Assembly (NCBI GenBank): GCA_963719225.1 | Contig: CAVRAY010000001.1 | Location: forward strand, 3,392,001 to 3,456,000 | Direction: 5' to 3' | DNA from: Thermoanaerobaculia bacterium | Lineage (GTDB): Bacteria; Acidobacteriota; Thermoanaerobaculia; UBA5066 | DNA: 64,000 nt | Part shown: positions 1 to 64,000 of the stretch, piece by piece | Layout of the letters: each line of letters starts with the position of its first letter | Position numbering within the stretch: the first letter of the stretch is position 1 | Notes under the pieces: generated by a model | Seen by the model: the letters and a program-made list of their open reading frames with translations, nothing else | Database searches by the model: none | What the model was told of the DNA's origin: nothing | Translations under genes and position numbers: made by a program

Positions 1-773
1 GGTCCCGGCGACGGAGGCGCGTCGAACTGATCCACGAAGTACGGAAAACTCAAGGTGCCGTCCTCGTCGAGGAGCGCCACGTAGAAGTTGCGCGCGTCCA
101 TGAGGAAGCCGACCTCGCGATGGATCGCGGAGAAGAGCTCCGCGAGGTCGGTCGTCACGACCGCCGCCTCGGAAATGCGATAGAGCGCCCTCTGCCTCGA
201 GGCCGCGCGCTCGCGGCCGACCGCGCTCGACACGACCCCTCCCACGATCTCCAGCAATCGGACGTCGTCGTCGGGCCATGAGCACTCGCGCCGCGCGGCG
301 ACTCCGAGAATCCCGAGCCTCTCTCCTTCCGTCTCGAGGGGAACCCAGACGAAGGCGCGAACGCCCGAGCGTTCCAGAAGAGAGCGCTCCGCTTCCGCCT
401 CGGGGGGCAGGTCGGCGAGAGACCTCAGGCGGATTCTCCGGAAACTCGGGAGCTGTCCGCGGAACCAGGGGAAATGCACGAGGGGGAGATCGACCGCCGG
501 CGCGACCTCGACGCCCGGCGCGACCCACCGATGTGCGTTCCTCAAGGTGAGGCCGTTCTCGGCAAGCAGCCAGACCGAGCACGTGTCGGCTCCGAGGAAC
601 GTTCCGAGCCGTTGGACCGTCTCGGCCATGCCCAGGGCCGTCTGGTCGGGACCGAGGTGCATGAATTTCGTGGACGTCTCGGCGACGATGCTCTCGAGCT
701 CGATGCGGCGTCGCAGCGCGTTCTCGACGCTGCCGTCCTCCCCGTGGCGCTCAGAATCTGTGTCTTCGTTCAC
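1..773 (-). CDS. GAF-domain signal transduction protein (3' end beyond window edge)
   Basis: Not in the ORF track. Translated by hand from GTG at 773, which overlaps the MFS stop (GTGA): ...ELESIVAETSTKF...RAFVWVPL...WPDDDVRLLEIVGG...LYRISEAA...DARNFYVALLDEDGTLSFPYFVDQFD. This reads as tandem GAF domains. Confidence 0.75.
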   Translation of the reverse strand, partial: MNEDTDSERHGEDGSVENALRRRIELESIVAETSTKFMHLGPDQTALGMAETVQRLGTFLGADTCSVWLLAENGLTLRNAHRWVAPGVEVAPAVDLPLVHFPWFRGQLPSFRRIRLRSLADLPPEAEAERSLLERSGVRAFVWVPLETEGERLGILGVAARRECSWPDDDVRLLEIVGGVVSSAVGRERAASRQRALYRISEAAVVTTDLAELFSAIHREVGFLMDARNFYVALLDEDGTLSFPYFVDQFDAPPSPG

Positions 774-2233
774 GAGACCGGGGTGCCACGCGCCGCCAGG
801 GCCGAGCGCGTTTCCTGCCACTTCCCGCGGGTGATCCCGTATCGCGAGATCGCCGCCAGAGCGAGCGGAGCGACGGCGAGGAGAAGGTACGTCGGAACCA
901 TCGCGAGCTGGAACTTTATCCGAGGCCCGGGGGGCCCCGTCGTCGGATCGAATCCGATCAGATCGAGAGCGAGGCCGGCGACGAGCCAGCTCACGGAAGT
1001 GCCGAGCTTGTACGCGAAGATGTACACGCCGAAATAGAGACCCTCGTCCCTCTTTCCGGACCGCAGCTCCTCGAGGTCGGCGGCATCGGCCGTCATCGAG
1101 TTCGGAATCGACATGAAGGCGCCGTTCCCGATTCCCGCGACGAACATGAAGAGAGCCAGCGTCAGGACGACGCTTCCCCTCTCGGTCGGAAACAGCTTCC
1201 ACCAAACGTGCGTCCAGGGCGCCCCGACGAACCCGACGAAGCCGATGAAGAGCCCGGCGACGAGGGCGGTCTTCTTCTCGAACCGTCGCGTGAACCAGAG
1301 CCAGAAAGGCTGGGAGAGGACGGAGGCCCCGAGGACCGTCAGACCCAGGACGCCGATCTGAGGTCCCGAGAGGCCGTACGTGTAGGTGTTCACGTGGACG
1401 CCGATGTTGATCCCGAACTGGAAGCCCGCTTCCAGGACGAAGATCATCGCGGCGAGGGCGAGGAGCTCGCGGTTCTTCAGGGCACCGACGAAGTCGCCGT
1501 AGAGATTCCGGAGGGAGACGGCGCGCCGGCGCATCGCTTCCGTCCTCTGCGGGAGTGAAGGAATCGCCCGCTTCGTCGCGAGGAACGAGACGGCCGTCGC
1601 GAGGACGATGAGGACGCAGAAGAACAAAGCCATCTTCGGGTAGGCCGCCGGGTTCAGCTGTCCGCGAGGGAACACAGGTGTCGAGCGGAAGAACACGAGC
1701 GGCGCGGCCGCGATGGCGACGATCATGCCCGCGAGGTAGAACGCGGCGCGCGTGGCCTGGATGGACGAGCGCTCGTCGTAGTCCGTCGACAGCTCCCCTC
1801 CGAGAGCGAGGTACGGAACGTAGAAGACGGTGAGGGCCGTCTTGAGGAGGAGGAGGACCACGGCGAACGTCGCGAAGCGCCACACGGCGGGCGCCTCGGG
1901 GCTGATCGTCCACAGGAGCGTGGAGAGGACCGCGATCGCGAGGCCGCCGGTGAGGAGGTAGGGGTGGCGGCGCCCGAGCGCACGCGTCTGGGTGTTGTCC
2001 GACAGGTAGCCGACGAGCGGATCCGTGAGGGCATCCCACACGGCGGAGATCGCAATCGCGATCCCGGCCCAGGCATGCGGGATCTTCAGGATGACCGTGG
2101 CGAAAAAGAGGAGGAACGTCGCCGTGGCCTGATACGGCACCGCGTACGCGAGGTTCCCGGCGCCGTAGCCGACTTTCCGAAGCGCCGGGACCCGGATCGC
2201 GGAAACTTCAGGCTCCGCGGCCCGCGAGAGCAT
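770..2233 (-). CDS. MFS glycoside-pentoside-hexuronide (MelB/GPH-like) symporter
   Basis: KVGYGAGNL, WDALTDPLVGYLSD, GRRHPY, VPYLALGGELSTDYDER and RDEGLYFG motifs; about 12 hydrophobic segments. Confidence 0.9.
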   Translation of the reverse strand: MLSRAAEPEVSAIRVPALRKVGYGAGNLAYAVPYQATATFLLFFATVILKIPHAWAGIAIAISAVWDALTDPLVGYLSDNTQTRALGRRHPYLLTGGLAIAVLSTLLWTISPEAPAVWRFATFAVVLLLLKTALTVFYVPYLALGGELSTDYDERSSIQATRAAFYLAGMIVAIAAAPLVFFRSTPVFPRGQLNPAAYPKMALFFCVLIVLATAVSFLATKRAIPSLPQRTEAMRRRAVSLRNLYGDFVGALKNRELLALAAMIFVLEAGFQFGINIGVHVNTYTYGLSGPQIGVLGLTVLGASVLSQPFWLWFTRRFEKKTALVAGLFIGFVGFVGAPWTHVWWKLFPTERGSVVLTLALFMFVAGIGNGAFMSIPNSMTADAADLEELRSGKRDEGLYFGVYIFAYKLGTSVSWLVAGLALDLIGFDPTTGPPGPRIKFQLAMVPTYLLLAVAPLALAAISRYGITRGKWQETRSALAARGTPVS

Positions 2234-3881
2234 TCCGCACCTCCCGTTTCAGGACCTTCCCCTGAATGCTGCGCGGCAGCTCGGGGAAGACCCTCACTTC
2301 GTCCGGCCGCTCGGCCGGCGGGAGACGCGACGAGAGGTAAAGGAGAAGCTCTCTTGCGAAGGCGTCGGGGCGCACCTCGTTCCGAAAGCGCGCCTTGAGG
2401 GACACGGCCGCCACGATGGTTTCGGTCCCGGGCAGGTGAACGGCGCAGACCTCCTTCACGCGCGGGTCCTCCGCGACGGCCTCCTCGATGACGCGCGGAT
2501 GGAGACAGTGGCCCGCGCGGCGGAGGATGTCCTGCTTTCGCTCGAGGACGTGGAGCCTGCCGGCATCGTCGAGGAACCCCATGTCGCCCGACCGCCACCA
2601 GCCGTACGGGGGATCGCACGGCGGCCCGGCCGAGACGTGGAGGCGTCCGTCGGCGCCGTAGGACGCCACGTCGGCGGAGGCGCGAACCGCGCGTCGCGCC
2701 CGTGCCGTCCGCTCGGGATCCCCGAAGTAGCCCGCGGTGATCGCCGGACTCGAGACGAGAACCTCTCCGATCTCGAAGGCCCCGAGAGCCCGGCCGTCCT
2801 CGGCCTCGATCATGATGCGTACGCTTTCTGCGGGCGTCCCCGCGGACGAAAGCACCTCCGGGCCCGCGGGACGCTCGCGCGTGCCGTGGTCTTCGGTTCC
2901 GAGAACGGTCACGGGAGGAGGACACTCGGACATCCCGTAACCCTGGAGCAGCACGGGACCGAGCCGGCGCACGGCTTCGGCGACCGTCGCTGCCGGCGTG
3001 CTCGCGCTCCCGTACACGATCATCTTCAGAGCGCCGAGGTCTCTCTCCTCGAGAGGGGTGTCGAGAAGATCCGTGAGCTGGCTGGGCGTGAGAAACGCGA
3101 ACGAGATCTGTTCGCCTTCGATGAGATCGAGCATCCTCGCGGCGTCGAAGCCGTCGGGCACGTGGTTCGTCATTCCGAGGACGAGCGTGGGGACGACGAA
3201 CCCGCTGCCGGCCGCGAAGATGGGCACCCCGGTCAGGAATCCCTCGGCGACGTCGGACGAGGCGACCCTGTCGATGAGCCGGAGGAGCCTCAAGCACGAG
3301 TCGGCGGCGGCGCGATTCGTCGCGGTGACGCCCTTGGGAGCTCCCGTCGTGCCCGACGTGAATCCGAGTCCCGAGAGGGAATCGGGGTCGATCGGGCGGG
3401 TGCTGTGGCGTGGAGCCGTGGAGGCGAGAAGGCCGTGGTAGTCGTTCGCCTGACCTCCCGCGGGAAGCAGCGCGGCCTGAGGGAGGACGGCGCGCACGAC
3501 GTCGGAAACGTGCGGCGAAAAGGACGGATCGTGGACGACGAGCCGGGGACGAACGCGGAGGAGGAGTGCCGCGAGATCTCCCGGCGAGGGCATGGGAGGG
3601 ATGCCGAGGAGCGTCGAGCCGGTCTCGATGGTCGCGAGGCGCGCTTCGTAGAGCTCCTCGAGGCGCGGGGAGAACACGTACGCGACGACGTCCGAAGGGC
3701 CGACGCCGCGGTCTTCGATCGCCGCCGCGAGGCGCAACGACCGGTCCTCGAGCTCGGCGAACGTTCGCGAGACTCTGTCCGTGACGAGCGCGACGCGGGA
3801 CGGGAAGCGCGTGAAAGCGCCTCTCACGAGGTCTCGTACGGAAGGCGGCTCGTCGGGGACGGCTCGGGGCGCCTCCCCCAT
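2208..3881 (-). CDS. AMP-dependent acyl-CoA synthetase/ligase
   Basis: FTSGTTGAPKG (A3), QGYGMSE (A5), RSGDMG (A7), PRSIQGKV (A10). True start is MGEAPR at 3881 (TGATG overlap); the rest of the 1451-aa ORF is a shadow. Confidence 0.9.
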   Translation of the reverse strand: MGEAPRAVPDEPPSVRDLVRGAFTRFPSRVALVTDRVSRTFAELEDRSLRLAAAIEDRGVGPSDVVAYVFSPRLEELYEARLATIETGSTLLGIPPMPSPGDLAALLLRVRPRLVVHDPSFSPHVSDVVRAVLPQAALLPAGGQANDYHGLLASTAPRHSTRPIDPDSLSGLGFTSGTTGAPKGVTATNRAAADSCLRLLRLIDRVASSDVAEGFLTGVPIFAAGSGFVVPTLVLGMTNHVPDGFDAARMLDLIEGEQISFAFLTPSQLTDLLDTPLEERDLGALKMIVYGSASTPAATVAEAVRRLGPVLLQGYGMSECPPPVTVLGTEDHGTRERPAGPEVLSSAGTPAESVRIMIEAEDGRALGAFEIGEVLVSSPAITAGYFGDPERTARARRAVRASADVASYGADGRLHVSAGPPCDPPYGWWRSGDMGFLDDAGRLHVLERKQDILRRAGHCLHPRVIEEAVAEDPRVKEVCAVHLPGTETIVAAVSLKARFRNEVRPDAFARELLLYLSSRLPPAERPDEVRVFPELPRSIQGKVLKREVRNALAGRGA

Positions 3882-6631
3882 CAGAAATCGATCCGCGCGG
3901 CGAGCTGCAGCTGCCGGGCCTGGTAGAGGTCGTTCGTCGAGGGACGCGGCGCGCCGAAGTCGGCCGCGCTCACGATGTTGCTGTAGCTGTCGGGATCGTA
4001 GTTCTTCCGGTTCGTCACGTTGAAGCACTCGGCGATCAGCTCGAGGCCGACAGGGCCCAGGACGAAGCGCTTCGCGAGTCGCAGGTCCCATCGGAAATAG
4101 CTCGCCGAGAGCTCGGAGTTGCGGCCGAAGCCCGCCGGGCGGTCCTGGCCGAACGGGGGCGCGTCGTCGAGGTTCGCGTCGAAGCCGAGGAGGCGGTTGT
4201 ACGCCCGGCCGGAGCCCACGGTCACGATCGTGCCGAGCGTGAACGCAAAGGGCGTCTTCGAAAGGAGGTCGTAGGAGCCGTTCGCGACGAGGCGATGGCG
4301 CTGGTCGTTGCGCGCGGGTCCACGGTCCTGCCCGAAGGGATCGGACGAGCGCGCATCGCTGACGTTGACCGCGAAGAACTCGGCTTCGTTCGTCGCGCGC
4401 GACCACGTGTACGACAGCTGAGCCTGCCAGTCGTCCGAATAGGCCTTCCTGACGGTCGCGAGCAGGCCGTAGTACGTCGAGTTTCCGTCCGAGTGGACGC
4501 GGCGCACCGATCCGAGCTGCGGGATGGGCCGCGGCGAATTCGGGTTCGACGGATCCGCACGCAGGTTCTCGCGCACCTCGCCCAGCTCGTGCCGGCCGAG
4601 GATGTAGACGCCGTCGGCGGACACCGCCCAGCCGTGCCCGACCGCCTGCGAGAGACCGAGGCTGTACATGAGCGTATACGGCGTCTGCATGTCGGGGTCG
4701 TTCGCGCGTACTTCCGGCGCGACGCCGATCGCCGGGAGCTTCGTGATGTCGGGCGCCGTCACGCCGTTGCACGCCCCCGCGACGGCGAAGCACGGGTACG
4801 CCTTGATCGTGAAATTCTGCCCGTTGAAGATGTCCTCGTTCAGGCTGAGGTTGTTGAAGATCTCGAAGTAGAACATGCCGGCGCCGCCGCGGACGACCGT
4901 CGTCCCGCGCCCGGTCGGATCCCACGCGAATCCCAGGCGCGGCGCGACGTTGTTCCTGTCCTCCGACGTCGGGGTCCTCAGCACCGGGTTCCCCGCAGCG
5001 TCCTTCAACGGAAAGACGAAGTCCGAGTTCAGAGCGCCGTCCTGGAGGTCGTAGCGCACGCCGAAGTTCAGCGTCAGGCCCTGCGCGATGCGCCACTCGT
5101 CCTGGACGAATCCGCTCCAGAAGTTGATCTGATTCAGGGTGGAGGGGTCTCCTCCACCCTTGATGTAGAGCCGCGCCGTCTTGTCGTCGCCGAGGTATGT
5201 GAACTGGCCCGCGACGAAGAGGTTGAACGTCACGTCTCCCTGCCAGCGCGAGAAGCCGCCGCCGAGCTTCAGGAAATGGTTGCCCGCGGTCAGCGCGAAC
5301 GTGTCGTCGAGCCCGTACCGCTGCTCCTTGCCTCTCTGCGGGAACCGGGGGTTGCCGCCCGCGCTGTACGTCGCGTGCGCCTGGCCGACGTCCGACGAGT
5401 TCGGCGGCGAATCCTGGTCGAAGATGAGCGCGGTCAGCCGTGCGTCGTTGTACGACTTCGCCGAGGGCGACCACTGGTGGGCGAGGATCCAGCCCTGGCT
5501 CTTCGACGCCTGCGCGTAGCCGTACGACGCCGCGAGGCTGCCGCCCACGTTCAGGTTCGTCTGGTCGCGGTCGTCGTAGCGATACGAGAGCGTCAGGTGG
5601 TGCCGGGGAGTCGCGGCGACGTCGACCTTGGCGAAGGCAAGCTTGCGGTCGGTCTCCTGCGGGACGCTGCCGGAGAGGTCGGGGCGGACGGGAATCGAGA
5701 CGACGACCTTGGGATTCGCGTCCAGCTTGTCGAACGAGCCGAAGAAGAACGCCTGGTCCCTGAGGAGCGGACCGCCGAGCGTCGCCCCCCAGTTCTGCCG
5801 CCGGTAGTCGTTGGGCTGATTCGAGAAGAACGGCTCGGCCGTCAGGGAGTCGTTCCGGAGGTAGTAATAGGCCGTCCCGTGAAAGGCGTTCGTGCCCGAC
5901 TTCGTGACGACGTTCACGACGACGGAGTTCGAACGCCCGTACTCGGCGGAGAAATTGTTCGTGACGACCTGGAACTCCTGCACCGTGTCCTGGCTGACAT
6001 TGGCCTGCTGCCCGCCGACGATGAAGTTGTTGTTGTCGGCGCCGTCGAGCGAGACGTACGTCCATCGCGCTTCCTGGGCGCCGCCGGCGACGACGCCGGT
6101 GAACGCCACGTCGCGGCCGGGAGTCGTGCCCGGCGCGAGGAGCGCGAGCTCGAGGTAGTTGCGCGTCGCGAGCGGCAGCGACTTGACCTGCTGGGGCGTG
6201 ACGATCGAGGCGACCTGCGAGGACGTCGGATCGATGAGCTCGACCGTGCTCGAGACCTGGACCTCCGCCGCTGCCGCGGCGCGCATCCGGATCGGGAGCA
6301 CCGCCTCCTGCCCCACGGCGAGGCGCAGCCCCCCCGAGCGAAAGGCGCTGAAGCCCGCGAGCTCCGCGGTGACCGCGTACGTCCCCGGCCTGAGGAGGGC
6401 AATCCGAAAGTCCCCCGCGCTTCCGGTGACGGCGCGGCCCGTGATGCCGCGCTCCTCGTCGCGCGCGGTGACGGCGACACCGGGGAGCGGCGCGCCGTCC
6501 TGGTCCACGACGACCGTTCCCGAGAGAGTGGCCGTGTCGGCGGCAGAGGCGGCCCAGGACCACGCGATGAGCGCGACGAGGGCGAGGACGAGAGCCGGAA
6601 AAGGCTTCGTCGGGTGTCCCGGAATCCTCAT
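3881..6631 (-). CDS. TonB-dependent outer-membrane receptor (Oar-like, N-terminal carboxypeptidase-regulatory domain)
   Basis: Signal peptide MRIPGHP...AASA after a GGAAGGAG RBS; FSAEYGRS...VVTKSGTN plug motif, APRLGFAWD, C-terminal RIDF. Confidence 0.92.
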   Translation of the reverse strand: MRIPGHPTKPFPALVLALVALIAWSWAASAADTATLSGTVVVDQDGAPLPGVAVTARDEERGITGRAVTGSAGDFRIALLRPGTYAVTAELAGFSAFRSGGLRLAVGQEAVLPIRMRAAAAAEVQVSSTVELIDPTSSQVASIVTPQQVKSLPLATRNYLELALLAPGTTPGRDVAFTGVVAGGAQEARWTYVSLDGADNNNFIVGGQQANVSQDTVQEFQVVTNNFSAEYGRSNSVVVNVVTKSGTNAFHGTAYYYLRNDSLTAEPFFSNQPNDYRRQNWGATLGGPLLRDQAFFFGSFDKLDANPKVVVSIPVRPDLSGSVPQETDRKLAFAKVDVAATPRHHLTLSYRYDDRDQTNLNVGGSLAASYGYAQASKSQGWILAHQWSPSAKSYNDARLTALIFDQDSPPNSSDVGQAHATYSAGGNPRFPQRGKEQRYGLDDTFALTAGNHFLKLGGGFSRWQGDVTFNLFVAGQFTYLGDDKTARLYIKGGGDPSTLNQINFWSGFVQDEWRIAQGLTLNFGVRYDLQDGALNSDFVFPLKDAAGNPVLRTPTSEDRNNVAPRLGFAWDPTGRGTTVVRGGAGMFYFEIFNNLSLNEDIFNGQNFTIKAYPCFAVAGACNGVTAPDITKLPAIGVAPEVRANDPDMQTPYTLMYSLGLSQAVGHGWAVSADGVYILGRHELGEVRENLRADPSNPNSPRPIPQLGSVRRVHSDGNSTYYGLLATVRKAYSDDWQAQLSYTWSRATNEAEFFAVNVSDARSSDPFGQDRGPARNDQRHRLVANGSYDLLSKTPFAFTLGTIVTVGSGRAYNRLLGFDANLDDAPPFGQDRPAGFGRNSELSASYFRWDLRLAKRFVLGPVGLELIAECFNVTNRKNYDPDSYSNIVSAADFGAPRPSTNDLYQARQLQLAARIDF

Positions 6632-6662
6632 GTCGTCTCCTTCCACCGAACGCGCGGGTTCT

Positions 6663-8654
6663 CTAGCCCGCCGCCGGCTTGCGGCTCCGAATCTCCTCCA
6701 GACGTCGAAGCAGCCGCTCCGCTTCGGTCCTGTTCCCTCTCGCACGCTCGACGCGCGCGAGGTTCTCGATGGTCTGGGCGCGGTCGGGATCGGCGACGAG
6801 GGCCTCGTGCAGGCGAAGGGCCGCCGCTTCGAAGTCGCGCCCCTCGGCCGCGACCGCCGCGAGACCTGAGAGGCCGTCCACGCTGCGTCCGTCGAGGGCC
6901 ACGACGCGTTGGAACGCCTCCCGCGCCCGCTCCAGCCGGCCGAGCGCGAGCGATTCCTGCCCGAGGTTGATCCACGCATCCTGGAAGTCGGGCTTCAACC
7001 GGACGGCCTCCTCGTGAGCGCGGGCCGCATCGGTCTCGCGCCCGAGGAGGTGCCAGGCGATGCCGAGACCGAACCAGTCCTCGGCCAGCGGCGGAAATCG
7101 ACGAAGGATCTCCTGATAGGCGGCCGCGGACTCCCTCGCGCGGCGGCTCCGCCTGAGGACGAGCGCGAGCTCGCGGAAGAGAGCGGGATCCGACCGCACG
7201 ACGGCGGGGTCGAGCGCGGAAAGGAGCGCGGCGGCCTCGGCGCTCTTCCCGAGCTGGCGCGCGATGATCGCGTCCTCGATCGACGGCCATTCCCCGATGC
7301 GGTCCTTCGGATCGACACGCCTGGCGTCGATGCGGTCGAGATCGGAGCCGGCTCCCTGGGGCGTCACGTAGCCGAGCGAAGCGAGCCGACGCACGGTCTC
7401 CTCGTCCGCAGCCGCGGCCGGTCTCAGCCGTGGCGCCGGCTTCCCGACGATTGCGCCGAGGCGGCGCGCGAGATCGCGCGCGTCCTCCCCGTCGGCGTGA
7501 AACACGTTCGCGCGCTCGAGAGGATCGGCCGTGAGGTCGTAGAGCTCCTTGCGCGGCGCGTCGACGAACTTGAACGATGCGCTGCGCACCGCCTTGAGCG
7601 GAGACCAGCCGAGCAGGGCCGCCGGATAAACGCTCTCCGCGTAGACGACGCGGCTTGGAGGCGCGGTCCCGGCGAGGGCGGAAAAGAGCGACACACCGTC
7701 GCCGTCGCGGTCCGCCGGAAGACGCGCCGCTTCGCGCAGGGTGGGAGCGAGGTCGACGAGGGAGACGGGCGTCGCGACGCGGGTACCGGCCACGCCGGAC
7801 GGCGCGACGACGACGAGCGGAACGTGGAGCGTCGCGTCGTAAAGGAAGACGCCGTGCGTCTTCTCGCCGTGCTCGCCCAGAGATTCACCGTGATCGCCGG
7901 CGACCGCGACGAGAGTCTTCGCGAGGAGGCGGCGTGACTCGAGGTGAGCGATCAGCCGCCCGAGCGCCGCATCGGCCGCCGCGACCTCGCCGTCGTAGGG
8001 AGAGGAGAACCGGTCCCGGAACGCGGGCGGCGGTACGTAGGGGGCATGCGGGTCGTAGAGGTGTACCCACAGGAAGAAGCGTCCCTCGCCGTGGGCGTTC
8101 AGCCACGCGATCGCGCGATCAACGACCTCCTCGCCTCCCCTTTCGGCGCGCCACGAAGCGGCCTCGAGCCCGGCATTCGCGGCGAAGCTCTCGTCGTAAG
8201 CCTCGAACCCGCGGGCGAGCCCGACCTCGGACCGGAGCACGAGCGACCCGATCACGGCCGCGGTCTCGAAGCCCGCTTCGCGGAACGCACTCGCGAGGAG
8301 CGGGACGTCGGCGGCGACGCGGTCCGTCCCGTTCACGCGCACGCCATGGCGAAACGGCAGGCGGCCGGAGAAGAGAGACACGTGGGCCGGGAGCGTGAGA
8401 GGCGCCGGCGAGAACGCGCTGGAGAAGACCGCGCCGCGTGAGGCGAGGCGGTCCAGATGAGGCGTCAGGTTGGGCGGTCCGCCGAGCGCGCCCACACGGT
8501 CCGCGCGGAGCGTGTCGATCGTGACGACGAGAAAATTCTGGGCGCGCGGTTGAGCCGGGGCCGTTCGAACGCAGCCCGCGGTGGCCAGCGTGAACAGACC
8601 TCCGGCGGCGTACACCAAAAAGGCGTCGCCGAGACGTCGGCCTTGTTCTCCCAC
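6663..8654 (-). CDS. Sulfatase-like hydrolase/transferase with C-terminal TPR repeats
   Basis: TIDTLRAD, PLTLPAH, HLYDPHAPY and GDHGESLGEHGE motifs; TPR helices in the last ~200 aa. Confidence 0.88.
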   Translation of the reverse strand: MGEQGRRLGDAFLVYAAGGLFTLATAGCVRTAPAQPRAQNFLVVTIDTLRADRVGALGGPPNLTPHLDRLASRGAVFSSAFSPAPLTLPAHVSLFSGRLPFRHGVRVNGTDRVAADVPLLASAFREAGFETAAVIGSLVLRSEVGLARGFEAYDESFAANAGLEAASWRAERGGEEVVDRAIAWLNAHGEGRFFLWVHLYDPHAPYVPPPAFRDRFSSPYDGEVAAADAALGRLIAHLESRRLLAKTLVAVAGDHGESLGEHGEKTHGVFLYDATLHVPLVVVAPSGVAGTRVATPVSLVDLAPTLREAARLPADRDGDGVSLFSALAGTAPPSRVVYAESVYPAALLGWSPLKAVRSASFKFVDAPRKELYDLTADPLERANVFHADGEDARDLARRLGAIVGKPAPRLRPAAAADEETVRRLASLGYVTPQGAGSDLDRIDARRVDPKDRIGEWPSIEDAIIARQLGKSAEAAALLSALDPAVVRSDPALFRELALVLRRSRRARESAAAYQEILRRFPPLAEDWFGLGIAWHLLGRETDAARAHEEAVRLKPDFQDAWINLGQESLALGRLERAREAFQRVVALDGRSVDGLSGLAAVAAEGRDFEAAALRLHEALVADPDRAQTIENLARVERARGNRTEAERLLRRLEEIRSRKPAAG

Positions 8655-8756
8655 GGGATTCCTGTTGTGAGCAGGATAGGCGTATCGAATTCGGAGTCAA
8701 GCCGGGAGGGCCCCGGCGCGGCACGCGGACGGCGCCGCGCCTAAACTCGATGGACC

Positions 8757-11700
8757 TTGAAGAGGCATCTCCTCCAGGCGCTGGCGTACCTGCCGCAGCC
8801 GTTGCGCCGCCGTTCGTACGTCGCGAACCTGGGCTTCGATCCGACCGAGGTCTCGCGCCTCAACTTCAAGCTGGCGGAGACGCTCGACGAACGCATCCAG
8901 AGCTTCCGCGTCCTGCACGACATGTACGTGCGGCGCGGGCTCATCGATCCGACGCCTACGGGCCTCAGGTTCACCGTCTTCTCCGTGCTGCCGACGACCG
9001 CGATCTTCGTGGGAATCCGCGATGGCCTGGTCGTGAGCACGATGTCGCTGATCGAGGACTCTCCGCTCGGCGTCCCCATGGAAAAGCTCTACCGCCAGGA
9101 GATCGGGCGGCTGCGCCTCGAGCGCCGCCGCTTCGCCGAGGTGAGCGCCCTCGCCGTCCAGACGGAGGCACGCGGCAAGGGCCTCGCGCTCATGATGTAC
9201 AACCTGATGTTCCGGTGGGCATTCTTCTACCGGGGCGTCGACGACCTCGTCATCGCCGTGCATCCGAAGGCGGAAGGTTTCTACCGGGACGTTCTTCTCT
9301 TCGACCGGTTCGGAGACGTCCGTGCCTACGAATCCCTCAAGGACGCGCCGGCCGTCGCGCTGAAGCTGGAGCTGCAGACGATCGTGCGGCGCTATCGCGC
9401 GCTGTACGACCGTCGGAGGCGATCCGGCGAGAACGAGCCGGTTCAGAACCTCTACCACTTCTTCTGCGAGGAACAGTTCGCGAACTTCTCGATGCCCACG
9501 CTCCGCGCGGACACGTCGCGCCGCGTGCCGCCGCCCGCCTGGAGCCACGAGGATGTCAGCAGCCTCTTCGAGGAGCACGGGTTCGACATCTCGTCTCTGA
9601 CGTCCGAGGAGCGGCGTTTCTTCATTCTCGAGTACCCGAACCTGGACTGGTCGATTCCGCGCGGAAGAGGCTTCCGGCGGAGCGCGACGGGCCTGAGGGA
9701 AGGCGGGCGCACCGGCAGCCCCGTCGCGGACGCTCTCCTCACGGCCGCGGCGCGCGCTCCCTCCCACGACAACACGCAGCCCTGGCGCTTCACGGCGGAC
9801 ACGAAAACCGGCCGCATCGCCTTCCACGTGGACGAGGGCCGCGATCCTTCGCCGCTCAACGCGGGGCAGCGGCTGTCGCGACTGGCCGTCGGCTGCGCGA
9901 TCGAGAACTTCCGCCGCACGGCCCTGGCGAACGGCTGGAGCCTCGAGGTGGAAGACCCTCCCCCCAACGCGCTCGCGATGTTCCGCGTGACGGACGAGGG
10001 CCACGCTCCGCCGCGCGCCGACGGTCCGATCTTCGCTCGGGTCACGAACCGGATGGTCTACGGCTCTCGCCCCGTTCCCGCGGCGGCGCTGGAGCGTCTC
10101 GCGTCGAAGACTCCCGATCTGGACGGCGTCAAGACACACTGGATCCTCGCGCCTCATCGCGTCGAGGCGCTCGCCGACCTCGTCGGCCGGGCCGAGCGGA
10201 TCGTGTTCGCCCACGGCGCTCTTCGGCGGGCGCAGCACGCCCGCGTGCGTTTCGACCGCAAGCGCGGGGACGCGGTTTCCGAAGGTCTCTCGGTCGCCGC
10301 GCTCGAGCTCTCCCCGACGCGCGAACAGATCCTCCGGCGCGCGGCGTGGCTGCCGGACTGGGCCGTGAAGGCGCTCGGCATTCCCCTCCTGGCCGCCTCG
10401 GCCGCCGCGGATCTCGTGCGGAGCTCTTCGGGTCTCTGTCTGGTCGTGGCGCCCGACGCGAGCCCGGCGTCGGACCTCGCGGCCGGGCGCGCGGCGCAAC
10501 GCGCGTGGCTGTCGATGACCGAGGAGGGACTCGCGGTGCATCCCATGCACGCGCTCGTCGGGCTCGACACGATCCTCGAGAACGGCGCCCCGAAGCTCGT
10601 GGCGTCGCTCTCGAGCAGGAAAGTGAACGCGCTGAAACGCGAGCTGCGCTCGCGCGCGCCGGAGCTCGGATCGGGGAGCCCGGCGTTTCTCATGCGGTTC
10701 GGCAATGCGCCCCCGCCGGCGGGCCGGAGCGGACGGCAGCCGCTCGAGGCCGTGACGCGGCAGGCGCCTCTGGCCCCCGGGGCCAAGCCGACGTCGTCGC
10801 CCGCGGCGCCGGCGCGGAAATCCCGCAGGCCCCGCGTCCTGTTCGTGGGCGAGGCGATCAGCCTCACGCACGCCCGGCGTCCCTTCGCGCTCGCGCGCGG
10901 CATCAACCCGGCCCTGTTCGAGGTCGTGTTCGCGTGCGACCTTCGCTTCCGGCACCTGTTCCCGCAGGTGGATTTCGAGATGGTGCCGCTCCGTTCGATT
11001 CCGTCGGAGCAGTTCCTCGACGCCCTCGCGGCGGGCTCGCCGATCTACGACGTCGGGACGCTCCAGGAATACGTGGAGGAGGACGAGCGTCTCCTGCGCG
11101 AGGTCGCTCCGGACATCGTCGTCGGAGACTTCCGGCTTTCCCTCGGCGTCAGCACGCGCGTCGCCGGAATTCCCTACGTCTGCCTCGCGGAGTCGTGCTG
11201 GAGCCCCTATGCGAAGCTGAAGATTCCCCTCGCGGAGCACCCCGCCGTCAAGCTCGTCGGGCCGCGGGTGGCACAGGCGGTCTTCAAGCCGATCCGGGCG
11301 ATCGCGTTCGCATATCACGCGCTGCCGATGAACGCCGTGCGCCGCGGGCACGGACTCCGGGGGCTCCGCCTCGACCTGCGCCGCGTGTTCACGGACGGGG
11401 ACTACGCGCTCTACGTCGACGTCCCCGAGCTGACGCCCATGTTCGACCTGCCCGCGAATCACCAGTACCTCGGCCCGGTGCTCTGGTCGCCCGAGGTGCC
11501 GCTCCCGCCCTGGTGGTCCGAGCTGCCGCGCCACCTCCCGATCGTCTTCGTCGCGCTCGGGAGCGTCACGAACCCGGCGATCCTGCCGGTCGTCCTCGAG
11601 GCGCTCGAGCCCCTGCCCGTCACGATCGTCGCCGAGACGCGGGGCGCGCGCCTTCCGCACGTGCCGAAGAACGCGTTCGTCGCCGATTTCCTCCCGAGGG

Positions 11701-12041
11701 AACGCATGATCAAGGAGGCCCGCCTCGTCATCTGCAGCGGTTCGACCTCCAGCTCTCATCAGGCGCTCGCCCAGGGCCGCCCGGTGCTCGGGATCGTCAG
11801 CAACATGAACCAGCACCTGAACATGCAGGCCGTCGAGCAGGCGCGGGCGGGCCGCTTCGTCAGGGCCGGAGGGATCGAAAGCCGCGCTCTCGGCGATCTC
11901 GCCCTGTCGTTCCTCGCGCGCCCGGCTTACACGGAAGCGGCCCAGGCTCTCGCGCACACGCTCGCGCGTTACGACGCCGCGACGCGCCTTCAGGACCTCC
12001 TCGCCCGCATTCCCGTCCACACCTCCTCCTCCGTCCTGTGA
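8757..12041 (+). CDS. Tri-domain protein: FeeM/OxzA-like N-acyl amino acid synthase + Acg-type nitroreductase + GT1 (PGL-type) glycosyltransferase
   Basis: N-terminus: HDMYVRRGL, STMSLIEDSPLGVPME, AEVSALAV, IAVHPKAEGFY. Middle: RAPSHDNTQPWRF, RVTNR. C-terminus: VLFVGEAISLTH, DIVVGDFRLSL, DVPEL, YLGPVLWSP. TTG is the first possible start after an in-frame TAA at 8742. Confidence 0.85.
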   Translation: MKRHLLQALAYLPQPLRRRSYVANLGFDPTEVSRLNFKLAETLDERIQSFRVLHDMYVRRGLIDPTPTGLRFTVFSVLPTTAIFVGIRDGLVVSTMSLIEDSPLGVPMEKLYRQEIGRLRLERRRFAEVSALAVQTEARGKGLALMMYNLMFRWAFFYRGVDDLVIAVHPKAEGFYRDVLLFDRFGDVRAYESLKDAPAVALKLELQTIVRRYRALYDRRRRSGENEPVQNLYHFFCEEQFANFSMPTLRADTSRRVPPPAWSHEDVSSLFEEHGFDISSLTSEERRFFILEYPNLDWSIPRGRGFRRSATGLREGGRTGSPVADALLTAAARAPSHDNTQPWRFTADTKTGRIAFHVDEGRDPSPLNAGQRLSRLAVGCAIENFRRTALANGWSLEVEDPPPNALAMFRVTDEGHAPPRADGPIFARVTNRMVYGSRPVPAAALERLASKTPDLDGVKTHWILAPHRVEALADLVGRAERIVFAHGALRRAQHARVRFDRKRGDAVSEGLSVAALELSPTREQILRRAAWLPDWAVKALGIPLLAASAAADLVRSSSGLCLVVAPDASPASDLAAGRAAQRAWLSMTEEGLAVHPMHALVGLDTILENGAPKLVASLSSRKVNALKRELRSRAPELGSGSPAFLMRFGNAPPPAGRSGRQPLEAVTRQAPLAPGAKPTSSPAAPARKSRRPRVLFVGEAISLTHARRPFALARGINPALFEVVFACDLRFRHLFPQVDFEMVPLRSIPSEQFLDALAAGSPIYDVGTLQEYVEEDERLLREVAPDIVVGDFRLSLGVSTRVAGIPYVCLAESCWSPYAKLKIPLAEHPAVKLVGPRVAQAVFKPIRAIAFAYHALPMNAVRRGHGLRGLRLDLRRVFTDGDYALYVDVPELTPMFDLPANHQYLGPVLWSPEVPLPPWWSELPRHLPIVFVALGSVTNPAILPVVLEALEPLPVTIVAETRGARLPHVPKNAFVADFLPRERMIKEARLVICSGSTSSSHQALAQGRPVLGIVSNMNQHLNMQAVEQARAGRFVRAGGIESRALGDLALSFLARPAYTEAAQALAHTLARYDAATRLQDLLARIPVHTSSSVL

Positions 12042-12066
12042 GAAGGACGGATACGATGGAGGAGCC

Positions 12067-12981
12067 GTGACGTCCTCGTTCTCGCCCCGGGAGGCCTTCG
12101 AGCGAAACTTCGGCCTCGTGACGCGCGCCGAGCAGGAGCGCCTCTTCGTTTCGCGCGTCGCGATCGCGGGCTGCGGCGGCGTGGGGGGCCTGCACGCGCA
12201 CGTCCTCGCGCGCCTGGGCGTCGGACGGTTTCGCCTCGCGGACTTCGACACGTTCTCGGTCGTGAACTTCAACCGGCAGATCGGCGCGACGATGGAGACC
12301 GTCGGGAAGAGCAAGGCGGAGGTGACGGCCGCGATGATCCGTTCGATCGATCCCGACGCCACGGTCGAGATCCTCGAGGAGGGCGTCGACGCGGCGAACG
12401 CGGACGCCTTCGTGGCCGGTGCCGATCTCGTCGTCGACGGCGTGGACTTCTTCGCGCTCTCCGGGCGCCGCGCGCTTTTCGCCGCGGCGCGGCGCGCGGG
12501 AGTGCCCGCTCTCACCGCGGGTCCGCTGGGCTTCGGCGCGTCGCTCCACGTCTTCTCTTCCAACGGCATGAGCTTCGACGAGTACTTCGGTCTCGCGGAC
12601 GGACAGGATCCGTTCGAGCAGCTCCTGAACTTCGTCGTCGGGCTCGCGCCGGGGGGACTCCACGTTCCCTACCTGGACTTCTCCACCGTGGATCCCGCGA
12701 CCGGCCGCGGGCCTTCCTCCATCGTGGGGACCCAGCTCGCGTCCTGCCTCGTCGGCGCCGAAGCCGTGCGGGTCCTGCTGGGCCGGGGGCCGTCGCCCGA
12801 CGCCCCGCGGTATTTCCAGTTCGACGCCTACCGCCGCAAGCTCAAGAGCGGGTCCTTGCGCCATGGGAACAAGGGTGTCGTGCAGCGGCTCAAGCGCGCC
12901 GTGCTGAGAAAGCGGGCGCGCGCGCTGGGCTGGGATCGCGCTCTTTTGGAACGGGCGAAGCGGGAGGCGGGGGCTCCATGA
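12067..12981 (+). CDS. ThiF/MoeB-family adenylyltransferase
   Basis: VAIAGCGGVG, DFDTFSVVNFNRQ, GKSKAEV, DLVVDGVDFF; no CxxC zinc sites or rhodanese domain; GGAGGAG RBS. Confidence 0.9.
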   Translation: MTSSFSPREAFERNFGLVTRAEQERLFVSRVAIAGCGGVGGLHAHVLARLGVGRFRLADFDTFSVVNFNRQIGATMETVGKSKAEVTAAMIRSIDPDATVEILEEGVDAANADAFVAGADLVVDGVDFFALSGRRALFAAARRAGVPALTAGPLGFGASLHVFSSNGMSFDEYFGLADGQDPFEQLLNFVVGLAPGGLHVPYLDFSTVDPATGRGPSSIVGTQLASCLVGAEAVRVLLGRGPSPDAPRYFQFDAYRRKLKSGSLRHGNKGVVQRLKRAVLRKRARALGWDRALLERAKREAGAP

Positions 12982-14999
12982 GCGCGGCCGTGCCGCGAAA
13001 GACGCGGGTCCTCTTCTTCGGCGAGGCCGTGACGCTCTCGCACGTCGTGAGGCCCCACGTCCTGGCGGCCTCGCTGGATCCGGCACGCTACGACGTGACG
13101 GTCGCCTGCGATCCGCGGTTCTCGAGCCTCTTCGAGAAGTCGACGTTCGCGCGCCGCGACCTGGAGAGCATCACCTGCGACGAGTTCCTGCACAAGCTCG
13201 AGGTCGGCTCCCCCGTCTACGACGCCCGCACTCTGAGGCGCTATGTGGACGAGGACCTCGCTCTTCTGCGCTCCGTGGAGCCCGACGTCGTCGTCGGCGA
13301 TTTCAGGCTCTCGCTCTCGGCGAGCGCACGGCTCGCCGGCGTCCCGTATCTCGCCGTGACCGACGCGTGCTGGAGCCCGTTCTCCGCCGCCTCCTTCCCG
13401 CTCGCCGAGCACCCGATGACGAAGGTGCTCGGCGTGCGCGCGTCCCAGGCCGTCTTCGCCGCGATCCGGCCGGCCGCGTTCGCGTACCACTGCCTGCCGA
13501 TCAATCGCGTGAGGCGGGACCTGGGTCTGCCGTCCCTCGGGTACGACCTCCGGCGCGTGTACACGAGCGCGGACTGGGTCCTCTACGCCGACATTCCGGA
13601 GCTCGCGCCGCTCCTGAATCTGCCCGCGACGCACCGGTATCTCGGCCCGATCCGGTGGTCGCCCGCCGTTCCGAAGCCGGCGTGGTGGGACGAGGTGCCG
13701 AAGGACAAGCCGGTGGTCTACGTCACGTTCGGGAGCTCCGGCAAGATGAATCTCCTGCCGCGCCTCGTGAAAGCTCTTTCGGAGCTGCCGGTGTCGATCC
13801 TCGTGGCGACGGCGGGCCGGGCGGCGCTCGACCTTCCGCCGCGCGATACGTTCGTCGCCGATTACCTTCCGGGCGACGCGGCCGCCGCGCGCTCGAGCCT
13901 CATGATCTGCAACGGCGGAACGCTCACGGTCCAGCAGGCCCTCTGCGCGAGCGTCCCCGTCCTCGGGATCGCGAACAACATGAATCAGCACATGAACATG
14001 CAGACGATCAGCCGCGCCGGTGCGGGCGAGCTGATGCGCGCCGGAACGTTCGATCCGTTCGAGCTGCGCGCCATGGTGCTCAAGATCCTCTCGTCTCCCG
14101 CCTACGTGCAGGCCGCCTCCGTTCTCGGGCAGACGTATCTCAGGTACGACGCGCCCTCTCGCTTCGGAGAGATCCTGGAGGTCGCCGCGCGCACCGCGGT
14201 GCTCCGGGAGGCCGCGCCCGCGAGGAGGCGCACCTCCTCGGTGCGCATGCTCGAGCCGAAGGTCAAGACGCAGGCCGAGGCGCTCGCGTACGACGAGATG
14301 GAGCACCACTTCGGCGACATCATCTTCCAGGGCCTCGCCGAGTCCGCTCTCAACATGGGGGTCGCCAAAGGGCGCATGCTCGAGGTGGGCACGGGCACCG
14401 GCCGCGTCAGCATCCGCCTCGCGAAGCTGAACCCCGCCCTGTCCATCGACGCCGTCGACCACACGGAAGCGAATTTCCACGTCGCGCGCGGGAACGCACG
14501 GCGGCACGGCCTCGGCGAGCGGCTGCGCTTCTCCCTCGCCCGCCCGAACGCGCTGCCTTTTCCCCCGAACGCCTTCGACCTCGTCATCGCGAGCAACGTC
14601 CTCCTGAACGCGGCCGACCCTCTCGCGTGCCTGAGGGAGATCCGGCGCGTCGCGCGGCCCGAAGGCGCGATCCTCGTGCGCGACGTGAGACGCCTTCCCG
14701 CGGCGATCCTGCCTTTCGTCGTCGCGCTCTACACGCGGGGCTACAGCCCGACGCTCAAGCGCCTCGCCTCGAACTCGTTCCACGCGGCGCTCTCCTACGC
14801 GGAGCTGGAGTCGCTCGTGAAGCAGCTCGAAATGCCGCGCGCGAAGGTCCGGAAGTACTTCGTGTCGCACATCGGGATCGAGGTGCCGGCCGCGAGGTTC
14901 GCGGCGGCGCCCATGAGGCCGCCCGCGGCGGCTTCGCTCTTCAAGCGTCTCGCCAAGTCGCTCTTCGTCTCGCGCGCCTCGGACGCAGGGCTGACGTGA
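12978..14999 (+). CDS. GT1 (PGL/p-HBAD-type) glycosyltransferase fused to class I SAM methyltransferase
   Basis: RVLFFGEAVTLSHVVRP...CNGGTLTVQQAL...NMNQHMNM, followed by LEVGTGTG and LPFPPNAFDLVIAS. Confidence 0.88.
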   Translation: MSAAVPRKTRVLFFGEAVTLSHVVRPHVLAASLDPARYDVTVACDPRFSSLFEKSTFARRDLESITCDEFLHKLEVGSPVYDARTLRRYVDEDLALLRSVEPDVVVGDFRLSLSASARLAGVPYLAVTDACWSPFSAASFPLAEHPMTKVLGVRASQAVFAAIRPAAFAYHCLPINRVRRDLGLPSLGYDLRRVYTSADWVLYADIPELAPLLNLPATHRYLGPIRWSPAVPKPAWWDEVPKDKPVVYVTFGSSGKMNLLPRLVKALSELPVSILVATAGRAALDLPPRDTFVADYLPGDAAAARSSLMICNGGTLTVQQALCASVPVLGIANNMNQHMNMQTISRAGAGELMRAGTFDPFELRAMVLKILSSPAYVQAASVLGQTYLRYDAPSRFGEILEVAARTAVLREAAPARRRTSSVRMLEPKVKTQAEALAYDEMEHHFGDIIFQGLAESALNMGVAKGRMLEVGTGTGRVSIRLAKLNPALSIDAVDHTEANFHVARGNARRHGLGERLRFSLARPNALPFPPNAFDLVIASNVLLNAADPLACLREIRRVARPEGAILVRDVRRLPAAILPFVVALYTRGYSPTLKRLASNSFHAALSYAELESLVKQLEMPRAKVRKYFVSHIGIEVPAARFAAAPMRPPAAASLFKRLAKSLFVSRASDAGLT

Positions 15000-16036
15000 C
15001 GTCTCTCGAGAAGCTCGTCTTCGCCGCCGTCCGGGCGCCCTCCGGCGACAACACGCAGCCCTGGCGCTTCGCGCTCGACGAGAAGACGTCGCGCATCGAG
15101 ATCCATCTCGATGCCGCGCGGGATCCCTCGCCCATGAACGCGGGGCAGCGCATGGCGCGCATCGCGCTCGGCGCCGCGCTCGAGAACCTCCTCTCCGAGG
15201 CCGGGCGGCTCGGCTTCGCGCCCGTCCTCGAGGAAGCGCCGCCGGCGCTCGCGGCCGTTCGCCTGACGGCCGCGGGCCGGGATCCGGACCTCGATGCCGT
15301 CGTCGCGGCGCGGGTCACGAACCGCCGCCCGTTCGACGGCCGCGCCCTGGATCCCCAGGTGAAGGCCGCCCTCGAGCGTGAGTCGTCGCCGCCCCTGGGA
15401 GGCGTGACGACGCACTGGATCGCCGCGAAGGAAAGGCTCCGCTTCCTCGCCTCTCTCGTCGGGCGCGCGGACGCGACGATGTTCTCCGTTCGCGAGATGC
15501 TCATGGCCTTCCTGGGAAAGGTGCGCTTCGACGCGCGGAGAGACGAAGCCGTCGAGGACGGGCTCTCTCCAGCCTCGCTCGAGCTTTCCCCCGCCGACCG
15601 GATCCTGCTCCGGCTGCTTCCCCGCCTTCCGCACGGTCTCCTTCGGGCGCTCGGGATGTTTCACGTCATGGGGGCGCGCTCGAGGGCGCTCGTCGCCGGC
15701 TCCTCGGCTCTCTGCCTCGTCGTCGCGCCCGACGCGGAGCCCCGCACGGACCTCGACGTAGGACGCGCGGCCGAGCGCGCGTGGCTCGCGCTGACGGCGC
15801 ACGGCCTCTCGGCGCAGCCGATGATGTCGCTTCTCGTCCTCGAGAACGCTCTGGATCACGGCGTCCTCGCGCCGGGTCGGACCCGCGACGCGGCCCTGGA
15901 GATACGCGCCGGCCTGCGGAAGCTCGCGCCCGAGGTCGGCGGGGGCCGGCCCGCTTTCCTGATGCGCGTGGGGTACGCGCCGCCGCCGAGGGGCCGCGTC
16001 GGCCGCCTTCCCGTCGGGGACGCTACGCGGCTCTGA
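14996..16036 (+). CDS. Acg/OxzB-like nitroreductase-family (FMN) protein
   Basis: GTG start overlapping the upstream TGA; RAPSGDNTQPWRF, RVTNRR, GRAAERAWL, LMRVGYA; paralog of the middle domain of 8757..12041. Confidence 0.85.
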   Translation: MTSLEKLVFAAVRAPSGDNTQPWRFALDEKTSRIEIHLDAARDPSPMNAGQRMARIALGAALENLLSEAGRLGFAPVLEEAPPALAAVRLTAAGRDPDLDAVVAARVTNRRPFDGRALDPQVKAALERESSPPLGGVTTHWIAAKERLRFLASLVGRADATMFSVREMLMAFLGKVRFDARRDEAVEDGLSPASLELSPADRILLRLLPRLPHGLLRALGMFHVMGARSRALVAGSSALCLVVAPDAEPRTDLDVGRAAERAWLALTAHGLSAQPMMSLLVLENALDHGVLAPGRTRDAALEIRAGLRKLAPEVGGGRPAFLMRVGYAPPPRGRVGRLPVGDATRL

Positions 16037-17207
16037 GAGCCGTCGTGATCTTCAGGCGGGCGGCCCGCAGCGCCGGGAGAAGGCCGCCCGCGACGCCCAT
16101 GACGAGCGAGAAAGCGACTCCGCGCGCGACCAGGGACGGCGTGATCCGGAAGTTGAACAGCACCTCGGCGAACGTGGCGAAGTTCTGCGTCCCCGTCGGC
16201 TCGACGAGGAGGAGCTTGACGAGGAGGGTCGCGGCGAGAGCGCCCAATGCTCCGCCGATCAGCGCGAGGAGCATCGACTCGATCACGAAGGAGAGGACGA
16301 CGGCCGGCCTCGAGTAGCCGAGCGCCCGCAGAGTGGCGATGTCGGTCGTGCGGGCGGCGACCTGCGCGTACATCGTGTTCATCGCGCCGAACGTCGCCCC
16401 GATCGCCATGAGGACGCCGACGAGCCAGGCCAGGAACTCGATGGGCTTCGCGGTCGACTGCTGCTCGGAGAAGTACTGTTCTTCGGTCTTCGCCGCGAGC
16501 TTGATGCGCTGGTCGTCGCGGATCGCCCCCAGCAGGCGGACGCGCTGCCCCGCGTCGCGCGCGCGCAGCCGCACGACGGACAGGATCCCCTCGCGCTGGG
16601 ACTGCTCCTGGAGGTTGTGGAGGTCGGCCCAGACCTCGGAGTCGTACGGCGAGTTCGCGGCCTCGAAGTGCCCGACGATCGTCCAACGCTCGATCCCCGA
16701 GCGGATCTCGCTCCCGACGCCGAGAGAGGCGAAGCGCCGCGCGGTCCTCCGCGAGACGACCACCTCGTTCGTGCCGGGTCGGAACGCACGGCCCTCGACG
16801 ATCTTGAGAGCCGGCCGCAGGAGAAAGGCCTCGGGCTCCACCCCGCGCAGGATGACGTTCGTCTTCCGACCGTCCTTCCGGGCCAGGCTCACGAGCACCA
16901 CGATCTCCGGAGAGACGAGAGGTCCGCCCGACGGCGCACGGTCGATCCCGGGAAGCGTTCGGACCGCCTCGTATTCCTCGCGCGTGATCACGCTCATGAC
17001 GTCCGACTGCGCGCCCACGCGGAGCGCCACGATCGAGCGCGTCGAGACCGGCGCCTCGAAGGTCTTTCTCACGCCCTCGGCGAGCGACATGACGAGGAGG
17101 AAGACCGCGACGACGAGGGAGATGCCGAGGATCGTCATCGAGGTCGAGACACGCCGCACGAAGAGGTTCCGGAAGTTGTACTTGAGCGGGATCGCCGCCT
17201 TCGACAT
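16023..17207 (-). CDS. ABC transporter permease (MacB/FtsX family)
   Basis: [46 protein letters not shown]; start MSKAA at 17207. Confidence 0.9.
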
Positions 17208-18364
17208 CAGGCCACCCGGCGGAGCGCGCCGACGACCGAGATGCGCGAAGAGCGCACCGCGGGCACGAAGCCCGAGAGCGTCCCGATCGCGACGGCGGCG
17301 GCGAACGCCATCCCGACCGTGGACCACGAGACCCGGAAGTTGTACGCGAACGTCGCGGCGGGCGATTGCTTCATTCCCTCCACGAGGGCGTGCGTCAGCG
17401 GAAGGGACAGGAGGACGCCCGCGATTCCCCCCGTCAGGGCGAGGACGAGCGCCTCGGCGAGGATGAGCGCGAGGATGTGGTGCCGCTTGAAGCCGAGGGC
17501 CTTGAGGACGGCGATTTCCGTGACCCTCTCGCGGGCGCTCATCGCCATCGTGTTCGCGACGATGAGGATGATCGTGAAGAGGACCGTCAGCGAGATCGAA
17601 CGCACGAGGAGCTTCACGTTCCCGAGCATCTCGACGAACTGGAGCCGGAACTGCTTCTCGGGCATCGCCTTCACGGGGGCGGAGCTGTTCTCGAAGAGGG
17701 TGTTGATCGCGTCGACGACGACCGGCACGTCGGCGGGCCTCTTGACCCGAAGGACGAAGTTGCCGGTCTGGCCCGCCCGCCCCAGCCACGTGTTCTCGAG
17801 GTACTTGTAGTGATAGAAGATCACGGACTCGTCCGAGCCCTCGTAGACGCCCGCCATCACGAGGTCGAGCGTGATCGGGATGTACGAGCCCTGGATCTGG
17901 ATTCGGTCCCCGAGCTTCCAGTGGAACCGGTCGACGAGCTGCTTGCCCGCGATGAAGGAGTCGCGCCTCGCCTGCCACGTCCGGAGCTGGTCCTTGGGGA
18001 TCCGGTAGTCCTCGTGGATCGTGGCCCACGTGACCGGATCCGCGCCGAGCTGGCCGAAGAAATTCTGCGGTCTTTCGTCGATGTACGTGCCGTTGAACCA
18101 CATCTCCTCGGTCACGGCGACGACGTTCGGGATGCCCTCGATCTTGTGGCGGTAGGCGAGGGGCAGGAATTGCGCGAGGCCGGCCGTGTGCTGGACGAAG
18201 ATCCGCGTCGCGCCCAGCCCCGCGCTGTCCTCCCCCTCGAGCGACGCGAGGAGCGACGAGAGGACGACGATGAGAACCAGGACGAGGACGATCGAGCCGA
18301 TCGTGAGCGCCGCGCGCGTCTTCTTGCGGAAGACGTTGCGCAGGACCAGCGTCAGGAACTTCAT
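17207..18364 (-). CDS. ABC transporter permease (MacB/FtsX family)
   Basis: [31 protein letters not shown]. Confidence 0.9.
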
Positions 18365-19356
18365 CGCTCGCGCCGGATGTTCGTGACGGCGCCGGTCTTC
18401 GGTCCCGCCGGACGCACCTCGGGGCCCGTCGGCTCGCGGAACGGTCCGCTCGCCGGGAGCATCTCGAGCCGTTTCATGAGCTCGACCACGTCGCGCGCAG
18501 AAAGGCCTTCGAACTCCATCGCGACCTCGCGTGCCCAGGCCCGGCGTCGGGAGCGGATCTCTTCCTCTTCGGCCGCGCCCTCGCGTACCACGAAACCCTC
18601 GTTCCAGGGCATCGCCCCCGCCGCTTCGGCCGGTTCGAGCTCGGCCGCTCTCGCCGCCGACGGCACGGGCCTCTCGCGCAGGACTCCCTTGTCGAGGTGG
18701 ACCTGTACGTGGGCGCGCGCGGCGGCCTTCGGGTCGTGCGTCACCATCACGATCGTCTTGCCGAACTCCGTGTTCAACCGGTCCAGGAGCCTGAGGATCT
18801 CGTCGGCGTTCTTCGCGTCGAGGTCTCCCGTGGGCTCGTCGGCCACGAGGATGACGGGGTCGGTCACGATCGCGCGCGCGATCGCGACGCGCTGCTCCTG
18901 CCCGCCGGAAAGCTGTCGCGGATAGTGCGTCATCCGGTCGCCGAGCCCCACGATGGCGAGCGCCGCGCGCGCGTGCTCGCGCCGTTCCTTCTTCGGGAGG
19001 TCCGTCAGGAAGAGCGGAAGCTCGACGTTCTCGAACGCCGTGAGAACCGGGATCAGGTTGTAGAGCTGGAAGATCAGCCCGACGTTCTGCGAGCGCCAGT
19101 CGGCGAGAGCCCCCTCCGAGAGGGACGAGATCTCGTGGCCCGAGATCACGATGCGTCCCGCGGTCGGCCGATCGAGCCCGGCGAGGAGGTTCAACAGAGT
19201 CGTCTTGCCGGAGCCTGACGGGCCCATGAGCGAGATGAACGTTCCGGCCGGGAGCGCGAGGTCGATGCCCGTGAGCACGGGGATCTCGATCGCGTCGCGC
19301 TTGTAGACCTTGGAAACCCCCTCGACCGAGATCAGCGGGGGCGCCGCGGCAGTCAC
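18361..19356 (-). CDS. ABC transporter ATP-binding protein (LolD/MacB-like) with ~100-aa C-terminal extension
   Basis: [29 protein letters not shown]. Confidence 0.92.
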
Positions 19357-19360
19357 GCCG

Positions 19361-20551
19361 TCACTCCCGCACCTTCACCCGCGCGCTCTCGGAAAGCGCC
19401 GGGGTCGACGCCGCCGCGACGAGCTCCTCTCCGCCGCTCAGCCCTTCGAGGATCTCGAGAGCGCCGTCCGACTCGCGGCCGACCTTGACCTGACGGAACG
19501 AGACACGGTCGTCGGCGATGAGCCAGACGCCGGAAATGCCGTCGCGGGTCACGACCGCGCCCTTCGGCACCTCGACGTGCTTCTTCACCTCCCGTCCTTC
19601 CGTCGATTCCGAGGTGAAGCTGACCTTCGCGGAGAGATCCGGCAGGATTCGCGCGTCGGGATCAACGATCGCGACCTTGACCTTCACGGTGCCCTTCTGG
19701 CGGTCGGCCGACGGGACGATCTGCTTGAGGACCCCGTGGTAGATGCGGTCGGGATACGCGTCGAGGACGATCTCGGCGGGCTGCTTTCCGGACAGCCGCG
19801 CGAGATTCGCCTCGTTGACGTCGGTGCCGACGTAGAAACTCGCGAAATCCACGAGGGTGACGATCGCTCCGCCCGCCTGAGAGCCCTGCCCGGGCTGGCC
19901 GTAGGGTGAGACGGCTTCGCCGACGTGCGCGCGCTTGGCGACGACCACTCCGTCGAAAGGCGCCCGGAGCACCGTGTAATCCATCAGCGCCCGGACGTAG
20001 CGTACACGCGCGCGGCGGGAAGCTTCGAGGTTGACGGCGGCGTCGTAGGCCGACTTCGACGCGACGCCATGGCCCCAGAGCGTCTTCTGACGCTCGAGGT
20101 CGGCACGCGCGTTTTCCCATTCCGCCGAAGCGTCGGCGAGCTGCGCGTCGAGGTCGGTGTGGTCGAGACGCGCGAGAACGTCGCCCTTCTTCACGCGGGA
20201 CCCCTCAGTGACCGTCATTTCCGTGATTCGGGAAGTGATCTTCGGCGAGACGTCCGCCCGCGTCTCCGCCTCGACGTAGCCTGTAGCCGACAGTAGCGTC
20301 AGGCGCTGTCCTTCGGTCAGGAGGATCGCCGTCACTTTCTCGACGGGAACCGCGCTGAAGGCCGGTGCGGCGGCACGCGCGGCGGCGGAACGGGACGCGG
20401 GGTTGAGCCACAGGACGGCCGCGCCTGCGAGCACCGCCAGCGCCAGGGCCAGGCCGACCCAGAGCCGGACGCGACTCCGCGACGAGTCCGCCTGCCGGTT
20501 GATCCGCAGGACCGAAAGCTCGGGCGGCTCGGGGGACGGAACCGGACCCAT
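19361..20551 (-). CDS. Efflux periplasmic adaptor subunit (MacA-like MFP)
   Basis: N-terminal TM; [38 protein letters not shown]. Confidence 0.9.
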
Positions 20552-20613
20552 AGGACCAGAACAGGATACAGCCGAAACAGACGGCCTTCGGATATCGTAC
20601 CTCGCCGGGCGAA

Positions 20614-21816
20614 ATGGAACCTCTCAACAAATCCGCGGATCTCTCCGCCTTGCGCATCGAACGGGACGACGCGTCCCGCGGCCGTCGGTTCCTGTGGGCC
20701 GGGATCGCGACGCTCTGGGTGGCCGCGCTGGCCGCCCTCTTCTTCCTCGGCCGCGTGCGGGGGATCGCACTTCGATCGCCCGAGGTCGCGACGACCCGGG
20801 CGGTACTCGTGACCCCGACGCAGGCGTCGACGATCCTCACGGCCTCGGGCTACATCGTGGCCCGGTCGAAAGCCGAGATCTCGCCGAAGACCGTCGGACG
20901 CATCGCATGGATCAACCTCGAAGAGGGCCAGCGCGTGAAGAAGGGCGAGCTCGTCGCGCGTCTCGAGGCGCAGGAGCTGGACGCGCAGAAAAAGTCCTCG
21001 CTGGCCCAGCGCGACCAGGCCCTCGCCCAGCTCGCGAACGCGCGCCGCGACCGCGTACGCGCCCAGCAGCTCCTCGACGAGAAGATCGGGACGCAGCAGG
21101 CTTACGACACGGCGGATTCCCAGGTCAAGGCGCTCGAGGCCCAGGTCGCGACGTACGAGGCCCAGGCCCGTTACTACGACGAGCAGATCCGGAACGCCGA
21201 GATCTACGCCCCGATCGACGGCGTCGTGACCGTGAAGAAGGCGTTCCTCGGCGAAACCGTGGCGCCGCAGGGTTTCGGGGCCGGCTCGGCGGGCGCGACC
21301 TTCGCGATCATCGTGGACCTGTCCTCTCTCGAGATGGAAGCCGACATCAACGAGCAGAACGTCGGGAAGCTCGTTCTCTCCCAGCCGGCCGAGGTCACGC
21401 TCGACGCGTATCCGGACAAGCCCTACAAAGCGCGCCTGAGGCAGATCGTTCCGACGGCCGATCGCCAGAAGGGCTCGGTCAAGGTGAAGATCGAGCTCCT
21501 CGACAAGGACGCGAAGGTCCTCCCCGAGATGTCCTGCCGCGTCGTCTTCCTGAACCCCCAGACGAAAGTCGACGAGAAGGCGAAACCGAAGGTGATGGTC
21601 CCGTCAGCGTCCGTCGTGGACGTCGGCGGCGAGAAGGGCGTTCTCCTCGTCGCGAACGGCAAGGCCACGTTCAAGCCGGTCGCGTTCGGAGCCGCGGCCG
21701 GCGCCCAGGTGGAGGCGACGTCGGGCCTTTCGGGCGGCGAAGAGATCGTCGCCGACGCGGCGAAGGCGTCGCACACCTGGCGTGGGGAGCAGAAAGTCCG
21801 CATCAAGAAGGACTGA
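20614..21816 (+). CDS. Efflux periplasmic adaptor subunit (MacA-like MFP)
   Basis: EEGQRVKKGELVARLE, YAPIDGVV, PTADRQKGSVKVK. Confidence 0.9.
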   Translation: MEPLNKSADLSALRIERDDASRGRRFLWAGIATLWVAALAALFFLGRVRGIALRSPEVATTRAVLVTPTQASTILTASGYIVARSKAEISPKTVGRIAWINLEEGQRVKKGELVARLEAQELDAQKKSSLAQRDQALAQLANARRDRVRAQQLLDEKIGTQQAYDTADSQVKALEAQVATYEAQARYYDEQIRNAEIYAPIDGVVTVKKAFLGETVAPQGFGAGSAGATFAIIVDLSSLEMEADINEQNVGKLVLSQPAEVTLDAYPDKPYKARLRQIVPTADRQKGSVKVKIELLDKDAKVLPEMSCRVVFLNPQTKVDEKAKPKVMVPSASVVDVGGEKGVLLVANGKATFKPVAFGAAAGAQVEATSGLSGGEEIVADAAKASHTWRGEQKVRIKKD

Positions 21817-21842
21817 CGAAAGAACGAGACAAGGAGACCCGA

Positions 21843-22589
21843 TTGAGCGCAGCCGTCCCCCTCATCCGCATCGATTCGCTCGTGAAACAGTACACGCGCG
21901 ACACCCAGGTCCTCACCGTGCTCGACAACCTCTCGCTCACGGTCGACGAGGGTGATTTCATGGCCCTCATGGGTCCCTCGGGCTCGGGCAAGACCACGCT
22001 CCTGAACCTCATCGCGGGCATCGACCGGCCGACCTCGGGCCGGATCCTCGTCGGCGACAAGGAGGTCTCGTCCATGAGCGAGGGCGCGCTCGCGAAATGG
22101 CGCAGCGCGAACATCGGCTTCATCTTCCAGCTCTACAACCTCGTGCCGGTGCTCACGGCGTTCGAGAACGTGGAGCTGCCTCTCCTCCTCACGAGCATGA
22201 ACCGGGCGCGTCGGAAAAAGCAGGTCGAGCTCGCGCTCTCGGTCGTGAACCTCACGGACCGGATGGACCACTACCCGCGGCAGCTCTCGGGCGGGCAGGA
22301 GCAGCGTGTCGCCATCGCGCGCGCGATCGCGACGGACCCGAAGGTGCTCGTGGCGGACGAGCCGACGGGTGACCTCGACGCGAAGAGCGGCGAGGAGATC
22401 CTCGTCCTCATGGAGCGCCTCAACTCCGAGTTCAAGAAGACCGTCGTCATGGTGACGCACGATCCGAAGGCCGCGTCGCGGGCGCACCGCCTCGTCCACC
22501 TCGACAAGGGCGTGCTGAAGGAGGACGTGCACGCCGAGCGCGGGAAGGCCGTCGGCATGGCCGCGGCGATCTCGGCCTCCTCGACCTGA
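21843..22589 (+). CDS. ABC transporter ATP-binding protein
   Basis: TTG start after AAGGAG; [24 protein letters not shown]. Confidence 0.9.
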
Positions 22590-22604
22590 GGGATCGGAAG
22601 GCCG

Positions 22605-23765
22605 ATGAAGTTCTTCCCGTTCGTCTTCAAGAACCTCCTGCGCAAGAAGACGCGCTCGCTTCTCACGATCGCGTCGATCCTCCTGCCTCTCCTCGTCATC
22701 TGCATCCTGGGGACGCTCCTGCGCACGCTCGAGCACGATCCGACGGGCGGCAAGGGCATGTTCCGCCTCATCGTGAGGCACAAGGTTTCGCTCACGAACT
22801 GGGTCCTGGAAGCCGACATGCCGAAGATCCAGCAGCTTCCCGGGGTGACGGAGATCGTGCGCATGAACTGGTTCGGCGGCTCCTACATCGACCACCGCCC
22901 CGAGAACATGTTCGCGCGCTTCTCGACCTCGGATCCCGAGAAGCTCCTCAGGGTCTTCGACGAGGCGTCCATCGTTCGGGGCAGCGCCCAGGACTGGCTG
23001 TCCGACCGGAGCGGCCTCCTCGTGGGCGAGCTGCTCATGAAGAAGTACGGCTGGCGGCTCGGTCAGAAGATCTCGCTCAAGGGCGACATCTACCCGGTCA
23101 ACCTCGAACTCACGATCCGCGCCACCTTCAAGGCGCCGGACGAGACCGGGGTCTACTTCCACCACCAGACGATCGAGGAGGCGCTTCCCCGGGTGAAAGG
23201 CTTCGTGGGGTGGTACTGGATCAAGGCCGCGTCCCTGGAGGCCGTCGAGCGGCTGCCGAAACAGATCGACGCGATGTTCGAGAACAGCGATCGCCCCACG
23301 CGGACCGAGACCGAGAAGGAGATGCAGAACGGATTCGTCTCGATGCTCGGCAACGTCAAGCTGCTCGTGACGTCCATCGGCACGATCATCGTCTGCGTCA
23401 TCCTCCTCATCGCGGCGAACACGATGGCGATGACGGCTCGCGAACGAGTCACGGAAATCGCCGTCCTGAGAACGCTCGGCTTCCCGAAGCGGACGATCCT
23501 CGGGCTGATCCTGGGCGAGAGCCTCCTCCTCTCCCTCATCGGCGGTCTCCTCGGCGTGGGACTGTTCGTCCTCGCCTTTCCCGGCTTCCGGCAGGGACTG
23601 CTCTATTCGCCCATGGGCGGCTTCGCCGGGGGAATGCAGGTCTTCCCCGAGGTCGTCGCCACGGGCTTCGTCGTCGCCGTTCTCGTCGGCCTCCTCGCCG
23701 GACTCGTGCCCGCGGTCCGGTCCGCCCAGCGCTCGATTCCAGACGGCCTGAGACAGGTCGGCTGA
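22605..23765 (+). CDS. ABC transporter permease (MacB/FtsX family)
   Basis: [31 protein letters not shown]; paralog of 17207..18364. Confidence 0.9.
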
Positions 23766-23775
23766 AAGGACTCTG

Positions 23776-24954
23776 ATGCTCGGCATTCCGCTCAAGTACA
23801 ACATCCGGAACCTCTTCGTGAGGAAGGTCACGACGTCCCTCACCGTTCTCGGCATCGGCCTCGTCGTGGCGGTCTTCCTGTGCGTCATGTCGCTCGGCGA
23901 GGGGCTGACGCGCGTTTTCACGGCCTCGGGCTCCGAGAACAACGTCCTCGTGCTGCGCCAGAACGCGCAGTCGGAGCTCCAGTCCGGCATCACGCGCGAC
24001 CAGGTGCCTCTCATCATGACGCTTCCCGGCATCTCGCCCGACACGGACGGAAAGCCGCTGGCGTCTCCCGAGCTCGTCATCGTCCTGAACATCGAGAAAC
24101 GGGACGGCGGCTCTTCCAACGTCACGATCCGCGGGATCGGCGAGAAGGGCATGAAGCTCCGTTCCGGCCTCACGCTCGTCGAGGGCCGGATGTTCTCGCC
24201 GGGGAAGTCCGAGGTCATCGTCTCGAAGGGCGTTTCGAGCCGCTTCAAGGACTGCGCCACGGGCCAGACCATCAAGTTCGGCGCCTACCGGTGGACGGTG
24301 GTGGGCCTCTTCGACGCCGGCGGCACCGCCCCGGACAGCGAGATCTGGACGGACGTCGAGGGCATGATCACGGACTTCAAGCGCAACGGATACTCCTCCG
24401 TCCTCGCGCGGACCGCGGGCCGCGCGGCCCGGGACCAGCTGCAGGCGGGTCTCGCGGGCGATCCGCGTCTCGCGCTCGAGGGGAAGGTCGAACGTACGTA
24501 TTACGACGACCAGACGGTCACGGCGGCACCGATCAAGTTTCTCGGGTTCTTCGTGGGCGTCGTCATGGCGATCGGCGCCTGCTTCGGCGCGATGAACACG
24601 ATGTACGCGGCCGTGGCCGCCCGCACGCGCGAGATCGCGACGCTGCGCGCGCTCGGCTTCTCGCGCCTCTCCGTCCTCCTGTCGTTCGTCTTCGAGTCGC
24701 TCTGCCTCGCGCTCCTCGGCGGAGCCCTCGGATGCGTCCTCGGACTCCTCGCCGTGAAGATCGCGCTTTCCGGCGTCACCGGGACCACGAACTTCGCGAC
24801 GTTCTCGGAAGTCGTCTTCGCCTTCCGTCTCACGCCGGCGCTCCTCGTGACCGGGATCGTCTTCTCCCTCGTCATGGGATTCTTCGGCGGCCTCTTCCCG
24901 GCCGGACGCGCGGCGTTCACGAGAATTACGACTGCCCTGAGGCAGGTAGGCTGA
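23776..24954 (+). CDS. ABC transporter permease (MacB/FtsX family)
   Basis: [34 protein letters not shown]; paralog of 16023..17207. Confidence 0.9.
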   Translation: MLGIPLKYNIRNLFVRKVTTSLTVLGIGLVVAVFLCVMSLGEGLTRVFTASGSENNVLVLRQNAQSELQSGITRDQVPLIMTLPGISPDTDGKPLASPELVIVLNIEKRDGGSSNVTIRGIGEKGMKLRSGLTLVEGRMFSPGKSEVIVSKGVSSRFKDCATGQTIKFGAYRWTVVGLFDAGGTAPDSEIWTDVEGMITDFKRNGYSSVLARTAGRAARDQLQAGLAGDPRLALEGKVERTYYDDQTVTAAPIKFLGFFVGVVMAIGACFGAMNTMYAAVAARTREIATLRALGFSRLSVLLSFVFESLCLALLGGALGCVLGLLAVKIALSGVTGTTNFATFSEVVFAFRLTPALLVTGIVFSLVMGFFGGLFPAGRAAFTRITTALRQVG

Positions 24955-24968
24955 CCCCGCGGCTGACG

Positions 24969-25817
24969 CTACTTCAGAAGCACTTCCTCGATAAAGGCGA
25001 GTGCGCGCGGGTCTTTCGACTGGCCGAGCCAGAACATCGCCTTCTTCCGGACCGCGGGGTTCCGGTGCCTTCGCGCGACGTCGATGAGGAGCGGCACGCC
25101 CTCGTCTTTCGGGAGCTGCGAGAGGGCGAAGACGGCCCTCACCTTGACCTCGGTCTCGGGATCGTTGGCGATCGCGTCCGTGATGGCGCCCACCGCCTTC
25201 GTTCCCGCTCTTTGCGCGAGCCAGAAGAGCGACTGGCCACGCACATGGTCGCTCGCGTCGTGGCGCGCGAGGTCGATGAGCGCGGGGATCGCCGCCGGAT
25301 CGGCGTGGAGGGAGAGCGCCGCAAGGGCGCCGTCTTTCTTGCGCGTCCCGCCGCGCGGGAGCGCCGCGAGGAACGCGACGCTCTCGGCGGGCCGGACTCC
25401 CGTCAGGACGACGACGGGAACGTCCCCGGGATCGACCGGGCAGTCGTCCGAGACGCTGCGCACGCGCTCGACGGCCCCGTTTTCCATGCGCACGAGGACG
25501 ACGAGCGCGCGGTGGTCATCCGCGCCCGGAAGAACGTTCCCCTCGTTCTCCCCGCCGCGCGACATCGTCCACGACCTCTCCTTTTCGAGAGTGCATCGGC
25601 CGCTCATCCTCGGACCCCGCTCGAAGCCGTCCAGCGTGTCGTAGCAGCAGACGTGGGAGCCCGGATCGGACACCGGAACTTCCCAGGCGATCCACGCGGG
25701 CCCCTTCGTGCCGGCGGCGGCGGAGATCGCAGACGCGAGATCGGGAGTCGCCGGCCGCGTCGGGGCCGATGCGGGAAGAAGGAGCGCGAGGAGGAGCGGG
25801 AGCGGCACGGCATTCAC
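24969..25817 (-). CDS. Secreted HEAT-repeat protein
   Basis: Signal peptide; VRGQSLFWLAQ, VKVRAVFALSQ and VRKKAMFWLGQ repeats. Confidence 0.85.
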   Translation of the reverse strand: MNAVPLPLLLALLLPASAPTRPATPDLASAISAAAGTKGPAWIAWEVPVSDPGSHVCCYDTLDGFERGPRMSGRCTLEKERSWTMSRGGENEGNVLPGADDHRALVVLVRMENGAVERVRSVSDDCPVDPGDVPVVVLTGVRPAESVAFLAALPRGGTRKKDGALAALSLHADPAAIPALIDLARHDASDHVRGQSLFWLAQRAGTKAVGAITDAIANDPETEVKVRAVFALSQLPKDEGVPLLIDVARRHRNPAVRKKAMFWLGQSKDPRALAFIEEVLLK

Positions 25818-26842
25818 TTTGCGAGAATCTCCATCATGTAGTCCGTCGCTTCCTTCGACTGCATCAGAGAAAGCTTCTTCACGGCCTCGGTCTTCAGCTC
25901 GCGGTCCTTCTCGCCCCGGGCGATTTCCAGGAGCGCGTGCACGTTGTGCTGGAGGAAGTAAGCCTGAAGGACGCGCTTCTTCACGCTCCTGTCGGGATCG
26001 GACCGATAGATGTCCCGAAGCAGAGCGGCGGTCTTTTCCTTGCCTATCATGCCGAGCTTCTGGATGGCCTCGCCTCGAAGCTCGGGGTCCTTCTCGCCCT
26101 TCGCGAGCTCGGCGAGGTCTTCGGAGTCGCCGCCAATCATCATGGACTTGATGACCCTGAGCTTGATCTCGCGTGAGGTCGCGGTCCGGTAGAGCGTCGC
26201 GAGATCCTCCCGCGCGCCGATCATGCCGAGGTACTGGATCGCCTTTTCCTGAAGCTCCGGATTCGATGTTCCCTGCGCGGTCGAGAGGAGAATCTCACGC
26301 GCGCGGGGCGTCTTGCTCTGCGCGAGGACGAAAAGGGCACGTTCCCGGAGGGCCGTCGACTGGTTGCTCCGGATGATCTTTTCGAGCAGCGGCAGCGCCC
26401 GCTCGGGATCGGAAGACATGAGGCCGTTGATGGCCATCAGCTTCAGCTCCTCGTCTCCGTCCGCTTCGGAGGCGGCGCGCCCGCCCGGCCGGATCTCGGT
26501 CTCGAGCACGCGTGCGTCTTTCAGCCACGAGCTCTTCGGATACTTTTGCTTCAGGTCGGCGAGCGTCGTGAGCGCCTCCGCGGAGCGGCCGAGCTTGTTC
26601 TGGGCGTAGGCGATCCAGTACGCGGCGGCGTCGGCTTTCGGCCCTTTGTCGCGCGCGATTTCGCGGAACGCGTCGATCGCCTGCTCCCACTTGCCCGCGT
26701 CCAGGGCCGCAGTGCCCTTGTCGTAGGACGCGTCCGCGCCCACGGGCTCCGGAGGCGGAAAAGCGGCAGCGGACCGCGGAGAGAGAAGGAGGGCCGGGAT
26801 CAGGATGAGCGCGGCGAAAGAGAGGATCTTCCTGTACGTCAC
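25814..26842 (-). CDS. Secreted TPR/BamD-like + HEAT-repeat protein
   Basis: GTG start at 26842 (VTYRKIL...) overlapping the upstream stop; AAYWIAYAQNK, YPKSSW, LRERALFVLAQ. Confidence 0.82.
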   Translation of the reverse strand: MTYRKILSFAALILIPALLLSPRSAAAFPPPEPVGADASYDKGTAALDAGKWEQAIDAFREIARDKGPKADAAAYWIAYAQNKLGRSAEALTTLADLKQKYPKSSWLKDARVLETEIRPGGRAASEADGDEELKLMAINGLMSSDPERALPLLEKIIRSNQSTALRERALFVLAQSKTPRAREILLSTAQGTSNPELQEKAIQYLGMIGAREDLATLYRTATSREIKLRVIKSMMIGGDSEDLAELAKGEKDPELRGEAIQKLGMIGKEKTAALLRDIYRSDPDRSVKKRVLQAYFLQHNVHALLEIARGEKDRELKTEAVKKLSLMQSKEATDYMMEILAK

Positions 26843-27597
26843 GTGCGGTTCCTTTCCTGGATGTTTTCCGGGGTTTTCGCGCGCGACCCGAGGACGCGCA
26901 CTTTGAAGAGCAGTCCCTGGGATTCGATCCGCCGGCGCAACGCGTCGAGCTCCGGTTCGCCGAGCTGCGACGGGCCATGCGCGACGTCGAGGAGCACCCG
27001 TTCGAGATCGTCGAGAACGCTCTGGATCATGAGATCGCCCGAGGACGCGGCGGTCTGCCGGTACAGACGGTTCGAGAGGAGGAGATCCGACGCGCGCGCT
27101 TTCTCGGAAGAGACGTCGATCGTTCCGCCGGCGGGCGCGTTCGCGAGCTCGAGGAGGAGGATCTCGGAGCGGTCGAGGTGGTCGGAGACGGCGACGAGGA
27201 GGATGCGCTCGCGGACTTCGACCTTCGACGCCTCGGGAACCGGCCGGTGCGCGGGCCAGAGGCGACCGGCCAGGAACGCGAGGGCGAGGAGAGCCGCCGC
27301 GGCGAGCGGGGGCAGGAAGCGGCGGAGCGGAAACCGCAGGAGCCGCGGCCCCGGCTCTCTCTCGCGAAGCCGCGGAGCGAGGCGCGCCCAGAGCGCGTCG
27401 GGCGGGGCCGGCGCGGCGTCGGTCTCGAGCGCCCTGGAAACTGCGTCGAGCACGGCCGCATTCGACGCGTCTCGTTCGCGGCAGAGGGAACACGAGACGA
27501 GATGTTCGCGGACGGCCGCGGAGTGACCTTCGCCCCAGCGGGAGAGGACGAGAGCTTCGTCGGTCGGATGCGTCCCTGGAGCGATCCCTCGTGTCAT
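26839..27597 (-). CDS. Zinc-binding anti-sigma factor
   Basis: HPTD...HLVSCSLC (HxxxCxxC ZAS motif), single TM segment, directly downstream of an ECF sigma. Confidence 0.8.
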   Translation of the reverse strand: MTRGIAPGTHPTDEALVLSRWGEGHSAAVREHLVSCSLCRERDASNAAVLDAVSRALETDAAPAPPDALWARLAPRLREREPGPRLLRFPLRRFLPPLAAAALLALAFLAGRLWPAHRPVPEASKVEVRERILLVAVSDHLDRSEILLLELANAPAGGTIDVSSEKARASDLLLSNRLYRQTAASSGDLMIQSVLDDLERVLLDVAHGPSQLGEPELDALRRRIESQGLLFKVRVLGSRAKTPENIQERNRT

Positions 27598-28178
27598 GGC
27601 ATCGGCTCCGGCGCCTCGGTGAAAGAGCCCACGTGCGGGCCCAGCGCGCGGCGAAGCTTCCGGACGGCGCGGAAGATGGACTGCTTCGTGCCGTTCGCGC
27701 TGAGGCCGAGGGCGGGGCCGATCTCGGCAATGGACAGACCCTCGAAATGCCGGAGGACGAAGGCCGCACGCTCCCGCGGGCTCAGCTTGCGGAGCGTGGC
27801 GAGGACGTCGCGTGAAAGGTCGGCGCTCTGAGCCACGCGGTCCGGGCCGGGGGCGCGCGACGGGAACGGATCCTTCTCGGGAAAAGCCGTCTCGGGGCGC
27901 CGTCGCCGCGACCTCAGGAGGTCTATGCAGCAGTTCGACGCGATGCAGTGGAGCCAGGTTGCGAACGAGGCGCGGGAGTCGAACTTGTCGAGCCGGCGAA
28001 AGGCCTTGATGAATGCTTCCTGCGTCATGTCCTGTGCGTCCTCCTGGCTGCCGGTGATCCGATAAGCGAGTCGGTGGGTCGATCGGCCGTGGCGGTCCAC
28101 CAGCAGGCGGAACGCGTCGAGATCACCCTGCCGCACTCGCGCGATGGCGGCCTCATCGCTTTCCTCCATCCACTCCAT
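27594..28178 (-). CDS. ECF-type RNA polymerase sigma factor (start may be ATG at 28169)
   Basis: DAQDMTQEAFIKA, FATWLHCI, LSPRERAAFVLRHFEGLSIAEI. Confidence 0.93.
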   Translation of the reverse strand: MEWMEESDEAAIARVRQGDLDAFRLLVDRHGRSTHRLAYRITGSQEDAQDMTQEAFIKAFRRLDKFDSRASFATWLHCIASNCCIDLLRSRRRRPETAFPEKDPFPSRAPGPDRVAQSADLSRDVLATLRKLSPRERAAFVLRHFEGLSIAEIGPALGLSANGTKQSIFRAVRKLRRALGPHVGSFTEAPEPMP

Positions 28179-28205
28179 TAGACGGCGAAAAGGCGGTGTG
28201 GTTTT
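28179..28205 (-). promoter_or_regulatory. Putative autoregulated ECF promoter (AAAAC-N16-CGTCTA)
   Basis: Matches the AAC...CGT ECF consensus immediately upstream of the sigma gene. Confidence 0.6.
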
Positions 28206-28252
28206 GTCTCACAGAAACCGACGCCCGCCGGACGCGTTCCCCGTTCCTTTTG

Positions 28253-28258
28253 TATAGT
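28253..28258 (+). promoter_or_regulatory. -10 element TATAGT 6 nt before ATG of EVE gene (leaderless)
   Basis: TATAGT-ccccgc-ATG; no Shine-Dalgarno. Confidence 0.5.
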
Positions 28259-28264
28259 CCCCGC

Positions 28265-28654
28265 ATGGCCGACTTCCTGCTCAAGACCGAGCCTTCGGAC
28301 TACTCCTTCGACGACCTCGTGAAGGAGAAGCAGACCGTCTGGACGGGGGTCAAGAACCCCGTGGCGATCCGCCACCTGCTCTCCACGAAGAAAGGCGACC
28401 GGCTCGTGATCTATCACACCGGCGACGTGAAGTCGGCGGTCGGGCTCGCCACCGTCGTCTCCGCGGACACCGATCCGAAGAGCCCGACCGATCCCCACGT
28501 CGTCGTCGCAGCCGGAAAACCCCTCGCCTCGCCGGTCCCGCTCGCCAGGATCAAGGCCGAGAAGCTCTTCGCGCAGTCGCCGCTCGTCCGGATGGGTCGG
28601 CTCTCGGTCGTCCCGCTCACGCTCCCGCAGTACCGCTATCTCGCCGGCGGCTGA
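28265..28654 (+). CDS. EVE domain protein
   Basis: LLKTEPSDYSFDDL, WTGVKNP, GDRLVIYHTG, RLSVVP. Confidence 0.9.
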   Translation: MADFLLKTEPSDYSFDDLVKEKQTVWTGVKNPVAIRHLLSTKKGDRLVIYHTGDVKSAVGLATVVSADTDPKSPTDPHVVVAAGKPLASPVPLARIKAEKLFAQSPLVRMGRLSVVPLTLPQYRYLAGG

Positions 28655-28660
28655 CACGCG

Positions 28661-29065
28661 GTGTTCTTCACGCGCGCCCAGGAGATCGCCCTCGCGGCGC
28701 TGCCCCTCCTCGATCCGCGCGGGCCGCACGGGAAGGGCCGGGGCGTCGCCACCCTCGCGCAGGCGGCCGCGGTCCCCGCGCCGTTCCTCTCCAAGGTGCT
28801 GGGGCGGCTCGTGGACCGCGGCCTCCTGAGGAGCAAGCGCGGACGGGGCGGCGGATTCGTCCTCGGCCGCCCGGCCTCGGACATCACGCTCGCCGACGTC
28901 GCCCTCGCGCTCGAGAAGCGCGACGATCTCGAGCGTGCCTTTCCTCCCGTCTCCGGACCCGCCGGCGTGCTCCTCGCGCCGACGCGAAGAGACTTCCTCG
29001 AGCGCCTGCGGCGCACCCGGCTCTGCGACCTCGCCGGCGCCGAGAAGAGGCCGCTTCCTCCTTGA
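28661..29065 (+). CDS. Rrf2-family transcriptional regulator
   Basis: FLSKVLGRLVDRGLLRSKRGRGGGFVL...ITLADV; lacks the three-Cys Fe-S ligand set. Confidence 0.85.
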   Translation: MFFTRAQEIALAALPLLDPRGPHGKGRGVATLAQAAAVPAPFLSKVLGRLVDRGLLRSKRGRGGGFVLGRPASDITLADVALALEKRDDLERAFPPVSGPAGVLLAPTRRDFLERLRRTRLCDLAGAEKRPLPP

Positions 29066-30828
29066 AGGACCTCCACGCGTTCCTCGACGTCCTTCGCCGG
29101 GAGAACGAGCTCGCGACGATCGAGGCCGAGGCCGATCCGCGGCTCGAGATCCCCGAGATCCACCGGCGCGTGATCGAGGCGGGCGGCAAGGCGCTTCTCT
29201 TCGAGCGCCCGAAAGGCGCCGACTTCCCGGTCGTGACGAATCTCTTCGGCACTCCGAAGCGCCTCGAGCTCGCGTTCGGCCGGAAGCCGCGTGCGTTCGT
29301 CGAGACGGCGGCGCGCGCCGCGGCGGAGCTTCTCCCGCCGACGACCGAAAAGCTCTGGGCGTTCCGGTCGTTCTTCGGCGCCGCCCTCCGCGTCGGGACG
29401 AAAGAAGCGTCCCGCGCGCCGGTGCTGGACGTCGTCGACGACGCGCCCGATCTCACGCGCCTTCCCGCTCTCACGCAATGGCCGGAGGACGCCGGAGCGT
29501 TCCTGACGCTGCCCCTCGTCTATACGGAGCTTCCTTCCGACGAGACGGCGGCCGCGCGTGAGTCGAACCTCGGCATTTACCGCATGCAGATCCACGGCCC
29601 CAGGACCGCGGGAGTCCACTGGCAGATCGCGAAGGGCGGCGGCTTCCATTACCACGAGGCCGAGCGACGCGGCGCGGCGCTGCCTCTGACGGTTTTCCTC
29701 GGCGGCCCTCCCGCGCTGATCCTCGCGGCGGTCGCGCCGCTGCCCGAAGGGCTCTCCGAACTTCTCGTCGCTTCGCTCCTGCTCGGGAAAAAGCTCCCCA
29801 TGACGAGGGTGCCGTCTCACCCACACCGCCTCGTCGCCGACGCCGAGTTCGCCCTCACCGGCTCGGTGCCCCCGGGAGTGAGGAAGCCGGAGGGGCCGTT
29901 CGGAGACCACTACGGCTATTACTCGCTCGCGCACGACTATCCGGTCTTCCAGCTCTCGCGGATCTACCGCCGCCGGAACGCGATCTTTCCCGCGACGGTC
30001 GTCGGCGTGCCCCGGCAGGAGGACTTCTACATCGGGGACCTCCTGCAGGACCTGCTGTCCCCGCTGTTTCCGCTCGTGATGCCGTCCGTCGTCGACCTCT
30101 GGAGCTACGGGGACACGGGCTTCCACTCGCTGGCAGCCGCCGTCGTGAAGGACCGCTACGGCCGGGAGGCCATGACCTCGGCTTTCCGCATCCTCGGGGA
30201 GGGACAGCTCGCTCTCACGAAATTCCTGCTGGTCACCGACCAGAGGCGCGACCTGCGCGACTTCCGCGGTCTTCTCGAGCACGTCCTCGCGCGCTGCCGG
30301 TTCGAGACGGACCTCTTCGTGTTCTCGAACCTCGCGATGGACACCCTCGACTACACGGGTCCGAAGGTGAACGAGGGCAGCAAGGGCGTTCTCCTCGGTC
30401 TCGGGGAGGCGATCCGCGACCTTCCGCGCGAGTTCCAGGGCGCGCTCCCCACGGGCACGCGGACGGCCGCCGTCTTCTGTGCGGGCACGCTCGTCGTGGA
30501 CGGGCCGTCTTTCGCGTCCGACCGCTCTTTTCCGGAACGACTCGCAAGGGACCCCGCGGTCGCGGGCTGGCCGCTCGTCGTCCTCGCCGACGACGCCGTG
30601 GAAACGGCGAAGGACGAGCGCTCGTTTCTGTGGCGCGTGTTTACGCGATTCGAGCCCGCCGCGGACGTGCACGGACGGAGCGAGGTCGTCCGGAACCATG
30701 TCGCGTTCACGCCGCCGGTCGTCATCGACGCCCGGACGAAGGCCTGGATGCCGAAACTCGTGGAAGTGGATCCGGCCACCGCCGCGCTCGTCGACCGCCG
30801 GTGGCGCGAGTACTTCCCGGGCCCCTGA
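29062..30828 (+). CDS. UbiD-family (prFMN) decarboxylase, menaquinone-type long form
   Basis: VTNLFGT, NLGIYRMQ, EGPFGDHYGYY, DTLDYTG. Confidence 0.92.
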   Translation: MKDLHAFLDVLRRENELATIEAEADPRLEIPEIHRRVIEAGGKALLFERPKGADFPVVTNLFGTPKRLELAFGRKPRAFVETAARAAAELLPPTTEKLWAFRSFFGAALRVGTKEASRAPVLDVVDDAPDLTRLPALTQWPEDAGAFLTLPLVYTELPSDETAAARESNLGIYRMQIHGPRTAGVHWQIAKGGGFHYHEAERRGAALPLTVFLGGPPALILAAVAPLPEGLSELLVASLLLGKKLPMTRVPSHPHRLVADAEFALTGSVPPGVRKPEGPFGDHYGYYSLAHDYPVFQLSRIYRRRNAIFPATVVGVPRQEDFYIGDLLQDLLSPLFPLVMPSVVDLWSYGDTGFHSLAAAVVKDRYGREAMTSAFRILGEGQLALTKFLLVTDQRRDLRDFRGLLEHVLARCRFETDLFVFSNLAMDTLDYTGPKVNEGSKGVLLGLGEAIRDLPREFQGALPTGTRTAAVFCAGTLVVDGPSFASDRSFPERLARDPAVAGWPLVVLADDAVETAKDERSFLWRVFTRFEPAADVHGRSEVVRNHVAFTPPVVIDARTKAWMPKLVEVDPATAALVDRRWREYFPGP

Positions 30829-30939
30829 CCGACAGTTTTCGTCGCCCGCGCCGGGCCTGAACCGCCGCCACGAGTCGCTTTCGGGGCTCCAGACGGGCTC
30901 TTGCCCCGGCCCGGTTCCTGCAAGGGTCCGGGAGAAACG

Positions 30940-31866
30940 ATGGCCGTCCCTCTCGGTGTCGGAGACGTTCTGGCGGAGGCCGGCGACCTCACGGTGCGCC
31001 GGTTGAGCCGCGCATCCACGTGGCAGAAAACCTACGGCGGAACGATCGAAAGGGCGCTCCTCTCGACGGGTGCCGTCACCGAGGAGGTCCTGATCGCCGC
31101 CCTTTCGCAGGCCTATGGTCTGCCGGGAGTCTCACGGGCGACGCTCGTCTCCTCGGACCCGGACATCGTCGAGTGCCTTCCTGCGAAAGAAAGGCGCCGC
31201 TTTCGCGCGCTTCCGTTCGCGCTCTCCGGCAAGCGCCTCAGGATCGCGACCTCGGACCCGCGCAACCTCGTCCTCCTGAAGAATCTCGCCGACGCGACGG
31301 GCTTCGAGGTCGAGCTCCACGTCACGCCGGACCCCGTCCTCGAGGACCTCATCGAGAGCTTCGAGGGGCGCGCTCCCGGTACGGCGCCATTGCCCGGGTC
31401 GCCTTCCGAGCCGGGTTCACCCGCCGATCCGGCGCCCCTCGCGGGACCCGACGATTCCGTCGGCCGCCTCGGGCGCGCGCTTCTCGCCGAGGCGCTGCGC
31501 TTCGGCGCGACGGAGCTCGAGCTCGGAGCCAACACGCACGGCGCCTTCCTGCGCACGTTCGACGCCGATCACCCCGCCGTCACGCGGCGTCTCTCACCAG
31601 CCCTCCTCGGGCCGTTGACCGCCTGGTTTCAGGAAAGGTGCCGTCGCCCCGAAGGATTCGTCGTCGAAGCGAAAGGTCCCGAAGGGAAGCTCAGGCGTCG
31701 CCTCGAGCTCCTCGCGGTCGACACGCACGGCGTCCGCGTCCGGCTGCATCCTTTCGAGGAAGCCGCGAGCCCCACGCGCCCGAAGGAAGACGTCTCCTGC
31801 GCGCACGAGCACACGCAGGGCTTCGTCTTCTGCCCGCACTGCGGCGAGGTGCTTCAGGAAGGCTGA
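30940..31866 (+). CDS. GspE/PilB N-terminal (MshEN-like) domain protein with C-terminal zinc ribbon, no ATPase
   Basis: GVGDVLAEAGDLT...LLSTGAVTEE, ALPFA...IATSDPRN, FCPHCGE. Confidence 0.65.
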   Translation: MAVPLGVGDVLAEAGDLTVRRLSRASTWQKTYGGTIERALLSTGAVTEEVLIAALSQAYGLPGVSRATLVSSDPDIVECLPAKERRRFRALPFALSGKRLRIATSDPRNLVLLKNLADATGFEVELHVTPDPVLEDLIESFEGRAPGTAPLPGSPSEPGSPADPAPLAGPDDSVGRLGRALLAEALRFGATELELGANTHGAFLRTFDADHPAVTRRLSPALLGPLTAWFQERCRRPEGFVVEAKGPEGKLRRRLELLAVDTHGVRVRLHPFEEAASPTRPKEDVSCAHEHTQGFVFCPHCGEVLQEG

Positions 31867-32666
31867 GCTTTCGGACCGCCGCGGCCCCGACCGCGGCGTC
31901 TCCGTCGACGGCCGCCTCCGGCGTCGGCGCGTGGGGCGTCGGGAGACGGCGCGCTCGCGGGCTGAGGAAGACGCGGCGGCGCCACTGAGGCCGCGGGCTG
32001 CTGCGGCTGAGGCCGGCCCGTACCGCCATTGCCTCCCGCTCCGCCGCGTCCGCGCCGTCGGCGCCGGCGGCCGCCGCCTTCGCCCGGCTGCGGCTGCTGC
32101 TGTGGCTGCTGCACCTGCTGTCTCTGTCCGGCCGCGGCGCGCTCGCGGCGCTCGCGCTCCCGCTGGGCGTGGCGGCGCGCTTCTTCCTGCTGCTTGACGC
32201 GCTGCCGCTCGCGGGCCCGGCGCTCTTCCTCGGCACGCCTGGCCGCCAGCTCGGCCTCGTGCTTCTTCCGCCACTCGGCTTCGATTTCGTCTCGCTCCTG
32301 GCGCTCTTCCTCCGTCAGGAGTCCGGCGACGGTGACGAGGATTTCCGGGTGTGAAGCCTGGTCGCGGATGCAGGAGACGATCTGCATCTTGACGGGCGCG
32401 TTCGGGTCCGCGACGACCGCCGGGAGCCGGCTCGAATCCGAGAGGAACATGCGGGTGAAGACGACGCGGCGCGCCTGGCCGAGCGCGTCGTTCGTGAGGG
32501 ACAGCCAGTAGTGGTCGCGTTCGTGGTCGAGGCCGTGCGCGGCGAGCGCGAAACCCGGCAGCGCCTCGGCGGCGAGCGCGCTCAGGAGCTCGATGTGCTT
32601 TTCCCCGATCTCCTGCGTCTGCTCCATGGAGACGACGCGGTCGCGAAACATGCGTACCTGACCCAT
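31854..32666 (-). CDS. Hypothetical protein with coiled-coil and Q/R/G-rich tail
   Basis: Globular N-terminus (MGQVRMF...), E/R coiled coil, QQPQ and RRRRRGRG tracts; TAGACT -10 8 nt upstream. Confidence 0.65.
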   Translation of the reverse strand: MGQVRMFRDRVVSMEQTQEIGEKHIELLSALAAEALPGFALAAHGLDHERDHYWLSLTNDALGQARRVVFTRMFLSDSSRLPAVVADPNAPVKMQIVSCIRDQASHPEILVTVAGLLTEEERQERDEIEAEWRKKHEAELAARRAEEERRARERQRVKQQEEARRHAQRERERRERAAAGQRQQVQQPQQQPQPGEGGGRRRRRRGRGGAGGNGGTGRPQPQQPAASVAPPRLPQPASAPSPDAPRADAGGGRRRRRRGRGRGGPKAQPS

Positions 32667-32694
32667 CGGCGGCGAGTCTACCAACCGCCTTCGG

Positions 32695-33876
32695 TCAGAC
32701 GGCCACGCCGCCCAGCGCGAGCAGGCGCCGGGCATGGGCGTCGGGCCCGAACGAGGCTCTCAGGTGCGCCGCGCCGGCCGCGAGGCGAGGTCCGAGCCCC
32801 TCGCGCACGAAGCGCGCCATCGCGCGCGTGAGGGCGGGCGCATCTCCGGGCGGCACGAGAAGGCCGCTGTGCCCGTCCTCGATGATGTCCATGAGGCCCT
32901 CGACCGCCGTCCCGATGACGGGGCGGCCGTACGCGAGGGCGTCGGCCGCGATACCGGAGCCCGTCGCGTGCCGGTACGGGCACACGACGGCGTCCGCGGC
33001 CGCGAACCACAGCCCGCGCTCTTTCTCGGACAGGTAGCGGAGCTCGAGACGGACGCCGGCCGGCGCCCATGCCTCGAGACGGCGCGCCTTGCCCCAGGGC
33101 TCCCCGGCGAGGACGAGCAGGGCCGATGGGATCTCTTGCCTCAGCGCCGCGAATGCGTCGAGAAGAATGTCCCAGCCCTTGTACGGCCTGAGGAGGCCGC
33201 TGAAGAGGAAGACGGGCGCGTCCGGCGGGAGGCCGAGATGGCCGCGGGCGTCGTCGCGGTCGGGCAGGACGGCGCGCGGCTCAGCCGGGTGCGGCACGAT
33301 CGCAACGGGCGCGTCCGGGCGCTCGCCGGAGATCTCGCGCGCGCTGCGCGCGTTCTGCGCGGCGAAACGATCCGCGCGGCGGAGGACGGCCCGCGTGAGG
33401 GCGTCCTTGAGGGGATGCGACTCGTGGTCGAAGACGTTGTGGCAGAGGAGGAGTCGTACGGCGGAGGGCCGCTCGGCGCCGAGGGTGGACAGGAACAGAG
33501 ACGCGTGCGCCGCGAAATACGCCGTCCACCAGGGAAGGATCACGAGAGAAACTTCTTTGAAGGAAAGATAGCGGGCCGCTCTCACGAACGAGAAAGGGTT
33601 CAACCCGTCGAGAAGCGCGGCGGCCTCTCCCAATCGAGAGCCGCGCGCCGAACCGCCGGCGTCACCCTCTTCACCTTCTAGGAAGTCTTTCTTCTCTTCT
33701 TCCGAATAGTCCGTCGTCCCCGGATAAAGAAAACGCGGATACATCCGCGAGAAGCCGACGACGAGAGGCTCGATGCCCAACCGCCGCATCGCGCGCAGGA
33801 GACGCGCGTCCTGGTCGGCGATCCCGCTGCGCCAGGGCGGGAAAGGCCCGACGAGCGCGACGACGGGAGGTGTCAT
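32695..33876 (-). CDS. Glycosyltransferase family 4
   Basis: GPFPPWRSGIA, GLLRPYKG, PYRHATGSG; start MTPP overlapping the rlmI stop. Confidence 0.88.
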   Translation of the reverse strand: MTPPVVALVGPFPPWRSGIADQDARLLRAMRRLGIEPLVVGFSRMYPRFLYPGTTDYSEEEKKDFLEGEEGDAGGSARGSRLGEAAALLDGLNPFSFVRAARYLSFKEVSLVILPWWTAYFAAHASLFLSTLGAERPSAVRLLLCHNVFDHESHPLKDALTRAVLRRADRFAAQNARSAREISGERPDAPVAIVPHPAEPRAVLPDRDDARGHLGLPPDAPVFLFSGLLRPYKGWDILLDAFAALRQEIPSALLVLAGEPWGKARRLEAWAPAGVRLELRYLSEKERGLWFAAADAVVCPYRHATGSGIAADALAYGRPVIGTAVEGLMDIIEDGHSGLLVPPGDAPALTRAMARFVREGLGPRLAAGAAHLRASFGPDAHARRLLALGGVAV

Positions 33877-35060
33877 GCGGACAAGAGGAACGCCTTGAGG
33901 TATTCCCCCTCGGGGCAGTCGATCGAGACGGGATGGTCGGGACCGGCGCCGCGTTTCTCGAGGAGCCGCGCCGGACGGCGTGCGTCGAGGGCGGCCGCGA
34001 AGATCACTTTCTGGAAGAGGTCGGGCGAGACGCGACCCGAGCACGAGCACGCGAGAAGGAGTCCGCCGGGCGCGAGGAGCTGGAACGCGAGCCGGTTGAT
34101 GTCCTTGTAACCACGGCATGCCTTCTCGACGTCCGCCTTTCTCTTCGCGAACGCAGGCGGGTCCGTCACGATGAAGTCCCAGCGTTCCCCGGCCGCGACC
34201 CGGACCCTGAGGTCGTCGAAGACGTCGGCTTCCCGCAGCTCGACGCGCGATCCGGGCCCCACGACGGCCTGAGCGTTGAGAACGTGGTTCTCGCGCGCGA
34301 GCTGGAGCGCGGCGCCGGATGAGTCGACGTGGACGACGCGCGACGCGCCGCCCGCGAGCGCGGCCACACCGAAAGCGCCCGAATACGAGAACAGGTTGAG
34401 GATGCTCCGGCCCGCCGCGTGGGAACGCACGAGAAAACGATTTTCGCGCTGATCGAGGAAAAAGCCCGTCTTTTGGCCCGCGGAAATCTCCGCCACGAAG
34501 GCGAGGCCCCGCTCGCGGAACCTCGCCCGCCGGGGGCTCGTGTCGCCCGCGAGCAGTTCGTCATCGAGCGGGAGCCCTTCTCCCTGACGCGAAGGCAAAT
34601 CGTTCTTCTGGACGACCGTCGTCCCGGGGAAGGACGCGAGGATCGGAGGAAGCCAGAGCGGGCGAGCGCGCTCGGTGCCCTCGGTCGTGGCCTGCACCAC
34701 GAGGGCTCCGCCGTACCGGTCCGCGACGAGGCCGGGCAGGAAATCGCCCTCCGCATTCACGACGCGGTAGCCGTCGGTCTCGGGCGGGACGACGCGCTCC
34801 CTCAGAGCCACCGATTCGCGGACGCGCTGCGAGACGAAATCGGCGTCGAGCGGCCGGTCCTCGAACGTCCAGAAACGGGCCACGATCGACGCTGCCGGCG
34901 ACGCGAATCCGCGTGCCAGGAATGTCCCCGAAGCGTCCCGCGCCTCGACGGTGCCGTCGGTCGAGGCGCCGTCCTGTCGCGCGACCGCTCCCGAAAAAAG
35001 CCACGGGTGACGCCTTCGCGTCGCCGCACCGCGGCCCTTGACAAGATGGAGCGTCTTCAC
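33873..35060 (-). CDS. rlmI: 23S rRNA m5C1962 methyltransferase RlmI-like
   Basis: RHPWLFSG (PUA), EGDFLPGL, GQKTGFFLDQRENR, DPPAFAK, EGEYLK. Confidence 0.88.
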   Translation of the reverse strand: MKTLHLVKGRGAATRRRHPWLFSGAVARQDGASTDGTVEARDASGTFLARGFASPAASIVARFWTFEDRPLDADFVSQRVRESVALRERVVPPETDGYRVVNAEGDFLPGLVADRYGGALVVQATTEGTERARPLWLPPILASFPGTTVVQKNDLPSRQGEGLPLDDELLAGDTSPRRARFRERGLAFVAEISAGQKTGFFLDQRENRFLVRSHAAGRSILNLFSYSGAFGVAALAGGASRVVHVDSSGAALQLARENHVLNAQAVVGPGSRVELREADVFDDLRVRVAAGERWDFIVTDPPAFAKRKADVEKACRGYKDINRLAFQLLAPGGLLLACSCSGRVSPDLFQKVIFAAALDARRPARLLEKRGAGPDHPVSIDCPEGEYLKAFLLSA

Positions 35061-35134
35061 ACCGCGACGATAACCGAGGTCCGGCCGCGCCCACGCTTGA
35101 CGCATCCGGCCGCCAAGCCGAGACTGTTCGGGAA

Positions 35135-35701
35135 ATGCGCGAACGAAACCTGATCCCCGCCCATCTTCTGGCCGAGGCGGGCACGACGGATCCCATGGAG
35201 CTCACGCGCCTCGGCGTGGACGCCTCCAAGGAAGAGCGGTACGAGCGAGGTCTCATCTTCCTCACGGAGGCCTACCGCCTTTTTTCCAGCGAGAAGGACG
35301 TGAAGAGCGAGGCCCTGCGCGAAGCTGCGGGAGAGGAGGAGCCGGAGGCGCGCCGGCGGGCGCCGGGCATCATGTTCTCGTACTACGGGCTCTGCCTCGC
35401 CAACACGGCTCCGACGAGGGCCGCCGAGGCCGCGAGCTTTTGTGAGATCGCGGTCCAGAAGGAGCCCTCGCGCGTCGAACACTACGTCAACCTCGTTGGA
35501 ATCTGGCAAGCGGGGCACCATCGCCTCAAGATGGTCCAGGCTCTCGAACGCGGCATGGCGGCCCTCCCGAAAAGCGCGGTCCTCCAGGCTCTCGGGGAGG
35601 GGATCGGCATGCGCAAGTCCCCGGCATTGCCCTTTCTTCCCCGGGAGAACACGGTCAACGCGGCGATCGGAAAGCTGCTGCGAAAGCGGCCGAAGAGCTA
35701 G
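35135..35701 (+). CDS. Hypothetical TPR-like protein
   Basis: SYYGLCLA...HYVNL helical repeats; C-terminal LPFLPRENTVNAAIGK. Confidence 0.6.
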   Translation: MRERNLIPAHLLAEAGTTDPMELTRLGVDASKEERYERGLIFLTEAYRLFSSEKDVKSEALREAAGEEEPEARRRAPGIMFSYYGLCLANTAPTRAAEAASFCEIAVQKEPSRVEHYVNLVGIWQAGHHRLKMVQALERGMAALPKSAVLQALGEGIGMRKSPALPFLPRENTVNAAIGKLLRKRPKS

Positions 35702-35717
35702 CCCGCAGACCTCGCGT

Positions 35718-36704
35718 TCAGCGCCAGAGAGCCGACAACCCGAGCCACATCGCGGCCGACACTCCGGCGGACGCGGGGATCGTCAGGATCCACGCGATCA
35801 CGATCGAGCGGGCGACTCCCCAGCGCACGGCCGAGAAGCGCCGGACGGAGCCCATGCCCATGATCGCGCCCGTGATCGTGTGGGTCGTCGAAACCGGCAC
35901 GCCGCCCAGCGACGCGCCGATGAGCGTCACGGCTCCCGCGAACTCGGCGCACGAGCCGCCGATGGGCTTCAGCGCCGTGATGCGCATGCCCATCGTCCGC
36001 ACGATGCGCCATCCGCCCGTGAGAGTCCCGAGGCCGATCGCCGCGTGGCAGATCAGGACGATCCAGAACGGAATCTCCAAAGTCTTCAGGGTGCCCGCGG
36101 AGAAGAGGAGCACGGCGATGATGCCCATCGTCTTCTGGGCGTCGTTCATCCCGTGGCCGAACGAGAACGCCGCCGCCGAGACGAGCTGGACCCTCCGGAA
36201 TCCGCGGTCCAGGGGCTCGGGCCGCGCGTGCCGGAAGATCCACGCGACGATGAGAAAGAAGATGAAGCCGAGAACGAACCCGAGAAGGGGCGACAGAACG
36301 ATGAAAATGATCGTCTTCCCGAGCCCCTTCGGCACGAGAGAGGCCGGCCCCGCCTTCGCGACGGCCGCGCCGGCGAACCCGCCGATGAGAGCGTGCGAGG
36401 AGGACGACGGAAGGCCCCACCACCAGGTCGCGAGGTTCCACACGATCGCCCCCACGAGCGCTGCGAAGATGAGGAGAGGATCCACGACGGCCGGGTTCAC
36501 GATGTCCTTGCCGATCGTCTTGGCCACGCGCGTCTCGAGGGAGAACGCCGCGACGAAGTTGAAGAACGCCGCCCACGCGACCGCTTTTTTCGGCGTCAGG
36601 ACCCGGGTCCCGACGACGGTCGCGATGGAGTTCGCCGCGTCGTGGAAGCCGTTGATGAAGTCGAAGACGAGCGCCACGAACACGACGAAGAGAACGAAGG
36701 TCAT
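35718..36704 (-). CDS. pit: Inorganic phosphate transporter (PiT family)
   Basis: GFHDAAN, PSSSSHA, HGMNDAQK, PVSTTH. Confidence 0.95.
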   Translation of the reverse strand: MTFVLFVVFVALVFDFINGFHDAANSIATVVGTRVLTPKKAVAWAAFFNFVAAFSLETRVAKTIGKDIVNPAVVDPLLIFAALVGAIVWNLATWWWGLPSSSSHALIGGFAGAAVAKAGPASLVPKGLGKTIIFIVLSPLLGFVLGFIFFLIVAWIFRHARPEPLDRGFRRVQLVSAAAFSFGHGMNDAQKTMGIIAVLLFSAGTLKTLEIPFWIVLICHAAIGLGTLTGGWRIVRTMGMRITALKPIGGSCAEFAGAVTLIGASLGGVPVSTTHTITGAIMGMGSVRRFSAVRWGVARSIVIAWILTIPASAGVSAAMWLGLSALWR

Positions 36705-36720
36705 CGGCGCGGCGCGAGGC

Positions 36721-37344
36721 TCAGGAGGACTTCAGGACGATCTGCTCGAAGACGTTCGCGACGTCCTCGCAGCGGTCAGTGGCCTCTTCCAGGACCTCGT
36801 AGATCTCCTTCCATTTCATGAGCGCGATCGGGTCCTTCTCCGTCTCGAAGAGGTTCCCGATGGAAATGCGGTTCAGGGTGTCGGCTTCGTTCTCGAGGCG
36901 ATTGATCTCCACGCAGATCTCCAGGATCTTGGCGGAGTTCTTGAGGTCGCCGAGGAGGCCTGCCGCGCGGCAGATCGCCTCGGCGGACTGCACGAGAAGG
37001 GCGGTGGCCGCCTTCAGGGCGGGCGTCGGAGCGGGGATCTTGTAGAGGACGAGGCGCGCGGCCGCGGCGTCGAGATAGTCGAGCACGTCGTCGAGCGCCT
37101 TGACGAGCGCGTGAATGTCCTCCCGGTCGATCGGCGTGATCCACGTGCGCGAGAGGAGCCCGAACGTCTGGTGTGCGACCTGGTCGCCCTCGTGCTCGAG
37201 ATGCTTGATCCGCGCGACCTTCAGCTCGACCTCGGTGAAGTCCGCGGCGAGCTGGTCGAGGGCGTTCGCGGCCTCGAGGATGATCTCGGAGGCGCGGACG
37301 AATTGCGGGAGAAAGCTCTCCTCGCGCGGAAACAGCTTGATCAC
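36721..37344 (-). CDS. DUF47/PhoU-like phosphate transport regulator
   Basis: EHEGD, ITPIDREDI, LENEAD, TDRCEDVA; adjacent to pit. Confidence 0.92.
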   Translation of the reverse strand: MIKLFPREESFLPQFVRASEIILEAANALDQLAADFTEVELKVARIKHLEHEGDQVAHQTFGLLSRTWITPIDREDIHALVKALDDVLDYLDAAAARLVLYKIPAPTPALKAATALLVQSAEAICRAAGLLGDLKNSAKILEICVEINRLENEADTLNRISIGNLFETEKDPIALMKWKEIYEVLEEATDRCEDVANVFEQIVLKSS

Positions 37345-37450
37345 GCGCCGAGAGTATCAAAGCGACTTCACACCGATTTCATGAGGACTTCACACGCAGG
37401 CGAGCAGCGCCTGATCGGGTATGGAGCGCCGGGCATGGCAGGATAGAAAC

Positions 37451-39214
37451 ATGATCCGACTCGCGCGCGCCATACGCGCCCTCGCCGTCCTTATTCCGGC
37501 CTTCGCGCTCGCGGCCTCCGCTCCGCCGGCGGCTCCCACGCCGAAGCTCGCCGTCGTGATCTCCGTGGACGGCCTCGGCTTTTCCCGCCTCGACGGCTAC
37601 CGGCCGTGGTTCGTCGCCGGATTCAGGAGGCTCCTCGACGAGGGCTATGTCGAGCGCGCCGCGCGCTATCAACACCTGAACACCGAGACCGGGCCAGGGC
37701 ACGCCTCTCTCGGAACGGGCGCGCCGCCGCGGGTCACGGGGATCGTGACGAACAGCTGGTTCGAAGCCGGCGAAGACGGTTCGCTCTACACCGTCTACTG
37801 CACGGACCAGCGCGATCCGGGGGCCCCGGCCGGGACGGCGCGCGTCGTACCCGGACCCGGAAACCTGCGCGTCCCGACGCTCGGCGACCGCCTCGTCGAG
37901 GCGAAGAAGGGCGCGCGCGTCGTCTCGATTTCAGCGAAGGACCGGGGCGCGATTTTCATGGCCGGCCGGGAACGGGCCCACTCGGTTTACTGGTACGACA
38001 AGGAGACGGGCCGTTTCGTTTCCTCGACGGCGTACGACCCGCCCTCTTCCGTCCGCTCCGCCGTTCGGAAATTCAACGAGACGAAAGCGGGGACCATGCT
38101 CCCGGGCCGTTTCGGCCTCGCCTGGAAGAAATGGCCGGCGCCCCCGCCCTCTTCCGGAACGAAGGCCCTTCCGACTCCCGTCCCCGCCTCGATCGTCCAG
38201 CGCTACCAGTACCCCGTGCACGGACTCGGCTTCGACCACGACCTCTCGCGTTTCGGCGTGATGCCGACCGGAGACACGGCGGGCTACTTCGGAGGCATTT
38301 ACAGGAGCCCGATCGTGGACGAGCTCACGGCCGACCTCGCGCTCGCCCTCCTCGACGATCCGCAGGTGAAGCTCGGACATGGCGATGCCCCCGACCTCCT
38401 CTGCCTCTCTTTTTCGGCCCACGATCCCGTCTCACACGACTACGGCAACGAATCCGAGGAGGAGCTCGACACCTTGCGGCGCCTCGACGTGCAGCTCGGC
38501 CGCCTTCTCGACGCGCTGGAGGCGCGATATTCGAAGGGGAGCTTCCTCGTCGCGCTCTCGGCGGACCACGGCTTCCCTCTGATGCCCGAGGTCGCCAGGG
38601 CGGTCGACAAGACCGCTTCGGGCGGCCGGATCGACGTCGGAAAGGAGACGCTTCACAACTTCAGGGAGCGCCTGAACCGGATGCTCGACGAGACGCTCTG
38701 TCTCGACGCCGGCGCCAAGCCGATCTTCGGGATGGACGGGTGGAATCTCTTCTACGATCGATCCGCGCTCCCGGCCCGGAGCGTCGCGGGGAGCTGCGGG
38801 GCGGCGGGACGCCCCGTCACGGCGGCCGACGTCGACCGCGTCCTGCCCGGCCTCGTGAAGCTGGTCTGGGGCGCCGAGATCGAGGACGTCCTCCTCGCGT
38901 CACAGGCGTCTTCGTGGCCCGAAACTCCCGCGCTCTCCTTCGTGAAGAACGACTTCGACGCGCAACGTTCGGGAGACGCCATCCTCGTCCCGCGCTGGGG
39001 CGTCCAGACGTCGTACAACCCGGGACGCGGCTCGATGCACGGGACGCATCACGAATACGACATCCACGTGCCGCTCGTCTTCTGGGGCGCGGGCGTGAAG
39101 GCCGGGTCTTCGAACGCAGCATCCACTCCCTACGACCTCGCGCCGACCGTGGGCGCATGGCTCGGCGTCTCGCTGCCCCAGGCGGTCGGCAAGCCGCTCG
39201 CTCTGCCGCGGTGA
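37451..39214 (+). CDS. Alkaline phosphatase superfamily enzyme (PafA/PhoK-like)
   Basis: Signal peptide; ISVDG, TETGPGHA (Thr nucleophile), SAKDRGA, SADHG, HGTHHEYD. Confidence 0.88.
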   Translation: MIRLARAIRALAVLIPAFALAASAPPAAPTPKLAVVISVDGLGFSRLDGYRPWFVAGFRRLLDEGYVERAARYQHLNTETGPGHASLGTGAPPRVTGIVTNSWFEAGEDGSLYTVYCTDQRDPGAPAGTARVVPGPGNLRVPTLGDRLVEAKKGARVVSISAKDRGAIFMAGRERAHSVYWYDKETGRFVSSTAYDPPSSVRSAVRKFNETKAGTMLPGRFGLAWKKWPAPPPSSGTKALPTPVPASIVQRYQYPVHGLGFDHDLSRFGVMPTGDTAGYFGGIYRSPIVDELTADLALALLDDPQVKLGHGDAPDLLCLSFSAHDPVSHDYGNESEEELDTLRRLDVQLGRLLDALEARYSKGSFLVALSADHGFPLMPEVARAVDKTASGGRIDVGKETLHNFRERLNRMLDETLCLDAGAKPIFGMDGWNLFYDRSALPARSVAGSCGAAGRPVTAADVDRVLPGLVKLVWGAEIEDVLLASQASSWPETPALSFVKNDFDAQRSGDAILVPRWGVQTSYNPGRGSMHGTHHEYDIHVPLVFWGAGVKAGSSNAASTPYDLAPTVGAWLGVSLPQAVGKPLALPR

Positions 39215-40359
39215 CGGGCGAGGCGAAAGATGCGGGCGGGAAGAGACGGCGCCCTCGCTATCCGGGCACGCATCCCCGCCGCTTCGCGGAGAAATACAAG
39301 GAGCTCGATCCGGCACGTTTTCCGGAGGAACGCGAGAAGGTCCTCGCTTCCGGCAAGACACCCGCGGGCAGTCACGTCCCGGTCCTCGTCGCCGAAGTTC
39401 TCGCGGCACTCGCGCCGGCTCCCGGCGACGTCGCCGTGGACGCCACGCTCGGATACGGCGGCCACGCTTCGGAGCTCCTGACGAGGATCCTGCCCGGCGG
39501 GCGCCTCCTCGCCCTGGACGTGGATCCCGTCGAGCTGCCGAAAGCCGAAGCACGATTGAAGACGCTCGCGCTGTCGCTCGGCGACGCGGGCGCCGTGAAG
39601 ATCGTGAGGCGGAACTTCGCGGGGCTTCGGGAGCTCCTCGCGGAGGAAGACATCGCGCGCGGCGCCGACCTCATCCTCGCCGACCTCGGCGTCTCCTCCA
39701 TGCAGCTCGACGACCCCGGCCGCGGCTTCTCGTGGAAGCACGACGTTCCGCTGGACCTCAGGATGAACCCGGAGCGCGGGCAACCGGCGGGGATTCTGTT
39801 GCTTCGGATGAAGAGAGAAGAAATTGAAGATCTTCTTAGAAGGTTGGGAGACGAGCCAGAAGCGGCGGGAATCGCCAGGGCGCTCGACGCGACGATCGTT
39901 TCGCGCCGCGCAGAGGCGCAGGCGCTACACGACGTGCCGCACGCGCGCCCGAGCTCCTCTGATATTCACCTTCTAAGAAATCTTCTCCGAACTTCGGACG
40001 TCGCGGCTGCAGTCGAGTTCACCTACCAGGGACGGACATCCCGTGAAGCGTCCGAAGCAAAGAAATCTTCTCTCCAGCGAACCTTCCAGGCCATCCGCAT
40101 CCTAGTCAACGACGAGCTGACGGCGCTCGATGCGTTCCTGAAAGATCTTCCCCATTGCCTCGCCTCCGGCGGGCGCACCGCGATCCTGACCTTCCATTCG
40201 GGCGAGGACCGGCTCGTGAAAAAAGCGTTCAAGGCCGGCCGCGAAGCCGGGCTCTACGCGCGCGTGGCATGCACGGTCATCCGCGCGACGCCCCAGGAGC
40301 GGGGCCGGAACCAACGCTCCTCCGCCGCGAAGCTGCGCTGGGCGCTGCGGGCGGGGTGA
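39211..40359 (+). CDS. rsmH: 16S rRNA m4C1402 methyltransferase RsmH-like (outside dcw cluster)
   Basis: HVPVL, DATLGYGGH, DLGVSSMQLD, RTFQAIRI, TFHSGEDRLVK, RSSAAKLR; GTG start overlapping the upstream TGA. Confidence 0.88.
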   Translation: MTGEAKDAGGKRRRPRYPGTHPRRFAEKYKELDPARFPEEREKVLASGKTPAGSHVPVLVAEVLAALAPAPGDVAVDATLGYGGHASELLTRILPGGRLLALDVDPVELPKAEARLKTLALSLGDAGAVKIVRRNFAGLRELLAEEDIARGADLILADLGVSSMQLDDPGRGFSWKHDVPLDLRMNPERGQPAGILLLRMKREEIEDLLRRLGDEPEAAGIARALDATIVSRRAEAQALHDVPHARPSSSDIHLLRNLLRTSDVAAAVEFTYQGRTSREASEAKKSSLQRTFQAIRILVNDELTALDAFLKDLPHCLASGGRTAILTFHSGEDRLVKKAFKAGREAGLYARVACTVIRATPQERGRNQRSSAAKLRWALRAG

Positions 40360-40450
40360 GGAAGGGCACCTCAGGAAGATCCGGACAGAGACAATCTTCC
40401 TCGGGAATCCAGCAGTATTGGGTCACGAAATGAGGAATGGAGCTCAAGAA

Positions 40451-40479
40451 GAGAGGCCGCCCTTTTCGGGCGGCCTCTC
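40451..40479 (-). terminator. Intrinsic terminator
   Basis: Perfect 12-bp stem GAGAGGCCGCCC/GGGCGGCCTCTC between convergent genes, followed by TTCTT on the minus strand. Confidence 0.8.
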
Positions 40480-40499
40480 GAAATCAGCGAAGTCAGGAA

Positions 40500-42686
40500 T
40501 CAGTCGACCCGGATTTCGTACTTGTCATCCTTGCCGAAGATCGTGAACCCGTCGACGAAGATCGTCCAGGTGCCCGGCTGCGGGTTGGTGATCGTGACGA
40601 CCTCCGGGCTGTTCAACGTCGCACCGCTGGTGTTGAGGACGCCGCCGGGAGACCTGACGTACATGTCGAGATCGTTGGTGGGGTAGCTGCTCCAGTCGTT
40701 GTCCCAGGACAGGCTGAACGTGACGGACGCGGTTCCCGCCGGGATATCGACTGTATGCGTGACGAGCTCGCCCTGCGAGATCTTCCCCTTGAAGTCTTTC
40801 TTGGAGAGGGGCGCCGCGACTTCCTCGATCGCGAGGTCGGTCGCGATCTTCCCGGCGTTGGTCCAGTCTCCGTTGACGGTGACGCGCATCACCCCGTTTT
40901 CCGGCCGGTCGAAAACGTAAGATTTCGCGCCGTTGACGAAATCGAAGGCGAGGTAGTCCCCTTCGCCGATCGCGGAGGTCTTGGCGGAGTGGACGGCGAA
41001 GAGGAGGTCGTCGCCGAAGAAGGCGTTCTGCTGTGAGGCCGGGAGCGCCGGCGCCACGTTGAAGAGGGTCACGCGGACTTGAGCCGTGTTCTTGCTGACG
41101 ACGTAGTAGAACTCGCGGCGCTCCGCGGGCCGCAGATCGGGAATGTGCGTGGTGAACGATGAGCTGTTGATCGGCTGAATGCCGGCGCCCTCATGGACAT
41201 TCTGCGTCACCTTCTTCTTGGCGGGACCGGAGTCGGCGATCGGCCCGGGATTCGTGTTCAGAAGCGTTCTCGCCGCAGCCGCGTCGACGTAGCCGTGGCC
41301 CTGGTCGACGGCAGTCGCGGTCGGAATGACTGTCGAGCGCGCGGAACCGACGATCGCGGAGCGGATCTGCGCCGGCGTCGCCGACGGCTTCGCGCTGTAG
41401 AGGAGGGCCGCGACGCCGGATACGGTCGGCGAGGAGAAGGAAGTTCCGGAGACCAGGGAGATCGAGCCGTTGGCGCCCTGGGCGTAGGAGGCGAAGCCGT
41501 TGGCGACGACCTCCGGGTCGATACGGCCGTCCGCGTCGGGACCGCGCGAGCTGAAGTAGGCCATCTGCTGGTTGTCGTCCGGACGATAGAGCGCCCCGAC
41601 ACCGGTCCCGAACTGCACATCTCGCAGGATGCGCTCATGGACGGGGCTCGAGGCCGCGCCCACCGTCAGGATGCCATGCGCCGTGCCGGGACTTCCGACC
41701 GTCGTGCCGCTCGGCCCCGCGTTGCCCGCCGAGACGGCGAGGGTGATACCCGAAGTGGCCATGGAGGTCGCAAGCTCATCCTCGATGTCTCCGCCGGCAA
41801 AGACGGTCGGCCCGCCGAGGCTCATGTTGACGACCTTCATGTTCGGCAGGGTCGAGTTCTTCAGATCGATCGCGCGATCCATGGCCGCCATGATGCGACT
41901 TGTCGGCGCTCCGGCCCCCGACGCCGGGAACACCTTCAGGGCGAAGAATTGCACCGCCGGGGCCTGGCCCACCATCGGGATCCCATCGACAGTCGGACTG
42001 GCCGCGAACGAGCAGGGAGATGAAGCCGCCGGTGTGCAGTAGTTGCGGACGGCGGTCGCGAAAGTGCCGGTGTGGCTGAACCCGAACGCGGCATTCGCGC
42101 CGATCATGCAGGCGACCCAGGTTCCGTGAGCGTCGTTCGTGGAGGCCGTAGCGTCCGGCTCACCCGGGACGAAGCTCTCGCCGCCGAGGACGCGTGTCCC
42201 CGTCGCGCAGGGGCCATTACAGAGAGCCGTCGCCGTGCGAGAGGTGCCCGTGTCGATGACTCCGACCACGACCCCTTGTCCGAGGATTCCCTCCGACAGG
42301 AGCGGCCGGGCGTTTGTCAGATCGCTGTTGTAGGGGAAGTAGTTCGCCGGCGCGGCGCCGGAGCCCAGGTCCGACTGAACGTCACCCGTGACGTCGACGA
42401 CCAGCCTGGGCTTCGGGGCGGGCACCGTCTCATCGCGCACGGTGTAAAGGACCCCGGCGGTCGAGTTCAACGCGTCGACCTTGTTGTCCGGAATGGTCAC
42501 CGCCAGACCGTTTGCGTTCCTGAACTCGTATGTCACGGCCCCGCCGAGGGCGGCAATCTTCTGCTTGACCGCGCCGTACGGTTTCATCGTCCGGACGATG
42601 ACCGCCTGGTCCGCTGCGAGTTCGGCCGCGGTCAAGAGAGCCGCGACACCGAGCAGAAAGGTGGATCGGAGCATTCCTATCCTCAT
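40500..42686 (-). CDS. Secreted S8 subtilisin-like serine peptidase with C-terminal PPC-type domain
   Basis: VIDTG, HGTWVA, SAGNAG, GTSFSSP triad; AAAGGAGG RBS before MRIGMLRS. Confidence 0.92.
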   Translation of the reverse strand: MRIGMLRSTFLLGVAALLTAAELAADQAVIVRTMKPYGAVKQKIAALGGAVTYEFRNANGLAVTIPDNKVDALNSTAGVLYTVRDETVPAPKPRLVVDVTGDVQSDLGSGAAPANYFPYNSDLTNARPLLSEGILGQGVVVGVIDTGTSRTATALCNGPCATGTRVLGGESFVPGEPDATASTNDAHGTWVACMIGANAAFGFSHTGTFATAVRNYCTPAASSPCSFAASPTVDGIPMVGQAPAVQFFALKVFPASGAGAPTSRIMAAMDRAIDLKNSTLPNMKVVNMSLGGPTVFAGGDIEDELATSMATSGITLAVSAGNAGPSGTTVGSPGTAHGILTVGAASSPVHERILRDVQFGTGVGALYRPDDNQQMAYFSSRGPDADGRIDPEVVANGFASYAQGANGSISLVSGTSFSSPTVSGVAALLYSAKPSATPAQIRSAIVGSARSTVIPTATAVDQGHGYVDAAAARTLLNTNPGPIADSGPAKKKVTQNVHEGAGIQPINSSSFTTHIPDLRPAERREFYYVVSKNTAQVRVTLFNVAPALPASQQNAFFGDDLLFAVHSAKTSAIGEGDYLAFDFVNGAKSYVFDRPENGVMRVTVNGDWTNAGKIATDLAIEEVAAPLSKKDFKGKISQGELVTHTVDIPAGTASVTFSLSWDNDWSSYPTNDLDMYVRSPGGVLNTSGATLNSPEVVTITNPQPGTWTIFVDGFTIFGKDDKYEIRVD

Positions 42687-42847
42687 AGAAAACCTCCTTT
42701 GGCGAATTCCCAGTTGAAAGAATGAGAACGAGACACATTGACTGCTGCGATATATCACGCGCCGGCGGCTCGCTTTGTGCCTTTCTTGGTGGCATTTTTT
42801 CAGTTGCGCGCGACTCCAGAACGTAGCTGGCTGACTCGGGCCCTGGG

Positions 42848-43035
42848 TCATAACCCGGGAGACGCCCGCCGCCCCGCGCGGTACAGGAATGCGCAGACGG
42901 CGAGGATCGCGAGGGCCGTCAGAGCCTCGCCCGACATGCCCGCGACGAGAGGCAGACGGCCCTTCGGCGCGACGCCGAACGCGACGAGCGCCGCGACCAG
43001 GACGCCCGCGAGGCCCTCGCCCGCGACTAGGCCGG
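42848..43035 (-). repeat. Displaced duplicate of the 3' end of the OPT gene (direct repeat with 48144..48319)
   Basis: Encodes GLVAGEGLAGVLVAALVAFGVAPKGRLPLVAGMSGEALT...RRASPGL*; ~80 bp near-identical core, offset 5284 bp. Confidence 0.9.
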
Positions 43036-43049
43036 CTTTCGGGCCGGCC
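43030..43049. terminator. Hairpin at insertion junction
   Basis: GGCCGGC-TTTCGG-GCCGGCC just downstream of the surface-protein stop. Confidence 0.5.
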
Positions 43050-43073
43050 CCGTTTTCTTGTACGACTGAGAAG

Positions 43074-46000
43074 TCAGGGAGCGAGCGTCATCCCGATGAA
43101 GCTCCCGTCCCCCGTGCCGGCGCCGGGCACGGCGCCGTCGTTGAGGACGCCGTAGGCCACCCAGGGGGCCGTGCCCGCCGTGCGCATCAGTCGCACGTAA
43201 CCGTTCGCGAGGCCGAAGGTCTTCAGAATCGCGTTCACCTGTAACCACTGCCCGGGATAGAGCTGCACCGAGGCGCCCCCAACCTTCGCGCCCGTCGATC
43301 CGTCGAAGACGTCGTAGCGAAGCGAGACCGGACCCAGATTCGATGAGGCGTTGAGCATCGCGAAGTTCGACCGGTTAGCCGCGTTCTGCTGCAGGCCGAA
43401 GACCCACGCCTCGGCCGACGCGGACTCCGCGAGCGTCACGCCGGGATAGGACACGCCGTATCCCCCGCCACCCGCCGCCGGCGTGGAGGTCCGGGACGCC
43501 ACGTACCCGTCGGCCGTGGCCCCACCGGCCGTGAACCGCACGAAGAGCGGCCCGCCGTACGCCGCTCCTTTCGGCCCCACGGATGCTCCGTGGGAGCGGA
43601 GGTAAGCGACGGCGTCCGGAACGAACCGCTGCTCGCCCGGCTTGAGCGTCAACGTCACGAAGCCGGTCGAGTTTCCGACAGGACTCGCGAGCGATTCGAT
43701 GAAATTCAGGGTGACCGTCGCGGTGGCGGTCCCGGGGTTCACGAGCACCAGATCCGTGCCGAAGGCGCCCGTCTCGACGATCGCGGGGACGACGAGAACC
43801 GACGGCGGCCGCGCGGCCAGAACCGCGGCGAGGAATGCCCCGTCGTTCGTGACGTTGTCGTTCGAGATTCCGTACGCGTAGAACGGGTCCGTCCCCGACA
43901 CGCGCTCGACGAGCGCCCAGCCGCTCGAGTATCCGGCCGCGTTGAGGACGGAACCGATCTGGAACCATTGACCCGGTTGCAGGGAGACCGTCTGCGGGAG
44001 GACGAATCGCGCGTCGCCCGCGCCCGATACGAGCGTGACACGCAGATCGATCGGACCGGACGTGCCCGCGTTTTCCAGCGCGAGGTTCGCGCGCTCGGCC
44101 GCCGTCTCGCGCAGCCCATAGACGGCGACGCGGCCGTCGAACAGCTTCTCGGCGGCCGGAGCCGGATAGGAGAGGCCCGCTCGACCGGGACCCGACAGGG
44201 CCGTCGTACGCGCGCCGACGAACACGATCGCTCTTGCGGGCAGGTTCGTGAACGAAGACCGGACGGATCCGCCGCCCGAGGCCGCTGCGGCCAAGGAGGT
44301 GCGCACGGCTCCTTGCTGAGCGAAGAACGCAAGGGCGTCCGGAATCACGATCTGCCTGCCGGGCCCGATTTCCTGGCTCACCGTGGAGCTCGCGCCTCCG
44401 CCAAGCACCTCGGCGGGCGTCAGCGTCAGCTCGACGTGTGCGTTCGAGCCTCCCGGATTGGAGAGGGTCAGCTCCGAGCTGAACTGCGCGCCGCCGCTTC
44501 CGGCGACGCTCACGACGACCGGAACGATCCGGGTCGCGGAGAAGCCCTCGACGGGGATGACGAGGACGCCGGCTTCGGACGGGCAGCCTTGAACGGTCTT
44601 CTGGACCACCCGCAAGGTCGTCGTGCCCGGAAGGCCCGCGGTGAAAAGAACCGAATTCGTTCCCTGGCCCGCCGTCAGGGATCCGTTCTCCACCGTCCAC
44701 GTGAAGACATCGGAACCCGCCGCCGGAACGTTCGCGGTGAGGGAGGAATCCCCCGCCTTGGCTTCGGCGGGACCCGTGATGGACGGAGCCTGCGGCTTCC
44801 GGTCGATCGTGACGTCCGTTCGCCCGGAGACCTGGCAACCCGATCCGACCTTGACGATCACGGAAACGATGGATTGGCCCGAGTCGCCGGGAGTGAACGT
44901 GATGGATGGCGTTCCCTGCCCGCCGTCGATCGTTCCGTTGAGGATCGTCCACGCGTAGCTCGCTCCCGCTCCCGCGTCCGCAACGCTCGCCGTCGCGCCG
45001 GACGTTCCCGCGCACACGTCGAAGGGCGCCGCGACGAGGGCCGCCCTGGGATCGAGCCCGACGACGATCAGGGCGACGCCCGATCCCGGAACCGAGCACG
45101 AGCCGTCCGAGATCGCGTCGATCTTGTAAACCGTGGTCGACGAAGGATTGACGACGCGCGTCAGAGTGGTGGAGCCCGTCCCGGTCTGGACGACGCCGTC
45201 GTTCCACTGGGCGGTGAACGGAAGCGCCGAGGTCACGACCGCCGAGATCGTCACCGCGTCGCCCGAGCAGATCGTGCCTTCCCCGGAGACCAACGCGGAC
45301 GGCGCCTGACGGACGGTGATCGACACGCTGCCGGAAACCGTCCCGGCACAGCCGTTGCCGTCGGCGAGAGACGTCAGCGAGAACGCCGTGTCGGTCGCCA
45401 GGGTGACGACCCGCGTCGCGGGGCTCGTCTGGATCGCCTGGACGAGCCCGTCGGACCACTTCAGGCTCCAGGGGGGCTGTCCGGTCAGGCTGACGGAGAG
45501 GTTCGTGGGCTGGCCCGAGCAGGCTGAAGCGGGACCCGTGAGCGCCGCGGTCGGCGCCGGTCGGATCGGCACCGCGCGCAAGTCCGTCGAGGAGCAGCCG
45601 TTCGAGCCCGTGACCGTCAACGAGAGGTCGACATTTCCGGACGGCCCCGCCGTGAACGTGATCTGCCTCGTGCCGGCGCCGGCCGTGACCGCGCCGTTCC
45701 CGACGTTCCACACGTACGCGGCCCCGGGCCCGGCGTCCGGCGTCGACGCGGTGTTTCCGGTCGCGTTCGGGCAGACCTGTGTGGCCGAAGGCGTGATGAC
45801 TGCGCCCGGCGCCGGCTTCACGACGACGTCCGCGGCGCCGGAAGACGTCCCGGGGCAGCTCGTCGCATCTGTTACGAACGTCACGGAATAGGTCGTCGAG
45901 GTCGCCGGCGTGACGGTCCGCATCAACAGGTTGGATGCGATGCCGGTCTGAATCAGGCCGTCGCTCCAATGCAACGTCCACGGCGCGGTGCCCGTCAAGG

Positions 46001-47998
46001 AGGCCTGGAGCACGGTCGAATCTCCCGCACAGATCACCTGGCTGCCGCTCACCGTCGCGGTCGCGAGCGGCGTCACGGGGATCGTCACAGACCCGCTCTT
46101 ACTGCAGGCATTCAGCGTGACCGTCACGTCGAGCTGGGCAGGCGAGGCCGTGCTGACCGAGAAGACGATGGCGTTCGTGCCTGCGCCCGACGTGATCGTG
46201 CCGTTCGTGATCGTCCAGGCGTACGTCGCGCCCGCTCCCGCGTTCGGAACGGAGGCGGCGAGGCCGGTTGCGTTCTGGCACGAGGCGGCGGGAGCCGCGA
46301 TCGTCGCGGAGGGAACGGGCGTCACGGTGACCGTCGCGCTGCCACTTCCGGTTCCGACGCAGTTCGCGTCGGCGACGGTCGTGACGGAGTACGACGTCGT
46401 GGACGACGGCGAGACCGCCCGCGTGGCCGGACTCGAGCCAATCCCGCTCTGGACGAACCCGTCCTGCCAACTGAGCGTCCAAGGTCCGGTGCCTGTCAGC
46501 GCGGCGGAGAGATTCGTCGAGGCTCCGGCGCAGATCGAGGCCGTGCCGCTGACGGTGGCGGTCGGAACCGTCGAGGCGCACGTATACGTGAACCCGCCTG
46601 CGAGCTTCGCAAACCCGTTGTCCGGGTTCGTCACGGCGACATCCGCCGGACCGACCGCGTGTGCCCCCGTCGTCGCGAGAATCTGCGTGGGGGTGACGGA
46701 CGTGACGTTCGCGGCAGAGTCGCCGATCGTCACCGTGGTGCCCGCCTGGAAGTCCGTCCCCGTGATCGTCACAGGCGTCCCCCCGAGCGAGGGACCCGTC
46801 GGAGGACTGATGCCCGTGATGGTGGGAATCGGCCCGGAGGGGACTGTCAGACGGAAGACCACCCCGAAGCCATACTTCCCGCCGCCAAGAGCTGTGCCGT
46901 AATAGCTTCCGTCCGCGCCCTGCACCAGCCCGGCCTCCGGAACCATGCCGTCGCTTCCCGAGAACACATGAAGAGTCGTCACGTTGCCCGACGTCGTCGC
47001 ACGATAGATGGAACCGAAGCCGATGCCGGTCAAGCCCGTCGTCGTGCCGTAGAGGTAGCCGTCGCTTCCCTCCACGAGCTCTGCATAGGGCCGGTTGTTC
47101 TCGCCCTGAAATGCGTGCAGGTGGGTCAACGCGCCGGATGGAGTGATCCGGAAAATCGTCCCGCCCTGCGCGACCCCGGATGCTCCGACCGTCGTCGTGC
47201 CGTAGAAATTTCCGTCGGACGCCAGTAGGAGTCGGGATGCGGGTGCATATCCCGAGCTCGCATCGAATGAGGCCAGGGTCGTGAAAGATCCTGCCTTCGT
47301 GATCCTGTACACGATCCCGTCGAATCCGCTACCGCCCCCGGTAAAGGTCGTTCCGTAGAGATCCCCCCCGCCGGGGCCGAGAACAGGAGCAGCAGTAGGC
47401 CACTGTCCGACATCGGGCGAAAAAGAGGCGTGGTCAACGCTCCCGCCGGAGTCGTCCTGAAAACGATGCCGACCCCGGAACTACCCTGGTATTGCGTCGT
47501 CCCATAGAAGTACCCGTCGCCTCCGGATACGAGTCCGTCCTGCGGAGAGCCACCGTCCGCGAAGCCGAGAAATGAATGGAGTATGGTCAGCGCCCCCGAG
47601 GGCGTGATGCTGAACACGGTGCCTATGCCCGCGCCGCCCTGCTCGGTCGTGCCATAGAAGTTGCCGTCGCCGCCCTGAAGAAGACGGCCTCGAGGATGCG
47701 CTCCGTCGTGCAAGCCTCCCCCAGCTTGAGACTGGAACGTATGGAGGGTCGTCAGAGAACCCGACGGCGTCATCTGGAATATGGAGCCGAAGAAAACGCT
47801 GCTCCCGGTCTCGCCATACGTCACCCCGTAGAAGTTGCCATCAGTCCCCAGAGTGAGAGTGCTGACGGGGTATCGCCCGTCGTTGCCGCCCGTGAAGTCG
47901 TGGAGGACCGTCAGCACCTGCGCCTCCGATGGGGCCGCGACGAGAACGAGAAGTGTTAGCGCGACGAGCGACATGGACGCGAGAAGCGTGCGGCGCAT
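43074..47998 (-). pseudogene. Giant secreted protein (GloVer-type beta-propeller repeats + IPT/TIG + Ig-like repeats + duplicated C-terminal domain), frameshifted near 47429
   Basis: Signal peptide and DGNFYGTT repeats in ORF 47126..47998 continue in the frame of ORF 43074..47312; the junction reads LTT/ASFSPD versus TTLASF in the next repeat. Confidence 0.8.
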
Positions 47999-48115
47999 GG
48001 AACCCCCGTTCTTCCATGGGGTGCGCGAAAGAGACCTGTCACGAACCCTGCAGAAGAGCTTTCTGAGACTTACGGGGAGTGTTGCACTCTTCGACGGGTG
48101 GTGTCCAGTTGGTCA

Positions 48116-48142
48116 GTTCGAGAACGATTCCGATTCTCGAAC
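48116..48142. terminator. Inverted repeat after OPT stop
   Basis: GTTCGAGAA-N9-TTCTCGAAC; no U-tract. Confidence 0.45.
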
Positions 48143-48143
48143 G

Positions 48144-50042
48144 CTACGTCCGCTTTCCCGCCCGAACGAGAAACGCGCAGACGGCGAGAAGCACGAGAAG
48201 GGTCAGAGCTTCACCCGGCATGCCCGCGACGAGCGGCGGACGGCCCTTCGGTGCGACGCCGAACGCGACGAGCGCCGCGACCAGGACGCCCGCGAGGCCC
48301 TCGCCCGCGACGAGGCCGGACGCGGCGAGGACGCCGGTGTCGCTGCCTTCCAACGCCTTGTCTCCGCGCGCCCTCTCGACCAGGCGGCGGGCGCATCCGC
48401 CCACGAAGATCGGCGCCATCGACGCGAGCGGCAGGTAGACGCCGATCGCGAACGCGAGGCCCGAGATGCCGCAGAGGATGACGGCGATCGAAAGCCCCGC
48501 TCCCGTGAGGACGAGCCCCCACGGCAGCGCGCCCGAGAGGACGCCTTCGATGATCGTCTTCATGAGCATGGCCTGGGGCGCCGGGATCTCCTTCGTCCCG
48601 AACGTGTACGCGCTGCCGAGGAGAAGCACGGTCGCCGCGACGCCCCAGCACGCGAACGAGGCGCCGATGAGCTGGCCGAGCTGCTGCCGGGCGGGCGTCG
48701 CGCCCACGAGCCAGCCCGTCTTGAGGTCCTGCGAAATGTCGCCCGCTTTCGACGCCGCGATCGCGACGATCGTGCCCACGGTCAGGACGGCCGCGCGCGC
48801 GCTCCCGTCCGTCCAGCCGGCCGCGGCGAAGAGCGAGGCGACCCCGATGAGCGTCACGAGCGTGATGCCCGACGTCGGCTGCGAGGAGACGCCCACGATG
48901 CCGACGATGCGCGCGGCGACCGCGACGAAGAGGACCCCGAAGACGCCGACGCCCGCGGCGCAGACGGCCCTCGGCAGCGGGCCCATGTGGCCCGCGAAGA
49001 TTCCCGGGACGAGCGCGGCCGCGAGAACGACGAGCGCGATGCCCCCGAACACGAAGCCGCCGGGCAGATCGCGGTCCGTGCGCGGGACGGCGCCCGCTTC
49101 ATCGCCTCTCGCGCCCCGCCCCCCGCGGACTCCTCTCACGACGGCCAGGAACGCGCCGGCCATGGTGGGAAAGTTCCGCAGCACCGTGAGGATGCCCGCC
49201 GTGGCGACGGCGCCCGCGCCGATGTAACGCACGTAGCGCGACCAGATCTCCCCCGTCGACATGGCGGAGACCAGCTTGACGGCCTCGGGCGCGAGCGGCG
49301 CCGCGAGTCCCTGCCCGATGAACGCGATGAGCGGGATCAGGACGAGCGACGACACGATCGAGCCGGCGACGAGGACGCCCGACTGCCGGTATCCGAGGAT
49401 GTAGCCGACCGCGAGAAGCGCGGGAGCGAGCTCGACGGCGACCTCGGCCTTCGGCAGGAAAGGCAGCCCCGTGCCGACCTCGGAAGGCATGAGGAAAAGC
49501 AGGGACACGATGATCTTCACGAGGGCGCCCACGGCCATGCCGCGGAAGATCCAGGCGCTGCCGCTCGAGTCCACCGCCGTCGCGCGCAGCACCTCGGCGC
49601 AGGCGGTGCCCTCGGGGTACGGCAGCTCGGCGTGCGCGTCGACGATCAGGAGGCGGCGCAGCGGGATCATCGCGGAGAGGCCGAGAAGCGCTCCGAGGAA
49701 ACAGAGCGCGACGACCTGCAGGTATGGCGGCACCGCGCCCCAGAGGAACAGAGCGGGAATCGTGAAGATCGTGCCCGTCGCGAGCGCCGTCGAGGCAGAG
49801 CCGATGGTCTGCGAGAGGTTCGCCTCGAGAATCGATCCCCTCCTGCGGAGGAGACGGAAGACAGCGACGGTCAGGACCGCGGCCGGAATCGAGGCCGACA
49901 CCGTGAGCCCGACCCTCAGGCCGAGGTACGCGTTCGCGGCGCCGAACACGAGGCCGAGGACGATGCCCGTGACGACGGCCTTCGCCGTGAACTCGGGGAG
50001 AGATGACTCTTCGAGAGCTGAAAAACGCGGCGGCGCGGGCAC
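48144..50042 (-). CDS. OPT-family oligopeptide transporter
   Basis: ANAYLGLRVGLTVSASIPAAV, LPYPEGTAC, SQDLKTG, PAPQA, GLVAGE. Confidence 0.95.
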   Translation of the reverse strand: MPAPPRFSALEESSLPEFTAKAVVTGIVLGLVFGAANAYLGLRVGLTVSASIPAAVLTVAVFRLLRRRGSILEANLSQTIGSASTALATGTIFTIPALFLWGAVPPYLQVVALCFLGALLGLSAMIPLRRLLIVDAHAELPYPEGTACAEVLRATAVDSSGSAWIFRGMAVGALVKIIVSLLFLMPSEVGTGLPFLPKAEVAVELAPALLAVGYILGYRQSGVLVAGSIVSSLVLIPLIAFIGQGLAAPLAPEAVKLVSAMSTGEIWSRYVRYIGAGAVATAGILTVLRNFPTMAGAFLAVVRGVRGGRGARGDEAGAVPRTDRDLPGGFVFGGIALVVLAAALVPGIFAGHMGPLPRAVCAAGVGVFGVLFVAVAARIVGIVGVSSQPTSGITLVTLIGVASLFAAAGWTDGSARAAVLTVGTIVAIAASKAGDISQDLKTGWLVGATPARQQLGQLIGASFACWGVAATVLLLGSAYTFGTKEIPAPQAMLMKTIIEGVLSGALPWGLVLTGAGLSIAVILCGISGLAFAIGVYLPLASMAPIFVGGCARRLVERARGDKALEGSDTGVLAASGLVAGEGLAGVLVAALVAFGVAPKGRPPLVAGMPGEALTLLVLLAVCAFLVRAGKRT

Positions 50043-50145
50043 GTTCGGCGGACTCTAGCAGCGACGGCGCGTCAGCCCCAGCCCATCCGTTCCCGAAGCG
50101 ACGTGACGTGCGCGACGTGGTGGCACCCGTGCCACGCGAGGTCGC

Positions 50146-50625
50146 TCATCCTTTCCGTCCCTTCCCGTGAAGCTTCTTCAAGAGCTGGATCTGGCCGGCG
50201 TGGTAGATGTCGTGTGCGGCCACACCCGAGATCACAGCTTCCGAGGTCCTGCGCCCGAGGCGCGCCCCGAAGGCGGCCTCGGGAAGGTTCTCCACGACCG
50301 CCCGCAGCTTCCGGTGCTCGCTCTCGAGAAGCGATTTCGCATCCGCGAGCGTGCGGCCCGTCGGCCGGACCGGCGCTGGAAAGAAGTTCGAGCCCTCGAG
50401 CATGAACGAACCGCGCTTCTCGCCGGTGAGCCGGCGCCGGACCGTGTACTTCCAGTAAGCGGCATGGAGAACGAGGTCGTAGATCGTGTGTCGCTTCGGT
50501 GCGGGCCGAAAGAACGCGACGGCCGGCGTCAGGCCGCGGAGCGAGCTCTTCAGGTTCGGGCCGTGCCAAGACGTCTGGTCGTAACCGCGGTCGAGGGTCG
50601 CGAGGAGATGCGCGCGAAGGTCCAT
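50146..50625 (-). CDS. DinB-family protein
   Basis: SWHGP, HTIYDLVLH, HDIYHAGQI. Confidence 0.88.
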   Translation of the reverse strand: MDLRAHLLATLDRGYDQTSWHGPNLKSSLRGLTPAVAFFRPAPKRHTIYDLVLHAAYWKYTVRRRLTGEKRGSFMLEGSNFFPAPVRPTGRTLADAKSLLESEHRKLRAVVENLPEAAFGARLGRRTSEAVISGVAAHDIYHAGQIQLLKKLHGKGRKG

Positions 50626-50676
50626 GGTGCTTGGTCTATCTCCGCGCGCCGCTTCTCGCAACCCCCGGAGGCCTCC

Positions 50677-51240
50677 TCATCGCCCAAGCGCAAACGTCTG
50701 GAGCACGTCGTGGCGGGGCGGGCCGGAACCGAGCGTCGACTGAACGAGGAGAAGGCGGTCGACACGAACGCGGCCGAGAGGTCCCACGACGACGGCGCTC
50801 CGGCGCACGGCCGCGGCGACCGCCGACGAACCACGCCGGTTCCGCGCGCGCGCCAGGGTGAGGTGCGGCGAGAACGGCCGAGCGTCGCCGGCGAATCCCC
50901 GGCTCTCGAGCGCGGCCGAGAGCGCCTCCGCGAGAGCGACGAGCGCCTCCCGGCCAGCGCTGCAGCCGACCCAGAGGACCTTCGCAGGACCCCGCGGCGG
51001 AAAGCACCCGACGCCCTCCAGCTCGAGGTCGAAGGGCGCCGCGGCCGCCGCCGCCGCGCCCGCGGCCGCGCGGACCTCCTCCACGCGCTCTTCGGGAAGC
51101 GTGTCGAAGAAGCGAAGCGTCAGGTGGCGCTGCGCCGCAGGCACCCACCGGAGCCCACCTTCGGGAAAGACCACGCCGCGAACGGCGAGGGACGCGTCGA
51201 GCAGGGGATCGTGAATGGAAACGGCGAGAAACGCGCGGAT
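50677..51240 (-). CDS. thpR: RNA 2',3'-cyclic phosphodiesterase (2H family); apparent ATC start
   Basis: HLTLRF and PHLTLAR 2H motifs; the conserved N-terminal strand IRAFLAV begins at 51240, upstream of the ORF-track start. Confidence 0.85.
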   Translation of the reverse strand: MRAFLAVSIHDPLLDASLAVRGVVFPEGGLRWVPAAQRHLTLRFFDTLPEERVEEVRAAAGAAAAAAAPFDLELEGVGCFPPRGPAKVLWVGCSAGREALVALAEALSAALESRGFAGDARPFSPHLTLARARNRRGSSAVAAAVRRSAVVVGPLGRVRVDRLLLVQSTLGSGPPRHDVLQTFALGR

Positions 51241-51474
51241 CTACGTCCTCTCCTTCTCGTCCTCCGTCTCGTCCTCGTCCGCGTCGGCGAAGAACCACGC
51301 CTTCGCGCAGGCCTTGCTGCAGAACGCCGCGTTTCCCGAGCGGATCGCGCAGTTCCGGCAGAAGGACTTGAAGCAGAACGAGCATTCCTGGATGAACACG
51401 CGCTCGAACATCTGGTCGCATTGCTCGCAGAAGATGTAAGGCGAGTCGTCCTCTTCTCCGTCGCGCCGCTTCAT
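51241..51474 (-). CDS. Small Cys-rich putative zinc-finger protein with acidic tail
   Basis: CEQC, CSFC-x3-FCRNC, FCSKAC; TATCAT -10 6 nt upstream. Confidence 0.7.
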   Translation of the reverse strand: MKRRDGEEDDSPYIFCEQCDQMFERVFIQECSFCFKSFCRNCAIRSGNAAFCSKACAKAWFFADADEDETEDEKERT

Positions 51475-51502
51475 GCGGGAATGATAAGGCGACAGGGAGA
51501 GA

Positions 51503-51579
51503 TGGTGGCGGCGGGCGGAATCGAACCGCCGACAAAGGGCTTATGAGACCCCTGCTCTGGCCATCTGAGCTACGCCGCC
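51503..51579 (-). tRNA. tRNA with CAT anticodon, most likely elongator tRNA-Met
   Basis: GGCGGCGTAGCTCAGATGGCCAGAGCAGGGGTCTCATAAGCCCTTTGTCGGCGGTTCGATTCCGCCCGCCGCCACCA folds as a 77-nt cloverleaf with encoded CCA; G1-C72 is paired, so not initiator. Confidence 0.93.
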
Positions 51580-51629
51580 CCGAAAAGGCGCGCCCGGGGA
51601 CCCGGGTGGAGGGCGGATGATAACGCACG

Positions 51630-52598
51630 ATGACGGAGCCGCTCGAGGACCGCTTCGCGCGACACGTCGAGGAGGGCCGCCTCTTCGCGGGCGCGCGCAC
51701 GCTCGTGGTGGCGCATTCGGGCGGCAGCGACTCCACGGCGCTTCTCCTCCTCACGACCGCATGGGCGTCTCCGCGCGGCGTCCGGGTCATGTCGGCGCAC
51801 GTCGCGCACGGCCTCCGAGGCGCGGCGGGCGACGCGGACGCGCGTTTCTGCGCACGGCTCGCCGCGACTCTTTCGGTGCCTTTCACGCTCCATTCCGTGG
51901 ACGTCCCCTCCGGACGGAGGAAGGGCGAGAGCGTCGAGGCGGCGGCGCGGCGCCTGCGGTACGCGGCGCTCCTCGACCTTTCGCGCGGCCTCGACGGCCC
52001 TCTCGTCCTCACGGGCCATACGCGCGACGATCAGGCCGAGACCGTCCTTCTCCACCTCGAGCGGAAGCTCGGCCGCGGCCGCGGCGGCATCCGCGCGCGC
52101 CGGAACGACGGCGTCGTCCGCCCGCTTCTCCCCTTCTCGCGCGCCGAGCTCCGGAAGTTCCTCGCGGAAAAAGGCGTTCCCTTCCGCGAGGACGAGACGA
52201 ACGAGAACGAGGTCTTCGCGCGGAACCGGATTCGCCGCAAGGTCCTGCCCGAGATGGAGCGAAGGGACCCCGGCAGGACCGCGCGGCTTGCGCGCGCGGG
52301 AGCGAAATGGGGTGAAAGGCTGGACGCGCTCGATGAACGGCTCGTCGAGGCGATGGCGAAAGAGAAGATTTCTTCGAAGGGTGTCTGGCCCCGTTCCTTC
52401 TTCGCCCGCCTCTCGCCCGAAGAGGCTGGCCGCCTGCTCGTGAGGGCGGCCGGAGCCGGCGGCCGCGTACCCGGAAAGGCCCAGCTGAAAAAGGTCCTGA
52501 GCCGCATCGAGAGAGGCGACAAGACCTTCGGCGAGGAGTTCGCGGGCGGGCGGATCGAGGTCGACCCTCGCCGCGTTCGGTTCGTCCCGCGACGGTAG
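51630..52598 (+). CDS. tilS: tRNA(Ile)-lysidine synthase
   Basis: SGGSDS PP-loop, EAAARRLRY, GHTRDDQAET, RNRIR. Confidence 0.93.
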   Translation: MTEPLEDRFARHVEEGRLFAGARTLVVAHSGGSDSTALLLLTTAWASPRGVRVMSAHVAHGLRGAAGDADARFCARLAATLSVPFTLHSVDVPSGRRKGESVEAAARRLRYAALLDLSRGLDGPLVLTGHTRDDQAETVLLHLERKLGRGRGGIRARRNDGVVRPLLPFSRAELRKFLAEKGVPFREDETNENEVFARNRIRRKVLPEMERRDPGRTARLARAGAKWGERLDALDERLVEAMAKEKISSKGVWPRSFFARLSPEEAGRLLVRAAGAGGRVPGKAQLKKVLSRIERGDKTFGEEFAGGRIEVDPRRVRFVPRR

Positions 52599-52654
52599 AT
52601 TTCAGCGCGCTTCGCGCGCCGGAGGATTTCTTAGAAGGTGATTAGGATAGGGAC

Positions 52655-54121
52655 ATGAGCATTCGCAGAAGCGCTCTTCTGGCGGCCTGCGCCGCCGCCG
52701 CCCTCTTCCTACTCGAAGAAAAATCCTCTTTCTCCGCCTCCTCCGCTCCGCCGCCTCCGGCATCGGCTGCCCCCTTCGACGCGTCGTTCACCGCACGCAC
52801 GATGCGCGTGGACCTCTTCCACACGGGCGGGCCGAAGGGCGAGATCGTGGCGCTCGATCGCGCCGTGAACGACGGACCGTGGCCGGGCAGCCGCACGCGC
52901 CTCCTCGACGAGACGAACCTCGGGACGCACTTCTTCGAGGTGCGCAGCGCACGCACGAACGGCGTCCTCTTTTCGCGCGGGTATTCCTCGATGTACGCCG
53001 AATGGGAGACGACCGGAGAACAGAAGAAGGCGTCGCGCACGTTCCCCGAGTCGCTGCGCTTCCCGTGGCCGAAAGAGCCGGTCCAGATCGTCCTGTCCCG
53101 GCGCGACGCCGCGGGCGCTTTCCAGCCGCTCTTCACGGCGACCGTCGACCCCGCCGCTGCGAACCTCGCCCCGCGCCCGCCGCTCGGGAAGGTCTGGACC
53201 GTCTTCGAGAACGGGCGCGCCGCGACGAAGCTCGACCTCCTGATGCTCGGCGAGGGCTACGCCGAAAAGGACCTTCCTAAGTTCCACGCCGACGTGAAGA
53301 AGCTCGTCGACCTCCTCTTCTCGTACGAGCCCTTCAAGTCGCGTCGCTCGGACTTCAACGTCCGCGCGCTGGACCTGCCGTCGGCCGAGAGCGGCGTCTT
53401 CCGGCCGGACTCGAAGATCTTCCGGCGCACGCCTCTCGGCGTCCAGTACGGGATCTTCGGGTCGGAGCGTTACGTCCTCACCTACGACGAGCGCGCGCTG
53501 CGGGAGGCGGCCTCGGCCGCGCCGTACGACTTCCTCGAGATCCTCGTGAACGACGCGCGCTATGGCGGCGGCGGCATCTTCAACGACCAGGCGACTGCGG
53601 CCGTCGACTCGTCGTGGGCCGAGTACCTGTTCGTGCACGAGTTCGGCCACCACTTCGCGGGCCTCGCCGACGAGTATTACGGGTCGGACGTGGCCTACGA
53701 GACGGGCGGCGAGAAGCCCGAGCCCTGGGAGCCGAACGTGACCGCCCTGAAGGACCCGAAGGCGCTGAAGTGGGCCGACCTCGTCGAGAAGGGGACGCCG
53801 CTGCCGACTCCGTGGGAGAAGGAAGCCTTCGAAAAGCAGACCCGCGCCATCCAGGTCGAGCGCAGGAAGCTCGTGGCTTCCGGCGCGCCGCCATCCGCGC
53901 TCGACGACCTCTTCCGCCGGCAGATGGCCGCCGATTCGAAGCTCCTGTCCTCGATGACGTGGTCCGGCAAGGTCGGGGCTTTCGAAGGCGCTGCATACGA
54001 GGCGAAAGGCCTTTACCGGCCGTCGGCCGACTGCATCATGTTCACGCGCGATCCGGGCGGCTTTTGTCCGGTCTGCCGGCGGGCGATCTCCCGCGTGATC
54101 GACGAGCACTCCCGGCCCTGA
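52655..54121 (+). CDS. Secreted peptidase M64 (IgA-peptidase family)
   Basis: GEGY, YGGGG, HEFGHHFAGLADEY zinc motif, GAFEGA, CIM...FCPVC. Confidence 0.9.
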   Translation: MSIRRSALLAACAAAALFLLEEKSSFSASSAPPPPASAAPFDASFTARTMRVDLFHTGGPKGEIVALDRAVNDGPWPGSRTRLLDETNLGTHFFEVRSARTNGVLFSRGYSSMYAEWETTGEQKKASRTFPESLRFPWPKEPVQIVLSRRDAAGAFQPLFTATVDPAAANLAPRPPLGKVWTVFENGRAATKLDLLMLGEGYAEKDLPKFHADVKKLVDLLFSYEPFKSRRSDFNVRALDLPSAESGVFRPDSKIFRRTPLGVQYGIFGSERYVLTYDERALREAASAAPYDFLEILVNDARYGGGGIFNDQATAAVDSSWAEYLFVHEFGHHFAGLADEYYGSDVAYETGGEKPEPWEPNVTALKDPKALKWADLVEKGTPLPTPWEKEAFEKQTRAIQVERRKLVASGAPPSALDDLFRRQMAADSKLLSSMTWSGKVGAFEGAAYEAKGLYRPSADCIMFTRDPGGFCPVCRRAISRVIDEHSRP

Positions 54122-54166
54122 GGGGCCCCCTTTCCCTCGAGGTCCCCCTGCTAGACTTACACGTCT

Positions 54167-54730
54167 GTGGCTCTTGTCACCGACGAGCTCTACGGCCCCC
54201 AGGACATCGCCCGACGCGTCGCAGACGTGGGCCGGAGGATCGGCCACGACTACCCGGATGGCAACATCGTCCTCATCGCGGTCCTGAAGGGCGCGGGATT
54301 CTTCGTCGCGGACCTGGCCCGCGCCGTGTCGCGGCCGGTGCGCTGCGAATACATCGACGTGCTGCGCGACGGGGAGAGCGAGAAGGTGGTCAACTATCAC
54401 TTCCTCGCGCCCTTCGACGTCGCGGACACCCATCTCATCATCCTCAAGGACGTGATCCGGAGCGGAGTGGTCGAGACCTGGCTGCAGAATCAGCTGCGGG
54501 AAGAAAAGCCCCGTTCCATCCGTTTTGCCTGCGTGGTCGATCATCCCCAGGACAGAAAAAGTGCGCTGCGCGCCGATTACGTCTTGTTTCCCGCCGAGGA
54601 AGCGGTCCTCGTGGGCTATGGTATGGAGTATCTGGGCGAGGGCGGGAACTTCCCCTTCATCGCGCAGGTCAGAACCGAAGGGGAGGCGCCGTTCGAGTCC
54701 ACAGCGGACCGCCGCGCCCGTGCCCGATGA
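54167..54730 (+). CDS. hpt: Hypoxanthine phosphoribosyltransferase-like protein (degenerate PRPP motif)
   Basis: VLKGAGFFVADL, VGYGMEY, position upstream of ftsH; motif reads LIILKDVIRSG. Confidence 0.75.
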   Translation: MALVTDELYGPQDIARRVADVGRRIGHDYPDGNIVLIAVLKGAGFFVADLARAVSRPVRCEYIDVLRDGESEKVVNYHFLAPFDVADTHLIILKDVIRSGVVETWLQNQLREEKPRSIRFACVVDHPQDRKSALRADYVLFPAEEAVLVGYGMEYLGEGGNFPFIAQVRTEGEAPFESTADRRARAR

Positions 54731-54772
54731 ACCGAATCCCGAGAGCCGGCGTATGAGAGGCGAGGGCACAAG

Positions 54773-56698
<1,926 letters not shown>

Positions 56699-56832
56699 GC
56701 GTCGCGCGCGCGACGGCGGCCATTTAAGGCTTTCTGCGAATGGTAATAGGGCTGGGCCACGGGCCGTTGCTTCGACGTCGCCCGAGCTCGTCCTAACCTT
56801 TCTAAGAAGAATCTCTTCGGCCTGCCGCCGAT

Positions 56833-56846
56833 GATGCATTTGCATC
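56833..56846. promoter_or_regulatory. Palindrome GATGCA-TT-TGCATC upstream of cstA
   Basis: Perfect inverted repeat that recurs at 60802 and, with one mismatch, at 63350. Confidence 0.55.
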
Positions 56847-56936
56847 GACGGCGAGAGCCCGGGCTCCGCCCTACTTTGAGGGTGGGCAGGTCCGCGTCAC
56901 CGAAGGGGACCCGTCGCCCGCGAAAGGAGCCCCCTG

Positions 56937-58856
56937 ATGAACACGCTCTGGATCGTCGTGATCGCGACGGTCGTCATCTACCTGGCCTACAACTTCTACG
57001 CGCGGAAGATTGACCGGGACATCATCAAATCCGACGCGCGGAAGGCGACGCCGGCCACGATGTACATGGATGGCGTGGACTTCATGCCCACGAGCAAGAA
57101 CGTCCTCTACGGCTACCACTTCAAGTCCATTGCCGCGGCGGGCCCGATCGTCGGCCCCATCACGGCGGCGAATCTGTGGGGGTGGTTCCCGTCCCTCCTG
57201 TGGCTCGTCATCGGGGTGAGCTTCATCGGATGGGTCAGCGACTACTCCGCGATCATGGTCTCGGTCCGGAACGACGGGAACAGCCTGAGCGCGATCTCGC
57301 ACAAGCTCATCGCCCCGCGCACGCGGACGATCCTCTTCATCTTCATCTTCTTCTACCTGATGCTCCTCGCCGGAGCGTTCGTCGGAATCCTCGCGGCGAT
57401 CCTCTCCGCCCGCCCGGACGTGCCCTTCGGAATCATCACCCTGGCTCTCATGGGGCTCCTCGCGGGCCAGATGATGTACCGCTGGAAGATGAACCTGATC
57501 CTCGTCACGGCGATCGTCGTGGCCGTGACCCTCGGCGCGATGGCGCTCGGGCCGTGGGGCCAGACGAAGAACGACAAGGGAGCTCTCGTGCAGGGACCGG
57601 TCGGCGCGGCGGTCGTCTCGCTGAACGCTTCCGTCGACAACCTGAACGCCAGGCAGCCGATCCTCTCCCTCGAGGATCCGACGAACGCGGACCCGCGCAT
57701 TCCGGCTCCCGGGCCGGACGGCAAGCGTCCGACCACGGCAGCCTACGACGCGGCCACGAGGCAGATCCGGACGCTTCCGAACTACCTCCTCTGGATGGTC
57801 TTCCTCTTCGCCTTCTCCTATTGCGGCGCGAACATGCCCATCTGGCGGTTCGCCCAGCCCGTCAACTACATCGGCTTCTGGGTCATGCTGATCACGATCG
57901 TCCTCTCGGCCATCGGCGCTGTCGTCGCCCCTCTGACGGGCGTCCTGGACGCGGGCGGGAAGGCGATCGGCGCCTTCGCCCTCACGGCCGTCAAGGACCT
58001 CGGCTTCACGGCTCCGGCCAAGCCGTTCACGGCGTGGCAGCCGCTCTGGCCGATGCTCTTCGTGACGATCGCCTGCGGCGCGATCTCCGGCTGGCACGCG
58101 CTCGTCGGCTCGGTCGGGACGGCACGGCAGCTCGAGTACGAGACCGACGGCCTCCCGGTCGGCGGCGGCTCGATGTTCGGCGAGTACACGCTCGCCCTCC
58201 TTTCGCTCGTGGCCGTCTCCATCGCGGGCGTCGGAGGCGGCGGCGGCAGGTTCGCCGCAGGCGTCGGGAAGCTGATCTACGCCGGCACCTTCAAGGCGAT
58301 TCCCGAGGTTTTCGGCACCGCGCTCGGGTTCGGCGCCTTCGTCGTCATCGTCCTGACGGTGACGCAGCTCGTCTTCCGCGTCATGCGCGTCACGCTCACC
58401 GAGTGGGCGGGCGAGGCGATTCCGCTCGTGCGCAACATGCACGTCTCGAGCATCATCTCGATGCTGCTGACGCTCGCCCTCGTCCTGACGGGCACCTGGG
58501 TCTACCTGTGGCAGATGTTCGGCGCGTCGAACCAGCTCATGGCGGCGCTGAGCCTCCTCGTCGTGACCGTCTGGCTCAAGTCGGAGAAGCGGAATCCGAG
58601 CTACGCGCTCTACCCGATGCTCTTCATGTACGTCACGACGCTCTTCGCCACGGCCGTCACGGCACGCAACCTCTACGTGACGATCGCGGCAAACCCGGCG
58701 ATGACCGGGCTCCCGGTCGCGGGCGCCTGGGCGATGATCGTCCTCGCGGGTCTTCTCATCGTCGCGGCGCTCTTCATCGGATGGGACGGCCTGAAGGCCT
58801 ACAGGAAGTACAGCGCGGCGCCGGTTCCGAAGCCAGTCGTCGCGGCGGCGGCCTAG
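56937..58856 (+). CDS. cstA: Carbon starvation protein A family transporter
   Basis: TPA...DGVDF, HFKSIAAAGPIVGP, TIACGAISGWH, WQMFGASNQL; AAAGGAG RBS. Confidence 0.93.
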   Translation: MNTLWIVVIATVVIYLAYNFYARKIDRDIIKSDARKATPATMYMDGVDFMPTSKNVLYGYHFKSIAAAGPIVGPITAANLWGWFPSLLWLVIGVSFIGWVSDYSAIMVSVRNDGNSLSAISHKLIAPRTRTILFIFIFFYLMLLAGAFVGILAAILSARPDVPFGIITLALMGLLAGQMMYRWKMNLILVTAIVVAVTLGAMALGPWGQTKNDKGALVQGPVGAAVVSLNASVDNLNARQPILSLEDPTNADPRIPAPGPDGKRPTTAAYDAATRQIRTLPNYLLWMVFLFAFSYCGANMPIWRFAQPVNYIGFWVMLITIVLSAIGAVVAPLTGVLDAGGKAIGAFALTAVKDLGFTAPAKPFTAWQPLWPMLFVTIACGAISGWHALVGSVGTARQLEYETDGLPVGGGSMFGEYTLALLSLVAVSIAGVGGGGGRFAAGVGKLIYAGTFKAIPEVFGTALGFGAFVVIVLTVTQLVFRVMRVTLTEWAGEAIPLVRNMHVSSIISMLLTLALVLTGTWVYLWQMFGASNQLMAALSLLVVTVWLKSEKRNPSYALYPMLFMYVTTLFATAVTARNLYVTIAANPAMTGLPVAGAWAMIVLAGLLIVAALFIGWDGLKAYRKYSAAPVPKPVVAAAA

Positions 58857-59710
58857 GAGGGTCCGCGAGCCCGGAGCGCGAGAACGAGAACGACCTTCTT
58901 CGGGGCCGGCGCGAAGTCTTCCGGCCGCCTGGAGAAGCCGTCGAAGAACGCGAGGGACAGGCGGTCTTCCTCCCGCTTGAAGATCACCCATCCCCCGCGT
59001 TCCCGCGAGGGCGGCACCGCGGCGAGCAGAAAAGAGTCTGGCGCGGCCGGATCGACGGCGAGAGTAAAACTGGCCGTCTCTCCGATTCCGTTCGTCGCGA
59101 CGAGCTTTCCGTCATGGAACGTCCAGGTGCCGCTCGAGAACTTTCGATCGGGAATGGCCAGGCCGTTCACCGTGGCGCTGCGCAGATCCCAGGTCCCGTC
59201 GAGGAGACGAAGGACGACACGCGCGCCGCCTGCGTCCGGCGAAACCGCGGTCACGACGTTCGTCGGCGCCGACGGCGGTCCCAGAGTCCCCGCGAGGGAG
59301 TCCGCCTCGGCCGGCTGGAGACCGGCGATCACGAGGACTCCATTCGTGATCCCCGCGACGACGACGGGCGCGGCGCGAAGCCGGCCAGCCACCACGATGC
59401 CGAAACGCCGCCCCACGTTTCGCGACGTCGCCTCGGCGAGCTTGCGCGTGCCGTCCGGCGTCAATACGAGCCGGATCTCTCCGCCTCCCCCCGGACCGCG
59501 TACCGCGTCGGCATTCGCTACAGCCGTTTCATCCAGCAGGGCGGCGGAATCCAGGGCGATCTCCTCGGCGCCGCCTCCGGGCAGGGCGAGGCGCCATATC
59601 CTCGAGCCGGGAGCGCCGGCCGACGTGACGAGATGGACGCCGAAGGAGCCGCCCGCCGCGGCGGCAGCGGATGAAAACGAAAAAATCGCAGCGCAAAGGG
59701 CTCGTCTCAC
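58853..59710 (-). CDS. Secreted hypothetical protein (SecDF P1-head-like + TIGR03067-like domains)
   Basis: LTPDGTRKLAEATSRNVGRRFGIVV; LDGTWDL...IFKREEDRLSLAF...RPEDF. Confidence 0.55.
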   Translation of the reverse strand: MRRALCAAIFSFSSAAAAAGGSFGVHLVTSAGAPGSRIWRLALPGGGAEEIALDSAALLDETAVANADAVRGPGGGGEIRLVLTPDGTRKLAEATSRNVGRRFGIVVAGRLRAAPVVVAGITNGVLVIAGLQPAEADSLAGTLGPPSAPTNVVTAVSPDAGGARVVLRLLDGTWDLRSATVNGLAIPDRKFSSGTWTFHDGKLVATNGIGETASFTLAVDPAAPDSFLLAAVPPSRERGGWVIFKREEDRLSLAFFDGFSRRPEDFAPAPKKVVLVLALRARGPS

Positions 59711-59719
59711 GTCGGGTTC

Positions 59720-60343
59720 CTAGGTCCGAAGCGCGCGCTCGCCGATCGTTCGCACCGCCGCGAAGACTTCCTCCGCGGGAGCGGACGCGGCGGGCAGGTC
59801 GACGTGGAGCTGCAGGTGAGGCTCGGTCCGGCGCACCGACAGGCGCCGGACCGTGAGGCCTCCGCCGCGGGCGAGCTCCAGGAGATCGTCGGCGAGAGGC
59901 AGCGTGCCCTCGACCTTGTAATAGACCGGCCGCGCGCCGCTTGCCGGGGCCTCGCGCACGGACCAGCGCTCCGAGCCCATGCGGCGGAGTGCATCGCGTC
60001 CCGCGAAGCTCTTGCGGTCGAGCGCCTCGAGATCGCCGTGCGGCGCGCGTCGCAGGCGCGCGCGGAGAATGAGCGCGTCGCGCCGGCCGCGGCTCCTCGA
60101 AAAACCCCAGAGCCACGGGACGTCGCGCGGCTCGAGGAAGATCACGAGCGTCACTTCCTCGAACGGGGCCTTGGGCTTCACGAGGGAGAGCTCGACCGCC
60201 GTCGTCCCGAGCCAGCGGACCGTCGTCCTCTCGCAGAGGAGGTGAAGCCCTCCCTGCATCCAGCGGAGAGTGGCCTTTCCCTTCCGCACGTTCCAGATGC
60301 TCCCGGCCGCGAACCACACCATGACGAGCGCGACCAGGAGCAT
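59720..60343 (-). CDS. Hypothetical membrane-anchored protein
   Basis: N-terminal hydrophobic helix; LEPRDVPWLW; plausible coding composition. Confidence 0.6.
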   Translation of the reverse strand: MLLVALVMVWFAAGSIWNVRKGKATLRWMQGGLHLLCERTTVRWLGTTAVELSLVKPKAPFEEVTLVIFLEPRDVPWLWGFSRSRGRRDALILRARLRRAPHGDLEALDRKSFAGRDALRRMGSERWSVREAPASGARPVYYKVEGTLPLADDLLELARGGGLTVRRLSVRRTEPHLQLHVDLPAASAPAEEVFAAVRTIGERALRT

Positions 60344-60415
60344 GAGCGGCGTGGACAGGTGGGACCTCCCGGCGATCTCTTCGCCGGCCGGAGACGATAG
60401 CAGAGCGTCCCAAAC

Positions 60416-60712
60416 GTGCTAGGGTTCTCTCGAGTGGAAACGCGCGGCAGCCGGGGAAAAGCGATCCGGGAGTTCCTGTACGGGATGTTCGGCTACGAGC
60501 ACGCGCAGCAGGCGCTCGAGATCCGCGCCTCCATGGAGTCTCTCTTCATGGTCGTCACGTTCGGCGACATGCTCGGCGTTCCGGTGATGCCCCCGTATTA
60601 CAGCCTCCGACTCCTGCCGCACATCGTCGGCAGCCTCGAGACCTGGAAGCGGCGCACGCTTCGCGAGCGGCAGTTCGGCGACGGCCACGACCAGCATCTG
60701 CACGGGGTCTGA
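60416..60712 (+). CDS. Small CstA-associated protein (cory-CC-star-like), copy 1
   Basis: LFMVVTFGDMLGVPVMPPYYSLRLLP...WKRR. Confidence 0.7.
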   Translation: MLGFSRVETRGSRGKAIREFLYGMFGYEHAQQALEIRASMESLFMVVTFGDMLGVPVMPPYYSLRLLPHIVGSLETWKRRTLRERQFGDGHDQHLHGV

Positions 60713-60801
60713 GAGCGGCTTTTTTCCCCGTCAAGATCGAGGAAGCGCCGGCGAGTCTCGCGACATCGCCGGCGTTGCCGTCTCCGGGCCACATTTCATT
60801 A

Positions 60802-60813
60802 ATGCATCTGCAT
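60802..60813. promoter_or_regulatory. Palindrome ATGCA-TC-TGCAT upstream of second small gene/ArsA operon
   Basis: Same motif as 56833, and similar spacing to a downstream CCTAC(C/T)TT...GTGGGC element. Confidence 0.55.
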
Positions 60814-60884
60814 CGCGCCCGGCGGCGCCGGTTGTCCTACCTTTTAGTGGGCCGGGTCGCGTCCGGCAGCGAGAGGAGAAGACG

Positions 60885-61172
60885 GTGTCCGACAAGAACA
60901 AAGTCGTCAGGCCGGGCGGCTTCAAGGGACTCTGGCACGGCTTCAAGGAAACCATCTACGGCATGTCCGCTCACGACATGAGCCGGGCGGCGCTCCGGAC
61001 GCGGGCCTCCATGGAGCACCTGTTCATCCTGATCACGATGGGAGACCTGCTCGGGATTCCCATTCTCCCGCCGTACTACAGCCTTCGGCTCCTTCCCCAC
61101 GTCGTTCCGCAGATCGCGACGTGGAAGCGCCGGATGCTCCGGGAGAAGGACGTCTCCGACGCGATGTTCTGA
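60885..61172 (+). CDS. Small CstA-associated protein (cory-CC-star-like), copy 2
   Basis: LFILITMGDLLGIPILPPYYSLRLLP...WKRR; GAGGAG RBS. Confidence 0.75.
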   Translation: MSDKNKVVRPGGFKGLWHGFKETIYGMSAHDMSRAALRTRASMEHLFILITMGDLLGIPILPPYYSLRLLPHVVPQIATWKRRMLREKDVSDAMF

Positions 61173-61214
61173 GGTCTTCCCGGAAAAAAGAGCCGTCGAG
61201 AAGGAGAACGCATC

Positions 61215-62201
61215 ATGGGGATGAAAGAGGTCTTCGAGCAGAACCCCGGCCGCCGGTACATCATGTTCGGCGGCAAGGGCGGCCTGGGTAAAACGACGTT
61301 CTCGGCCGCGACGGCCTACTGGCTCGCGAAGCAGGGCAAGAAGGTCCTCGTCTTCTCCGTCGATCCCCAGGCCTCGCTCACCGACATCTTCCAGAAGGAC
61401 ATCTTCGGCAAGGGCCCGGTGAAGATCATGGAGAACCTGTGGGCGCAGGAGATCGACGCCGACAGCCACATCAAGGCCTACCAGGAGGAGATCCGCAAGA
61501 AGATCCGGGACATGTACGGTCTCGAGAAGGTGCCCGAGGAGATCGAGAGTTACATCCAGGCCGCCAGCGCCGAGCCGGCCATGGAGGAGAGCGCGATCTT
61601 CGACGCCGTGGTGGACGTCGTCGTCCAGGAGAACTACGACTACTACATCTACGACCTCGTCCCGCTCGGCCACGCGCTCTACTACCTCAGCATGGCGAAG
61701 GTCTACGACGAGTGGATCAACAAGGTGACGAAGCTGCGCGAGGACATGCGCGAGTACGAGGAGATGGTCAGCCGCCTCAAGCGCGAGAAGGAGACCGAGC
61801 AGGACGCGATCCTGAACGAGCTCGTCTACATCAAGGGACGGATCAACGCGTCTTCGAAAATCCTCACGGACAAGGACAAGACGGCGTTCTTCTTCGTCGT
61901 GACGCCCGAGGACATGATCATCGTCGACACGGAGAAGGCCGCGAAACTCTTCGCCCAGTTCGACGTCCCGATCGGCGGCTACGTCGTCAACCGCGTCATC
62001 CCTCACGAGCTGATCGACCAGAACATCCCCGACTACCTGCGCAACCGGATCCAGATGCAGGACAAGTACATCGGAAGCATCCGGACGACGTTCGGAAAGG
62101 ACGTCCTCGCCTACGTGCCGGAGCTCGAGCGCGACGTTACGGGTCTTCCGATGATCGAGAAGCTCGCCGGGATCATGTACGGCAACGGAAAGCTCGGCTG
62201 A
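61215..62201 (+). CDS. ArsA/GET3-family ATPase 1
   Basis: GKGGLGKTT, SVDPQASL, VVNRV; switch II reads DLVPLGH. Confidence 0.9.
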   Translation: MGMKEVFEQNPGRRYIMFGGKGGLGKTTFSAATAYWLAKQGKKVLVFSVDPQASLTDIFQKDIFGKGPVKIMENLWAQEIDADSHIKAYQEEIRKKIRDMYGLEKVPEEIESYIQAASAEPAMEESAIFDAVVDVVVQENYDYYIYDLVPLGHALYYLSMAKVYDEWINKVTKLREDMREYEEMVSRLKREKETEQDAILNELVYIKGRINASSKILTDKDKTAFFFVVTPEDMIIVDTEKAAKLFAQFDVPIGGYVVNRVIPHELIDQNIPDYLRNRIQMQDKYIGSIRTTFGKDVLAYVPELERDVTGLPMIEKLAGIMYGNGKLG

Positions 62202-62229
62202 AGCCGGGGACGCGAGGAGAGAAACGGCC

Positions 62230-63243
62230 ATGCCTGAGATCCAGACTTCCATGAGCGACTACATCAAGGACCACGCCGGCCTGAAGTACATCTTCTTCGG
62301 CGGAAAGGGCGGCGTCGGAAAGACGGTCTTCGCGGCCGCGACCGCGCTCCACAACGCCCAGCTCGGGCGCCGCACGATGCTCGCCTCGACGAACCCCGTC
62401 CACAGCCTCTCGAGCCTCCTCGGCCAGAACGTGCTCGGCAAGCACACTCCGGTCGACGGCGCTCCGAACCTGTGGGCGTACGAGATCGAGACGAAGGAGA
62501 CGATCGAGCGGTCGAAGGTCGAGATCCGCGAGAAGATCAAGTGGTTCCTCAAGTTCGCCGACATCTCCACGAAGGCCGAGGATTTCGTGGAGTCGGCCAC
62601 CATGAACCCCGCCTTCGAGGAGTCGGCAATGTTCGAGAACATGATCGACCTCATGTTCAAGGACGAGTACGACGTCTACGTCTTCGACACGGCGCCCACC
62701 GCGAACGCACGGCGCCTGCTCGGCATGTCCAAGGTCTACTCCCTCTGGGTCAACAAGATGCTCAAGAGCCGCGAGGAGGCGAAGACCCTCCGCGAGCTGC
62801 TCTCCTTCACCAAGAAGAAGGAGGAGGACCCGCTCATGGCGTACCTCCTTTCCTTCCGCGACCGGATGGAGCACGGACGCGTGCTCCTCACCGACCCGGC
62901 CAAGACGTCGTTCTTCTTCGTGACGCTCCCCGAGGCGCTTCCGATCGCCGTCATCACGCGCTTCATCCAGTGGTTCCACGATTTCGGCATCCCCGTAGGG
63001 GGCGTCCTCGTCAACATGCTGATCGACAAGGCCTCCGTCGGCGCCGGGGCGGCCGACTTCGTGAAGAACCGCGTCGCGATGCAGGACGAGCACATGAAGA
63101 CCGTCTGGCAGAAGTTCGACGGCAGCGTCCGCGCCATCGTCCCGCTCTACGAGACGGAGATCCGCGGCGTCCCGATGCTCAAGCGGCTCGGCGACGCGAT
63201 GTTCGCGGAACCGGTGGAGGCCGTCCTTTCCGGCTCCCGCTAG
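62230..63243 (+). CDS. ArsA/GET3-family ATPase 2
   Basis: GKGGVGKT, STNPVHSL, FDTAPTAN. Confidence 0.9.
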   Translation: MPEIQTSMSDYIKDHAGLKYIFFGGKGGVGKTVFAAATALHNAQLGRRTMLASTNPVHSLSSLLGQNVLGKHTPVDGAPNLWAYEIETKETIERSKVEIREKIKWFLKFADISTKAEDFVESATMNPAFEESAMFENMIDLMFKDEYDVYVFDTAPTANARRLLGMSKVYSLWVNKMLKSREEAKTLRELLSFTKKKEEDPLMAYLLSFRDRMEHGRVLLTDPAKTSFFFVTLPEALPIAVITRFIQWFHDFGIPVGGVLVNMLIDKASVGAGAADFVKNRVAMQDEHMKTVWQKFDGSVRAIVPLYETEIRGVPMLKRLGDAMFAEPVEAVLSGSR

Positions 63244-63299
63244 AGGAGGCGGCCGAACGCCGGGCGGACGCCGAACCGGCACGGTTCTGCGGAACAAGC

Positions 63300-63334
63300 A
63301 CCCCCTCCTGGAGACGGTTTCAAGGGGTCTTTTT
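63300..63334 (+). terminator. Probable intrinsic terminator
   Basis: Imperfect ACCCC...GGGGT stem followed by CTTTTT after the ArsA pair. Confidence 0.5.
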
Positions 63335-63455
63335 CGCCCTCCGGCGCGCATGCAGATGAATCATTGCTTGCGGTCTTCGGCGCCACCAGTTTGACCCTGC
63401 GGCTTTCTGTTCTTCGCCAGGAACCGCGGGGTTAATTCATGCCCCGCGCAGGACA

Positions 63456-64000
63456 CCGGCGGGAGCTCCCTTCAACGCCGAGGTCCACCAGTGGACCTAC
63501 GACGCCATCGGGAATAGGCTGACGAGCCAGGTGAACGCCGCGATCAAGACCTACACGTACGAGAAGATCGGCGCGAACCCGAAGAACGCGCAGAAGCTGA
63601 TGAACGATGGGACGAACGCTTACGCCTACGACTTCAACGGAAGTCAGACGTCACGGACGGGCTTCGGCTTCGTGAACGACCCCGACAACCGCCTGAGCTC
63701 CATCACCGGCGGAACCGCCGCGAGCTACACGTACGACTACCAGGGGCGGAGGACCTCGAAGACGGTCGCAGGCGTGACGACGAAGTACCTGTACGACGGC
63801 CTGAATCTGATCAGAGAAGCCAAAGCAGGCGTGAACACCGACTACGCCTTCGGCCCCTCAATCGATGAACCACTGGCCCTCTATGCCTCGGGCGCCGTCA
63901 GTTACTTGAACGCGGACGGGCTTGGCAGCATCGTGGCGACGAACTCGACTGCAGGAACGGTCACGCACAGCTCGATCTTTGACGCGTGGGGCGCGGTGAA
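63456..64000 (+). pseudogene. Orphan Rhs/YD-repeat core fragment (runs off window)
   Basis: Hand translation: WTYDAIGNRL...YAYDFNGSQ...YTYDYQGRRTSK...YLYDG...DEPLA...DGLGSI...FDAWG; no in-frame start before the repeats begin. Confidence 0.8.

Follow-up and report, generated by a model that had tools for sequence, protein, structure and literature searches.

Four coupled genes, g1-g4, at 8757-16036(+) of the window (the whole 64,000-nucleotide stretch of DNA analysed) probably build a sugar-decorated, methylated N-acyl-dehydrotyrosine/oxazolone lipid, which would be exported by an adjoining MacB-type pump. The open reading frame list and profile searches resolved seven catalytic domains in these genes: a FeeM-type synthase, two Acg-type flavin oxidases of the nitroreductase superfamily (FDOs), a ThiF protein, two GT1 glycosyltransferases (GTs) and a SAM methyltransferase (Table 1). 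Since enzymes of the kind known for fatty-acyl amino-acid oxazolone lipids stand here together with two that add sugars and one that methylates, a hitherto undescribed sugar-decorated lipid is likely, and the likely product, predicted from the genes alone, is a phenol-glycosylated, methylated N-acyl-dehydrotyrosine/tyrazolone lipid.

Table 1. Genes and domains of the g1-g4 cluster and the adjacent ABC exporter, in window coordinates.
Feature	Position	Strand	Extent	Assignment or match
g1	8757..12041	+	1094 aa, TTG start	FeeM-type N-acyl amino acid synthase / Acg-type FDO / GT1
g1 FeeM domain (N-acyltransferase)	8901..9368	+	residues 49-204	PF21926 E 1.1e-42, 145.9 bits
g1 two-lobed Acg-type FDO	9735..10754	+	residues 327-666	NF047509 142 bits
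g1 GT1 (GT-B), lineage 'a'	10824..12041	+	residues 690-1094	identity to M. marinum ACC40204
g2	12067..12981	+	304 aa	stand-alone ThiF-type ATP-dependent adenylating/cyclising enzyme
g3	12978..14999	+	673 aa	GT1 (lineage 'b') fused to class I SAM methyltransferase
g3 GT1 domain	12996..14192	+	residues 7-405	identity to M. marinum ACC40204
g3 SAM-binding core	14370..14702	+	residues 465-575	Methyltransf_31 E 2.5e-20
g4	14996..16036	+	346 aa	second Acg-type FDO, detached counterpart of relatives' ThiF-fused FDO
FtsX/MacB-type permease 1	16023..17210	-		MacB_PCD + FtsX; convergent with g4
FtsX-type permease 2	17207..18364	-		
ABC ATPase, LolD/MacB/DevA type	18361..19356	-		ABC_tran
HlyD/MacA-type periplasmic adaptor	19361..20551	-		HlyD_D23

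The first-pass annotation had described four tightly coupled genes encoding seven catalytic domains, and the open reading frame coordinates, domains and overlaps bear this out. A gap of 25 nt, with GGAGGAG preceding g2, separates g1 from g2, the g2/g3 and g3/g4 junctions overlap as ATGA and GTGA, respectively, and GC3 is 0.89-0.92 across the four genes. By whole-genome search, the sole FeeM and the sole two FDOs of the genome are those of this cluster. The arrangement exceeds chance because the domain set recurs in distant relatives, partly as gene fusions. The host is an uncultured, soil-type, Thermoanaerobaculia-like Acidobacterium.

The N-terminal part of g1 scored 165.7 bits against NF011425, a family of FeeM+ThiF+FDO fusions, and its FeeM domain aligned with the FeeM structure 2g0b (E 4.7e-7); with the PF21926 match, this upholds the alignment with FeeM that had been proposed. 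The middle domain spans positions 2-318 of the 319 in NF047509, yet its score is below the cut-off of 199; it reached 130 bits against the Rv1355c-family model and kept all invariant columns of a 12-row FDO alignment (A3). Similarly, g4 gave 141.4 bits with NF047509, below the same cut-off, and 135.7 bits with the Rv1355c-family model, and its residues 4-302 matched Acg 2ymv (E 9e-4). For both FDOs the two models score on a par, and the FDO-A or FDO-B label may go either way. Eight full-length relatives of g1 were found (46-80% identity), and its TTG start agrees with the N-terminus as conserved in alignment A1. This tri-domain architecture is rare: there is one end-to-end representative out of 1.84 billion, and 400 further genomes from the phylum yielded none.

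The g2 protein matched PF00899 (E 2.9e-42) and NF006077 (347.5 bits, above the cut-off of 266), and scored 285 bits against the ThiF+FDO model NF011424 versus at most 93 bits against ThiF/MoeB models. Its motifs GCGGVGG, DxD, NRQ, K and DGVD are invariant in alignment A4, and its nearest solved relative is TcdA (E 6.9e-20), an oxazolone-forming dehydratase in the portion of a review available. Distant relatives, at about 47% identity, have ThiF and FDO joined in a single OxzB-like protein. Single open frames at loci L014 (14361-18443) and L042 encode ThiF-FDO proteins that match NF011424 end to end (positions 19-673 of 679, 514.5 bits). The identity of g2 to the ThiF part of the L014 fusion is 66% and that of g4 to its FDO 48%, and g4 clusters in the same clade as this fused FDO. 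The earlier proposal that g2 and g4 are a split OxzB is thus directly supported.

The split itself is not new, since TyzA/TyzB/TyzC of M. tuberculosis, which form an N-acyl tyrazolone, are a characterised split form according to the available text of PMC10404671. In that text, the N-acyltransferase has a FeeM-like fold, the ThiF-type cyclase and the Acg-like FDO are each stand-alone proteins, and a lipid transporter gene adjoins the set. As described there, the Tyz set differs in having no glycosyltransferase or methyltransferase, one FDO only and an unfused acyltransferase, and its neighbouring transporter is MmpL9 rather than a MacB-type ABC system (PMC10404671). The logic of an N-acyltransferase with ThiF-FDO is also that of Pseudoalteromonas rubra OxzA/OxzB (10.1101/2020.06.11.147165) and TrzA/TrzS (PMC12856293), as the available parts of these sources present them. 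Relatives L014 and L042 carry just such a fused ThiF-FDO, whereas the window splits it, places the GT-methyltransferase gene between the halves and fuses a second FDO to the acyltransferase. Glycosyltransferases near oxzB are mentioned in the consulted part of the OxzAB preprint (10.1101/2020.06.11.147165); no characterised glycosylated oxazolone is known.

In the proposed pathway, the FeeM domain of g1 would N-acylate an aromatic L-amino acid (tyrosine is the likeliest), with acyl-ACP or acyl-CoA as donor. The C-alpha/C-beta bond would be desaturated with O2 by the middle domain of g1, by g4 or by both, in the manner of TyzC, OxzB and TrzS. Adenylation of the carboxylate by g2 would then allow the amide oxygen to close the oxazol-5-one ring, giving a tyrazolone. 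One GT would transfer a sugar, probably derived from a TDP-6-deoxyhexose, to the phenol oxygen, and the other would add a second sugar; the donor loops of the two GTs differ. The g3 methyltransferase would O-methylate a sugar hydroxyl, with methylation of the ring or carboxyl about equally probable, and the two FtsX permeases, ATPase and HlyD adaptor would expel the glycolipid from the inner membrane.

The two GTs are 49% identical to each other. Those of g3 and g1 are, respectively, 52% (399 residues, E 3e-140) and 47% (405 residues, E 3e-118) identical to M. marinum ACC40204, which the GT tree places just outside the clade of the window GTs. Mates of ACC40204 in its 90% cluster bear the name PGL/p-HBAD biosynthesis rhamnosyltransferase, its kinship to Rv2962c being taken from database names; a literature search on its locus tag found nothing. 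These identities lend support to the earlier assignment of both domains as Rv2962c-like phenol glycosyltransferases. Rv2962c was reportedly found by Perez et al. in 2004 to add the first rhamnose to the phenol. The AF2 model of the g3 GT (pLDDT 95.4) has as its best fold match CalG1 with TDP bound (TM 0.74-0.80), an enzyme that glycosylates an aromatic hydroxyl. The g1 GT matched EryCIII-like_C at residues 959-1068, and its donor loop reads ICSGST against ICNGG(S/T) in the family. No NDP-sugar genes were found within the 64-kb window; RmlC-like and RmlD-like genes are present elsewhere in the genome, the RmlC-like match being weak (65.8 bits).

An acceptor other than the tyrosine phenol appears quite improbable. 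Phenylalanine, tryptophan or an aliphatic amino acid would then be acylated, and the GTs would glycosylate an acyl-chain hydroxyl or esterify a sugar with the carboxylate that ThiF has activated. OxzAB and TrzAS homologues do use Phe or Trp, the FabH and FAAL genes of relatives could provide an unusual, e.g. hydroxylated, acyl chain, and sequence does not reveal the specificity of FeeM-type enzymes. However, the identity of both GTs (47-52%) to an enzyme whose annotation is phenol rhamnosyltransferase for the phenolic glycolipids of mycobacteria argues for a phenol, as do the fold match to CalG1 and a para-alkylphenol oxidase homologue in the relatives' clusters. This VAO/p-cresol methylhydroxylase-type flavoprotein (E 9.4e-68), whose gene is present in relatives and in the same-genus genome G018 and absent from the g1-g4 cluster, would point to a phenol substrate and may support tyrosine in those relatives.

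The nearest solved relatives of the g3 methyltransferase by sequence are 4pne, 6uv6 (a D-glucose O-methyltransferase), MitM and 3bus, which we take to be RebM; it also matched Ubie_methyltran (E 2.6e-12). Nine other GT-methyltransferase fusions are related to g3 (55-92% identity), and its GT groups with that of FAAL-GT-methyltransferase proteins. In the mycobacterial PGL/p-HBAD module (Rv2962c, Rv2958c, Rv2959c), two paralogous GT1 enzymes and a SAM methyltransferase likewise occur together, and they put an O-methylated rhamnose on a para-substituted phenol; the aglycone is phenolphthiocerol or p-hydroxybenzoate rather than an N-acyl amino acid and the enzymes stand alone, as the available texts report (PMC3594219, PMC3087520).

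The same core could carry other tailoring, a possible though rather unlikely outcome, with the methyl on the tyrosine ring, phenol oxygen or carboxylate, as in stieleriacines, and an open-chain N-acyl-dehydrotyrosine glycoside exported, the oxazolone being a transient activated intermediate. The available text of PMC12479983 describes the stieleriacine clusters and those of thalassotalic acid and of kyonggic acid as NAS, ThiF-family and nitroreductase-family genes in operon-like order that yield N-acyl 2,3-dehydrotyrosines. Stieleria clusters also include a class I methyltransferase, that of S. neptunia grouping with UbiE; their products are open-chain dehydrotyrosines methylated on the ring or on oxygen, and oxazolones are, in that text, not seen for those families. 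For this reason, ring closure in the end product and methylation on a sugar are both uncertain here (PMC12479983). UbiE/MenG-type models match the g3 methyltransferase as well, and hydrolysis of oxazolones occurs within hours at pH 8 in the part of 10.1101/2020.06.11.147165 available. Unlike g1-g4, the stieleriacine-type clusters are described with separate, unfused enzymes, tyrosine-ring methylation and no glycosyltransferases, the methyltransferases being likened by description (PMC12479983). Sugar methylation is favoured by the fusion of the g3 methyltransferase to a GT, a pairing retained in the nine other fusions and in the FAAL-GT-methyltransferase proteins, by the two sugar O-methyltransferases (6uv6 and 3bus) among its nearest solved relatives, and by the analogous PGL module, where, in the text at hand, such GTs are coupled with a rhamnose O-methyltransferase (PMC3594219). 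Moreover, phenol O-methylation would block the proposed glycosylation site.

An ABC exporter lies beside the cluster, a point absent from the first-pass annotation. The stop codons of permease 1 and g4 overlap by 14 nt. Copies of permease 1 (62-67% identity) adjoin the tri-domain gene at L009, L014, L015, L018, L019 and L020, copies of permease 2 (69-70%) occur at the same loci except L018, and the ATPase is 55-58% identical to its counterparts in relatives' clusters. With its two FtsX-type permeases, which carry a MacB periplasmic domain, its ATPase of LolD/MacB/DevA-like type and its HlyD adaptor, the set resembles the tripartite MacAB/LolCDE/DevBCA exporters, but only the generic adaptor model passes its cut-off (RND_mfp TIGR01730, 180.9 bits versus 94.9); the ATPase scored 225.9 (LolD), 200.1 (MacB) and 195.1 bits (DevA), each below its own cut-off. 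Transporters of this type are known for lipoproteins and macrolides and also serve heterocyst glycolipids. Genome G018 has the ABC set without g1-g4 alongside, and the pump is therefore not exclusive to the cluster.

Co-occurrence in other genomes, which the first-pass annotation had put forward as a test, was found at L014, L015, L017, L009/L042 and L018. The set recurring at about 47% identity comprises FeeM-FDO-GT, ThiF, FDO and GT(-methyltransferase), and the relatives' clusters also hold FabH, FAAL and further FeeM/GNAT genes, along with the same ABC set. At least four distinct architectures join the GT family of g1 and g3 to FeeM, ThiF or FDO, and Rosetta-stone fusions (FeeM-GT, GT-FeeM, ThiF-GT, GT-FDO-GT, FAAL-GT) lie at separate places in the GT tree. 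A reading of the genes as not one pathway, in which the GT and methyltransferase domains work on some unrelated envelope glycan or in detoxification and neighbour an Oxz/Tyz-type set by chance, is hardly credible. Macrolide-GT-type GT1 enzymes can render foreign compounds inactive, the NCBIfam matches of the window GTs, which are weak, are to MGT models, and none of the 28 genomes of the same genus that were searched has the cluster, so conservation within the genus lends no support. Against chance stand the covalent joining of one GT to FeeM and FDO, the fusion of the other to a methyltransferase in a gene that lies between ThiF and FDO and overlaps them by stop and start codons, the recurrence of the gene set, and the several independent orders in which this GT family is joined to FeeM, ThiF or FDO.

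The composition had been presented as new. No such cluster has been characterised, but the TyzABC split, the methyltransferase-bearing stieleriacine clusters and hyellamide are already published, and the cluster is less new than first claimed. The hyellamide (hye) cluster of Hyella patelloides makes a lipid derived from N-acyl-tyrosine in which the phenol oxygen carries a sugar (PMC11959600). Its enzymes bear no relation to those of g1-g4: it has an SGNH acyltransferase, an oxidative decarboxylase of FeeG/CndG type, a different GT and an acetyltransferase, it lacks both ThiF and FDO, and the decarboxylase yields an enamide rather than an oxazolone (PMC11959600). Hyellamide nevertheless shows that phenol-glycosylated N-acyl-tyrosine lipids exist in nature (PMC11959600).

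The four co-directional genes g1–g4 form a real and coherent cluster. The first-pass annotation had credited them with seven catalytic domains, and all seven were matched by Pfam and NCBIfam. The tri-domain protein g1 contains FeeM, an N-acyl amino acid synthase (NAS; E 1.1e-42), a two-lobed Acg-type flavin-dependent oxidase (FDO) belonging to the nitroreductase superfamily and a GT1 glycosyltransferase (GT); g2 is ThiF, g3 joins a GT1 to a class I SAM methyltransferase (MT), and g4 is a second FDO. These are the sole FeeM match and the sole two FDO matches of the whole 4.75-Mb genome. GC3 of g1–g4 (0.89-0.92), as high as real genes have at the 68% GC of the window, was the same as in the remaining window (0.84-0.96), giving no compositional sign of a recent foreign origin. 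Scanning the + strand for promoters and terminators returned nothing exceeding the shuffled expectation. The linker between the FeeM and FDO domains of g1 (residues 205-326) matched no Pfam family, yet many of its residues, e.g. N231, F235, F236, P259, P260 and E284, were invariant in the nine-row g1 alignment A1; possibly it represents a docking element or a small domain that family models do not yet recognise. The AF2 model of whole g1 built from A1 (mean pLDDT 49.7, pTM 0.34) was too poor for a fold search.

Coordinates of the cluster, its flanking genes and related loci
Feature	Sequence	Positions	Strand	Remarks
g1	window	8757-12041	+	1094 aa, TTG start
g2	window	12067-12981	+	304 aa; GGAGGAG precedes start
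g3	window	12978-14999	+	673 aa; ATGA overlap with g2
g4	window	14996-16036	+	346 aa; GTGA overlap with g3
FeeM-FDO linker of g1	window	9369-9734		
Nucleotide-sugar loop of g1 GT	window	11721-11738		
First ABC operon	window	16023-20551		
Second MacB-type set (HlyD, ATPase, two FtsX)	window	20614-24954	+	divergent from first set
TonB-like gene, longest ORF	window	3881-6979	-	
Sulfatase-TPR gene, longest ORF	window	6663-8654	-	
Extra genes of larger clusters	L014	1935-3407 (-), 13259-14419 (+), 457-1512 (-), 8656-9147 (-)		
Extra gene of larger cluster	L017	4440-5240	+	
FeeM and ThiF pair with following genes	L032 (G018:C182)	10367-16380		
First ABC set and accompanying genes	L033 (G018:C171)	2618-7132, 7088-8872 (-), 9542-11212 (-)		

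The earlier reading of an acyl amino acid pathway had been staked on alignment of the g1 N-terminal domain with FeeM. Indeed, this domain matched PF21926 with 145.9 bits (cut-off 27) and PDB 2g0b with E 4.7e-7, and the g1 N-terminus scored 165.7 bits against the N-terminal part of NF011425, a FeeM, ThiF and FDO fusion model. The gene thus carries a predicted N-acyltransferase of the FeeM/OxzA/TyzA fold. The g2 product, which matched PF00899 (144.9 bits) and, above its cut-off, NF006077, scored 285 bits against the ThiF and FDO fusion model NF011424 versus at most 93 bits against ThiF/MoeB models. The ATP-site motifs GxGGxG, DxD, NRQ and DGVD were invariant in the 20-row ThiF alignment A4, and g2 was mapped to D217, the Asp essential in TrzS, by motif rather than by alignment to TrzS. 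We therefore predict g2 to be a ThiF-like ATP-dependent cyclase with its adenylation motif intact. Its closest solved relative was TcdA (E 6.9e-20), with ThiF and MoeB ranking behind; a review describes TcdA as forming the oxazolone ring of ct6A.

The g1 and g4 FDOs scored 142 and 141 bits with the Acg model, under its cut-off of 199, and 130 and 136 bits with the Rv1355c-family model, scores so close that they do not separate FDO-A, the subfamily co-occurring with ThiF, from FDO-B. Both domains retained every invariant column of the 12-row FDO alignment A3 and fell with the ThiF-fused FDO of related contigs in one clade (97% SH-aLRT) against a divergent third domain; the tree set no order among the g1 FDO, the g4 FDO, the ThiF-fused FDO and the N-domains of FDO-FDO proteins. 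In two related contigs, L014 and L042, ThiF, FDO and this third FDO-like domain lie in a single open frame, matched by NF011424 at positions 19-673 of 679, and its ThiF-FDO portion is the OxzB/TrzS architecture. The third domain is very divergent (~24% identity). The claim of a split OxzB-type core was borne out: by sequence, g2 and g4 are the detached halves of the relatives' ThiF-FDO frame, with the GT-MT gene between them, and the FDO tree does not choose g4 over the g1 FDO as the OxzB-type orthologue. Complex prediction for g2 and g4 gave no answer (score 0.00) and weighs neither for nor against this reading.

Such a split has a characterised precedent. In M. tuberculosis the separate TyzB (ThiF) and TyzC (FDO), together with TyzA, are reported to yield C12:0-tyrazolone (PMC10404671); OxzAB (10.1101/2020.06.11.147165) and TrzAS (PMC12856293) are described as fused forms. 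The first-pass annotation had presented the cluster as a new pathway, a claim which stands in part. Our literature search found no characterised cluster joining NAS, ThiF and FDO with GTs, although supplementary figures of the OxzAB, Tyz and Trz papers may show GT-bearing ones; the core pathway, the split and the methylation were already known. New here are the covalent integration of two PGL-type GTs, the duplicated FDO and the conservation of a MacB-type exporter, all in a phylum from which no compound of this class is known to have been characterised.

Both window GTs, 49% identical to one another, are by sequence full-length relatives of mycobacterial PGL/p-HBAD-type enzymes, in agreement with the proposed kinship to the phenol GT Rv2962c. 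BLASTP aligned M. marinum ACC40204 with the g3 GT at 206/399 identical residues (52%, E 3e-140) and with the g1 GT at 189/405 (47%, E 3e-118). Members of the 90%-cluster of ACC40204 bear the name PGL/p-HBAD biosynthesis rhamnosyltransferase, which we take to be the Swiss-Prot name of Rv2962c, and by these names ACC40204 is a putative Rv2962c orthologue; no paper turned up under the M. marinum locus tags or the UniProt id. The search with g3 recovered only nine other GT-MT fusions and hundreds of stand-alone GT1 proteins of 400-425 aa at ~50% identity, among them proteins of Nitrosococcus, Methylocaldum, Halioglobus (named PGL/p-HBAD biosynthesis glycosyltransferase) and Mycobacterium marinum. 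GT matches in the Acidobacteriota genomes G419, G334 and G224 were rejected as relatives, being just 25-30% identical and lacking ThiF, FDO or FeeM nearby.

An AF2 model of the g3 GT from a 58-row alignment (pLDDT 95.4, pTM 0.92) predicted a GT-B fold with a TDP/UDP-sugar site. Its best Foldseek match was CalG1 with TDP (E 2.2e-22, TM 0.74-0.80), an enzyme that rhamnosylates an aromatic hydroxyl, followed by the elaiophylin GT and OleD. No NDP-sugar genes were found within the 64-kb window; outside it, RmlD-like genes scored 267 and 239 bits, and one RmlC-like gene matched weakly at 65.8 bits. The nucleotide-sugar loop reads ICSGST in g1-type GTs (g1 residues 989-994) and ICNGG(S/T) in g3 (residues about 308-315) and stand-alone family members, a difference which hints that the g1 and g3 GTs may use different donors.

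Two observations point to tyrosine as the candidate amino acid acylated by g1: the GTs are related to an enzyme of phenol glycolipids, and the relatives' clusters include an FAD protein. The FAD protein is a close homologue (E 9.4e-68) of p-cresol methylhydroxylase and vanillyl-alcohol/eugenol oxidases (VAO), enzymes that act on para-substituted phenols. A VAO-type gene was absent from the window cluster and present beside the first-type ABC set in G018, a genome of the same genus.

The position of the methyl group is less firmly indicated. Family models placed the g3 MT as UbiE-like, the ESM Atlas returned just generic UbiE-like class I methyltransferase clusters, and the best solved relatives by sequence were 4pne, 6uv6 (D-glucose O-methyltransferase), MitM and 3bus. 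The main alternative is that the MT methylates the tyrosine ring and that the end product is open-chain, as stieleriacine clusters combining NAS, MT, ThiF and nitroreductase are reported to yield ring- or O-methylated N-acyl dehydrotyrosines, with oxazolone not seen in the material described (PMC12479983). All four kinds of stieleriacine-type gene (NAS, class I MT, ThiF-family, nitroreductase-family) occur in g1–g4, a likeness in kinds of gene. Against ring methylation, the g3 MT is fused to a GT, and the phenolic glycolipid (PGL) of M. tuberculosis offers an analogy for sugar O-methylation: its sugar part is described as the work of Rv2962c, Rv2958c, Rv2957 and a methyltransferase, Rv2959c, and its first sugar, on the phenol ring, as 2-O-methylated rhamnose (PMC3594219). 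This fusion and analogy favour sugar O-methylation by the g3 MT. Phenol-O-xylosylation of an N-myristoyl-tyrosine-derived enamide is reported for hyellamide, made by unrelated enzymes (PMC11959600). We infer the product and every catalytic step, and hold it moderately probable that g1–g4 would convert N-acyl-tyrosine to a glycosylated, methylated dehydro or oxazolone form, to be exported by the adjoining MacB-type ABC pump.

That pump lies downstream of g4 as a convergent four-gene operon of two FtsX permeases, an ATPase and an HlyD adaptor, and the stops of g4 and the first permease overlap. With PF12704 and PF02687, PF00005 and PF16576, TIGR01730 above cut-off and overlapping gene ends, it has the make-up of a predicted MacB-type tripartite exporter. 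At the DNA level the 28 same-genus genomes kept only the second MacB-type set (79-89% identity), save that one of them, G018, also had a whole match to the first; the second is thus core and the first accessory. In G018 the first set (L033; permeases 86-88% identical) has, in place of g1–g4, an FAD protein of the VAO/p-cresol-methylhydroxylase type and a PLP-dependent decarboxylase of the aromatic amino acid type, and L014 has the same VAO-type gene behind its ABC set. Hence the first exporter may be part of a broader set of gene clusters for phenol lipids. Upstream and divergent from g1 lie genes for a sulfatase-TPR protein, a TonB-like outer-membrane protein and an MFS transporter. In their longest ORFs the first two share ~300 bases, and the true start of the TonB-like gene probably lies further in. 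The sulfatase gene precedes the tri-domain gene in L013 too, a fragment of 93% identity. The remaining window holds housekeeping genes; its FtsH and ArsA proteins share clusters of at least 90% identity with proteins named as from a Thermoanaerobaculia or Acidobacteriota bacterium.

The tri-domain protein is rare. Among 5.8 billion proteins, word-indexed searching matched g1 17 times; eight of these matches, all metagenomic, cover at least 98% of it at 46-80% identity. Run exhaustively against 1.84 billion 50%-representatives, phmmer gave 8289 matches, only one of them end-to-end. Scanning 400 other genomes of the phylum with the A1 profile revealed no tri-domain protein (single-domain matches in 4/400), and none of 40 relatives, 24 of the same genus, had a full-length match. 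Pattern scans yielded related loci, of which 4 came from species genomes and 10 from metagenomes.

The first-pass annotation would have been refuted had the genes not co-occurred in other genomes. L014, L015, L017, L009/L042 (an Acidobacteriota MAG) and L018-L020 contain the tri-domain gene or its FeeM-GT counterpart, and these related contigs carry beside it the same ABC set (55-70% identity), ThiF (66-67%), FDO (46-50%), an FAAL-GT(-MT) gene whose GT shares 59% identity with that of g3, FabH, additional FeeM/GNAT genes and the FAD protein. Retention of this set despite differing gene order argues for one functional unit, exporter included. The relatives' clusters are larger, with two FabH-type KAS III genes, a DUF5777 membrane beta-barrel, a second divergent FeeM, an Acetyltransf_5/FeeM-like GNAT and an FAAL fused to GT(-MT). 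Two tri-domain paralogues, P0001 and P0003 (80% and 72% to g1), and the ThiF P0026 (72%) have the same figure, 127,707 bases, given for their longest contig, so a single metagenomic contig may hold two copies of the system. L032, in G018, has FeeM (32% to g1) and ThiF (39%) as a separate gene pair, behind which come a GH3 glycosidase and an amidohydrolase; the contig showed no FDO.

Fusions of the GT family extend beyond the cluster. Among 20 long or multi-stretch matches out of the 8289 phmmer hits, Pfam identified FeeM-GT, GT-FeeM (n=2), ThiF-GT, GT-FDO-GT, GT-FDO-acyltransferase, FAAL-GT, GT2-GT (n=2), GMC-GT, HAMP-GT and GT-DUF2141. In P0339, P0442, P0352/P0375 and P0342 the partners are HAMP, DUF2141, GT2 and a GMC-oxidoreductase C-terminal piece, respectively. 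The 55-row GT tree placed the g1 and g3 GTs in a 14-row clade of fused forms only (95% SH-aLRT), with Nitrosococcus and M. marinum proteins directly outside it (92%) and the GT-FeeM, ThiF-GT and GT-FDO groups elsewhere; these separate positions imply that the link of the GT family with FeeM, ThiF and FDO arose, or was kept, several times. A Myxococcales MAG encodes an FDO (33%) and directly after it a GT of the window family (47%). The mycobacterial PGL sugar genes have been termed horizontally acquired (PMC3087520). A more speculative and rather doubtful extension is that this GT1 clade, its enzymes repeatedly fused to FeeM, ThiF and FDO, marks a widespread unrecognised class of bacterial phenolic glycolipids on N-acyl-dehydrotyrosine/oxazolone cores, and that the mycobacterial PGL GTs were recruited from this GT family.

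Acyl-oxazolones and N-acyl-dehydrotyrosines are bacterial lipids of recent discovery, and we know of almost no characterised natural products from Acidobacteriota. The fused NAS-oxidase-GT and GT-MT chains are compact biocatalysts, and the pathway is testable with just four genes. The sequence tie to the mycobacterial PGL GTs opens a way to learn where that family originated and what governs its choice of acceptor. A glycosylated, methylated version of these lipids, tied to a dedicated envelope exporter, would suggest a glycolipid that is secreted or sits at the cell surface, as opposed to a diffusible signal, and would carry this chemistry into Acidobacteriota.
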